From Mustelus asterias (Eukaryota), in NCBI RefSeq assembly GCF_964213995.1, contig NC_135830.1, positions 13,516,001 through 13,580,000 on the forward strand: 64,000 nt of DNA, read 5' to 3'. This document shows, piece after piece, positions 1 through 64,000 of the stretch. The position numbers and the translations under genes were made by a program. The notes beneath the pieces were generated by a model, which was given only the letters and a program-made list of their open reading frames with translations, did not search any database and was not told the origin of the DNA. Position 1 is the stretch's first letter; each line of letters begins with the position of its first letter.

Positions 1-298
1 ACCCATTGTCGAGGGCAGTTGAGAGCTAAACACATTGCTGTGGCTCTGCAATCACATGTAGGTTAGATGAGGTAAGGACGGAATATTTCCTGCTTGAAAG
101 GACATTAATGAACCAGATAGGTTTTTACACAATCGACAATGATATCATGGTCGTAAGTAGATTCTTAATTCCAGACGTTTTTACTGAATTTAAATTCCAA
201 CATCTGCCGTGGCGGGATTCGAAGCCGGGTCCTGAGAACATTAGTTGAGTTTGTGGATTAATTGTCTAGCGATAATAACGCGAGGCCACTGCTTCCCT
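1..298 (-). mobile_element. tRNA-derived shark SINE (SacSINE1/Deu-like family), partial
   Basis: Clear similarity to copies at 9290-9630, 23385-23698, 33205-33505, 43330-43770 and 44420-44805 (shared CACATTGCTGTGG...CACATGTAGG...GGTAAGGACGG core). Family name by recognition. Confidence 0.7.
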
Positions 299-614
299 TC
301 TTCTTATATCCAGTCGCAAATTACAGTGATAGCTATCCACACCTGAAACACAATCATCCTAGCATTAAGTTACATAAATCGATAATAATTCTTCCAATGA
401 ATTATATTTCGCTGTAAAGTGTTAGAGACACAGAATTATTGCAAATCAGACTGACATCTTTACCCTGATAAGGTAATGTCATCTGTTTATGTCCATTCCC
501 TTGTGAAGGGGTGCAGAAATAAAGGCACTTAATTTACAATGAAATTGTTTCTTTTCTCTAACAGATGCTCAAATGCAATTTCACTCTTGGACGAGCAGAG
601 ACATGACAATGGAT

Positions 615-1580
615 TTCACTGTTACTCCCTCGGTGTTAGTCTGTCTCTGGAATGTTCCATTGCCAGCAATCAATTCACCGGGAATAATCCTTGGTGTTTT
701 TGATATATTTCATTTGATTTCATTTGACTTATTATTATCGCACATATTAGTGCACAGTGCAAATTATTGTTTCTTGCTCACGATACAGTCAGAACATAAC
801 GTATATAGGGAAGGAAGGGAGAGAGTGAATAATGTAATTTTGCAGTCATAGGTGGGGTGTAGAGAAAGATGAACTTAATGCGACGGAGGTCCATTCAAAC
901 GTCCGATTGCAGCAGGAGAGAAATTGTTTTTGAGTCGGTTTATACGTGTCCTCAGACTTTTGTATCTTGTTCCCGATGGAAAAAGGTGAGCGAGTATGTC
1001 CGGAGTGCGTGGCGTTTTATTTTCATAGGATTTTAGATATTTTTACAAGTGTCGAATCGGAGGTTGTGTTGACTCAGCGAGAGGCAGAAACTGGGCGTCC
1101 CTGAAACTCTTTGAGACTGACCTGCAAAGCCAACGCATTCAGTGTTGGCAGTAACTGGATGGTCTGGGTCCGACAGGTCCCTGAACAGTGTTTACAGTGT
1201 CTTCTTCAGTACGATAGTCTTGGGTCAACCTACAATTCCTCCGCCCCAGGGATTCAGAATCAATTTACTCCACCCGAAGACACTTCAAACAAAGTAAAGA
1301 GAAAATGCTGGAAAATCTCAGCAAGTCTGGCAGCACCTGTAAGGAGAGAGAAGAGCTTACTTTTCGATTAAAGATGACCCTTTGTCAAAACTTTGTCAAA
1401 AGGTCATCTGGATTCGAAATGTCAGCTATTTTCTTTCCTCACAGATATTGCCAGGCCTGCTGAGATTTTCCAACATTTTCTCTTTTTGTTTCAATTCCAG
1501 AATCCGCAGTAATTTGATTTTATACTTCAAACGAAATCGTCTCTTTGGAAATAACTGAAAACCGAAGATTCCTATCTTTA
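615..1580 (+). pseudogene. IgH VH pseudogene (remnant L-V intron plus V exon)
   Basis: Aligns by eye with the functional VH: intron tail 615-710 vs 11600-11695 and exon GAGGTTGTGTTGACTCAG at 1060. The acceptor region is altered (TTTTTACAAG), there is an in-frame TGA where the functional gene has GGA (about 1102), two insertions (about 711-1030 and 1291-1523), a decayed FR3, and no recognisable RSS. Confidence 0.85.
1291..1523. mobile_element. Palindromic (Penelope-like) insertion in VH pseudogene FR3 with 9-bp target-site duplication
   Basis: ACTTCAAAC flanks both sides (1282-1290, 1524-1532). Internal inverted arms AGAAAATGCTGGAAAATCTCAGCA.../...TGCTGAGATTTTCCAACATTTTCT. Related pieces at about 1820-1900, 8360-8462, 36290-36410 and 40535-40712. 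Confidence 0.7.
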
Positions 1581-2254
1581 CCCTGTCTGTTCTGCCTCGA
1601 CTCCAATTCCACTATGATGAAAATGACTCTTAGCCACTACTGAAATTGCCGGGCAGGCCATCCAGTTGTATCAAAGCTGCTATGGAAAAACAAATAATAA
1701 AATCATCCAGAGGGCAGGTTTCAACAAGCTGGTTCACAACAGCCTTCTCAGCAGGGAAAACTAAATGTTGGCTTTGTCAGTGATGCTCACATCCAGAGGA
1801 TCAATAACAACAGTGTAAAGTGCTGCCGATTCTGGAAATCTAAAACTAAAGTAACACAAATGCTACTCAGCAGGTCAGTGTACAGAGAACCAGATGCACA
1901 TTTAAAATCGATGCCAGGATGCAAAATCTCATTGATATAATTCTAAAGAGCAAGGCTCTTTCTCCCCAATATCCTACCTTAATACTGATTCTTCAAACAA
2001 AATCACAAATTTACTGGCAATTTATCGCATCTCGGTTTGTGGGAGTTTGTTGTACGTACATTACCTGTTGTATTTGCAACATGATAGCAATGACTAAATT
2101 CAGCAAAGGTACATCAGTGAGTTTTAAGAACTTTGGGACTACATGAAGTCGGGTAAAGGGTTCTATAAATGTAAGCTCTACCAAAATGAAAGTTGTCATA
2201 CGTTGGAAGTGCTGAGAGATTAATGCGAATATATTCATTCCTCTGCTGATCATA

Positions 2255-2735
2255 GCAGCATAGAATCAGAGAATCCAGTGCAGTGCAGTAGGAGGCCATT
2301 CGGTCCATCAAGTCTGCAGCTGCTCTCCAGCAGAGCATCCTATCCAGGCCCAGCCTTCAGCCTACCCCGACAACCTCACATATTCAGAGGCTAATGTCTC
2401 TAACCTACACATCGTTGGACACAAGGGGCAATTTAGAATCGCCAATCCACCTTGGGCCTGGGAATGATGCCCTGCTGGACAGCTGGTGCAGACTTGATGG
2501 TCTCCTTCTGCACTGTAGGGACTCTGTGATTCTACGTTGCTCATCCTTGGACTCAAAGGAGCAATTTACCATACCAATCCACCTAACCCATACATCCTTG
2601 GACTGTGGAAGGAAACTGGAGCACCGGAGGAAACTCACATGGACATGGTCGAATGTGAAAAACCACACACAGTCACCCAAGGTTGGAATCGAACCCGCTT
2701 CCCTGTCACTGTGAGGCAGCAATGCTACTTGTGTC
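2255..2735 (-). mobile_element. HE1-like shark SINE (composite/nested copies)
   Basis: Reverse strand resembles the GTGGAGTTTGCAC...GGTTTCCTCCGGTGCTCC...CCACAGTCCAA.GATGT.C.GGTTAGG core seen in several other copies in the window. Confidence 0.7.
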
Positions 2736-3569
2736 ACTTAGTGATAACCATACTGGACTGTTTATTCTTCCCTCGTGTGAGTCTGATCACTAATTATGAC
2801 AGGAATATTTCACACATCAGTTCTTTTTGTTTTAACTTGTCTAGTGGAAGCAATTTAGATCATCAATCAAATTAACATTCAGTGGAATACCAGCCTGTTC
2901 ACAGATACTTTATTTATTGTGACATCAGAACTTTCAGCACAAATTCTTAAATAGAATGTATTTATTCATTTAATTAAATAGCATCTGGTGTAATGTATGT
3001 TAAAAAGGTTTCTATTCCTTTTGAACCAACTGTTAATATTCTTAAAATAACCGCTATTTTGAGTTGAAACTAATGAATAAGTGACGGTTTATCTGTTTTT
3101 GCTGCCATGAACATTTCATTGTAAACAGTGAGGTATTTATGTAAATAAACACAGAAATAGAAATCCCAGATTAGATTGTTGACTGACAAAAACACAACAA
3201 ATATTTCCCCACCAACACAGCACAGAAATAGAGACAAACATGCAAATCGATCAACGGATTCCAGAAATGATTGTTTTTATACATTAGTTATTCATCAATT
3301 ATATGAAGAAAAAATATCATGACAATATCTATGTTAAGAATGAGCAAAGAATCCCTCTGATCCCGAAATGTGATAACACGGCAAATGTGTTCGTGGAAAT
3401 TCCCTGTGTTTCATCTCTCTCTCTCTCTGTCTTTCTCCTTCTGGTTCTGTGTCTTGTCTCTTCACGATAATTCATCGTCTTCCCTCCACAATCTGAATTC
3501 AATGTTGCCCAATGTATTCTCTCAGCCAGAGTAGTAAGGAATGCAACGCAATGAATTGGAATCCATGAG

Positions 3570-4200
3570 GGAGATTTACCCTAAAAGATCTCTTGAGCAT
3601 TCTATGAACTTGGGATATTTTATACATTTTCCTCTGTATCTAACCTGTGTTGTACCTCGTAACAAGGATTCGATGTGGCAGTACCAAATAAATTTTCCCT
3701 GTATTTATCCCTGCCCTTGGACTGTTTGACTGGACAGTGTAGAGGAATATTTAGTCTGCATCTAAACTCACGTACCTGCCCTTTGAATGTTTGATATTAC
3801 TTGTAAAGGGAGATTTAATCCGTATGTAATCTCTGCTGTACCTGACCTGGGTGTATTTTATGGGACTGTGTCGAGGGATCTTCCCCCTCTAAAGAACACC
3901 AATTCAAACTTGCCTCCCGATTCTCTGAAGGAAAAATGCAGAAGTGGTTTTACCTAGAAGAGAGTCCCTGGTCTGTTTGCCTTCATTGTGTTTGAGCAGA
4001 CTTTGTAGAGGGAGTTTCACTCTGTTTCTAGACAGTCTCCCTTTTCCAGGAATGTTTTATTTTTATAGTGAGAGGGAGGTTCACTTTGTATCTAAATCAT
4101 GCTATTCCTGACTTGGGAGTGTTAAATTTGGCAATGCATGGGGGAACTTAACAGCTAACCCCATGTTACTCCTGTCCTGTGAATTTTTGATGGGGCAGTA
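3570..4200. repeat. Degenerate tandem repeat of about 60-65 bp (GGGAGTGTTTGATGGGACAGTGTAGAGGGAGCTTTACTCTGTATCTAACC-like)
   Basis: Recurring GTAGAGGGAG.TT.ACTCTGTATCTAA...TACCTG.CCT.GG motif. Confidence 0.65.
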
Positions 4201-4229
4201 GGCCGTCTCTCCAGATTTCATGGGGATTG

Positions 4230-5900
4230 AACCAGTCTCTTTATTAGACAGTAAATTTACCCTGTGTCAGCTTCTATTATATAAGGTCATGCCTCGGTTT
4301 ATGTTGCAGTGGACCCTATCTCTGCACATAATAAACGAGGTGCTTTCTCTGATTCTACTAAATTCGACCTTGTCCCTGTTTATATTATACATCAACATGT
4401 TTCAGCTTATATCAAACTAGACGCTGTATCGGTTTTTATTAATTTAGACCTGTCTCTGTTTGTATTAAACTATTTGGAGCCTTATTTCTGCATTTGACCC
4501 TATCCACGTTTATATTGCATTGGACATGGTCTCAGTTTTTACTGCACTGGACAATGCCAGTAATGAGGAAAGTGTTTAGGGGGACACAATTCTCTGCATT
4601 CTCCTAAACATGGAACGCTATGAGGTCTTTGGCACTGGAAAAGAAGCAGTGTTATCTGAAATCTACTTCTGCTGACTGCATTGAAAATGGTTACTAAGAC
4701 CTGTATAGCATTCACTGTCAACACAGAACAAAGAACAAGGAAAGTTACTGCAGAGGAGCAGGCCCTTCAGCACTGGAAGCCCGCACCGACCAAATACTGT
4801 CGACCCAATACTGCCTGTTTCAGAATCCTGCCAGAGACCACTGTTTTTCATCCAACATAATATCTCTTCTTCTCGTAGAACCGTGGAGGAATGCAGACAT
4901 AATTCAAATAGAGGCAAAGTTAAGTGCAGGCGTAACACTGACACAGTCTAGTGAAATATGTACAGGGTCAGGATCAAGTATTACTGAACCAGAGAGTGTG
5001 GCTCGTGCAATATAAACTGATTTCTAGTCTAGCAGTGTATTAACAGAGACAGAATCTAATTTAACATAAACGGGGTCCTGATCCAGCAAAATAGAAATGG
5101 GTTTGTTCCGAGTGCCATGTAGGGATGGTCAAAGGCCAAATGCTGATCTTTTCAGTGACATCCATATCCCATGAAACAAACATTACAAATATATATGACA
5201 ATGTCGAGGAAAATAAAACTGAGACAGTGTCTAGTGCGGTTTTACTGGACATAGGAGCTTGTGCATATAAACTGAGACAGAGCCCAGTAATTAATGAAAC
5301 TGGACCTAAATTTCTTTAGACTGAGACGGAGTCAAGTGCATTAATAATAATGACTAATAGATACAGGACAGTGACAGATGTAAACTGAGACAGAGTCCAG
5401 TGTATTAGTAATGATTACTGATACAGTACCTAGACTGATGTAAACTGAGACAGAGCCCAGTTTATTTGTAACAATTACTGGGACAGGGCCTAGACTGAGA
5501 CACACTAAGATACGGACAATGCAGCAATTAGGAGGTATTGCAAAATGCAATTATAGCTGAGACGTGACATAGTCTTAAATAAATAAACACATGGACGGGT
5601 GCAGCATTAACGTAAACAGGATCTAGTTTATCAAAATCTAATGAACTCTTAGCATAATATCTGTGACAGAACCATGTGTCATGCATGAAGCAGTTGCTCC
5701 AGTTTAGTATGCAGTGGCAAATGTTCTGAGGCAGTAAGAATCGAGACACGGCCTCTTGTCAGATCAGCAGAAGCATGGCTCAGTACCGCCATAACTTAGA
5801 AACTATAATAAAAACAGGGCCTGTGTCTCATATACGAACACCTGTTATTGAGCCAAGTGCAGGAAATAGCTTAGACACGACCTCCTGGAATATGATCCAG
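4230..5900. repeat. Two oppositely oriented arrays of a degenerate minisatellite of about 27 bp
   Basis: 4230-4555 has GACCCTGTCTCAGTTTATATT-like units. 4940-5900 has the reverse complement, AATATAAACTGAGACAG.GTC.AG. Confidence 0.6.
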
Positions 5901-7554
5901 GCACAGCCTACTGGAATAGACAGAGGCAGAAGCTAGTTGAATATAGGCAAAGATATGGTATGTTTAAAATTGTTGTGATTTTGATGTCACTGGGAAAGTC
6001 AGCTTTTGTTGCCAAACCATGAATTCTTTTGAGAATGTGGTGGCAAGCTTTGGGAAGCTGGTGGGTGGGGTGTTTTTCGACCCAGCTACTTTCTCCAGAA
6101 TGACATTGAGCTTTTGAGTGGCACAAGTCAGGCAAGGAGAGAATATTCAATCATTTGTGTCGGCACAGACTTGGTGGGCCGAAGGGCCTGTTCCTGTGCT
6201 TGACTGTTCTGTGATATTTGTTCATACTCCTGTCTTTTGCCTTGTAGACGATGGATAGGAGTTGGGAATTCAGGAGGTGCGTTGTTCACTGCAGAACTCC
6301 GAGCGTCTGACCTGCTCCTATGGCCACATGATTTAAACGTCTGTCTCCGTTCAGATTTTCACGAATTATAATTCCCAGGATGTTGATAGTGGGCGAATTC
6401 AGCGATGGGTAATGCCATTTAATGTCATGGGGAGTGGTTTGGAATCTTCCTCATTGGAGACTGTCATTGCCTGCCACTTGTGGTGCATTAATGTTCCTTG
6501 CCATTCATTAGCCAAAGACTGAATGTTTTCTAAGTCTTACTGCATATGGGCACAGACTGTGTCAGTAACTGAGGAGTCGCAACTGGTGCGGAACTTTGTG
6601 CAATCACCTGTGAAAATCCCACTTCTGAACTTTGATGAAGGCTGAAGCTTGGGGCTAGGTCACTACCTGAAGAATTCCTGCAGCAATGCGTGTGACTGGC
6701 ATGATTGGCCATCAACAACCACCTTCCTTTGTGCTCAGCATGACTCAGGCAGTGGACTCTGTTCCCCCTGATTCCCATTGACTGCAGTTTCGCTCGGGTC
6801 CTTGATGCCACAAACGGTCAGATGCTCTGTCGATGTCAAGGGCAGGCACTCTCTATTCACCTTTTTAATTTATGTTTTTAAATCAATATTTGGACTCTTT
6901 CCAAATCATTTCTGGAATCGAGTGCTCCGTGCGGGAACCAAATTGAGCATCTTGGTGTGTGTGTGTGTTATGTGAAATACATCGTGTTTTATACAAATTA
7001 ATTCCACAATGATCACTTGCATCCTTCCATTTACACTACATGATGGACACACAATAAACACATCCAATTCAGATTGGCTTCCTTTACATATGTCACCTTT
7101 TCTAATGATTGAGGAGGCCAATTTTTGAAAAGTTAGTTCGGCCACAAGTGCTGCCCATTAAGCTACCATTCGTCATTGTGTGTTATCGTTTTTGTATCAT
7201 GAATGGATATTAGGAGCTTTGGTGTAGAGCCAGTTATCACCAAAATCCTGTATTCCTTGCCCTGCTGACGGTGTTCAATATCTTCGCGAGATTGGCCGAA
7301 GTACGTTAAAGATATGGACACATATGGAACATGGAGAAGTTGTTGGCTGGAGTAAATGTTCCAACACAGTCACTACACTGCACATCAGGAACACCCGGTC
7401 TGCAAGCAGATGATGTACTTCAAGTGTGACCCCAGCAAAGATCTTACCCGTGATGTTATGACTGAGATATGTCGGTAGTTGTAATAGTCTCTTCCATCGG
7501 TTTACTTTGCAAAAAGTGTGATGAATTTGAACCATGCCTGCATTATGGAATGAT

Positions 7555-7865
7555 GGGTGCCATGGTGGCACAGTGGTTAGCTCTGTTGCCTCACAGTGCT
7601 AGGGCCACTGGTTTGGTTCCGGCTTGGGTTGGTGTCTGTGCGGAGCCTGTACATTCTCCACGTTTATGCGGGGATTTCTTCTGGGTGGTCCAGTTTCCTG
7701 CACAGTCCGAAAAGGCATGCTGGTAATTTGTACTGGCCAGTCTAAATTCTCCCTCAGTGTACCCGAACAGAAGCTACAGTGTGGCGACTCAGGGGTTTTA
7801 CAGTGACTTCATTGCCGTGTTAATGTAAGCCTACTTGTGACATTAATAAATGAACTACAAACCTT
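7555..7865 (+). mobile_element. HE1-like SINE
   Basis: tRNA-like head GGTGGCACAGTGGTTAGC..TG.TGCCTCACAG followed by the family core. Confidence 0.65.
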
Positions 7866-9289
7866 AAATCTTCCAGCAAATAAGGAGAATGTCATAAATG
7901 TTCAGAAAGATAGTAATTATTTTCACCAATGACCATCCATTCGCAATTTAATAAATGCATTCACCAATTCTCATTCATTCACAAAGGTTAGTCTATTTAA
8001 AATTACTTGATGGAAGGTGGGCGACTGTCTAAGCTATAATTTAATAGAGTCAAAGTTTCGAGTCGGGACGACCCTTTTTTTCATTTGGGGGAAATTGAAG
8101 AGGGTGATGACATTGGGAAATGATGAGGTGGAAAGGGATTAGGATATAGTTAGCGATTGAGATGTTGATTAGGTTAGTTAGCATGGAGAACTTGATTTTT
8201 GGGATCGGTATGTAAATTGATGAAACTTGTGTGTGGCTCGAAATCGTGCATATAATTAAACAGTATCTATTTGAACTATTCCCATTTCACAGGAAAGTTA
8301 TGCAGCTTCTCTGACACCCTGTTAGAAACAATGATGATCTCTCCAACGCATCAGGAATACTCTGCCGAAGCGTCATCCAGACTCGAAACGTTGGCTCTAT
8401 TCTGTCTCCACAGATGCTGTCAGACCTGCTGAGATTTTCCAGCATTTTCTGTTTGTTTCCAGTATTTCCTTCTATACAACTTTGCTTTGAATAATTTATT
8501 GATATTAACATTTATTGACACCTTTTTGTCACCAAGGATAAAATCTGTCCCAGAATTCAGTTGGAAATTGAATGAATACAGACCGAGGATCATGAGTAGC
8601 GACCCAGCAGACTCTGCGCTTTAAACTCCTGAATCATAACTGGTGTGATGATTTCCAAAGTAATCATACTAATTAAACAACCTGCACCAAATATGATTTT
8701 ACTGAATCTTTAAATCCCGATTCATTATTACACGGTTTTGGGAAATAATGTAACACTTGTAGTTGTCCAGTGAGTTTCACAATATATCTGTTGCCACATT
8801 ATTTATTTTACAGCTTGTTACCTTCACTAATTTGGGTGAGGGCATGGTGAGTAATTTGCTGCACATGTTTCAAATATTACAATCCTCCCTCCTCAGCCAA
8901 ATCATGTTCCCTCTTTCGATCTTGGATATGAATATTCAGCATCAGCAGAGAAATGAACCATCCGTGCCGCAGGAAAATCCCCTCTTCTTTTCGTGAGGAT
9001 CAGCTTGCTAACTCCCTCGAAAATCGGGTTTGATTTCACCCAGACCTTCTGGAAGTATTGAAGTTATTACACTGACAGAAATGGAAACAAGGAACTGTTT
9101 CAATTTATGAACCAGTCAAGTACAAATATGGGAATGTGGAACAGCATCTTTCAGTACCATTTAACAATGCATCCATCAATCCGTTCACTGATTCCTCAAT
9201 CAAAATATTCAGGCATCCAACTAATATTCATATCATTCATTCAACGGTCATTCATTCTTGCATCAACACAGTCATTCATTTATTGTTTG

Positions 9290-9630
9290 CGCAGATGGTG
9301 ACGTAATATTAATTGAAGTGGCCCAGTGATCCAGAGGCCCAGGACAATGATGTGGGGACAGGGATTTAAATCGGAGCATTGCAGCTGGTGGAATTTGAAT
9401 TCAATTAATAAATAAGGAACAGATGCTAATGGCGACCATCGGACCGTCTCTGATTCCCCAATGAGTGAAATCTGCCATCGCTACCTGGTCTCACAAGGAT
9501 GTGACTCCAGATGGACAGCAAAATAGCTGACTCCTTAATATGTTCAGAAGTGGCCTAGAAAACCACTCAGTTCAAGGGAATTTGGGAAAGACAAAAAGTG
9601 CCGGTCTTTGCATCCAAACATCCCATGGAA
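9290..9630 (+). mobile_element. SacSINE1-like SINE
   Basis: GGTGGAATTTGAATTCAAT...GAAATCTGCCATC...GTGACTCCAGA core shared with other copies. Confidence 0.6.
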
Positions 9631-11379
9631 AGATAAAGGGAAAGAAAATACAAACATACATGTTCATGTATCGTCTCTCTGAGACATTTCTCATTTTGTC
9701 TGTAATTCTTTCTATCCATCTATCACAATATCCTGATGTGTTGGAAAAATCATCATTGTTGCTAACAGGGTGCCAGAGAAGCTGCATGACTTTCCTTTCA
9801 TTAGAGATGGGCAAAATTCATCTAGATTTACAACTTTAAAAAATTAAAGTGCCTCCAGTACTGTTGCTGGGTAGATTTATTTATAAATAGGCCTCATTGA
9901 CAATGTGAAGGGTTTGAAGTTGGCTTGCAGCCAAGCGGTCAGTACTGAGGAAACAGATCTTTGTTCTGCTGCACAACACCCCCAGATGCTTCCTGTCAAT
10001 AACTTTGTGCATTTGACAGCAGCCTGGATTGCTGCCAAATACTGTGTGGGACAGATTAGCGTGAACCTAAACGGACAAAATGGGATTCAGCATTTAAACA
10101 ATAAATGTTTCATTCCCACAAGAATGACACATTTTAAATCGTAATCATTCTAATCAAATATTTTCATTCAATGGCCTGTTCATTATGTGAGTAAATAGTA
10201 TCGCAAAACAATAAAGTGACCAGATGCTTTTTCATTTGTATAACTTCCAAATAAATGTCATTCCAATTATTAAAGTCTGTTTATTAACTCCTTCATGAAA
10301 TACGAGAGAGAGATGTTGATGGTCCCAATTCCCCAGTCAATTGAAATCAGTGCAATTGCATAAAATGCATCGAAATAATATTAAGGGAACATCATAAAAC
10401 TGACATGAACAGCGGGAATTCCTGGAATATTCTGAACGTTCTGTTTCACACTTAAACAGCAGCGTCTCTTGTACCTGATTAACACCCTATTCTACTGTAC
10501 AGTATAATCTGATTCCTGTTATTGAAGAGTTCCAATCATAGCTGCCAATGAGTGGAGAAATGATCAGTTCATAACCTGATTCAATGGAAGATAAAACATT
10601 TATTCATGTGATATTGTGCAATGTGCCGCAAAGCCCTGATATCCTGTGTTCGCAATACCAGCGAATGTTAGACAGCCGGTGGCCGATAGAGTGACCTGCA
10701 ATGATTTGGCTGCTGAAGGAGAACTTTAATGATCTTCGTGTCCGTTCCATTCATTAACTTCTCTGTCAAAAGTCGATGTTAATTTTATGTTTCTCTCTCA
10801 ACTCACTACTTAATTATCAGGAGGGCAGGGTTCTTATTATTTTCAAAGGGCTGTCTTCGAGATTGGGGCAGTTTGACAAATATAAGGAGAAACATTGTAT
10901 TGTGTGAGAGTTTCTTCTCATCTCCAAACCCAAATTGTACAGTGAAAGCCATCCGCACTGTAAATGCAATCACTTTGTTCATACTCCGCATTTAGTTACA
11001 GAAATCGGTAAAAATTCTTCTGATAAATGATGCTTTATTATTGTGATGTGACAGAGACCCGGAATTGTTGCAACACAGATTGACGGTCTCTTTATTTTCC
11101 AAAACTGTTATTTCATCATTTTTAGATTTGTGTTCTTCTTGGGGCGTGGTAATAAAATCACCATATTTACAATGGTATTAGTTATTTTAAATAAAGAAAT
11201 GATGAACTGCAATATCACCATCAGAAATAATGGAGACAATACAATGGACATATTCAGCCAAACAAATATCCCGACTCAGATAAAGTGTCCATTTTAATAT
11301 TCACCTATTGTAAATCTGGAAGTCCATTCTGTTGGGGTGTGGAAGGTGGGACCTGGATCCAGTTACCGCCTCCAGCAGG

Positions 11380-11432
11380 GAATCAACAGGCGGCGCCTGG
11401 AAAGCCGCCCCCTACTGCCGGGTATTTAAATG
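11380..11432 (+). promoter_or_regulatory. VH promoter: GC-rich box plus TATA-like TATTTAAA; no octamer
   Basis: TATTTAAA at 11423-11430, about 90 bp before the leader ATG. GCCGCCCCCTACTGC at 11404-11418. No ATGCAAAT seen in the preceding 400 bp, consistent with shark IgH promoters lacking the octamer. Confidence 0.55.
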
Positions 11433-11521
11433 CCGCTCACTGGGACCGGAATCCAACAGTCCGGGAGGTGGTTTGTTAATTGAGTTCCTGACACAACCAT
11501 TTCCCCCAAATCACCAGAAGG

Positions 11522-11567
11522 ATGAGGTCGGCGATTTCTCTCAGTTTGTTGCTGACTTTCTTATCCG
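11522..11567 (+). CDS. IGHV: IgM heavy chain leader exon (MRSAISLSLLLTFLS-G)
   Basis: ATG at 11522, hydrophobic signal peptide, phase-1 donor G|GTGAGT. Confidence 0.93.
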
Positions 11568-11699
11568 GTGAGTAGTTTTTTTTCATTGTCTAAGTCTCCC
11601 ACAGTTACTGTCTCAGTTTTAGTCCATCTCTGTAATATTCCAGAGTCACAAATCATTTCACCAGGATTAATCCTCGGGTTTTTTGATCTATTTTTACAG

Positions 11700-12004
11700 G
11701 TGTCCAGTCGGAGGTTGTGTTGACTCAGCCAGAGGCAGAGACCGGGCGTCCCGGAGGCTCCCTGACACTGACCTGTAAAACCAGCGGCTTCAGTCTTAGC
11801 AGCGCTTACATGAACTGGATCCGACAGGTTCCAGGACAGGGGTTGGAGTGGCTGGTTTACTACCGTACTTCATCCAGCAACAGCTACGCCCCAGCAATTA
11901 AGGATCGATTTACTGCGTCTAAAGACACTTCAACCAACATCTTCTCTTTGGAGATGACAAGGCTGAAGACCGAAGACACCGCCATCTATTACTGTGCAAG
12001 AGAC
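11700..12004 (+). CDS. IGHV: VH exon ([13 protein letters not shown]...[12 protein letters not shown]...[10 protein letters not shown])
   Basis: Acceptor TTTTTACAG|G, open frame with canonical Cys, Trp and YYC, followed directly by an RSS. Confidence 0.96.
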
Positions 12005-12043
12005 CACAGCGAGAGGAACCAGGGATGGACCCGAACAAGAACA
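12005..12043 (+). other. VH 23-RSS (CACAGCG-23-ACAAGAACA)
   Basis: Heptamer 12005-12011, 23-nt spacer, nonamer 12035-12043. Confidence 0.9.
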
Positions 12044-12415
12044 GCTCGAGAGGAAATTCTGCAACTTTCATCATAACCTGAAGGTCAGTATCTGTTTTAA
12101 ATATAACACTAACGACAGTGATCAGAAGCAAAACACAAACTGCTTCTGACAAACCCAACTTAGTGAAAATTAAACATTAAACCAAGAAAACACACAGACA
12201 TAATGGGCTGAGCTTTTCACTCTGTTTATATTTACTGTTAACAGTTTCAGCAATTACACACCTGGATATAATGCTCGTTTTAATATTTCTGATACTTGGA
12301 GGAGATGTTTTTAGATTGTGTTTTGTAAACTGTTGCATGAAGTGTAAATTACATCACGAATAATGGTCTATTTGAAGTGAATATTGAGCGGCAGTACTGA
12401 ACAGAGAGTAAGTGC

Positions 12416-12495
12416 AGTTTTTGTGCGAGTGTCTGTCACTGTGATACAGCAGTGGGTCACAGTGCTGAGCACAGCGACATCCTCATACAAAAACC
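12416..12495 (+). other. IGHD: D1 segment ATACAGCAGTGGGT (12444-12457) with 5' 12-RSS and 3' 22-RSS
   Basis: AGTTTTTGT-12-CACTGTG | D | CACAGTG-22-ACAAAAACC. Confidence 0.93.
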
Positions 12496-12808
12496 TCATG
12501 GAAAGAGATCGCTCAAATTGGTGATCAGCACCACAGCAGGATTTTCAAAGTAAAAGAGGCTTCAATGAAATAATGCGCAGAAGCAATATTAGTTTGTGAA
12601 AAGGTATAAAAATCTTCCCGTAAAATCTGTGTTGAACGATATGCTAAATCTACATAGAGGGTTTAAAAGCATTCCGATACCCTTTGTAAATATAATGACT
12701 TGGACAAGCTACAATATCTCACTCATTCGCTCTTAGAAGAGGCAGAATCAGATTTTTGAGAGAGCAGTGAAATTAAATCTCTGTATTTTACAGTTAGCAG
12801 TCAGACTC

Positions 12809-12877
12809 AGTATTTGTCATGCTGTGTCTCACTGTGATAACTGGGGTGGCACAACAGTTACTGTCAATACAAAAACC
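12809..12877 (+). other. IGHD: D2 segment ATAACTGGGGTGG (12837-12849) with 12/12 RSS
   Basis: AGTATTTGT-12-CACTGTG | D | CACAACA-12-ACAAAAACC. Confidence 0.9.
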
Positions 12878-13203
12878 CTCAGCACTAATTGACCGAGACT
12901 GGGTCAGTGCTCTGTTTTACCATCCAACATTATTTGCAGTGCTGTAATATTTATGTCCAGCTCTGTACAAACAGCGAGAATCAAATGGAAAATTTATGAT
13001 AACTATTCAATTATCATTTGGTGTTTTCAATAACATGTTCATGTTATACCCGGTGAAATACAAAACATAAGGGTTATTTATGTCGAGCGAACGGTATCCA
13101 CAAATACAATAATAATCTCATGAATATTAATTGACTTTGCTTTTCCTCTGGTTTGTGAATATTTAAAATAATGGCGGCTTTTCTGTCTATTTTTTGCAGG
13201 GCC

Positions 13204-13290
13204 AGTTATTGTATGACCCAGCCAAGCGAATGTGACACTGTGACTACTTTGACTACTGGGGACAAGGGACCATGGTGACGGTGACTGCAG
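13204..13290 (+). CDS. IGHJ: JH segment (13243-13290, YFDYWGQGTMVTVTA) with 23-RSS
   Basis: AGTTATTGT-23-CACTGTG, WGxG motif, donor CAG|GTAAGA. Confidence 0.96.
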
Positions 13291-13559
13291 GTAAGAACCA
13301 TGCAATGATTTAGTAACTGTTTTACTTGAGCTTTTGTTTTATATTTTTTATCGATTTTATTAATTCATTCGTTCACTGAAATGTGGTTTGGTGGATTCTG
13401 CGCTGAAAATCTTAACAATGTTTCATGTGATTCTGCTGAAAATGGGGGTTATAAAATTATACTGTTAATTGACAAGGCGATGCTGAGGGATTCAATCCTT
13501 GGTTGTTGTATTTTGGTCTTTATCTGCTGAGGACATTGTGTGGCTGGGTTACTTTAAAA

Positions 13560-16500
13560 GTTACTGTCTAACTTCTGTTAAACAGTTCGACGTTTCTGCA
13601 GTGTATAAACTCGGTGACATCTAGTGGCTGCGGGTTGTACCATCTGCTGCACACGCATTTGAAATCTAACCCAATATTTTAAAAATGTGTTAAAGATTCT
13701 GTATTAATTGAGTGATCATATTCCGCTTACTCGCAATGCCGGTGTGGTTCTGACATATTTCTGTTAATTTAATCATTGATTAGTTTGGTGATGAGCGGAT
13801 TGGCTGGATTTAAATTTGAGATTTGCTGTCAATGTTACATTTGATTCTATTGAAAGTGTTTGTAGAATTGAGCTGCTTCTGCATTATGCGGGGCTCAGTG
13901 ATGTATATTTTTTTCTGTTGAGGAGATTGTGGGTATGGGTGACTTTGAATAAGTAAAATTTTTGAAATGGTTTGGCGATTCTGCATTATTTAAACTCGGT
14001 GACACTGAGCTGTTACACACTTTGTGATTGAATACAAACAGTCTTCGCGTCTGAAACTGCTTGACGCATGATTACATGTTGAAATCAGGCAGGCTTTATT
14101 CCATTGGCATTTTTGAAAATCATAATTGATAATTGCAGGTTAAACTAAATCACAGTTTACGCAGTTTGTTCAGAATATAGTTTGCCACTGCATTCACTAT
14201 TTGGTTAACCTGCAATGTTAAATCTCAGTGATTGCTGCAGCTTTTACCATCCAAATGTTTAAATATGTTTGAAATATGATCCAATATGAATAAAATGTGG
14301 TAAAGTTTCCATATTAATGTGTTGGATATATTCTATCTCTTCACAATGCTATTGCTATTATTCCAGATTTCTGTTTTGTTTAATAATTCATACATTTGGT
14401 GACGAGCTGTTTTGCTGGATTCGATATTGAGATTTTCTTGCAATGTTACATTTGATTATGTTGAATGAATAATTGAGCTGCTTCTTCATGAAGCGGAATA
14501 ATTCCCTCAGTGATGTGCTTTGGAGTGTTTATGTTCAGGAGATTCTGTGGTTCGGCCACTATGATAGTTTAAAATTTGCGAAGTGATTTGATGTTTCCGC
14601 ATTGTTTCTGCATTGTTTAAACTCGGCGGCACTGAGCGGTTACACATTTTCTGGTTGAATGCAAAGAATCTCTGAGTTTGAAAGTCCTTGTAGTAGAAAA
14701 CAGGCATGTTTTGGAAAAAAATGAAATCAAGATATCACAACATTTTTATAAATTTTAACTAATGTTTAAATATTAAAATAAATCATGACTTACAAAGTTC
14801 ACTTGGACACTAAGTCATTGCTGCAATCACAAACTTCTCATTAACCAATTTGATCATGAAATTAAGATAAATCAAACAATTATTGATCGGCAATATAACT
14901 CCATATTCACCAAAGATTTTTTTATGTTAATATCATTATTCATTAATCACCTCTAATAGTTCTGTTCAATTAAAATGACCAGAAAAGTTTCTGGGCTGGA
15001 AATATTTTGTGATAATTCCAGAAACTATTTCAATGATAACGTGCTGTTTCCATAGCAGCGCTCAATTCAACAAGATACTTTGCATTAGTCGTTATATCCC
15101 GGATTAAGTTCGCATTCACTGGAATACGAGTTTTGCAGAATAAGACGTTGCTTTTTGGCAATTTATGTATCCGATTATTACATTTTCTTTCTGTGCAGTC
15201 GCAATCAGATTATTCCTTCCAAGTAATTTGTAATTGGATACCGAGATAATTAATTACTAATCTCATCTCAAAATTTGTGAAATGGTTTGGTGTTTCTCAA
15301 TTGTTTCTGTATTGTTTCAACTCTGTGAAACTGAGCGGTTACACGTTTTCTGGCTAAATGAAAATAAAACTGCGTTTGAAAATTCTTGCAGGGATAAAGG
15401 AAAAAGGTTTCGGAAAAATAAAATAATTAGATGTTTGGGCTTTTATTCAAGTTAACTGATGCTTACATATTAAAATAAATCATGAATTACAATTCTTACA
15501 GAGACACTGTATCTCTGTTAGGGAGATTACACTACCCTGAATCTGTTATATTTCAGGTGCTCATTTTCAGAAAAAATACATTTTTGCCCAGTTTTCATGA
15601 TTTGAGACAGACAGGGAGAGATAGTTAAAAGGCGAAGGGAGTTTTGAAATGAACATCAGGTTAATTTAAATTTTTTATTGACTTTTTTGCAGTTGTAATT
15701 TGACCTTAGATCAATTAGAATCAAACAGTTTGAATAAATTTGACAGAGCGAACAGAGTTTTCTGACAGGTGGAATTCGCTGACACGCAATTGTTCACATA
15801 ATTGTGTTTGAATTGTAGTAAAGTGTCAACAGAGACTGGCTAGAGATGGACAAGTTAATGCTTGAAATTCAAAAAGATTAATTTAAATAAAAATATTATA
15901 CTATTATAAATACTATAAAAATAATCTTATCTCTGCACTTGATAATAACATCATGTCTCCCATTACTGCTGAACACAGGATAGAATTATGGGAAGAATAA
16001 ATGACAGAATAGAAGAATTGATTCTATCTGAACCTTATGTTTAATTCATATTAAATATTATAATGAAGAAAAAGTCTGGACTTACATTCTGCATCATGTT
16101 TTAGTGTTACAGAGGATTTGAATCAATTGTCCTCTTTGTGTTTGCACTGTTTAATTCAGATCTTCTTTAATTAAACAATGTGTTCAGTAATTAAGTTATA
16201 TGGATGTTCTAAATTACTAAATCTTGGAAGCAGTATTATTGACTTCAAACTGCCAGGCCGTTACAGTCTATACATATTCAGCAGTATGCAATTTTAACAC
16301 TTTTGCAGGTTATAATAAGACACTTGTAGTAAAAGTGAAAAAGTAAAATATTACAATGTGATTAGATTTAAGTAAATGAATGACAGATGTCTGAATGTTT
16401 CTGTTCAGTAATTTGAAATTATATTTAACATTGTCTAAGATTTAATTGTAACCTAATTATTTAACAATGTTGGAGGCAGAAGCACATTTTGAATGATTGA

Positions 16501-17110
16501 AAACCCATTTTATTACAGAGTACAAATGAGCTGACAGGAGAACTAACTAGTAATTAACAATAACTTAAAATATAATAATGCTGCTGATTAATTCAAAACA
16601 AACTACCTTGAATATTGTACAGGCGTGCAAAATACAATCCGTTTTAGAGAATATTCAATTGTATCGGAAATGTATTCAGAAACAAAACATTACTTTACTC
16701 AGCTGTGCTCACTCGATAAAGTGCTTTGCTTTGATTAATTTGTTGAGTACATTTAATTAAGAAATTAGATCTAATCAGGTAATGATTTTCAATCGAAATG
16801 TTTCTTGATTTGGTTACTTCTTGCTGTGTCACCGCATCTCTGTTAGGGACATTGAACTGTCCTGAATCTGTTATTTTTGATTGCTCATTTTCGGCGAAAT
16901 TACATTTTTACATAGTTTTCGAGAAGTGAGACAGAGGAATAATTAACAGTCGAAAGGTGTTTTGAAATGAATATCAGTTTAATTTAAAATAGGTTATTAA
17001 TTTTCTGTTGTTGTAAGTTGGCCATTGATCAATTAGAATCCAACAGTTTGAATGAAATTGACAGATTGAACAGATCTATCTGCTGGGCACTCGATTGTTG
17101 CACCGTTTAT
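13560..17110. repeat. Degenerate duplications in the 5' J-C intron
   Basis: About 13660-13900 matches about 14270-14500. The AAACTCGGTGACACTGAGC-like motif recurs at about 13607, 13992, 14619 and 15319. 15512-15760 matches 16837-17080. Confidence 0.7.
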
Positions 17111-17154
17111 GTCTGTTCTGTTTCTGTGCGCGTGGTCACTGTGTTGGGGCCAGG

Positions 17155-19935
17155 AAACACACACACACACACACGCACACACACACATGCACTATCCCTC
17201 CCACATTCCCGTACTCTCACTTCGTCTCACAACTCATTCACATGCTCCCTCTCTCATACGAACACTTCCACACGCATTCTCTCACGCAGGCACATATTTC
17301 TCTCTCTTTCACACGCTTACTCCCTTACACATTATCTCACATACGCACAATCTTGCTCTCAAACACTGTCTCTCACAAAGACTCTCTCTCTCACACGCCC
17401 ACAGTCTCTCCGTCTCTCACACACGAACACACATGTATACACAATGTATCTCTCTGAAACACTCCACCTATCACAGACACGTTTTCTCTCAATCGTTATT
17501 TCACTCACACACACTCACACATCCACTCTGTCTAATTTTCACACTTTTTCTCGCTCACACTCTCCTCGCCCCTCCACACACGCACACACACACACACTTT
17601 GAAGAACAGAGACACTCTCACACACATAAAGAATATCTCTTCAAACACACACTCTCTCTCACACACACACACATTCGCGATATCACATATCCTTTCTCTC
17701 ACGCACACTCTCTCCTCTTGCACACACAGACCACTGTCTCACACACGTGCAAAAGCACTCATGTGTCTGACACACTCTCACCCACATAAACCACACACAA
17801 CGTCTCTCTCTCACACACAAAAACTCTTTCTCTCTGTCACAGACACACACGCTCACACACACACACACACTCAAAAATATTGCTTCTATCACCCACACAC
17901 ATTGTACACATCTTTCTCACTCACACGCAATCCCATGCACACTTTCACACACTCATGAACCTACTATTTTGCTTTCAAATAGGCACTCCCTCTCGCACAC
18001 ACTGTCTTTCACATGAACACAACACTCTCTCCCACACACAGACCCTCCTTCTCAAGCACACGCACTCTCTTTCACAGACACCCTGTATCTCATATAGACA
18101 CACTTCTTTTCACATAAACACACACTCAATCACACACAGAAGTACTCTCTCATACAGACTCCCCACACACATTCTCCCCGCCCCTCCACACACACACTTT
18201 CAAGGTGAGACACACTATCACACACAAAGAATAACTCTTCAAACACATGCTCTCTCACACACACACATTATCTCACACACCCTTTCTCGCACACACACTC
18301 TCCCCTCTTGCACGCACAGCCCACTGTCTTACACACGTGCAAACGTAGTCTATCACACACAGGCACCCTCCCACACATTCACTCTCTCTCTCTCTCTCAC
18401 ACACACACACCCAAACACCCTCTCACACACTTTCCATCTCACATACGTCAGAGTGTCTGTCCTTGACATCATAGAATAGAATCATAGGATCCTACAGTGC
18501 AGAAGGAGGCCATTCAGCCCATCGAGTCTGCACCAACAGCAATCCCGATCCCCATAACCACATGTATTTACCCTAACTAGTCACCCTGACACTAAGGGGC
18601 AATTTAGCACGGCTAATCCACCGAACCCGCACATCTTTGGACTGTGGGAGGAAACAGGAGCACCCGAATGAAACCCAAATAGACATGGGGGGAACTTGCA
18701 AACTCCACACAGACAGTGACCCAAGTCGGGAATCCAACTCTGAGGCAGCAGCGCTAATCACTGTGCCACCGTGCCACCATCCCCCCGCCCCCCCCCCCCC
18801 CCCACTTACTCACTCGCATTCACTCACTCACTCTCATTCACTCACACTCACACCCTCATTCACTCACCAGCACTCACTCACTCACACCCACTCACCCTCA
18901 CACATCCTCACTCACTCATCCCCATTCACTCACTGTCACTCAGCCACCCACACTCACGCGCTATCACTCACTCAACCTCACTCACTAACCCTCAGTCACT
19001 CACTCAGAGCCTCAGTCACTCACCAACACTCATAATCACCTTCATTCACTCATCCCACTAACCCACCCTCACTCACCCAGTCTCACTCACTCTCACTCAC
19101 TCACCCTACTTACCCACCCTCACTTATCCAGTCTCACTCACTCTCCCTCACCCTCACTCACCCCACTTACGCACCTTCACTCATCCAGTCTCAATCACTC
19201 TCACTCACTCACCGCATTTACCCTCCCTCACTTATCCAGTCTCAATCTCTCTCACTCACACTCACTCACTCTCCCCACTTACCGACCCTCACTCACCCAG
19301 ACGCACCCCCACACACTCAAGCTCAATCACCCCCTCTCTCTCACGTATGCCACCTGACCCATTCAAACTCACTGAGACTCACGCACCTACATTCACTCAC
19401 ACACCCTCACATATTCACCATCACTCAAGGTCACCCACCCTAACTCACAGATCCTCAATCACTCATCCTCACTCAAACACCTTCACTCACTCACCCTCAC
19501 TCATCCACCCATCCGCATTTATTCTCCCTCACACACTCTCACACCACCCTCAATAACACACCCTGACTCACTCACTCTCTCACCCTCACTTACAAAGTCA
19601 CATTCACTCCTCACCCTCATTCACTCGCTCTCACTCACCCACCTTCACTAACCTTCACGCATCCTCACTCGCTCACCCTCATTCATTCATTCTCTCTTAC
19701 CGACACTCACTCACCCACCTTCACTCACACATTCAGCCACCTTCACTCACCCACCCTCTCTCACACACCCTCATTTACTCACGTTCTCTCACCCTCACCC
19801 ACACTTACTCACTCACACTCAATCACTCACCCTCACTTACCCACCTTCCATCACTCACACACCATCACTCATCCACTTTCACTCCTTCAATCACTCACCC
19901 TCACGCACTCACATTCTCTCACTCACACTCGCTAA
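17155..19935. repeat. Low-complexity CA/CT tract followed by a (TCAC)n-like tract, split by a SINE
   Basis: Visible directly. The H/T/L/S-rich ORFs here are translation artefacts. Confidence 0.9.
18470..18780 (-). mobile_element. HE1-like SINE
   Basis: Family core on the reverse strand with a (TTCTA)-type tail at 18470-18490. Confidence 0.75.
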
Positions 19936-20019
19936 ACCTGTGTGTGGAGGTCTGCAACGAGAGAGAAGAAAGATCTCAAGCGGCAGTTTGGTCTTCAAAT
20001 GTGGGAGCTGCCCTGCGAA

Positions 20020-20675
20020 TGTGGAGAGCTGGGGGGAATCCCTGGGGGCTCAGGGCCAAGGACAATGGCAAAGAGCCGGGGAGAACAGGAGGCGTGCTAA
20101 AGGGCAGAGAGCTGGGGGCGGGGGGGGGGGCACAGAGTCTGGGGAAAGGGCCGAGAGCCGGGGGAAAGGGCAGAGAGCCAGGAGAAAGGGCAGAGAGCCA
20201 GGAGAAATGGGAAAGAGCGCCAATGGAAAGGGCAGGGAGCCAGGTGAAAGGGCAGAGAAACAGGAGAAAAGGCAGCGAGATGGAGGAAATGGCAGAGAGA
20301 TCAGGGAAAGAGGAGAAGCCAGGATAAAGGGCAGGGAGGCCGGGGAAAGGACAGAGAGCCGACGAAAAGTGCAAAAGAGCCCTGGGGAAAGGGCAGAGAG
20401 TCAGGGGGAAAGACAGAGAGTCAGGGGGGAAGGGCAGAGAGCCGGGGGAACGGGGAAAGCGAATAGTGAGCAGGGACAGAGGGCAGAGAGCCGGGGGAAA
20501 GGGTAGGGTGCTGAGGGAAAGGGCAGAGAGCCGGGGGAGAGGGCACAGAGCTGGAGGGAAGTGTCGAGAGCCAGGTGGAAGTGCAGAGAGCCAGGTGAAA
20601 GGGAAAGGAGCCACAGGGAATGGCAGAGAGCCAGGGGAAAGGGCAGAGAGCCAGGGAAAATGGGCAGAGAGTGGG
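20020..20675 (+). repeat. G/purine-rich tandem repeat of about 20 bp (GGGCAGAGAGCC[A/G]GGGGAAA)
   Basis: Unit recurs throughout, e.g. 20148-20210, 20490-20540, 20620-20670. The top strand has very few T. Confidence 0.9.
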
Positions 20676-21000
20676 TGATCGACGGGCGGAGTGAGGAGGT
20701 GCAAAATAGAGCTATCACCACAATCAGATCATCTGTAATCTCAGTGAACTATGGAGGTGACTTCAGGGTCCGAATGGTCAACTCTTGCTATTAATGTACG
20801 ACCCTTAAATTAATCAATGTTGCAATTATTTGAATTTGTAATCACATTTACAGTTTCCTGGTCATTCAGTAAGTATTCATTCCGAAGGTATTTCTGAAGG
20901 AAAGTCACTAATCTTCGTTTTGTGGAGTGAGAGGCAGTGAGTTGGAGAGAGGAAGGGGCATCAGTCAGTTTGAACACAGGCAATATCCAAAAATTACAAT

Positions 21001-21118
21001 GTGGAGATGCCGGCGTTAGGTTGGGGTGGGCACAGTAAGGAGTCTCACAACACCAGGTTAAAGTCCAACACGCTTATTTGGAATTGCGAACTTTTGGAGC
21101 TCTTTCATCAGGTGAGTG
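21001..21118 (-). mobile_element. Penelope-like terminal repeat fragment with degenerate hammerhead core
   Basis: Reverse complement reads CACCTGATGAAAGAGCTCCAAAAG...TTGGACTTTAACCTGGTGTTGTGAGACT, the same family as 27545-27665. Confidence 0.55.
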
Positions 21119-21641
21119 GCTGATATGAATGAAGAGACAACTTCTTCATCACAAAGTGCTGTTGTTTGAGAAATAGGTAGTGCCTGAAATAATGGAGAAA
21201 GTCTTTACTCTTCTCTGTTAATCCAATGAATGGTATGTCATTACGATGACATCAAAATGTTTTTGTCTTTCCAATCTGATAGAGGTGGTGACAGTGATGT
21301 GAGTTTCTACAAAAATTGCGATTCCCAACTGATAGGAGTAACAGAAGCTCAAAGGTGTGCGTAGGTTTTAATCGGGAAATATTAACTTAAGTTCATAATT
21401 CTAGTCAAATCGTGACGTTGAAACATAGAAAATAGAAGCAGGAGGAGGCCATTCGGCCCTTTGACCCTGCTCCACCATTCACTTTGATCATGGCTCAATA
21501 ATATCCTGACCCCGCCTACTACCCATATCCTTTAGCCCCAAGAGCTATACCTAATATAGAAACATACTTGTATAAATATGTTTGATTAATTAATAAACGC
21601 AGGTAATAGTCTAACTTGTTTAATCGACTATTCTTTCCCAG

Positions 21642-21941
21642 CGACACCGTCTCCGCCCACTCTCTACAGCCTCGTCTCTTCCTGTCAGCAACACAACCCC
21701 GGCGGCTCCATCACCTACGGCTGTTTGGCGATGGACTACTCTCCAGATGTCTCCAAACTGACCTGGAAGAAAAATGGGCAGCTGATCGACACTGGATTTA
21801 AGAATTATCCATCAGTGAGAAACGCAAAGGGAACTTACACCTTGAGCAGCCAATTAACCATCACCCAGTCAGAGGGAGAGTGCAGCAAAATCAAGTGTGA
21901 GGTTCGACACAGCGACTCAGTCAAGAGCATTGGAATGCAAT
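21642..21941 (+). CDS. IGHM: IgM Cmu1 exon ([15 protein letters not shown]...[10 protein letters not shown]...TWKK...KCEVRH...MQ)
   Basis: TTCTTTCCCAG| acceptor, C1-set motifs, T|GTAAGT donor, 300 nt, phase 1. Confidence 0.93.
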
Positions 21942-22898
21942 GTAAGTGTTGTGGAACTTGGGCAAGACAGGAACGCTCTGATTGAACTGTATAACTGATA
22001 TGTAGCACTCTGAAAAATGGAATTATGCAAAATCCAGGTAAGTGCCTACTGACTGAAAAGTTGCTCAGAACCAAAGAACAACAGAAATGTTACTGTGCAG
22101 AATGAGGCCATTTAGCCCATCATGTCTGTGCTGGCCAAAAGGGAGAACAAATAAACTAGCCTGACAAAGTAAGCCGATGTTCCAGCCCTTGCTCCGTAGC
22201 ATTGCAGGTTAAAGCACTTGAGATGCAGACCCAGATGCCTTTTAAATGACCATGCTCCCTGGTAATTGAGCCCTCCACTTGGGGAATGAATTATTTCTGC
22301 CTACGTCCCTTATTATTTTGTGAACCACAATTATGTCACGCCTCAGCCTCCTCTTTTCCTAAAGAGAACAAACCCTGCCTATCCAATCTCGCCTCATGGC
22401 GGGAATTTTCAATCCCTGGCAACATTCTTGTAAACCTCATCTCTCTCCAGAGTCATTACGTTATTCCTGCAACGTGGTGACCAGAACTGTACAGCAAACT
22501 CCAAACGTGGCCTAACTCGGTTTTAAGCAGCTCCATCATTGTATCACTGTTTTTGCATTCAATATCTCACATAATAGAGGAACTAATCCAATATGCTTTC
22601 TTGATCAACTTTTCCAGCTGCCCTACCATCTACAAGGACCTGTGGACGTGCACTCTAAGGTCTTGCATTTCCTCAATCCCTCTTAACATTCCAGTTTATT
22701 GCCTTGCTTTGTTTTCCCTCCCCAAATGCATTGTATGGCACTTTTGACGGTTGAATTCCATTCGCCATTTCCCTGCCAATTCAACCAAACCATGGATATA
22801 ATTCTCAAATCGGCAGCTATGGTGCTCAAATAAAAGAACTAATTTTAATTGATGTCAATTGAATCTTCAAGTAACGTCAAAACATGTGTTTGTTAAAG

Positions 22899-23219
22899 GC
22901 GACATCCCCCCAACCGTTATCCGCCCAAGCGTTATCCTCACCGTGAGTTCCAGTGAAGAAATCACAAGCAGAAAATTTGCAACCATCGTGTGTTCAATCA
23001 TCGATTTCCAGCCAAAGTCAATGACGGTGAAGTGGCTGAAGAATGGACAACCCATGGATTCAGGAATTATCACCTCTCCCGCCTGTGAAGTGAATGGGAA
23101 CTTCTCGGCCAGCAGTCGGTTGACAGTCTCCGCTCAGGAATGGTTCAGCAAAGTGGTCTATACCTGCCAGGTCACTCATCAAGGATTCACTCAGAGTCAG
23201 AACATCAGCGGATCTCTGG
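22899..23219 (+). CDS. IGHM: IgM Cmu2 exon (DIPP...[12 protein letters not shown]...WLKNG...YTCQVTH)
   Basis: AAAG| acceptor, G|GTAAGA donor, 321 nt, C1-set motifs. Confidence 0.92.
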
Positions 23220-23384
23220 GTAAGAGACTCAAACCGAGGATAAAATATACCATTCCGATGTTAATCGAAATTAGGGATCTATTAAAGTTAGTACAAAGAT
23301 AGAACAACTTCTAATTTGCTGTCATGTGGTTTGCTGCATTGGGACAGTGCCCCATTCAGAATTTCATCACAACAGCAATTTTTG

Positions 23385-23698
23385 TTATTCCTTCATGAGA
23401 TGTGCATTTATTTCCCATCCCTGAGGGCACTTAAGTGTCAACCACATTGCTGTGGATCTGGAGTCACATGCATGCCAGGCCAGATAAAGACAGCAGATTT
23501 ACTTTTCTAAAGGGCATTCGTGAACCAGGTGGGTTTTTACAACAATGGCTTCATGATGATCATTTGACTTTTAATGATAGATTTTTACTAAATTCAAATT
23601 TCACCATTTGCAGTGGTGAGATTCGAATCTGTATCCCCAGAGTCGTGCCCTGGGTTACAAGACCATTGGTAACAAGACCATGCCACTGTCTCCCCTTG
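23385..23698 (-). mobile_element. SacSINE1-like SINE in the Cmu2-Cmu3 intron
   Basis: Similar to 1-298 and 44420-44805. Confidence 0.65.
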
Positions 23699-24139
23699 AA
23701 GTAGTGTTCCCTTCAATTTTGAAGTAACATAGTAAGCGAGGTGGTCTTGATGTCAGGTTTTTCCTGAGACAGCTGGTAAGATTTGGAGAGACAGTCGGTG
23801 TCGGACTGTTTCACAGGTCGCAGCATAGGGGTAAAATATTGGGAAGTGCATCCACCCTACTTATAAACTAACTGCCAGTACTTGGTTCCTGAGTTCAGGA
23901 ATGGTATATTTGTTGGGGAATACTGCAATGTTGATTCATGAGAATGATACCGCTGCTAAAATACTTGAACAAAAAGAGAATAATTTCACTTGGCAGGCTG
24001 GTTTTCCATCTTCCAGAGAGGTTGAAAGGTGATAGTTAGAGGTTGATATATCGAAGGCAACTTCGTCTCCTTCAGGCTGAAGACTGCTGTCTTGCTTCTG
24101 AAGAGGGAACTAGGGTTGATTTTCATTTGTCATTCACAG

Positions 24140-24448
24140 ATCCTCCCCAGTGCCCTGATACCACAGTGACCATACAGCCACCACCAATAGAACAGGTCTT
24201 ACTGGAGGCAACAGTGACCTTAACCTGCATCATTTCTAATGCTCCCTATGGAGTCAACGTGTCCTGGATCCGAGACAGGAAGTATTTGAAATCAGAGATT
24301 GCCGAAAAGCCAGGAGCGGATCCTGACAGCGTGGTCAGCAACTTAAACATCTCGACACAAGCCTGGCTGAGTGCGGCTGTGTTTGACTGCGTGGTGAGCC
24401 ATCAGGATCTGCCGACTCCTTTAAGAAAATCCATCCACAAGGAAACAG
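24140..24448 (+). CDS. IGHM: IgM Cmu3 exon (PPQCPD...TLTC...VSW...[13 protein letters not shown])
   Basis: CACAG| acceptor, G|GTGAG donor, 309 nt. Confidence 0.93.
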
Positions 24449-24941
24449 GTGAGCTGAGAGATTGAAGCAATAAATGCGTCACTGTGTCTATTTCCAGTGT
24501 CAGTGTACTGGTCAATATTCAGTATTCAGTGCATTAATGGTGTCCCCTGAGTGGAAACTCTACTAACTAAAAACTGGGAGTTGTAGATATTTTTACGGGG
24601 AAATTTGATGTGTTGATGAATGAAAAGTGAACTGAAGGCGATGTTATTGGGTTTAGATCGAATAACGAGGGAGGAGCCTGATGTGGAGCATGAAAACCAA
24701 AAATAAAGCCGATCAGTTGGGCCGAATAGCCTGATTCTGTGATGTAAAATTTCTGAAACTTCCCAGTCCAGCCCCCTGAGTTATTTGATAAAATAATTGT
24801 GTTCACCTCTGCTCCAAACTGGAAGTCAAAAATGGAAACATTGAAAATCGAAACGAAGCACATTTTTCTGATATCTAGCCAGCAGTTTCATTGTCTCCAG
24901 AATTCTCCAGTTTATTGACATTTATTGTACATTTTCTGCAG

Positions 24942-25333
24942 ATCCAAATCCGCGGGAACCGTTCGTCTCTGTCCTCCTGCCCTCGGCAGAAGAAGTCTCC
25001 GCTCAGAGATTCGTCTCCCTCAGCTGCTTAGTGAGACGTTTCTCCCCTCGAGAGATCTTCGTCAAGTGGACCGTCAACGACAAGCCGGTGAATCCTGGGA
25101 ACTACAGGAACACCGAGGTGGTCGCGGAGAGTGGGAATAGCTCCTTCTTCATGTACAGCCTGTTATCCGTTGCAGCAGAGGAATGGTCCAGCGGCGCTTC
25201 TTACTCCTGTGTGGTGGGACATGAAGCCATCCCCTTGAAGATCATCAACAGAACAGTTGACAAATCCAGCGGTAAACCCAGTTTTGTGAACATTTCCCTT
25301 GCACTGATGGACACTGTTAATTCATGTCAATGA
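24942..25333 (+). CDS. IGHM: IgM Cmu4 exon plus secretory tailpiece (...[24 protein letters not shown])
   Basis: CTGCAG| acceptor, tailpiece with N-I-S sequon and penultimate Cys, internal donor G|GTAAA at 25271/25272 for the membrane form. Confidence 0.95.
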
Positions 25334-25360
25334 GAATCACTCGGTTACATTAAAAACTTC

Positions 25361-25375
25361 AATAAAAAGAATAAA
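25361..25375 (+). terminator. Secretory poly(A) signals
   Basis: AATAAA at 25361 and 25370, just after the tailpiece stop. Confidence 0.8.
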
Positions 25376-26469
25376 ATATTTTTCCTCCAACGATAAATGA
25401 AATACCCAATTGCTTAATTGATTGGTTTTCAATTTTACTTCCACTATGTATCTTTGGTTTGAGTCAGGTATTTTCACGTCTCGGGCCCAAGCCTTGTTGA
25501 ACCAGTGCACCCAGCTCAGATACACCCTGGGTTAGAGACAGAGTAGAGTACATTCATTACAGGATTCTGCAAAATATCTTCACCGACTTTCCTCCCACTG
25601 AGGAGAAATCTGACAATTTCAACATTTCTGACAAACAAACACAACATTTAGATCTCGGTGTTCCTGCTTCTCTCGTTGTCCATGCCTTTACCATTGATGT
25701 CAGCTTTAAGCTGCTGCACCACACCCACTGGGAACTGAAGTGAGGGTCACACAGAAACATGGAGCAACAATCCCCCCATCAGAGAGAGGGGAGAGTGAAA
25801 TTGTTAACATACCGGATTCCTACTCACCCAACAAAGAGAGGGGAGGAGCAGTAGCTAACCCATGTACCATCACTTCCTCAATGAAAAGAGGAGGAATGTC
25901 ATTATTTAATCCACTCACCTCCACCTCGTCAGTGGTTAGAACCATCAGGCACATTGCTTCACCGGGTAGAGAGAGGGAAATTATGAGCTCACTCTCCTCC
26001 CTCTTCGCAAGTAATGTGTTTGGAAGGGACCAGCTCTCTCCTAGAAGAACCCAGTTGCCAACAGTACAAATTAGCTTCTGGTTTATTTGCTGCAGAGTTT
26101 GAAGTATCATTATCTTAATCAATGTGATGCATATATACTTATGCAACATAATTTAAAAATGTTTCTGCACTCTTGTTCCTGTTAGTCATGTCCTGGCATT
26201 GATTTCCCATAATGCAAATTGAAACAAATGATTGAATCCTCCCCGGTTTTTACTGTTCTGTCCCGAGTGTTTCTGAGATGCATCAATGAATGATTTCATT
26301 CGTTCTCCTGATATCACCGTGCCACTCACATAAACTACATTCATACAGCAAAATATTGAAAATATGCTCCATTATTCGTATTGTTTGGATCATTTTCAGT
26401 TAATGATTGCGGTGAAACTTTGAGCAACAGCTAAAAAATACACACACTGACAATACTCCACAAAACTGT

Positions 26470-26492
26470 CACAATTATAAATACACACATAA

Positions 26493-26538
<46 letters not shown>

Positions 26539-26918
26539 CGACACAAATGCACAACTACACACACAAATGCACATACTCACACATATGCACACAAATATAG
26601 AAAGACACATGTAAATATACACACACAAACGCATGCACATACCCCCACACATATACATATACAGAAATAGGGACAGGCACATTCAAATACAGACACAGAA
26701 ACACACAAAAACACAACAGATACAGTTTCACACACCATAGGTACACGCAATACTTGCACAGACGAACACACATGCAGAGAAACAAGAATGCACACACAAA
26801 TGCACTCATGGGCAACACATGCAGAAACAAAAATACACACTTCCACAAATACACCGACACAAAAATACACCCATACACAAACACATCCGTACACAAATAT
26901 ACATAGGGACACACCCAT

Positions 26919-26957
<39 letters not shown>

Positions 26958-27960
26958 TACACACGCACACACACATACGAACACATAGACACGCGCTCTT
27001 GTACAAACAGACACTAAAACAACAACATACACACACATAATCAAATATGTACAAACGCACACATGTACACATGAAACACACAAGTACATACACATACACA
27101 TACGTGAGTAGGTACAGACCCAAACACAAACACATACATGCATAGACACAATACAGACAGATACACACGCATGCAGACCCACATAAATACACAAGCACAT
27201 ACTTGGACTCAAATAAATACATATATTAGCACACGTTCACGCTGATAGGAATATAGATATAAAGACACACAATGTTATACACATTCACAAACATATATGA
27301 AAATACATATAAACAAATCACCAGACTGCATATAGAAGAACAGACAGCAAAACATTTACACACAAACATGTTGACGCAAACATTAACATGCTCATAGAAC
27401 AGAACACCATAGCACACATTACTACACATCGAAACACAAATATACATCAACGCACCATTATAAAGAATGTCAACACGTGTATACATACACTGACATGTCA
27501 ACAGGCGTGCACACAGACGCACACAGAAAGGGAAACAGTAAGTAGTCACCTGATGAAGGGACAACGCTGCGAAAGCTCGTGCAACCAAATAAACCTGTTG
27601 GACTTTAACCTGGTGTTGTGAGACTACTTACTGTGCCGACCCCAGTCCAACGCCGGCAACTGCACAGAAAGGGAAACAAACATTATTAGAGTGACAGAAA
27701 TTAACACATAGCAATAGGCATAAACACATGTGCACGCATTAAGAGTGGCATTAATATATATTCATAGACTTCACACAATAATAGAGTCATATATACACAA
27801 TGACAAAAGAATAAAATATGCGCACAGATGCAGACACCCAACTACACAAATCAACAATCACTGGCAAATGTACGCGCACATTAACACTCATAATCACATA
27901 TTAACTCAGAGCCAAAGATTAATGCAGAGCACGAGATGCTCATGCACACGCACACAAATG
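26470..27960. repeat. CA-rich low-complexity tract including pure (CA)n and (CT)n(CA)n microsatellites
   Basis: Visible directly. Confidence 0.9.
27545..27665 (+). mobile_element. Penelope-like terminal repeat fragment with minimal hammerhead-like core
   Basis: CTGATGA (27550-27556), short stem region, GAAA (27571-27574). Near-identical downstream block to 21001-21118 on the opposite strand. Confidence 0.55.
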
Positions 27961-28536
27961 CAAAATCTTCAATACAAACGGTAGGCAAATGATGAAAGTA
28001 TAATTTAAACGTGACTTTTTAATGGAGATATCCACAGATTTATTATCCCAATGTACAATGAACAGATAAACACGCTGAGAAACTGAATTAAGCTCACGAT
28101 CTACTAAACATTTCCACCATAAAGAAGCGCAGATCGGAAATTACATCCCAACTCTTAAACAACAACATTCACAGTTTACAGATCAGTAACCATCTGTGAA
28201 AACAATCATTGATCAGTGAACGTTCCTCGATATCAGTGATAATATTCTTCAATAGGGATAGTTCCGAATTGTCAAAAAATCAACTGATTTTCAATTAAAC
28301 ATCTTCAGTGCTTTCTGACATGGACTGTCCAAGGAATGTCAATAAAGATCAGGTGTGAAAATAGTTACGGAGATCGGTTACTGAGTGTCCTGAGCTTAAG
28401 AGTAGGTATACATTGAAAATTAGGTTCAAGAATAAATGAACAGTTTAAAAAGGAGAACGGGGAAAAGAAAGATAACAATAAGATTACCTGGATAAATAAA
28501 GTAATCTAATTTCATATCCTGGTCTCCGTCCCCTAG

Positions 28537-28664
28537 ACTCCACCGACCGCATCTGGATTGAAGACAATGAGGATGATAACAGTAACATCTGGACAACGGC
28601 TTCCACATTCATTGTCCTGTTCTTCCTGAGCATTTTCTACAGCACTGCGGTCACTCTGGTGAAG
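28537..28664 (+). CDS. IGHM: IgM TM1 exon (DSTDRIWIEDNEDDNSNIWTTASTFIVLFFLSIFYSTAVTLVK)
   Basis: CCCTAG| acceptor, CART motif W-T-F-LF-LS-YS, AAG|GTGAGA donor. Confidence 0.95.
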
Positions 28665-28804
28665 GTGAGATGATTGAATGCACTCACATATCAAACTGAC
28701 AGAATGGATTTGAAAAATCTCTCAATGTTCCACTGATTAAAAACTCTAACTTTAATGTCCCGCATCATAAACATCTGCTTCATTATTGTATCTTTCTTTT
28801 ACAG

Positions 28805-28813
28805 ATCAAGTGA
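28805..28813 (+). CDS. IGHM: IgM TM2 exon (IK*)
   Basis: TTTCTTTTACAG|ATC AAG TGA. Candidate membrane poly(A) signal AATAAA at 29240-29245. Confidence 0.88.
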   Translation: MK

Positions 28814-29421
28814 TGGGTTGAATTTTGGATGCTGCAGATTTCCCTCAGCTGATTATTATGATCTCTGTATGACACAAATACAATATCTGCTCTCAGTTTA
28901 TCATTCTGAATCTGTAACTGAGACAATCGTAGACGGTATTTCAGTTTTCAGAGTGAAAAGTACGAGGCATTTTTTGTTATAATGTAATTGTGGTTAACAG
29001 TTTCCCCATAGTTTAAATATCATGTATAAATAAGAAACTTTTCTCATTCCATTTCAATATTTGTTAATTCCTCCTTCTATTAAGGTCCTGTTTTCTCTTT
29101 CTGGTGTATGTAACAGATGTACAAATATTGACGGATTCCCTGTGCATGTGTTGTGTTCTCAATGTGAAGCTCGATCGTTAAATTCACTTTTCTAACTTTA
29201 AAAAATAATGTCGCTGTAAAATATTCTCTGAATTTTTAAAATAAATATTGAATGAAAATGTAACCATCTCTGGCTTGGCTTAATTCCGTTTTCCAAAGCC
29301 CATCAACTCCGCCCCATATTCCATATTATACGGTTTCCCCTCTTTCCCAGACATGTCTGTTCTCCCAGTCCTGTGCGGGATGGGATGTGTTTGAACTCAA
29401 GGCTGTTCAGTGAAAGAGTCA

Positions 29422-29440
29422 CTGCGCCACCCAGTGGCCA
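29422..29440 (-). promoter_or_regulatory. Candidate CTCF site 3' of the IgM cluster
   Basis: Reverse strand TGGCCACTGGGTGGCGCAG, one mismatch to the CCASYAGRKGGCRS core. Confidence 0.45.
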
Positions 29441-29969
29441 ATCCGTATAAAGACACCTTCATCTCTGCCTTTTTATAATAAAATCCAGAGACAGAGCGAG
29501 TGAAGAACGGGGAGAACCTCGGTGATTTCACTCATAAACTGGTCTGTCACTGACCGAGTTTCAGGTAATTCTAAAAAGCAAAGGCTCTGTTTCATCAGAG
29601 GCCGATGCAGGACAGTGTGTGGCAGAAGATAGTTTCATTTACACTGCCCCTTAAAAAAACTATCAGTGTCGCTGCAGCGTGGGTTAACAGTGTGAATCTC
29701 TCTATATTTCGTCCGATGAAATACTTACAAGGCAGACATGCCACAAGCTAGATAGAGAACACATCCAGAGCAGAGGTGCAAACCATGAGGTGAAACCAAG
29801 AGACTGGGGTGCATTTCACATAAGCAGATAATAGATTACAAATTTCCAAATTAAGGCGAGTGCTATGGGATAATTTGAGATGACCAATACTGTATTTAAC
29901 TACAGACTAGAGACAATTCAAGTGTTGTCATTTTGGTCTGAGTTTAGGTAACCTCATCTCACTGTACAC

Positions 29970-30895
29970 CAGTGCATTGACACTGAGGAGAGAATGTTCA
30001 CTCCCTCTAAATGTGGGAAGGGAGTCACTCATTTGTCCCATCCGCTGAGATCCAGTGATTTCAGAAATAACTATATTGATTGTATTTTACTTTTAATCAC
30101 AGCCAGGACTGAATCCCATTCTTTGGGGTCTGTTTCTACTGCTGATGATAAACTCCAGGCCAGTTGTATGTTTTTAATCTTCTGGTTAAAAGTTAAATAA
30201 ATCAGCTTTATGTTAAGCTGAGTGTCAATTTTTTTTGATATCTCCAATATGTTAGGAGTTTTTGAGATGCTCTGCCCATTCCCTCTTTCCTCCATCCTCA
30301 CTTCCAATAACAAGTGTAAGCAACTCATAGAGCTTCTTTAAGATTGAGAACATCCAATGAATTACCTCTACTACTTCCAACAGCCCACCAGAAAAATACT
30401 GCTTCTAAAGTTCCTCATTGTCTGAGCTCTGAACCTGCATCTTCCTCTGCATTCTGTCACCATTTAATTGGGACCATCAGTGGTGGTGTTTTTAACCCAG
30501 CATTCCCCATGGTTGAGAGTATCCCCTTTCCACAGCACAGGAGAGCAGTGGGCAGGCCTGGTTCTGCCCTGTGTTTGGAGCATCCGCAGTGTCAGCCATG
30601 ACTATGAACAGACATTTCTCTCTCGGATCCATGATGGGTAAAAGGTGGGATGGCGGGAGCAATGGATTTGGTGGGTGGATAGAGATTCTCTGGAAACCTG
30701 CTGTGTAAACTGCAAATCCCAAATGAGAAGCTACTGAGTGGACACAAGGGGAATTATCCCGGTGACAAAGCTGGAGCAGGAGGAGAGAATGTTGTGAATT
30801 TCTATCCTGGATGGATTTCGGAAACTCCTTTTACAGGGGGTTAGAAGAGGAGGATTTACACACGGCAATCCCAAACTGAAGAAAGGTTCATCTCT
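29970..30895 (+). pseudogene. Zinc-finger gene debris
   Basis: A decayed finger (ACACTGAGGAGAGAATGTTCACT...TGTGGGAAGGGA) plus the ZNF 3' motif TTAATCACA.CCAGGACTGAA at 29970-30130. An orphan ZNF acceptor cassette (TTTACAG...GAGGATTTACA) lies at 30790-30880. Confidence 0.55.
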
Positions 30896-30897
30896 AC

Positions 30898-31150
30898 AGG
30901 GTGGCACAGTGGTTAGCACTGCTGCCTCACCATCTGTGTGGAGTTTGCACATTCCACCTGTGACTTTAGGGGTTTTCTCCAGGTGCTCTGCTTTCGTCCC
31001 ACAGTCAAAAGATGTGCAGGTTAGAGAATTAGCGGGGTAAACATGTGGAGTTGCTGGCGGTGGGCCTGGGTAAGATGTTCTTTTGCAGAGTCAGTGCAGA
31101 CTCGATGGGCTGAATGGTCTCCTTCTACACTGTAGGGGATTCTATGATTC
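30898..31150 (+). mobile_element. HE1-like SINE
   Basis: GGTGGCACAGTGGTTAGCACTGCTGCCTCAC head and family core. Confidence 0.75.
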
Positions 31151-31243
31151 TTCGGATACAGGTCTTCAAATGGGATGGACAGGTAAGTATGGACAGAATG
31201 TTTCCACTGAGACATGAATACACAGTAAATAGTAGTAAATCCA

Positions 31244-31360
31244 ACCATTTACACTCAGACACCAAATCCAGGGACCACTTACACCCAGGCACCAAATCCA
31301 GGGACCACTGGCACCATGACATCAAACTCAAGGACCACTTACAACGAGACACCAAATTTA
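31244..31360. repeat. 30-bp minisatellite, about 4 copies
   Basis: ACCACTTACACCCAGGCACCAAATCCAGGG-like units spaced 30 bp apart. Confidence 0.8.
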
Positions 31361-31834
31361 AGCAGCAATAAAAGGACATCTATGCAAGCAGCCAGTGCCA
31401 CAATAAAATAAAGCTGCTTACAAACTGCGGAGAACATGTTTTTAAAAAATACATTTCTTAAAGGCACACTGGCGTCACTTTCCTAAAAACATAAAAGGTG
31501 CAACCTTCCCCAACAAAAATTCTATTTGTCAAAAGAGTCTGATGAGTTTGACACTGCAATCTTCCCAAACTCTGTCAATTTCTTTAGCAATTGGGAGATT
31601 TGTGTCCATGGGGGAGCGGGTGGTGTGGAGCTTTTGCATGCCAGAGAAGCCATCAAAATCAACGATGACAATTGCAAAGATCAGAACATTTCAAAGGCTC
31701 TCACATGCAGTACGTGTGGTGGAGTTTTAATAAACAAGATTCCAAAAGGGTTAATTGAGCCAGAAAATAACAGATTTCTTCTGCAATATCGTTCTACAAT
31801 GGATGGTTCACAGGAACTCCAGATGTGTGTAAAG

Positions 31835-33035
31835 TGAAACACATTGACGAAGGGAAGACGGTAGATGTGGTTTATATGGATTTCAGCAAGGCGTTCGATA
31901 AGGTCCCCCATGCAAGGCTTCTAGAAAAAGTGAGAGGGCACGGGATCCAAGGGGCTGCTGCCCGATGGATCCAGAACTGGCTTGCCCAAAGGAGGCAGAG
32001 AGTGGGTATAGATGGGTCTTTTTCTAAATGGAGGTCGGTCACCAGTGGTGTGCCCCAGGGATCTGTTCTGGGACTCTTGCTGCTTGTCATTTTCAGAAAT
32101 GACCTGGACGAGGAAGCGGAGGGATGGGTTGGTAAGTTTGCCGATGACATGAAGGTTGGTGAGGTTGTGGATAGTCTGGAGGGATGTCAGAAGTTACAGA
32201 GGGACATAGATAGGATGCAAGACTGGGCAGAGAAGTGGCAGATGGACTTCAACCCAGATAAATGCGAAGTGGTTCATTTTGGCAGGTCAAATGGGATGAA
32301 GGAGTACAATATAAAGGGAAAGACTCTTAGTACGGTAGAGGATCAGAAGGACCTTGGGGTCCGGGTCCATAGGACTCTAAAATCGGCCCCACAGGTGGAG
32401 GAGGTGGTTAAGAAGGCGTATGGTGTGCTGGCCTTTATCAATCAAGGGATTGAGTTTGGGAGTCCGGGGATAATGATGCAGCTATATGAGACCCTCGTCA
32501 GACTCCACTTGGAGTACTGTGCTCAGTTCTGGTCGCCTCACTATAGGAAGGATGTGGAAAAGATTGAAAGGGTGCAGAGGCGATTTACAAGGATGTTGCC
32601 TGGATTGAGTGGCATGCCTTATGAGGATAGGCTGAGGGAGCTCGGTCTTTTCTCCTTGGAGAGACGAAGGATGGGAGGAGACCTAATAGAGGTGTATAAG
32701 ATGTTGAGAGGCATAGATCGTGTTGACTCTCAGAGGCTTTTTCCCAGGGTGAAAATGGCTGCTACGAGAGGACACAGGTTTAAGGTGCTGGGGGGTAGGT
32801 ACAGGGGAAATGTTAGGGGGAAGTTTTTCATACAGAGGGTGGTGGGCGAGTGGAATCGGCTGCCGTCAGTGGTGGTGGAGGCAAACTCAATAGAGTCTTT
32901 TAAGAGACTCCTGGATGAGTACATGGGACTTAATAGGATGGAGGGTTATAGGTAGGCCTAGAAGGTAAGGACATGTTCGGCACAACTTGTAGGGCCGAAG
33001 GGTCTGTTTTGTGCTGTAGTTTTCTATGTTTTCTA
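31835..33035 (+). mobile_element. 5'-truncated CR1 LINE (RT C-terminal half plus 3' UTR)
   Basis: ORF 31825-32955 with DFSKAFDKVPH, GVPQGSVLG, KFADD and LEYCAQFWSP. GGCCGAAGGG...GTGCTGTA stem-loop and short-repeat tail. Confidence 0.95.
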
Positions 33036-33204
33036 TTACAGTTCAATTTGTCACACCCACAAGTAGAACACTCAAACAGAACAAGCTTGTGGTTTCTTTT
33101 CTTCTGCTGTCTGAGAGAAGAAGCAAAAACCGTGTTAAATATTAATCTCTGAGCTCGATATCCAGGTCAAAGCTTCTGGTGTAAGATTTCTTATGAGTTT
33201 AGGG

Positions 33205-33505
33205 GCACCCAGTGGCGAAGTAATATTGAACAAGTAATCCAGAAACCCAAAGTCATGTTCTGGGGACCTGGGTTCAAATCCCACCATGGCAGCTGGTGGA
33301 ATTTGAATTCAATAACAAAAAAATCCGGAAATAAACTTTTAATGAAACCGTTGCCGATTGTCATAAAAAACTCTTGTCCTTTAGGGAAGGAAATCTGCCA
33401 CCCTTACCCGGTATGTTCCATGTGTGACTCCAGATCCACAGCAATGTGGGTCTTTAAATGGTCCAGCAAGCCATTCAGTTCAAGGGCAATTAGGTTTGAG
33501 CAATG
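33205..33505 (+). mobile_element. SacSINE1-like SINE
   Basis: B-box-like GGTTCAAATCC and family core. Confidence 0.65.
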
Positions 33506-34325
33506 AGTATGGACAGAGTAAATAGTCAGAAACTGTTCCCACTCAAGAGAGCACCAAGAACTAGGGCACAGATTCAAAGGATTTAGCCAAGGAGTAAGAG
33601 TGATGTGAGTAAAAATGTTTCACTCAGAGGTTGGTTGGAGTATGGAACAAATTCACTGAGAAGGTCGTGGAGGCAGGTTCTATCGAGGTATTGAAAAGAA
33701 AATTAGATTGCTATCCGAAAAGAAAGAATGTGCAATGTTACGGGAATAAGGCAGGGAAGTAGCACTGGGTACAATGCCCTTTCAGAGACCCAGGACAGAC
33801 TCAATGGGCTGAATGGTGTCCTTCTGCACTGTGAGGATTCTGTGTTTCTGTCAGCACAGACCCCACATCATCAGCATTGGAACTGAAACTCCCATCATTA
33901 CATCAACACCAGAACCACGATGGAATTTCAGAAAACTGGGAAATCATCCGAAAGGCAATGACACCAACAACAGGTGGGTTTCACCAAGCACCCAATGTCT
34001 TCAATAGATTGATAGGATTGATGAAAGTTCAGAGTTTAATCCGGGAGAAGATGAATCAGTGAACAGAAATAATCTTGAGCAAGAAAAGGCCCAAATAATG
34101 GCACTGTCAAAAACAGGAGATCAATCATTCTCCTCTTATTATTGGAGAAATCCAAAACACTGTGTTTGAATCAAAGCTGATTTAATCAACATTTACAAAC
34201 AACATCACTGCACACACCAGCTTTCATGCTTATTAATATCAGCAGCAACAAACTCCAACTCTCAGAATGAACATGGTTCAGTCCTGGATGTGATTAACAG
34301 CAGATTCTAAATCCAATCCCTTCAG

Positions 34326-35195
34326 TTACTTGTGAACTCGCTGGTGCCTCAGCTGTGTGGATGAACGACTGAATCTCTTTCCACACACTGAGCAAGGAAA
34401 TGGCCTCTCCCCGGTGTGAACTCGCTGGTGTGTCAGCAGGGTGGACGACTGAGTGAATCCCTTCCCACACACTGAGCAGATGAACGGCCTCTCCCCAGTG
34501 TGACTCCTTTGGTGATTAAGTAGGTTGGACATCCAAGTGAAGCCTTTCCCACAGAAAAAGCAGGTGAAGGGCCTCTCCCTGGTGTGAGTGAGTTGGTGCA
34601 TCAGCAGATCCATCTGGCTTTTAAAGTACTTCTCACAGTCAGGACATTTAAACAGTCTCTTATCAGTATGAACAAGTTGGTGTGTCAGTAGGTCGAATGA
34701 ACGGGTGAATCCCTTCCCACACACGGAGCAGGGGAACAGTCTCTCCCCAGTGTGAGTGCGTTTATGGTTCAACAGATCATTTTTCCTTTTATAGTTTTTC
34801 TCACAGTCAGAACATTGGAAAGGTCTCTCCTCACTGTGGATACGATGGTGTGACAGGAGGTGGGATGAGTTTGTGAACTCTTTCCCACAGACAGAGCAGG
34901 TAAATGGTCTCTCCCCAGTGTGAACATGCCGGTGTCTTAGAAGGTGGGATGATTTAGTGAATCCTTTCTGACACACAGAGCAAGTGAATGGCCTCTCCCC
35001 AGTGTGACTGCGGTGATGAATATGTAACTCAGATGGGTAATCAAATCCCTTCCCACAGTCTCCACATATCCACGGTTTCTCCCCAGTGGGACAGCACTTG
35101 TGTTTTGACAGGTTTGATGAGCGACTGAAACCTCGTCCACACACAGAACATGTAAACACCTTCTCCCCATTGTGAACGGTGCTTTTTGATTCCAT
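34326..35195 (-). CDS. C2H2 zinc-finger protein (9 canonical fingers plus 1 N-terminal C2HC-like finger)
   Basis: 289-aa ORF with HTGERPF linkers, ending cleanly at HQRVHK*. Confidence 0.88.
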
Positions 35196-35721
35196 GTTCA
35201 GAAGTCGATGATGTTCAGGCCCTGATGAATTGGGTGTCTGTCAGATCCTGATGTGATGTTTGATCTGAGTTTCCCACCTACAAATCCTCCTCTTCCAATA
35301 TGCTGTAAAATTAATTCAAAAAGGAGAAAAAACAGTGATAAACACAAAGGTCGGTTGTGAAATTGAGCTGAATGAATCCGGTAATTTGTGGAGCCGGCAC
35401 AAGGAAAAAGTGACCACGAAAGCTGCTGGATTGTGATTAAAAACTCAAATGGTTTGTTAATGTCCTTCAATTCAGGAAACCTGCCACCCAGTCCAGATCT
35501 ACACAAGAATTCAACCTTAATGGGAGGAGAAAGATAGAGATGAAACAGGGAGGGAATGAACGGAAAGGACTTTATACATCGACAACTGGACAAGAACTTT
35601 GACAGAACCTGCCAAACCACAACCTTCACCAACTCAAAGGACGCAGGAAAACTATCACCTCCAAATGTCGCTTTCAATCTCAAAACAACTTGTAATCCTG
35701 AGGTAACCTGTAACCTCCTGC

Positions 35722-35915
35722 ATTTAAGGGGCAATTTAGCCTGGTCAATCCACCTAACCTGCACACCTTTGGGGTGTGGGAGGAAACCGGAGCACCTAAA
35801 GGAAACTCATGCAGTCACAAGGAGAACATGCAAACTCCACACAGTCACCCAAAGCTGGAATCGAAGTCGGGTCCCTGATGCTGTGAAACAGCAGTGTTGA
35901 CCACTGTGCCACTGT
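35722..35915 (-). mobile_element. HE1-like SINE
   Basis: Family core on the reverse strand. Confidence 0.7.
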
Positions 35916-36687
35916 ACTATGTTGCTCAGAAATAAGTTTTAGGATTTTGGCCGAGTGATTGTGAAGGCAGAGCAGTAAACTACCAAGTCAGAATAGTGTG
36001 TGATTCTGAAGAGTAAATGCAGGTAGTGGGGTTTCTGTGCACAAACTGCCCTTATCCATGTTGGAGAAGAGGTTTGTAGTTTTGGAAGCTGCTGTCAAAG
36101 GAGGTTTAGCCAATTGCTGGTAATTCCAGTAATGTCCATGTTCCAGTTATTAATTTGAAAATTTTCTAAATGAAAATTTAATGAAAATCCCTGACAGAAC
36201 TACTTTTTCCTTACTTGAAACACAGCTTTAAATGGTCCGTTTGTTTCTAGAGTCGGTTCCATGAGCAACGCCTTCAACTAAACAAAATCAAAACACTGCA
36301 GCTGCTGGAAATCTGAAATGAAAAGAGAAAACGTTGTAAATACTCATCAGGTTAGACAGCATCAATGGAGACAGAAACAGAATTAATGTTGCAGTCACTG
36401 ATGCTCCTCGAATAAAACACAGACCAATAGCTGCTGTTTAATGGGGCCGTGGATCCTACAATCCCATGTGCCCCAGAAACCACTCTATCCATCAGACACA
36501 TTTCCCATTATGACATTTCTGTGTCAAGAGGATGCGCTGTTTAAAAGTTGTCAAGTTCCATTTTTGCGTGTTCATGTTCATTAAAGATACAGTTCGACTT
36601 CCCCCTCATTATGTATCAATTTCAGATACTTCGGTTGAGAATTTCCATTCCCCTACTTTCTGTTGGATAATGAATGCCTTGAGTACT

Positions 36688-37010
36688 TAGAAATCATAGA
36701 AACCCTACAGTGCAGAAAGAGGCCATTCAGCCCATCGAGTCTGCACCAACCACAATCCCACCCAGGCCGACCCCCATATTCCTACATATTTTACCCGCTA
36801 ATCCCTCTAACCTACGCATCTCAGGACACTAACGGGCAATTTTTAGAATGGCCAATCATCCTAACCTGCACATCTTTGGACTGTGGGGAGAAACCCACAC
36901 AGACACAAGGAGAATGTGCAAACTCCACACAGACAGTGACCCGATCCGGGATTCGAACGCAGGTCCTTGGAGCTGTGAAGCAGCAGTGCTAACCACTGTG
37001 CTACCGTGCC
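36688..37010 (-). mobile_element. HE1-like SINE
   Basis: Family core and tail, similar to 18470-18780. Confidence 0.75.
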
Positions 37011-37129
37011 GCATAGGTTACAGTATAATTTGATTCCTAATGTTATTGACTGCACCCGTATCCCTAATTTTCACATCGCAGCAGAAAAAGCTCACCGTTC
37101 CTAAATGAGGAATTTCGATGGCGTGCGCT

Positions 37130-37560
37130 TTACCCAACATTCCTCGCGGTGGGGAATGTTCCCTATCCACAGCACGGGAGAGAGGTGCACATGCGCAGTC
37201 AGGCCGTGTTTGGCGCATGTGCAGCGTGGATGATGGCAATGGGGAGAGACGTTCCTCTGTTTCATCAGCAACCGGTAAGGATGCGTAGACATGGAGGGAG
37301 GATTGGAACCGGCAGATGGACGGAGAGGGTTTCTAAATATCTGGTGAAGGTCTCAAACCTCTAATAGTAATCCGCAAGTCCCGTGTTTGCAGCTTCAGGT
37401 CTTTTTCTCGAGATGAGACTCAGGTTAACAGCCGCCATCTTGATTCAGCAGGGAGCAGAGCGCATGCGCTGGTGTCTTGGTGACGCAACAGTGAGTGGGC
37501 GGGGCTTCAGCGTTTTCTGCTCCCAACCGGGTCCTCGTGACCGGAAAGCATCGCAAACTG
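37130..37560. promoter_or_regulatory. CpG-rich (probably bidirectional) ZNF promoter
   Basis: YY1-like GCCGCCATCTTG 37431, NRF1-like GCGCATGCGC 37460 and CATGCGCA near 37190, TGACGCAA, GC box GGGCGGGG. Lies between divergent ZNF ORFs. Confidence 0.6.
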
Positions 37561-38372
37561 AGCAACAGGTTTGAAACACCCACTCCCAGGGAAAAATGGA
37601 GTATGAAAGTAAGCTCGCAGGGACATAAAAACTGACTGTAAAAGTTTCTATAGATATATAAAGAGAAAATGATTGACAAAATGTTAGAAATGGGAGAATT
37701 CATCACGGGGAATAAAGGGCCGAAGGGCCTGTTCCTGTGCTGTATTGTTCTTTGTTCGAGGGCCGAAGGGCCTGTACTGCGCTGTATTGTTCTATGTTCT
37801 GTGTTCTATGGATCTGTCAATCAGCCTCAACCAGCACCTTCAGGAGAATTGGGAGGGTGAATATTAGATACAGCAGAGTGAGAATGGAGGGAGAGTGTGT
37901 GGGATGGAGATTCACAGCTTTTGGGGAATGAGAGAGGAAAGAATGTTCCAGAGAAACTAGAATTGTCCTGAATTTCTATCCTGTGCTGACACTGATCACT
38001 TTTGTAAATTCTTTTTACAGGATATTGGAAGGGGAGGATTTACAGACAAATTTCAAACCAAACGTCACATCAACATCTGACATCCTCACTCAATTCATCG
38101 GGACCTGAATATTTCGACCTTTGTTTCTCAAAGGAGAAATGTTTCTCTGTTCTGTGCTTCAAAAACTTTAATCATTTGTGTGACTTGAAAAGCACCGAGA
38201 CACATACACAGCTGAGTGAGAGTGTTCCAGGGCACTGAGTGTGGAAAGAGCTTTAACCAGTTACATTGCCTGAAAATACATCGCAGCATTCACAGTGGGA
38301 GAGACTGTACCTGTGTTCTGTGTGAGATTTAACTGCTTGTTTAACCTGGAGAGTCACAAGGACACCCACACC

Positions 38373-39130
38373 ATGGAGAAACCGTGGAAATGTGGGGACT
38401 GTGGGAAGGGATTCATTTCCCCATCTCAGCTGGAAGCTCATCGACGCAGTCACACTGGGGAGAGACCATTCACTTGCTGTGTGTGTGGCAAGGGATTCAG
38501 TCAGTTATCGAATCTGCGGACACACCAGCGAGTTCACACTGGGGAGAGGCCGTTCACCTGCTCTCAGTGTGGGGAGGGATTCACTCGGTTATCCAGCCTG
38601 CAGACTCATCAGCGAGTTCACACTGGGGAGAGGCCATTCACCTGCTCTCAGTGTGGGAAGGGATTCACTGACTTATCCAGCCTGCGGGGACACCAGCGAA
38701 TTCACACTGGGGAGAGACCATTCACCTGCTCTCAGTGTGGGGACGGATTCACTCAGTCATCCGCCCTGCGGAGACACCAGCGAGTTCACACTGGGGAGAA
38801 GCTGTTCACTTGCTCTCAGTGTTTAAAGGGATTCACTCAATTATCCCACCTGCAGACACACCAGCGAGTTCACACTGGGGAGAGGCCATTCACCTGCTCT
38901 CAGTGTGGGAAGGGATTCACTGACTTATCCAACCTGCAGACACACCAGCGAGTTCACACTGGGGAGAAACCATTCACCTGCTCTCAGTGTGGGAAGGGAT
39001 TCACTCAGTCATCCAGCCTGCGGAGACACCAGCGAGTTCACACTGGGGGAGGCCATTCATCTGCTCTCAGTGTGGGAAGAGTTTCAGAACTTCATCCCAC
39101 CTGCTGAGACACCAACCAATTCACAAGTGA
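38373..39130 (+). CDS. C2H2 zinc-finger protein (8 fingers plus a 9th after a 1-nt deletion)
   Basis: ACCATGG start MEKPWKC. The ORF as read ends at 39107. ACTGGGGGAGG near 39045 lacks one A relative to the linker, and restoring it gives ...HQPIHK* ending at 39130. Confidence 0.8.
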
Positions 39131-41119
39131 TTCCAGGGGTTGGATTCTGCTGTCATTGTTTCTGCTCTCAGTTACATCCAGGACTGCATTTTGTTCATTT
39201 TCCCAGTTGGTCAATGGGGAGGGTCGGAGGGGTTCTTTCTGCTGGACTGGCCGGTCTCACGACTTTGCCTCCAGTGGGCTGAGTCTTGTTACGAATACCT
39301 GGTTTCAAATTTCACATGGATCACAGAGTGACCGGGCGATCGGAAGTTAAGACATGTTGAGTCAGCATTTCTAATTGAAACACCGCCTGAATGCCAATCG
39401 AATTTCCTTTGCAATAGTTTGTTGTCTCCACTTCCTCCACCCTCGTAGGCAGCGATTTCCAGAACATTACCATTCGCTGCATCAAAATATTCTCCCTCAC
39501 ATTCCCCCCCCTGCATCTCTGACCCAAAACCTTAAATCTGTGTCCCCCTCGTCCTTGTCTCATCAGCTAATGGGAACAGCTTTTCTTTGTCCACCTTATC
39601 TAAACCTGTCAGAATCTTGTCCACCTCTATCAAATCTCCCTCAACCTCCTTTGTTCCAAGGAGAACCCCAGCCTGACATTGACAATAAGGAACAAACTAA
39701 TAGAATATGTTAATGCCTGAAATCAAATGGGAATGTTTAATTTCTGATTTAAAGATATTGTGAATATATTGTCCTGGACAATCAAGGAATTTGAATAACT
39801 CACCTTGGGTGTGGTTGAATGGAATAGACAATCTGGTATCCACCTTCATTCTGGTGAAAGTATGGAATGTGTAGCTGGAAAACCCTCCCTAACAGGACTG
39901 TGGGTGTACTTACACCTCAGGCATTGTAGCAGTTCAAGAAGGCAGTGTTGGGGTTGACCATGGCCGAGGCAGCTACATACAGCCACATATTCTGTTATAA
40001 TTGAAGGACTGCAGATTGAATATGAGGCATTATGGGACTGGACTATCTTGACCACATTCCTGTGGCTGCTCAGTTTCTGCAATCACGGACCATTAAAGCT
40101 GCTTAGCAGGGCCCCGATAGAGGACGTGGTGGGAATATTTACTCAGAATGAGTTAGAATTAAACTTATTCCAAAACACCGGCTGGTGTTCAGCAGCTGAT
40201 ATACCCGAATTTGTAAAAAGAGGGTCTGACCAATCAACAAACCATGGTAGGGAGTCGGTTAAGAAGTGAAGAAGCGTTCTCAGGCATTGTTTAAATTATT
40301 TCATCATAAATTTGTGATAAGAACTGTGAGGGACTTGTGACCCGATAGTCGGCGAGGTGACGGTATACTCCAAATAGCACTGGACTGAAAAGCGGACCTC
40401 TGAGTGTAGATTATAATGGTTATAATCCTACCCAAGCATGGTCAGTGAAAAATCAGAGCTCAAGTGGGGACCGGAGAGGTCTCTTACCTGCCATTTGGAA
40501 ACTAAGAACAAGAAACATATTGATAAAATAATTAGAGAATAGAGCCAACGTTTTGAGTCTGAATGACACTTCGTAAGAGCTCTTATGAAGGGACATCTTG
40601 ATTCGAAATATTGGCTCTATTCTCTCTCCACAGATGCTATCAGACCCGCTGAGATTTTCCAGCATTTTCTGGGTTTTTTTCAGATTCCAGCATCCACAGT
40701 ATTTCACTTTTATGATAAAATGATTTGGTCTGATTGGGATCCCCACGACCCTCCCGCATTGTTCTGACTCTACCAGCTGGGCTGTGGAATTAATTGGATA
40801 GATCTTCCAGAGAGCCAGCAGAGACATAATGGGCCAAATGATTTCTATTTATGCTGTATCATTCTCTAAAACAGTGAATATTCAGTATCAGGGACAGAGA
40901 GAAGAACCAGTGACTGTGCGATTGAACCCAGCCAGAATCAGCACCATAAAGGGAGGAGTGAGAGGGAAACGGTGTGAAAGCTTTGAAACCATTGCATGGT
41001 CCTGCAGCAGAACTTTGAGAAATGGAGCACAGGAGATCACCAATTCTCAATATTTCATTAATTTACCTCAAATGCGAACAATGTTATTATGAATTAATTG
41101 TATGAGGTTTCAATGGCGG

Positions 41120-41490
41120 TTATTACCCAGCATTCGCTGCGGGTGTGAAAGTGCCCTACTCACTCCACAGGAGCCCAGTGCGCAGGCGCAGCACTGTATC
41201 TGGGGCATGCGCAGTGTCACTTTGCTCGGAGGCCTGCGAGTGCGGGAGACACTTGTTTCAAGGGGTGAGAATCGGTAGGGCGGCCGGAGGAATGGAGTCG
41301 GGGTGGGGAGGGAGCAGAGGCTTCATGAACATCTGCTGTAGGCCGCAAGGCCTGAATAAGAGCCTTCCGGTCCCGGGTTTGCAGCTCCGGGGATTTTATC
41401 TGGGATCAGGCCCAGTGCCGTGGCCGCCATCTTTGTTTAGCGGGGAGCAGAGCGCATGCGCGCTCAGTGGGCGGAGCTTCAGGATTTGGG
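41120..41490. promoter_or_regulatory. Paralogous ZNF promoter
   Basis: Homologous to 37130-37520. GCCGCCATCTTT 41423, GCGCATGCGC 41452, GCGCAGGCGCA near 41180. Confidence 0.6.
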
Positions 41491-42179
41491 TGACCAGGAG
41501 AGACAATGTTTGAGTCATTGACTGACAGGCCGGGTTCATGGATGCTGCCTTTCCCGGGGGAAGGTGCTGCAGGGGGAATGTGCGGCCATTCGAATAACAG
41601 AACAAAAACATGATCAAAATTAGGAGCAGGAGGGGGCATCTAGACCCATCGAGGCTGCTCCACCATTCAGTAAACACATGGCTTAACTCAATTTTCCTCC
41701 AGCCTCAACCTCTCTAACTCATCACCTCCTGGTAGGTAAAATTGTAAATAACACAGCTTTGAATATACTCAATGAGCCGGCCTCTATTGTTCAATGAGGG
41801 AGAGAATTTCACAGCTTACTGAACTTCTGAGAGAAGCAATTTCTCCTCATCTCTGTCTTAGATCATTATTTTTAAATTGTTCTCGCAGTTCCAGATTCCG
41901 TGTTGAGGGGTAAACCCTTTCAGCATTCACTCTGTCAAGCACCTTCAGAATCTCATATGTTTCAGTAAGATCACATCTCATTTATCTAAAATCCAACGAG
42001 CATAGATGCACCCTGCCGAACCTTTCCTCATAAAACAGACCCCTTCATGCCCAAAATCAGCGAGTGAACCTTGTCTGAATTGTTTCCAATGTAAGTATAT
42101 TCCATCTTAAGTAATCTTATGCTAGAAAACAGGAGGGGAGAATGTTATGGATTTATATTCAGGACTGACAAATGACTGT

Positions 42180-42530
42180 TGGGGGTGACACAGTGGTTAG
42201 CAGTTCTGTCTCATAGCGCCAGAGACCCGGTTCAATTCCAGCCTCGGGTGATTGTCTGTATGGAGTTTGCACATTCTCACTCTGTCTGTGTGGGTTTCCT
42301 CCGGGTGCTCTGGTTTCCTCCCACACTCCAAAGATGTGCAGGTTAGGTTGATCAACAGTGCTAAATTGTCCCTCTGTGTCCCAAGATGAGGGGGGAGGAA
42401 AGGGGAGGATTAGTGATGTACGTACATCAGGTTACAGGGATAGGGTCTGAGTAAAGGGTCTGTTAGAAACTTGATGCAGACTCAATGGCCTAAAAGACCT
42501 CCTTCTGCACTGCAGAAATTCTGTGATTTT
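42180..42530 (+). mobile_element. HE1-like SINE
   Basis: Head CAGTGGTTAGCA..., GGTTCAATTCC B box and core. Confidence 0.75.
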
Positions 42531-43329
42531 GGAATCTCCTTGGTTAGAAGAAGAGGATTTTCAAGCAATCTCAAACCCCCCAAAAATGTGTATCTCTTAA
42601 TTTCAAGCCACAATTAACACGTGACTCTTGTAATCTCCTTTTGCAGGGAGTTAGAATATTTGAAGATTGCAATTTTTCTCTGATTCCAGTGCTTCTGACA
42701 TCTTTCCAGCTGCAGGTTTCAAATTAGAAAACAGTGAAATTGTTTCAGAGGTGAGTATTATTGAACATTTACCTATAATTTTGAATTTTCCTGCTGTGCT
42801 CTGTTATCTGTACTCTGGTTCCACGTCTTTGGGGCTGGTGTGACTCCGTTACTCTGGATCTGAATCCATGTCCATCCATTGCTTTGTTTCACCCCTGCCC
42901 TCCCTGATCACCTCTCTGTCATTGTCAGTTCAGAGAAGGATCTGCAGGCTGATAGCTGGGATGAAGGCATTGTTTTGTGAGGAAAGGTTGGGCCTGTACT
43001 GACTGGAGTTTAGAGGTGATCATAGTATTGACATCAGATTGTGAGGTAGTGATTAGTATAGATGAAGAGAGGATGTTTCCAATGTTGGGGATTCCAGAAT
43101 TAGTCGGCAAATTGTCAAAATAAAGGGTCCCCCATTTCTGATGGTGAGGAGGAGAAATGTCTTCCCTCAGAGGGCCGTTAGTCTTTGCAATTCTCTTCCC
43201 CAGAGAGCAGTGGAGGCTGCATCATTAAATATACTCAAAATACAGAGAGATTTTTGATCGAAAAGGGAGTCAAGGGTGACAGGAAGAAAAGTGGAGTTAA
43301 GATTACATCAAATCAGCCATGATCTTGAT

Positions 43330-43770
43330 GGGGAGACGATGGCCTTGTGGTATTATTGCTGGACTATTAATCAGAAACTCAGCTAATGTTCTGGGGACCC
43401 GGGTTTGAATCCTGCCATAGAATCATAGAAATCCTACAGTACAGAGGGAGGCCATTCAGCCCATCGAGTCTGCACCAACAACAATCCCACCCCATAGCAG
43501 CTTGGTGGAATTTGAATTCAATAAAAAATATCTGGAATTAAGAAATTACTGATGACCATGAAACCCTTTTGATTGTCGGAAAAACCTATCTGGTTCACTA
43601 ATGTCCTTCAGGGAATGAAATCTGCCATCCTTAACTGGTCTGGCCGACATGTGACTCCAAAGCCACAACAATGTGGTTGACTTGCAACTGCCCTCCAAGA
43701 GCAACTCGGGATGGATAATAAATGCTGGCCAGCCAGCAACATCCATATCCCATGAATGAATGAAAAAAAT
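43330..43770 (+). mobile_element. SacSINE1-like SINE with a nested HE1-type tail fragment
   Basis: Core interrupted at about 43415-43495 by an AGAATCATAGAAATCCTACAG...CCATCGAGTCTGCACC fragment flanked by CCATAG. Confidence 0.65.
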
Positions 43771-44419
43771 TCAATTGAGCAGCTTGGTGGGCTGAATTTC
43801 TAACTATTTCTTATGATCTGTCAGGAACATGAAATGGTGAGTGTCAATCAGCATTAATTAGCACCTTCAGGAGAATTGGGTGGGTGTATATTAAAGTTTA
43901 TTTATTAGTCACAAGTAAGGCTTATTTTAACACTGCAATTTCTCTTAAAGACATCGACATCCTTTGCTCCCTCAGCTTGACACATTGATTTGTCTGGCTG
44001 AAAGGTCCCTTTCCTAATGTTCACAATTAAAGGGCTGGTTTCCCCAGGGGATGGCTGACATTTAAAAGAACAATAAATTAATATAGGGCAGAGATATGCC
44101 TTGTGTTGTTACATTGTAGATTTGATATATTATTTATGGTTCTGTAACAAAGTACATTTATTATTATTTCTCGTTTTGTAATGGAGCACTGAAGCAATGT
44201 TATATATTTCCACTCATCGAGTCATTACAGCACAGAAGGAGTCCATTCAGTAACTCGAATCCGTGCCGACTCTCTGTAGAACAATCCAGTCAGTCCCATT
44301 CCCTTTCTATATTCCCGTTCCCCTGCAAGTTTATTTCCTTCACGTGCCCATCTAATTTCTGAAATATATTAAAGGGGACAGTAAACTAATATCGGACAGA
44401 GACGTGTCTGATGTTTTTT

Positions 44420-44805
44420 TTTATTCATCCTTGGGACACGGGCATTGCCGGCTGGGCCAGCATTTATTGCCCATCCTTAATTGCCCTTGAACTGAGTGGC
44501 TCGCTGGGCCATTTCAGAGGATGGTTGAGAGTCAACCACATTGCTGTGGCTCTGGAGTCACATGTAGGCCAGACTGGGTAAGGACGGCAGATTTCCTTCC
44601 CTAAAGCACATTAATGAACCAGATGGGTTTTTTGGTCAATCGACAATGGTTTCATGTTCATCAGTAGATTCTGAATTCCAGATTTTGTTTTTAAATTCAA
44701 ATTCCACCATCTGCCGTGGCAGGATTCAAACCTGGGTCCCCAGAACATCAGCTCAGTTTCTGGATTAATAGTCTAGCGATAATACCACGAGGCTATCAAC
44801 TCCCC
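44420..44805 (-). mobile_element. SacSINE1-like SINE, near full length
   Basis: Very similar to 1-298. Confidence 0.75.
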
Positions 44806-46106
44806 TGTTGTTATATGGTACAGATTAGATATATTATTTATAGCTCTGTAATAAAATACACTTATTATATCTGGCTGTGTAATTTTGGACTGCAGCTATA
44901 TTATATATTTCCAACAATCTCTTCCCTCAGAGAATTGTTAGTATCTAGATTTCTCTTCCCTAGGGACCAGTGGAGGGATTGAATATATTCAAGGATGAGT
45001 TAGACAGTTTTTGAATGATAAGGGAGTCAATAATTATTGGGAACAGGCTGGAAAATGGAGAGAAAGCTCAGATGAGGAAGGATTTCTTCACTCAAGGACG
45101 TGGTGATGTTTTGGATTCTCTACCCCAGAGGACTATAGAGCCTCAGTCATCAAGAATTTTCAAGAGAGGGATTGATAGGTTTCTAGATATTGAAGATATC
45201 GATGGATATGGGGGACAGTGTGGGGAAAATAATGCAGAGGTAGATCAACCAATAATCTCAATGAATGGTTGAGCAGACTCGATGGGCCGAATGCTGACTG
45301 CAGCTCCTATTTGTTCTGATTTCTGTGCTGGACAGGAAGCAGTGAACATGGATCTGTCAATCAGCCTCAATCAGCACCTTCAGGAGAATTGGGAGGGTGA
45401 ATATTAGATACAGCAGAGTGAGAATGGAGGGAGAGTGTGTGGGATGGAGATTCACGGCTTTTGGGGAATGAGAGAGGAAAGAATGTTCATTAGAATCATA
45501 GAATTGCTGCATCTTATCAACCGTCCCTGAGCTTTCACAATGAATCCCACTTCTGAGGACACCCTTATCTCTGACTTGTCTGTACTGCTGGCAGTCTCAC
45601 AAAGCAGCTGCCTGTGTGCTGATACACACCCTGCTGGGCAAGTTTAATGCTCCATGACTGTGTCTTTAATGAATGCTCCATAGAAACTAGAAATGTAGAT
45701 TTGAATTTCGATCATATTCTGAATTGCGATATTTTTTTTTCTAAATTGACTTACAGGATATTAGACAAGGAGAAATCAGACAGAAATCTCCAACATCACA
45801 TCGAGATCTGACAGAGTGACTCGATTTCTTGGGACCTGAATATCATCGGCCTTTGAATCTAGCAGGAGAAATGTTTGTTTGGCCTCTTGGCTTCAAAAGA
45901 TTGTAAACATCGCTGTGACTAGAAATGCACTGAGATACACACACCCGAGTGAGAGTGTTCCAGTGCACTGAGTGTGGAAAGAGCTTTAACCAGTTACACA
46001 GCCTGAAAATACATCGCAGCATTCACAGCGCGGAGAGACTGTACCCGTGTTCTGTGTCAGATTTAACTGATTGTTTAACCTGGAGAGTCACAAGGACACC
46101 CACACC

Positions 46107-47504
46107 ATGGAGAAACCATGGAAATGTGGGAACTGTGGGAAGGGATTCAGGTTCCCATCTCTGCTGGAAATTCATCGACGCAGTCACACTGGGGAGAGAC
46201 CATTCACCTGCTCTGTGTGTGGGAAGGGATTCACTGACTTACCTAATCTGCAGAGACACCAACGACTTCACACTGGGGAGAGGCCATTCACCTGCTCTGT
46301 GTGTGGGAAGGGATTCAGTCAGTTATCCAGCCTGCAGAAACACAATCTCACTCACACCAATGAGAGACTATTTAAATGCTCTGACTGTGGGAGTGGTTTC
46401 AAAAGCTCTGGGGAACTGGTGTCCCACCAGCGCATTCACACTGAGGAGAGACCGTTCAGCTGCTCTCACTGCACAAAGAGATTTAGAACTTCATCCGACC
46501 TGCGGATACACCAGCGAGTTCACACTGGGGAGAGACCGTTCACCTGCTCTGTGTGTGGGAAGGGATTCACTCATTCATCCAGCCTGCTGAGTCACAATCT
46601 CACTCACACCAATGAGAGACCGTTTAAATGCTCTGACTGTGGGAGCGGATTCAGAAGTTCTCAGGATCTGGTATCCCACCAGCGCATTCACACTGGGGAG
46701 AGACCGTTCAGCTGCTCTCACTGCTCAATGAGATTTAGAACTTCATCCAACCTGCAGATTCACCAGCGAGTTCACACAGGGGAAAGACCGTTCACCTGCT
46801 CTGTGTGTGGGAAGGGATTCACTCGGTCATCCAGCCTGCAGAAACACAAAGCCACTCACACCAATGAGAGACCATTTAAATGCTCTGACTGTGGGAATGG
46901 CTTCAAAAGGTCTCAGGATCTGGTGTCCCACCAGCGCATTCACACTGAGGAGAGACCGTTCAGCTGCTCTCACTGCTCAAAGAGATTTAGAACTTCAACC
47001 AACCTGCGGCAACACCAGGGAGTTCACACCGGGGAGAGACCATTCACCTGCTCTGTGTGTGGGAAGGGATTCACAACTTCATCCCACCTGCGCAGACACA
47101 AAGTCACTCACACTAATGAGAGACCGTTTAAATGCTCTGACTGTGGGAGCGGATTCAAAAGCTCTCAGGACCTGGTGTCCCACCAGCGCATTCACACTGA
47201 GGAGAGACCGTTCAGCTGCTCTCACTGCTCAAAGAGATTTAAAAGGTCATCCAGCCTGTGGGAACATCAGCGAGTTCACACTGGGGAGAGACCATTCCCC
47301 TGCTCTGTGTGTGGGAAGGGATTCACTACTTCATCCAGCCTGCAGAAACACAAAGCCACTCACTCCAAGGAGAGACCCTTTAAATGCTCTGCCCGAGAGG
47401 CCGGCTTCAGAAGCTCTCAGGAACTGATGATCCCCGAGCACATTCACACCGGGGAGAGGCCGTTCAGCTGCTCTCACTGTTCAAGGAGGTTTAGAATATC
47501 ATGA
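46107..47504 (+). CDS. C2H2 zinc-finger protein (15 intact fingers, decayed fingers continue to about 47775)
   Basis: ACCATGG start MEKPWKC within ORF 46071-47504. Repeating three-finger module. Confidence 0.85.
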   Translation: MEKPWKCGNCGKGFRFPSLLEIHRRSHTGERPFTCSVCGKGFTDLPNLQRHQRLHTGERPFTCSVCGKGFSQLSSLQKHNLTHTNERLFKCSDCGSGFKSSGELVSHQRIHTEERPFSCSHCTKRFRTSSDLRIHQRVHTGERPFTCSVCGKGFTHSSSLLSHNLTHTNERPFKCSDCGSGFRSSQDLVSHQRIHTGERPFSCSHCSMRFRTSSNLQIHQRVHTGERPFTCSVCGKGFTRSSSLQKHKATHTNERPFKCSDCGNGFKRSQDLVSHQRIHTEERPFSCSHCSKRFRTSTNLRQHQGVHTGERPFTCSVCGKGFTTSSHLRRHKVTHTNERPFKCSDCGSGFKSSQDLVSHQRIHTEERPFSCSHCSKRFKRSSSLWEHQRVHTGERPFPCSVCGKGFTTSSSLQKHKATHSKERPFKCSAREAGFRSSQELMIPEHIHTGERPFSCSHCSRRFRIS

Positions 47505-47864
47505 ACACTGCTGAAACACCAGTGAGTTCACACCGGGGAGAAACCATTCACCTGCTCGGTGTGTGCGAAAGGATTTACTCGGTTATCCAGCCTGCCCAGA
47601 CACAACATCATCACACCCAGGAGAGACCCTTTAAATGTGGGCGTGGCTTCAAAAGCTCTCGGGGACTCGTGTCCCACCAGTGAGTTCACACCAGGCAGAG
47701 GCTGGTCACCTGCTCTGACTGGGAAGGGATTCACTCAGTCAGCAAACTTGGTGAAACACCAGTGAGTTCACAAGTGATTACAGTTCTGGGATTATTCTTG
47801 TGAATCTTTCTTGCCCCTTCTCCAGTGCCTCTATTTCCTTTTTCTAAATGGAGATCACAAATAG

Positions 47865-49045
47865 ACCGTAGAACAGTACAGCACAGGAACAGACCCTTCA
47901 GCCCACCATGTTGTGTCGAACATGATGCCAAATTAAACTATTCCTTTCTGCCTGCCCTTGGTCCATATTCCTCTATCCCTTGCATATTCATTTGCTTATT
48001 TAAAACCCCCTTAAACGCCCCTATCGTATCTACCTCCACCACCGCCCCTGGCAGCGTGTTCCAGACACCTACCACTCTCTGTGTAAAAAAACTTCCCTCT
48101 CACATCTCCTTTCAACTTTGCCCATCTCACCTTAAGTGCATGCTCCCTGGTATTAGACATATCAAGTCTGGGGGAAAAGATTCTATGTCTCTTATTTTAT
48201 AGACTGCTATCAGGTCTCCCCTCACCCTCCGCCGCTATCGAGAAAACAACCCTCGTTTGTCAGTCGCTCACACCCTCCAATCCAGGCAGCATCCTGAAAA
48301 ACCTCTTCTGCACCCTCATCAAAGCCTCTGCATCCTTTCTGTAATGTGGCGACCAGAATTGAACGCAATATTCTAAGTGCAGCCCAAACAAAGTTTTATA
48401 GAGCTGCAACATGGCATGCTGACTCTTGTACTCAATAAAGGCAAGCATGCCATATGCCGCCTTTACCGACTAAATATTTGTGTGGCTAATTTCAGGAAGC
48501 TATGGACTTGAACCCCAAGATCCCTCTGTACATTAACTGTATACTTATCCTTAATATTTGATCTCCCAAAGTGCAGCACCTCACACTTGCCCGGATTAAA
48601 ATCCATCTGCCATTTCTCCGCTCATATCTGCAGCTGATCTACATCCCACTGTATCCTTTGACAGCCTTCTACACTATCTACAACTCCAACTAGCTTTGTG
48701 TCGTCTGCAAGCTTACTAACCCACCCATCCACATTTTCATCCAAGTCATTTATATATATCACAAATAGCGCAGGTCCCAGTACGGATCCCTGCAGAACAC
48801 CACTAGTCATGGACCTCCAGTCAGAAAAACACCCTCCACCACTACTCTCTGACTTCTATGGGTAAGTCAATTCTGAATCCAAGCGGCCAAGTCACCATGA
48901 ATCCCATGCATCTTAATCTTCTGGATGAGCCGACCATGAGGGACCTTGTCGAAAGCCTCACTAAAATCCGTGTACACAACATCCACTGCTCTACCCTCAT
49001 CGATCACCTTCGTCATCTCCTCAATAAAATCGATCAAGTCAGTAA
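47865..49045 (-). mobile_element. Degraded CR1 LINE
   Basis: Reverse-strand fragments SGVLQGSVLGP...LADD and LEYCVQFWSPHY, with the 3' stem-loop at about 47870-47905. Confidence 0.9.
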
Positions 49046-49882
49046 GATGTTGACGGTGCTCCCACTGCAGTCCTGTGATGAAAATATAGACTGGTTGGTG
49101 AAATGTAGATAACAGGTAGAATTGATATCTAATGAGGACTTTATACTTTAGAATTGAATACAGGGCTCATTGTTACTAACGGGGAAAGAAGGGTTAAAAC
49201 CCTTACCCAGAACCCTTTTCACACACATGTGGACATCTCTGAATCTGACGCACACCAAAAGGAACATTACACAAGGGGCTGGAATTCACTGGAATTTCTT
49301 AACAACCTTTCAATAGAAATGTCCTGGTACCGACTGTGACAAAGGACACAACAGACAGCAAGAACCAGGAGGAACCTTTAACCCAGAGAATGTTAATCAC
49401 CTTGTTCAGGACACCGCTGCCAGGCACAGGAGGACCCCTGGAAAAACGGAACATTTAATTTCTGTCTGTTTCACAATTCTAAATGACTGATTCTTTATCA
49501 AAGGAATGTTTAAAAACAGCATTGTGATATTCCAAGGTGAGTGTGTCTGGGAAAGGCGCACACTGATGTGTTTTTATTTTAAACAGGAGGATCCATTGAA
49601 AAGCAGCTCTGGACGATACGAGCACCTCCTGACCTACTTTCAATTCATTTCAAATCACCCATCACTTTCCCTGCAATATTCTTTATTCTTTCCTGGGATG
49701 TGGACACTGCTGGCAAAGCCCCAGCACACGGTGCTCAGCTCCTAATTGCCCCTGAATAGAGTGACTTGCTCAGCCATTTCAGAGGGACAGTTAAGAGTCA
49801 CCCACATTGCTGTGTGGGTCTGGATTCACATGTAGGCCAGACCGGGTAAGGATGGCAGATTTCCTTCCCTGATTTCCTTCCC

Positions 49883-52168
49883 AGGATTAAGGAGAATCCC
49901 AAGGCATTTTATTCATACGTTAGGAACAAAAGGGTTGTAAGGGAAAAAATCGGACCTCTCAGGGACAAAAGTGGGGACTTATGCTTGGAGCCCAAAGAGG
50001 TAGGGGAGATCCTAAATGAATACTTTGCGTCGGTATTCACTAAGGAGAGGGATGTGTTGACTGGGAGTGTCTCAGAGGGGAGTGTTGAACCGTTGGAGAA
50101 AATCTCCATTACAAAGGAGGAAGTGTTAGGTTTGTTAGAGAATATAAAGACTGACAAATCCCCAGGGCCTGATGGAATCTATCCAAGGCTGCTCAGGGAG
50201 ACGAGAGGTGAAATAGTTGGGCCTCTGACGCAAATCTTTGTCTCGTCACTGGACACAGGTGAGGTCCCAGAGGATTGGAGGATAGCCAATGTGGTCCCGT
50301 TATTTAAGAAGGGTAGGAAGGATAACCCGGGTAATTATAGGCCGGTGAGCTTGACGTCCGTGGTGGGGAAGTTGTTGGAGAATATTCTTAAAGATAGGAT
50401 GTATGCGCATTTAGAAAGGAATAAACTCATTAACGATAGTCAACATGGTTTTGTGAGAGGGAGGTCATGCCTCACGAACCTGGTGGTGTTTTTTGAAGAA
50501 GTGACCAAAATGGTTGACGAAGGAAGGGCCGTGGATGTTGTCTATATGGACTTTAGTAAAGCGTTTGACAAAGTCCCTCATGGTAGGCTAGTGAAAAAGG
50601 TTGGATCCTTTGGGATAAAGGGGGAGGTGGCTAGATGGGTGGAGAACTGGCTTGGTCATAGAAGACAGAGGGTGGTAGTGGAAGGGTCTTTTTCCGGCTG
50701 GAGGCCTGTGACTAGTGGTGTACCACAGGGCTCTGTATTGGGACCTCTGCTGTTTGTGATTTATATAAATGATCTGGAAGAAGGAGTAACTGGGGTGATC
50801 AGTAAGTTTGCAGACGACACAAAACTGGCAGGACTTGCAGATAGTGAGGAACATTGTCAGAGGCTACAGAAGGATATAGATAGGCTGGAAATTTGGGCAA
50901 GGAAATGGCAGATGGAGTTCAATCCTGATAAATGCGAAGTGATGCATTTTGGTGGGAATAATGTAGGGAGGAGCTACACGATAAATGGAAGAACCATAAA
51001 GGGTGTAGAGACGCAGAGGGACCTGGGTGTGCAAGTCCACAGATCTTTGAAGGTGACGTCACAGGTGGAGAAGGTGGTGAAGAAGGCATATGGCATGCTT
51101 GCCTTTATAGGACGGGGCATAGAGTATAAAAGTTGGGGTCTGATGTTGCAGATGTATAGAACGTTGGTTCGGCCGCATTTGGAATACTGCGTCCAGTTCT
51201 GGTCGCCACACTACCAGAAGGACGTGGAGGCTTTGGAGAGAGTACAGAGGAGGTTTACCAGGATGTTGCCTGGTATGGAGGGGCTTGGTTATGAGGAGAG
51301 ATTGGGGAAACTGGGGTTGTTCTCCTTGGAAAGACGGAGGATGAGGGGAGACTTAATAGAGGTGTATAAAATTATGAAAGGCATAGATAGGGTGAACGGT
51401 GGGAAGCTTTTCCCCGGGTCGGTGGTGACGTTCACGAGGGGTCATAGGTTCAAGGTGAAGGGGGGGAGGTTTAACACAGATATCAGAAGGACATATTTCA
51501 CACAGAGGGTCGTGGGGGCCTGGAATGTGTTGCCGGGCAAGGTGGTGGAGGCGGACACACTGGGAACGTTTAAGACTTATCTAGACAGCTATATGAACAG
51601 AGTGGGAATGGAGGGATACAAAAGAGTGGTCTAGTTTGGACCAGGGAGCGGCGCGGGCTAATTGTTCCTGGTTTCTCGTTTCAAGGCTTCATTCTATGAT
51701 CATCTTGCTGGTGCCAGTACAGAGTGAGACTGCGGATAGTTGGGAACCTGTCTCGGGGGCAGGGAATTCATATGGTGTTCGTGGAAGTGGAAATGACTAG
51801 GGTTGGGAAGCATTTTCCGATCGGGGCCATTGTGATCTCCTGGACTCGTTTCGATCGCCTCAGGGGGTCGGAGAGGAATTTCCCAGATTTTTGTTTCCCC
51901 ATATTGGCCCTGGGGTTTTTCACTCTGGGTTTTCGCCTCTCCCTGGAGATCACATGGTCTGGAATGGGGGGGTGGGGGTAAGTTAATAGGTTGTAATGAA
52001 CAAAGCATCGTAGCTGTGAGGGACAGCTCGGTGGATAGGATATTGGTATGTAGATAGGCTGGAAAATTGGGCGGGGATCCTGGATTCAGGATTCAATCCT
52101 GGACCGGGGAGCGGCGCGGGCTTGGAGGGCCGAAGGGCCTGTTCCTGTGCTGTATTGTTCTTTGTTTG
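49883..52168 (+). mobile_element. Young 5'-truncated CR1 LINE with intact RT ORF and extended 3' UTR, inserted in a SINE
   Basis: 549-aa uninterrupted ORF 49985-51634 (KSPGPDG, NYRPVSLTS, QHGF, KFADD). 3' end GGCCGAAGGGCCTGTTCCTGTGCTGTATTGTTC. Confidence 0.96.
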
Positions 52169-52868
52169 TTATGAAGGGGTTCAATAATCCACCAGGATTT
52201 CAGTGAGAAACCTCTTTACCAGCGAGTGGTGAGAATGTGGAACTCACTACCACAGCGAGTGGTTGAGGTGAACATCATGGATACATTGAAGGGGAAGCTG
52301 GATACATACATGAGGGAGAGAGGAATAGAAGGATATGCTGATGGGGGGAGATGAAGAGCGGTGGGTGGAGGCTCATGTGGAGCATAAATACTGACACAGA
52401 CCAATTGGGCCGACTGGCCCGGCCCTGTGCTGTAGACTCAATGGAACAGAGACAAATGTACTTACTTTAGATCTACCTGTAGTGGGAGGAAAAACATTAT
52501 TTACTGTCCAGGATAAAATAAATGTTCTTCATCAGTTTGTGTGGGTCATTTCAGTGGAAATGTGCTCTCCCAGGCTCAAAGAGCATCAGCCCACTGGAAG
52601 CAAAATTGTGAGACCAGCCAGTCCAGCAGAAAGAAACCCCCCGACCCTCCCGCTTCACCAACTGTCAGAATGAACATGGTTCAGTCCTGGATGTGATTAA
52701 CAGCAGCAATAACAGCAGAATCCAACCCCTATCATCACTTGTGAACTCGCTGGTGTCTCAGCAGGAGGGATGAACTGGTGAATTTCTTCCCACACACAGC
52801 AGCTGTGAATGGACTGGTGGATCATCAGTTCCTGAGAGCTTTTGAAACCATTCCCACAGTCAGAGCAG

Positions 52869-54395
52869 TTAAAGGGCCTCTCCTGGGTGTGAGGGACATT
52901 GTGTCTCAGCAGCTGGAGTATCGAGTGAATCCCTTCCCACACACAGAGCAGGTGAATGGTCTCTCCCAGTGTGAACTCGCTGGTGTCTCCTCAGTGTGCA
53001 TGCCCTTCCAAACCTCTTTGTGCAGTGAGAGCAGCTGAACGGTCTCTCCCCAGTGTGAATGCGCTGGTGATCTATCAGATGCTCAGAAATTTTGAAGCCA
53101 CTCCCACAGTCGGAGCATTTAAAGGGTCTTTCCTGGGAGTGAGTGACTTTGTGTCTCTGCAGGCTGGATAACCGTGTGAATCTGTTCCCACACTCGGAGC
53201 AGGTGAACGGTCTCTCCCCGCTGTGAACTTGCTGGTGAGTCAGCAGGGTGGATGAGTGAGTGAATCCCTTCCCACACTCGGTGCAGGTAAATGGTCTCTC
53301 CTCAGTGTGAAGGCGCTGGTGTGTCAGCAGGGTGAATGACTGACTGAATCCCTTCCCACACACAGAGCAGATGTACGGTCTCTCCCTGGTGTGAACTCGC
53401 TGGTGTCTCTGCAGTGTGGATGACCTCTTAAACCTCTTTGTGCAGAGAGAGCAGCTGAACGGTCTGTCCTCAGTGTGAATGCGCTGGTGGGACACCAGTT
53501 CCCCAGAAATTTTGAATTCACTCCCACAGTCCGAGCATTTAAAGGGCCTCTCACTGGTGTGAGTGACTTTATGACTCAGCAGGTTAGGTAAATTAGTGAA
53601 TCCCTTCCCACACACCGAGCAGGTGAATGGCCTCTCTCCGGTGTGAACTCGCTGGTGTGTCAGCAGGGCAGATAACTGCGTGAATCCCTTCCCACAGTCA
53701 GAGCAAGTGAACGGTCTCTCCCCGGAGTGAACTCGCTGGTGGTTCCGCAGGTTTGATGATGATCTAAATCTCATTGTGCAGAGAGAGCAGCTGAACGGTC
53801 TGTCCTCAGTGTGAATGCGCTGGTGGGACATCAGATCCCGAGAACTTTTGAAGCAACTCTCACAGTCAGAGCATTTAAAGGGTCTCTCATTGGTGTGAGT
53901 GACTTTGTGCGTCAGCAGGGCGGATGACCGAAAGAATCCCTTCCCACACAGATTGCAGGTGAACGGTCTCTCCCCAGTGTGAATTTGTTGGTGTGCCCGC
54001 AGTTCGGAGGACCGAGAGAATCCCTTCCCACACATGGAGCAGCTGAACGGTCTCTCCCCGGTGTGAACCCGCTGATGTCTCCGCAGTGTGGATGACCATT
54101 TAAATTTCATTGTGCAGAGAGAGCAGCTGAACAGTCTCTCCTCACTGTGAATGCGCTGGTGGGACACCAGTTCTCCAGAGCTTTTAAATCCGCTCCCACA
54201 GTCAGAGCATTTAAAGGGTCTCTCATTGGTGTGAGTGAGATTGTGACTCAGCAGGTGGGAGAACTTAATGTATCCCTTCCCACACACTGAGCAAGTGAAG
54301 GGTCTCTCCCGAGTGTGACTGCGTTGATGAATTTCCAAATCACAGGGCAACATGAATCCTTGTCCACAATCGTCACACTTCCACAGTTTCTCCAT
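52869..54395 (-). CDS. C2H2 zinc-finger protein (17 fingers, then a frameshifted/decayed tail to about 52740)
   Basis: 508-aa ORF starting MEKLWKC. A 1-nt deletion in the linker near 52965 and further lesions follow. Confidence 0.85.
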   Translation of the reverse strand: MEKLWKCDDCGQGFMLPCDLEIHQRSHTRERPFTCSVCGKGYIKFSHLLSHNLTHTNERPFKCSDCGSGFKSSGELVSHQRIHSEERLFSCSLCTMKFKWSSTLRRHQRVHTGERPFSCSMCGKGFSRSSELRAHQQIHTGERPFTCNLCGKGFFRSSALLTHKVTHTNERPFKCSDCESCFKSSRDLMSHQRIHTEDRPFSCSLCTMRFRSSSNLRNHQRVHSGERPFTCSDCGKGFTQLSALLTHQRVHTGERPFTCSVCGKGFTNLPNLLSHKVTHTSERPFKCSDCGSEFKISGELVSHQRIHTEDRPFSCSLCTKRFKRSSTLQRHQRVHTRERPYICSVCGKGFSQSFTLLTHQRLHTEERPFTCTECGKGFTHSSTLLTHQQVHSGERPFTCSECGNRFTRLSSLQRHKVTHSQERPFKCSDCGSGFKISEHLIDHQRIHTGERPFSCSHCTKRFGRACTLRRHQRVHTGRDHSPALCVGRDSLDTPAAETQCPSHPGEAL

Positions 54396-55460
54396 GATGC
54401 GGGTGTCCTTGTGACTCTCCAGGTTTGATGATCAGTTGAATCCTTGTCCACACAGAACACGTGTACGATCTCTCTTCACTGTAAATGGTGCAATGTTGTT
54501 TCAGCCTGTGTAACTGGTTAAAGCTCTTTCCACTATCAGTGGACTGGAACACTCTCATTCGGGTGTGTTCCAGTCACACTGATGTTTAAAATCTCCTTAA
54601 GCAAACAGATCAGACAAACATTGCTTTTCTAGATTCAAAGGTCGATGATATTCAGGTCCCAATAAATCGAATGACTCTGTCAAATCTTCATGTGATGTTT
54701 AGTTTGAAATTTCTGTCTATAAATCCTCACCTCCTGATATCTATGAAAGGAATTTACAACAGACATCATTGTCAGTACAGGATAGAAATTCAGAACAGAC
54801 AATTCTAGTTTCTATGGAACATTCTTTCCTCTCTCATTCTTCAAAAGCTGTCAATCTCCATCCCACACACTCTCCCTCAATTCTCACTCTGCTCTCCTGA
54901 GTATACAACCTCCCAAGTCTATTGAAGATGCTGATTCAGACTGATTAACGGATCCATGCTGACCACTTTCTATATTGGACACAGAGATCTGAAAACCTAT
55001 GTGTAACGACCGGCCTACACGCTAGAAATTAAAATCTGTGCCATATGTGGGACCGGATAACTGGATTGGGAGAAGGAGAAGGATGTGGGGAAGAATTTTA
55101 TTTTGGTGCAGAAAGGTCATTACCTGGAAGCCGCTGCCTCAGAGGGTTGTGGAAGTGCAAATGATCCATGATTAATCTTCAAGCTGACAGCCACGTTAAA
55201 GTTTTACATTTGGCCATAAATGAGCAGACTGATGCTGTGTGTAATGCACTGTATTACCTGGTTACAGATACATGAAGAATGTGAGGAGGATTTTTATTTA
55301 GGCAGCGAGTGGTGACCTGGAAGTTAAAAATTCAACAAGTCCCCAATTTCCCCCAGAATGCAAAAGAAATGCAAAAGGGGAACAAAGAAAGTGTTTTACT
55401 CACAGATGTTGGCCTCTTTTAGGTCAAAAGGAGCTCACGAACTATTTTTCAAATTGACAT

Positions 55461-55533
55461 CGAGCCAGCCAGGAGTTGAACCTGGAATCTTCTGATCCGT
55501 AGTCAGACGCGTTATCCATTGCGCCACTGACCC
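55461..55533 (-). tRNA. tRNA-Arg-ACG: tRNA-Arg(ACG)
   Basis: GGGTCAGTGGCGCAATGGATAACGCGTCTGACTACGGATCAGAAGATTCCAGGTTCAACTCCTGGCTGGCTCG, 73 nt. Matches vertebrate Arg-ACG as recalled except U4:G69 and A57. First T4 run lies about 32 nt downstream. Confidence 0.92.
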
Positions 55534-55682
55534 ACAGTCTCACAGATTTTGGAGACAGGAGGAAGTTTGAGCCTGTCTGAAGCTCAATCTTCATTCAGAG
55601 AGAGAAGCAGCAGCAGCTTTGCTGGGCAGGAATGAGCAGCTGAACAAGCTCATTGTGCAACTTCCGCATTCAGACAATGGGG

Positions 55683-55760
55683 AGCTCTGATTGGCTGGAG
55701 GACCTTCCCCGCACATGCGCAGCTTCCCCTCTCCCTTGGACATGCGCAGCCCCGGGCCTT
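55683..55760. promoter_or_regulatory. Candidate promoter (reverse CCAAT, two CATGCGCA NRF1-like motifs)
   Basis: GATTGGCTG near 55689, CATGCGCA at 55714 and 55741. Upstream of the minus-strand ZNF and tRNA. Confidence 0.45.
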
Positions 55761-55794
55761 GGGGGAGTGGACAGATTCAATCTTCCTCCTCTCT

Positions 55795-58700
55795 CCAACA
55801 TCTGTGAGTGGGAAAGATTGGATTGTCCAGCCAGTCCACCATATTGGCCGTTCGCTTTGCGTGTTGGCCAGTATAGTGTGCTCCAGGCAGGGGGCGGGCA
55901 GAGGATAAGGAGTTCAAGGCGGGCTTAATGCGCGCCTTGCGGTGAGCTTTTGGAAATGTGGCCGCTGGGAGGAACGCCTTGGTCGGCGTGAAGTTTCTGT
56001 TTCAAGTGCTTGGGTTCGTGACTTGTGCAAGAACTTTTTGTTTCGGCTGGGGCTTGTTGAATGCTGCTCTCGCTGGGATTTCTGTGCCTTGAAAGGCGTG
56101 GCCCGGGTGGATGCAGTCTCGGAGGGCCCAAGCCAGGGAGGAGCCATTTGGGAACTATGGTTTCGGAAGGTTCAGCCGCGGAAGGTGTGACCCCAGACGG
56201 TGCAGCCCCAGTGGGTGTGATTTTGGAAGTTCTGGCCCGGAGTGGTGGACTTTGGAGGACTGTAGTTGAGCGTTGTCGACTTCGGACGGTGGAATGTTGA
56301 TGGGCGAAGCTCTGGAAGGCGATGCCTCCGAAATGTTTCACAATTGTATGGTTGTTCATGGATTGTTTGTTATTGTAATATGTGGTTTTCCTGTTATGAT
56401 AGTTGGTGGTTTGTTCCGGCCCCCGTCTATTTTCTTGCGTTATTTGTGGCCTGGGGGGCATCCCCCCCTGGATAAAGTCACCCCCGGGGGGTGTGACATC
56501 CACTTGGGGAAAGTTCTGGGTGGTGAAGCCCCGGATATAGTAACACCAGAGGGATTTTATTCTCCGGGAGAAAAATTGGGAAGGCAGGCCCGAACTGAGT
56601 ACCCTGGAGAGACTCTCCCACCGCCCCGGCTGAAATTCCGGAAGGGATTCCGGATTGAGGAGGCGGGGTGGTTTCCCCCATTTCCCCCCTCCGGCTGAAC
56701 ATCCGTAAGGTGTAACCCCCGGATATGAGTACCACTGGAGGGTTGCATCCCCCGGCAGGTGGACAAACCCAGGGGACGGTGCCCTTATGCTTCAGTGTTT
56801 ATTTTTTGTTGTGTACAGTTGTAGTGTTGTGTTAATGTTTGTAGATTTGTAGATTATGATTTGTAAATGGAGGTGTATTTTGAGGGCAATGCCCTGGAAA
56901 ACTGTAATTGACGATGAACCCTTCCGAAATGGAAGGTAGTAATTGATAAATGGATGGTGTTAGCCATCGGTAATGTATTTTTCAGATTTGTTCTTTGTTC
57001 ATTTGTATTTGTTTTGTAATATCGTGTTTGTACTAACCAACGGAAAATCTTTGCATTGTTTGTGGCCTGGGGGTATCCCCCCCCCCGGATAGAGTGACCC
57101 CCGGGGGGTGTGACATCCAGTTGGGGAAAGTGTCCGGGGCACCCAGAGGGGTAACACCGGGGGGGTTTTGTTCTCCGGGAGAAAAATTGGGAAGGCAGGC
57201 CGAATTGAGTATCCCGGAGAGCTTTTCCCACCGCCCCAGCCGAAAATCCGGAAGGCAGTCCGGATTGAGTAGGTTCGGGGTGGTTTTCCTGTCCCCCCGC
57301 CTCCAGTCGAACATCCGTCAGGTGGAACCCCCGGACCTGAGTACCTCTGGAGGGTTGCATCCCCCGGCAGGGGAAAAACCCGGGAGGCGGTGCCCTGGAG
57401 GGCGGCGGATTTGCTGCAATGTTTATTCTTGTTGTGTTGTACTAATGTTTGTCACTTTGTAGATTATGATTTGTAATTGGAGGTGTATTGAGAGGGCAAT
57501 GCCCTGGAAAACTATGACCGTTAGTGAACCCTTCCGAAATGGAAGGTAGTAACTGATAAATGGATGGCGTTAGCCATTGGTAATGTATTTTTTCACATTT
57601 GTTCTTTGTGTATTTGTAACTGTTTTGCATTAACGTATTTGTAATAAACAAAAAGAAACCAACATCTGTGAGTGGGAAAGATTGGATTGTCCAGCCAGTC
57701 CACCATATTGGCCGTTCGCTTTGCGTGTTGGCCAGTATAGTGTGCTCCAGGCAGGGGGTGGGCAGAGGATAAGGAGTTCAAGGCGGGCTTAATGCGTGCC
57801 TTGCGGTGAGCTTTTGGAAATGTGGCCGCTGGGAGGAACGCCTTGGTCGGCGTGAAGTTTCTGTTTCAAGTGCTTGGGCTCGTGACTTGTGCAAGAACTT
57901 TTTGTTTCGGCTGGGGCTTGTTGAATGTTGCTCTCGCTGGGATTCCTGTGCCTTGAAAGGCGTGGCCCGGGTGGATGCAGTCTCGGAGGGCCCAAGCCAG
58001 GGAGGAGCCATTTGGGAACTATGGTTTCAGAAGGTTCAGCCGCGGGAGGTGTGACCCCAGACGGTGCAGCCCCAGTGGGTGTGATTTTGGAAGTTCTGGC
58101 CCGGAGTGGTGGACTTTGGAGGACTGTAGTTGAGCGTTGTCGACTTCGGACGGTGGAATGTTGATGGGCGAAGCTCTGGAAGGCGATGCCTCCGAAATGT
58201 TTCACAATTGTATGGTTGTTCATGGATTGTTTGTTATTGTAATATGTGGTTTTCCTGTTATGATAGTTGGTGGTTTGTTCCGGCCCCCGTCTATTTTCTT
58301 GCGTTATTTGTGGCCTGGGGGGCATCCCCCCCTGGATGGAGTCACCCCCGGGGGGTGTGACATCCACTTGGGGAAAGTTCTGGGTGGTGAAGCCCCGGAC
58401 ATAGTAACACCAGAGGGATTTTATTCTCCGGGAGAAAAATTGGGAAGGCAGGCCCGAACTGAGTACCCTGGAGAGACTCTCCCACCACCCCGGCTGAAAT
58501 TCCGGAAGGCAGTCCGGATTGAGCAGGCGGGGTGGTTTCCCCATTTCCCCCCTCCGGCTGAACATCCGTAAGGTGTAACCCCCGGATATGAGTACCACTG
58601 GAGGGTTGCATCCCCCGGCAGGTGGACAAATCCAGGGGACGGTGCCCTTATGCTTCAGTGTTTATTTTTTTGTTGTGTGCAGTTGTAGTGTTGTTAATGT

Positions 58701-61700
58701 TTGTAGATTATGATTTGTAAATGGAGGTGTATTTTGAGGGCAATGCCCTGGAAAACTGTAATTGACGATGAACCCTTCCGAAATGGAAGGTAGTAATTGA
58801 TAAATGGATGGTGTTAGCCATCGGTAATGTATTTTTCATGGATTGTTTGTTATTGTAATATGTGGTTTTCCTGTTATGATAGTTGGTGGTTTGTTCTGGC
58901 CCCCGTCTATTTTCTTGCGTTATTTGTGGCCTGGGGGGCATCCCCCCCTGGATAAAGTCACCCCCGGGGGGTGTGACATCCACTTGGGGAAAGTTCTGGG
59001 TGGTGAAGCCCCGGATATAGTAACACCAGAAGGATTTTATTCTCCGGGAGAAAAATTGGGAAGGCAGGCCCAAACTGAGTACCCTGGAGAGACTCTCCCA
59101 CCGCCCCGGCTGAAATTCCAGAAGGGATTCCGGATTGAGTAGGTTCGGGGTGGTTTTCCTTTCCCTCCCCTCCGGCCGAACATCCATTAGGTGGAATCCC
59201 CGGACATGAGTACCTCTGGAGGGTTGCAACCCCAGCAGGGGACAAACCCGGGAGGCGGTGCCCTGGAGGGTGGCGGAGATGCTGCAATGTTTATTTTTGT
59301 TGTGTTGTACTAATGTTTGTCACTTTGTAGATTATGATTTGTAATTGGAGGTGTATTTAGAGGGCAATGCCCTGGAAAACTGTGACCGTTAGTGAACCCT
59401 TCCTAAATTGAAGGTAGTGACTGATAAATGGATGGCGTTAGCCATTAGTAATGTATTTTTCACATTTGTTCTTTGTGTATTTGTAATTGTTTTGTATTAA
59501 CGTATTTGTAATAAACAAAAAGAAACCAACATCTGTGAGTGGGAAAGATTGGATTGTCCAGCCAGTCCACCATATTGGCCGTTCGCTTTGCGTGTTGGCC
59601 AGTATAGTGTGCTCCAGGCAGGGGGCGGGCAGGCAGAGGATAAGGAGTTCAAGGCGGGCTTAATGCGCGCCTTGCGGTGAGCTTTTGGAAATGTGGCCGC
59701 TGGGAGGAGCGCCTTGGTCGGCGTGAAGTTTCTGTTTCAAGTGCTTGGGTTCGTGACTTGTGCAAGAACTTTTTGTTTCGGCTGGGGCTTGTTGAATGCT
59801 GCTCTCGCTGGGATTCCTGTGCCTTGAAAGGCGTGGCCCAGGTAGATGCAATCTCGGAAGACCCAAGCCAGGGAGGAGCCATTTGGGAACTATGGTTTCG
59901 GAAGGTTCAGCCGCGGAAGGTGTGACCCCAGACGGTGCAGCCCCAGTGGGTGTGATTTTGGAAGTTCTGGCCCGGAGTGGTGGACTTTGGAGGACTGTAG
60001 TTGAGCGTTGTCGACTTCGGACGGTGGAATGTTGATGGGCGAAGCTCTGGACGGCGATGCCTCCGAAATGTTTCACAATTGTATGGTTGTTCATGGATTG
60101 TTTGTTATTGTAATATGTGGTTTTCCTGTTATGATAGTTGGTGGTTTGTTCCGGCCCCCGTCTATTTTCTTGCGTTATTTGTGGCCTGGGGGGCATCCCC
60201 CCCTGGATAAAGTCACCCCCGGGGGGGTGTGACATCCACTTGGGGAAAGTTCTGGGTGGTGAAGCCCCGGACATAGTAACACCAGAGGGATTTCTATTCT
60301 CCGGGAGAAAAATTGGGAAGGCAGGCCCGAACTGAGTAACCTGGAGAGACTCTCCCACCGCCCCGGCTGAAATTCCGGAAGGGATTCCGGATTGAGTAGG
60401 CGGGGTGGTTTCCCCCATTTCCCCCCTCCGGCTGAACATCCGTAAGGTGTAACCCCCGGATATGAGTACCACTGGAGGGTTGCATCCCCCGGCAGGTGGA
60501 CAAACCCAGGGGACGGTGCCCTTATGCTTCAGTGTTTATTTTTTGTTGTGTACAGTTGTAGTGTCGTGTTAATGTTTGTAGATTTGTAGATTATGATTTG
60601 TAAATGGAGGTGTATTTTGAGGGCAATGCCCTGGAAAACTGTAATTGATGATGAACCCTTCCGAAATGGAAGGTAGTAATTGATAAATGGATGGTGTTAG
60701 CCATCGGTAATGTATTTTTCAGATTTGTTCTTTGTTCATTTGTAATTGTTTTGTAATATCGTGTTTGTGCTAACCAACGGAAAATCTTTGCACTGTTTGT
60801 GGCCTGGGGGGTATCCCCCCCCTGGATAGAGTGACCCCCGGGGGGTGTGACATCCAGTTGGGGAAAGTGTCCGGGGCACCCAGAGGGGTAACACCGGGGG
60901 GGTATTGTTCTCCGGGAGAAAAATTGGGAAGGCAGGCCGAATTGAGTATCCCGGAGAGCTTTTCCCACCGCCCCAGCCGAAAATCCGGAAGGCAGTCCGG
61001 ATTGAGTAGGTTCGGGGTGGTTTTCCTGTCCCCCCGCCTCCAGTCGAACATCCGTCAGGTGGAACCCCCGGACCTGAGTACCTCTGGAGGGTTGCATCCC
61101 CCGGCAGGGGAAAAACCCAGGGGACGGTGCCCTTATGCTTCAGTGTTTATTTTTTTGTTGTGTACAGTTGTAGTGTTGTGTTAATGTTTGTAGATTTGTA
61201 GATTATGATTTGTAAATGGAGGTGTATTTTGAGGGCAATGCCCTGGAAAACTGTAATTGACGATGAACCCTTCCGAAATGGAAGGTAGTAACTGATAAAT
61301 GGATGGCGTTAGCCATTGGTAATGTATTTTTTTCACATTTGTTCTTTGTGTATTTGTAACTGTTTTGCATTAACGTATTTGTAATAAACAAAAAGAAACC
61401 AACATCTGTGAGTGGGAAAGATTGGATTGTCCAGCCAGTCCACCATATTGGCCGTTCGCTTTGCGTGTTGGCCAGTATAGTGTGCTCCAGGCAGGGGGCG
61501 GGCAGAGGATAAGGAGTTCAAGGCGGGCTTAATGCGCGCCTTGCGGTGAGCTTTTGGAAATGTGGCCGCTGGGAGGAACGCCTTGGTCGGCGTGAAGTTT
61601 CTGTTTCAAGTGCTTGGGTTCGTGACTTGTGCAAGAACTTTTTGTTTCGGCTGGGGCTTGTTGAATGCTGCTCTCGCTGGGATTCCTGTGCCTTGAAAGG

Positions 61701-64000
61701 CGTGGCCCAGGTAGATGCAATCTCGGAAGACCCAAGCCAGGGAGGAGCCATTTGGGAACTATGGTTTCGGAAGGTTCAGCCGCGGAAGGTGTGACCCCAG
61801 ACGGTGCAGCCCCAGTGGGTGTGATTTTGGAAGATCTGGCCCGGAGTGGTGGACTTTGGAGGACTGTAGTTGAGCGTTGTCGACTTCGGACGGTGGAATG
61901 TTGATGGGCGAAGCTCTGGAAGGCGATGCCTCCGAAATGTTTCACAATTGTATGGTTGTTCATGGATTGTTTGTTATTGTAATATGTGGTTTTCCTGTTA
62001 AGAAAGTTGGTGGTTTGTTCCGGCCCCCGTCTATTTTCTTGCGTTATTTGTGGCCTGGGGGGCATCCCCCCTGGATAAAGTCACCCCCGGGGGGTGTGAC
62101 ATCCACTTGGGGAAAGTTCTGGGTGGTGAAGCCCCGGACATAGTAACACCAGAGGGATTTTATTCTCCGGGAGAAAAATTGGGAAGGCAGGCCCGAACTG
62201 AGTACCCTGGAGAGACTCTCCCACCGCCCCGGCTGAAAATCCGGAACGGATTCCGGATTGAGTAGGTTCGGGGTGGTTTCCCCATTTCCCCCCTCCGGCT
62301 GAACATCCGTAAGGTGTAACCCCCGGATATGAGTACCACTGGAGGGTTGCATCCCCCGGCAGGTGGACAAACCCAGGGGACGGTGCCCTTATGCTTCAGT
62401 GTTTATTTTTTGTTGTGTACAGTTGTAGTGTTGTGTTAATGTTTGTAGATTTGTAGATTATGATTTGTAAATGGAGGTGTATTTTGAGGGCAATGCCCTG
62501 GAAAACTGTAATTGATGATGAACCCTTCCGAAATGGAAGGTAGTAATTGATAAATGGATGGTGTTAGCCATCGGTAATGTATTTTTCAGATTTGTTCTTT
62601 GTTCATTTGTAATTGTTTTGTAATATCGTGTTTGTACTAACCAACGGAAAATCTTTGCATTGTTTGTGGCCTGGGGGGTATCCCCCCCCCCCCCCCCCCC
62701 GGATAGAGTGACCCCCGGGGGGTGTGACATCCAGTTGGGGAAAGTGTCCGGGGCACCCAGAGGGGTAACACCGGGGGGGGTTTTGTTCTCCGGGAGAAAA
62801 ATTGGGAAGGCAGGCCGAATTGAGTATCCCGGAGAGCTTTTCCCACCGCCCCAGCCGAAAATCCGGAAGGCAGTCCGGATTGAGTAGGTTCGGGGTGGTT
62901 TTCCTGTCCCTCCGCCTCCAGCCGAATATCCGTCAGGTGGAACCCCCGGACCTGAGTACCTCTGGAGGGTTGCATCCCCCGGCAGGGGAAAAACCCAGGA
63001 GGCGGTGCCCTGGAGGGCGGCGGATATGCTGCAATGTTTATTCTTGTTATGTTGTACTAATGTTTGTCACTTTGTAGATTATGATTTGTAATTGGAGGTG
63101 TATTGAGAGGGCAATGCCCTGGAAAAATATGACCGTTAGTGAACCCTTCCGAAATAGAAGATAGTAACTGATAAATGGATGGCGTTAGCCATTGGTAATG
63201 TATTTTTTTCACATTTGTTCTTTGTGTATTTGTAACTGTTTTGCATTAACGTATTTGTAATAAACAAAAAGAAACCAACATCTGTGAGTGGGAAAGATTG
63301 GATTGTCCAGCCAGTCCACCATATTGGCCGTTCGCTTTGCGTGTTGGCCAGTATAGTGTGCTCCAGGCAGGGGGCGGGCAGAGGATAAGGAGTTCAAGGC
63401 GGGCTTAATGCGCGCCTTGCGGTGAGCTTTTGGAAATGTGGCCGCTGGGAGGAACGCCTTGGTCGGCGTGAAGTTTCTGTTTCAAGTGCTTGGGTTCGTG
63501 ACTTGTGCAAGAACTTTTTGTTTCGGCTGGGGCTTGTTGAATGCTGCTCTCGCTGGGATTCCTGTGCCTTGAAAGGCGTGGCCCAGGTAGATGCAATCTC
63601 GGAAGACCCAAGCCAGGGAGGAGCCATTTGGGAACTATGGTTTCGGAAGGTTCAGCCGCGGAAGGTGTGACCCCAGACGGTGCAGCCCCAGTGGGTGTGA
63701 TTTTGGAAGTTCTGGCCCGGAGTGGTGGACTTTGGAGGACTGTAGTTGAGCGTTGTCGACTTCGGACGGTGGAATGTTGATGGGCGAAGCTCTGGACGGC
63801 GATGCCTCCGAAATGTTTCACAATTGTATGGTTGTTCATGGATTGTTTGTTATTGTAATATGTGGTTTTCCTGTTATGATAGTTGGTGGTTTGTTCCGGC
63901 CCCCGTCTATTTTCTTGCGTTATTTGTGGCCTGGGGGGCATCCCCCCCTGGATAAAGTCACCCCCGGGGGGGTGTGACATCCACTTGGGGAAAGTTCTGG
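55795..64000 (+). repeat. Tandem array (macrosatellite) of about 1.87 kb, probably retroelement-derived
   Basis: Units start with CCAACATCTGTGAGT at 55795, 57659, 59526, 61399 and 63275 (periods 1864, 1867, 1873, 1876). Each complete unit ends GTAATAAACAAAAAGAAA. The array runs off the window end. Confidence 0.95.

Follow-up and report, generated by a model that had tools for sequence, protein, structure and literature searches.

Copies of a non-autonomous retroelement in tandem at a predicted zinc-finger exon-1 splice donor of Mustelus asterias

What kind of sequence forms a tandem array of ~1.86-kb units in the genome of Mustelus asterias, and why does every unit stand behind the same 15 bp? 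The window, meaning the whole stretch of DNA that we analyzed, covers 64,000 nt (GCF_964213995.1, NC_135830.1, 13,516,001-13,580,000, forward strand). The explanation that we consider probable is that six copies of one element, here called element A, lie in a C2H2 zinc-finger (ZNF) gene at what is predicted to be its exon-1 splice donor, likely placed there through target-primed reverse transcription (TPRT) by Tx1-clade proteins and likely steered by flanking sequence at both ends of the RNA.

Composition of the array

The exact 15-mer CCAACATCTGTGAGT starts on the plus strand at 55795, 57659, 59526, 61399, and 63275 and lies once on the minus strand (55398-55412); with a minus-strand copy carrying two mismatches (55538-55552), this gives seven matches in the window against 0.28 expected from shuffles. 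The original prediction of tandem units, each behind the 15-mer, was thereby confirmed. Including the 15-mer, the units measure 1864, 1867, 1873, and 1876 bp; they share 94.9-98.7% pairwise identity and all end in the tail AATAAACAAAAAGAAA. The unit is built of a unique 5′ part of ~540 bp and two sub-repeats of ~610 bp that are 80-88% alike, and Tandem Repeats Finder, run with a period limit of 500, missed the array. There are six units in total with a 15-mer before each, and the array runs on for 3,019 bp beyond the window end. After unit 6 comes CCAACATCAGAGAGT, the 15-mer with two mismatches, and then AAAACACTTTC, where the host intron resumes, followed by a ZNF exon with a frameshift. This return to host sequence after a final 15-mer had been anticipated.

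The array consists of four distinct variants and one duplicated dimer (units 5-6). For instance, unit 1 differs at six positions from a copy on another contig and at 27 or more from the neighboring units. Each of units 1-4 is nearer to copies elsewhere in the genome than to the other three, and the last dimer is the only near-exact repeat. In a homogenized macrosatellite, units should resemble their array neighbors more than copies from other places; this holds only for the pairs 3/5 and 4/6. This pattern contradicts the earlier proposal of a single insertion followed by tandem amplification.

Table 1. Features in and beside the array (window positions)
Feature	Position	Strand	Remarks
C2H2-ZNF reading frame, minus-strand gene, stop to stop	52869..54431	-	predicted acceptor AG 54742-54741; first ATG ~54395
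Right duplication of tRNA chimera	55398..55412	-	intron 1 comes next
Old chimeric insert (125 bp)	55413..55537	-	4-nt leader, tRNA-Arg(ACG) 55460-55534, trailer, then the last ~17 nt of Tx1 family B
Left duplication of tRNA chimera, CCAAAATCTGTGAGA	55538..55552	-	end of minus-strand exon 1
Region between two ZNF genes lying head to head: predicted bidirectional promoter / exon 1	55640..55794	.	head-to-head exon-1 motifs; CCAAT-box-like match at 55694 (-)
Left target 15-mer	55795..55809	+	end of predicted non-coding exon 1 and GTGAGT splice donor, C2H2-ZNF (pseudo)gene on + strand
Element A, unit 1	55810..57658	+	unique 5′ part ~55810-56352; sub-repeats ~56435-57040, 57051-57651; tail AATAAACAAAAAGAAA
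15-mer and unit 2	57659..59525	+	most divergent variant; sub-repeat junction differs
15-mer and unit 3	59526..61398	+	1 difference from unit 5
15-mer and unit 4	61399..63274	+	5 differences from unit 6
15-mer and start of unit 5	63275..64000	+	units 5 and 6 run on 3,019 bp outside the window

Nature of the unit and of its target

Judged by its sequence features, the unit is a young, non-coding, non-autonomous element of the TPRT type. Element A, which measures 1.2-1.9 kb or longer, has a constant 3′ end (..AAAAAGAAA), and its scattered copies are truncated to variable extents at the 5′ end. The 5′ junction could be read at 22 scattered loci; 11 of them carry duplications of 11-16 bp, each different, and our script detected none at the other 11. 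Target-primed reverse transcription would account for such truncated copies and their unrelated duplications. They fit poorly with another route in the original prediction, a DNA circle with one 15-mer that integrates through site-specific recombination. Such a circle would account for the constant 5′ end and the target-element-target layout; however, 5′ truncation is variable, the 3′ end is fixed, the duplications elsewhere are unrelated, and the unit holds no recombinase frame, so we regard it as scarcely credible.

We found no coding capacity for a reverse transcriptase or endonuclease in element A, whose frames are short and not conserved in one piece. Together with the fixed 3′ end, the truncations, and the duplications, this bears out the earlier claim of a non-autonomous retroelement. 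Comparison with family B, a Tx1-clade LINE family, gave no significant match by tblastn against ORF1/ORF2 or by blastn (best E 0.13), and Rfam at the gathering score found no small-RNA-derived head, as of a SINE, within units 1-2. Folding of unit 1 in 150-nt windows of the plus strand returned z-scores of -2.1 to +1.1, which gives no reason to propose a ribozyme or a strong structure. We also looked for an autonomous LINE sharing the tail of A, using the tail of older copies as query; the 41 matches from 593 candidates were all either older A relatives or young A. ORF2 lay upstream on the same strand at 0 of the 23 older-relative loci examined, which thus did not yield the predicted full-length autonomous partner with the same 3′ end.

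The view that the 15-mer is a host target at a splice-donor-like GT of ZNF genes was upheld. We found 94 uninterrupted exon-intron junctions of this ZNF type genome-wide, and ZNF linkers lay downstream on the same strand at 13 of 16 such junctions. Exact A tails are followed by NCMACMYC in 123 of 233 cases, and these on-target tails lie in clusters of C2H2-ZNF genes, at the splice donor predicted for exon 1. The target pattern is absent from the remaining 110, which implies a strong preference, not the strict specificity first claimed; an R2-like element would have nearly all copies at one sequence. Nor are copies elsewhere always flanked by the 15-mer, which was present at none of the 30 first-listed tail loci. 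The distinct 5′ heads of A follow the 15-mer with 0-3 mismatches in 78 of 79 cases, and the last follows a 15-mer lacking 2 nt. Locus-specific 15-mers match on both sides at loci L009 and L022; left/right mismatches at other loci could stem from recombination between paralogues.

Previously read as an empty site, the minus-strand 15-mer at 55398 belongs to an old chimera of pre-tRNA-Arg and LINE tail, of which it is the right-hand duplication; with the 55538 copy it brackets a 125-bp insert holding tRNA-Arg. This is the one tRNA in the window and the only feature there to pass the Rfam gathering score. Since it is itself inserted at a ZNF site, the suggested analogy with Dewa, a Tx1 group that targets tRNA-array spacers, is wrong. 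At least 40 genome copies of the chimera match at 95-100%, with one intron type common to all 29 examined. The chimera spread along with its ZNF host by gene duplication, gene conversion, and unequal crossover.

Element A might have a similar history, in which one or a few old insertions in a ZNF ancestor spread by these same processes and the arrays are satellites, so that what looks like targeting would be hitch-hiking. Besides the precedent of the chimera, units 5-6 nearly repeat units 3-4, three arrays (C13, C19, and C26) have flank DNA inside the repeat unit, and the many unplaced contigs may represent duplicate haplotypes. We nevertheless find this history very unlikely, since the 5′ 591 bp of the copies are 99-100% alike from locus to locus while their host flanks are visibly different. 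Moreover, the duplications at L009 and L022 are locus-specific, scattered truncated copies have duplications of their own, and several unrelated inserts occupy the same nick.

Candidate helpers and the choice of site

The predicted Tx1 link holds in that Tx1-clade LINEs use the same site, and those of family B appear to be the likely helpers of element A. ORF2 of family B comprises APE and RT and is 48% identical over its full length to Xenopus Tx1 ORF2, with which the family groups in a quick tree (SH-aLRT 98). More than 100 copies stand at 97% or better, many with 1304-aa frames open, among the 150 scored of 1202 endonuclease candidates; Tx1 branches whose preferences match those of A may lie among the rest. 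Family B makes duplications of 13-15 bp; 40 of its tails lie at the same nick as A, and all 13 young copies retrieved from cluster contigs lie ~55 nt upstream within the same ZNF exon. The tails of A and the B group share only the terminal AAAAGA(AA), not a whole 3′ tail, so helper identity is circumstantial.

Target preference is present in family B and varies by branch. Endonuclease sequences of the branches are 85-100% alike, their flanks are TCTC, VCAA, and TACC, and the nearest neighbor is of the same flank class in 62 of 69 cases. The youngest branch, B1, inserts at TCTCT, not CCAAC, and B3, which ends in AAAAGAAA as A does, hits TCCC at 4 of 30 loci. These differences would suit a choice made by protein only, in which each A sub-lineage has its own Tx1 branch, preferring CCAA or TCCY, that is expressed together with it and moves it, with no pairing of RNA flanks; parts of PMC4494074 likewise credit the endonuclease as the main source of Tx1 specificity. 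We consider this unlikely, however, because A's preferences occur in no sampled branch: the first flank base is C in 11 of 12 A copies versus 7 of 30 for B1, and the second in 10 of 10 versus 5 of 60 for B2/B3. In addition, the A sub-lineages share one 3′ end, which leaves a protein few features for distinguishing them, and donor-type switches at 5′ junctions are left unexplained.

For 27 scattered A copies (4 ties dropped), the flank follows the donor lineage: CCA-flanked copies are nearest to ZNF-site copies in 10 of 10 cases and TC-flanked (TCC) copies to LTR-site copies in 10 of 11 (Fisher 3.4e-5, with copies that are not independent and margins that are small, about 1% identity, for several). 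Of the 10 TCC copies, up to 3 are inside the LTR repeat or similar to it. At non-ZNF sites, one A sub-lineage has brought along 28 nt from ZNF exon 1. At L040, an 85-bp exon-1 duplication is identical for 70 nt and then shows three donor-type differences; at L119, the local flank runs for ~249 nt and then gives way to that of the donor lineage. Lineage-predicted sites and these two junction switches point to homology guidance at both RNA ends.

From the DNA, we infer exon 1, co-transcription, and the RNA ends of A as follows. Element A would have no promoter of its own, and the predicted ZNF promoter beside the array is its likely source of transcription, in which case A RNA would start with exon 1. 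Splicing via the duplicated donor would take out the whole array, so that insertions would be tolerated there as in a safe haven. If the RNA is cleaved shortly after AATAAA, by a few bases, its 3′ end would carry CCAAC.. (donor flank CCAACATC). The family B endonuclease may nick loose VCAA sites, where the RNA end would pair with the nicked strand and favor sites beginning like the donor's flank, and the cDNA end would anneal to homologous exon-1 DNA, fixing the 5′ junction between ..GTGAGT and GGGAAAG. Each insertion would restore the target, so copies from different donors could pile up; units 5-6 may come from unequal exchange or a dimer transcript. There is about an even chance, in our estimate, that the address is inherited in this manner, with flank DNA in both RNA ends guiding the landing. 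The passenger would then have moved from an LTR-like repeat to ZNF exon-1 donors with its own 3′ end unchanged, and a guild of LINEs and passengers would now home to a protein-coding family where splicing hides inserts.

Comparison with known systems

Family B resembles the Tx1 clade (Xenopus Tx1L, Keno, Kibi, Koshi) in its APE and RT ORF2, target preference, and duplication length, and differs from Dewa in that no tRNA-array spacer is involved. Several young families have in common that they insert in the predicted exon 1 of a large ZNF family, and ZNF genes of such type repress transposons in tetrapods. In the open literature, we found no retroelement, Tx1 or other, that targets ZNF exon 1; the families may already have Repbase or Dfam names. 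The Tx1 targets named in parts of PMC4494074 are of another kind, comprising DNA transposons, LTR elements, small-RNA genes, satellites, and microsatellites, with no protein-coding exon among them there.

SVA elements are driven by L1, have poly(A) tails and, unlike A, are not known to return to the donor gene family. SVA MAST2, as a section of PMC4494074 describes, is like A a ~2-kb composite non-autonomous retroposon with variable-number internal repeats, and it has a captured host promoter, as proposed for A. The crocodilian elements SINEU-3 and SINEU-2 with Tx1-Mar, as far as covered in parts of that paper (Kojima 2015, PMC4494074), parallel A in that they are non-autonomous, moved by Tx1 (A's helper being a candidate), and share target preference with their LINE. 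They also have tandem copies that sandwich the TSD via sequential insertion, and they have no promoter of their own. Flanking DNA supplies them with 5′ extensions, and introns of a RING/B-box zinc-finger family correspond to one of these. In contrast, A is 1.2-1.9 kb or longer and has no snRNA/tRNA head by Rfam, its main target is a predicted C2H2-ZNF exon-1 donor and not a Mariner element, and its donor lineage predicts the new site.

Lastly, R2, R1, and SART1 are co-transcribed with their target, as proposed for A, and parts of PMC10499050 (R2) and PMC7265360 (SART1/R1) describe how 3′ RNA-DNA homology sharpens priming. These elements are autonomous with strict rDNA or telomere-repeat targeting, whereas A is a passenger with loose helpers and about half of its tails off target. 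The correlation of donor and target is evidence, at the genome level, that RNA flanks guide an APE-type LINE, for which evidence has so far come mainly from R1/R2 experiments; if true, such guidance would explain the quick rise and switching of target specificity.

Units of the array and their origin

Exact copies of the 15-mer, the target word, precede all five array units in the window, which bears out the original observation of a repeated target; shuffles yield 0.28 matches, against the seven 15-mers listed (table). The units are 1864-1876 bp long, share 94.9-98.7% identity, and each comprises a unique part of ~540 bp and two sub-repeats of ~610 bp. Once the adjoining assembly stretch is included, the array holds six units, followed by CCAACATCAGAGAGT and AAAACACTTTC. 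One insertion followed by tandem amplification, as earlier proposed, does not fit the relationships among units. Unit 1 is 6 bases apart from a copy on another contig versus 27-107 from its array neighbours, and units 1-4 all resemble some copy at another locus more than they resemble one another (alignment may inflate the difference counts for unit 2). Only units 5 and 6 repeat others in the array, differing from units 3 and 4 at 1 and 5 positions, respectively. The array would thus derive, as read from these near-identities, from four independent arrivals, or a mosaic, plus a single dimer duplication.

Features in the window and at loci read elsewhere in the genome (L-numbers; C-numbers are further handles given with certain loci)
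Feature	Position or locus	Strand	Remark
15-mer, exact (starts)	window 55795, 57659, 59526, 61399, 63275	+	
15-mer, exact	window 55398-55412	-	
15-mer, 2 mismatches	window 55538-55552	-	
tRNA-Arg chimera	window 55413-55537	-	125 bp
C2H2-ZNF frame	window 34326-35240	-	first exon unlike targeted motif
C2H2-ZNF frames	window 38274-39107, 46071-47504	+	first exons unlike targeted motif
Two long LINE frames of another type	window 31771-32955, 49850-51634		26-28% to family-B ORF2; presumably CR1-like
Simple-repeat tract	window 17000-20700		strong skew; rich in CA/CACT, then 20-bp GA-rich array
Second small-RNA chimera	L023:2745-2985, L029:3352-3590, L138:6118-6360		same ZNF nick; long leader, family-B tail
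Young full-length B LINEs	L118:2689-2830, L212-L223		open with degenerate ZNF exon 1, then tRNA-Val-like head (by eye); tandems, 7-kb units
B derivative, ~2 kb	L200:4020-6026; also L062, L066, L067, L069, L072, L073, L075		internal deletion (ORF1 pieces + last ~580 bp); at CCAACATC/GCAACATC site
B-tail stub, 15 nt	L009, L011, L045		between two target 15-mers; extreme 5' truncation
Scattered A and B insertions	L079, L081 (C3)		<300 bp apart at two unrelated sites; L079 duplication ~120 bp
LTR-like arrays	L039, L125, L126 (C19), L120 (C13), L122 (C16), L123 (C26)		unit = ~240 bp LTR-like repeat (CCAAT/TATA-like motifs) + A; nested 168-bp truncated copies, 15-bp duplications between them

The target site and the tRNA-Arg chimera

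The 15-mer differs by locus (CCAACATC, TCCACATC, GCCACATC or CCAACCTC, followed by TGTGAGT), and since this variation goes together with that of the upstream host sequence, the 15-mer is evidently host DNA. Uninterrupted exact junctions number 94 in the genome, some with a LINE farther upstream. Two or more C2H2 linkers follow 13 of the 16 with at least 2.8 kb visible, reading along the same strand in each case; on the opposite strand, 0 of the 16 have them. The minus-strand gene of the window has a donor, an acceptor and a ZNF frame of 519 aa. From the DNA sequence we predict the target site to be the splice donor that ends exon 1 in a family of ZNF genes. The ZNF gene behind the window's array is frameshifted, and GT is gone from its right-hand donor.

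The minus-strand 15-mer had been taken for an empty site; it flanks instead a tRNA-Arg insert, ordered on the minus strand as exon 1, CCAAAATCTGTGAGA, 4 nt, tRNA-Arg, trailer, TTTGACCTAAAAGAGG, CCAACATCTGTGAGT and intron, whose tail is the 3' end of the LINE family B. This chimera has at least 40 copies. In all 29 copies read (30 fetched) the adjacent intron is 94.0-99.9% identical to the window's, whereas in introns flanking element A (n = 7) the match ends after 63 nt; these flanks therefore indicate that the chimera is a single old event, spread through gene duplication. With tRNA-Arg part of an old chimera at a ZNF site, the analogy to Dewa is inapplicable. The small-RNA part of the second chimera we take, by eye, to be tRNA-Gly-like.

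Element A and its presumed helper

The 3.68 Gb searched contain 233 exact tails (the fixed 3' end) of element A, the non-coding retroposon forming the units, and the target pattern directly follows 123. By hand count, these on-target tails represent about 49 distinct loci among the 100 listed, haplotype duplicates being possible. Copies elsewhere are not always flanked by the 15-mer as anticipated: it is absent from all of the 30 tail loci listed first, each of them on a large contig. The 5' junction is visible at 22 of the 30, with differing truncation points, and 11 of the 22 carry an 11-16-bp duplication. Among 79 distinct 5' heads, mainly best matches of the genome search, 43 are preceded by exon-1 sequence, 35 by an earlier unit and 1 by a deleted 15-mer. 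The on-target tails, truncated copies and duplications uphold the predicted retroelement, which shows a preference for a splice-donor-like ZNF site, and with high confidence we regard it as shown that A is a retroposon preferring the ZNF donor. Our verdict rejects A as a SINE and, given the fraction of exact tails on target, as a strictly site-specific element.

Full units contain one or two sub-repeats among 64 collected, and more in one longer unit. The most frequent sub-repeat junction looks like tail + CCAAC, which suggests that the structure arose from an older stacked insertion. Older A relatives (64-86% identity) lie mostly at the TCCCTGATTG site of an LTR-like repeat, and one young sub-lineage is back at this site, bringing 28 nt of ZNF exon 1.

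Exact family-B tails number 1141, with 40 at A's nick. The family has APE and RT domains, is 48% identical to Xenopus Tx1 ORF2 across its length, and is placed with Xenopus Tx1 in a quick tree. Among the endonuclease matches, 150 were scored, and over 100 reach at least 97% identity; many belong to open 1304-aa frames, and cluster contigs hold nearly all of them. All 13 young cluster copies fetched are in the same exon as the A target, ~55 nt upstream and often tandem; three others are located elsewhere. Scattered copies of branch B1 sit at VCAA (position 2 is C in 28/30, position 3 is A in 30/30), and branches B2 and B3 at TAC.. sites within and outside the LTR-like repeat. A and the B group have only terminal AAAAGA(AA) in common. 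We infer that this Tx1 family is likely to be A's helper.

Proposed guidance by flanks and comparison with known systems

At locus L040 the nick lies ~70 nt upstream and the 5' junction is nonetheless standard; the first 70 nt of its 85-bp duplication are identical, with 3 differences after. At L119, the left copy matches local sequence for ~249 nt and the donor lineage from there on. When 27 scattered A copies were placed with the nearer lineage (4 ties), CCA-flanked copies were nearest ZNF-site copies (10/10), as were two copies with other flanks, and TC-flanked copies were nearest LTR-site copies (10/11; Fisher 3.4e-5 on the 21 CCA/TC copies, which have shared ancestry). Once the ties and a single junction at an A-run are set aside, A flanks are also unlike the helpers' flanks at those positions at which donor flanks differ. 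Weighing against 3' guidance are the small assignment margins and shared ancestry, up to three TCC copies inside the LTR-like repeat itself, and Tx1 branches outside the sample. We consider it unlikely that protein alone chooses the insertion site. The full model, in which flank sequence at both RNA ends would guide insertion of A copies, is the best explanation and a fairly probable one. 3' homology is described as raising priming accuracy for R2 (PMC10499050) and for SART1/R1 (PMC7265360).

Our search of article texts returned no description of a retroelement with this ZNF target. Tandem SINEU-3 copies are read likewise, as separate arrivals, in section 14 of Kojima 2015 (PMC4494074), whose section 20 proposes co-transcription for SINEU. 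The A system is set apart from Dewa and from strictly specific elements, and its way of working would be like that of SINEU-3/Tx1-Mar, with R1/R2-style co-transcription added.
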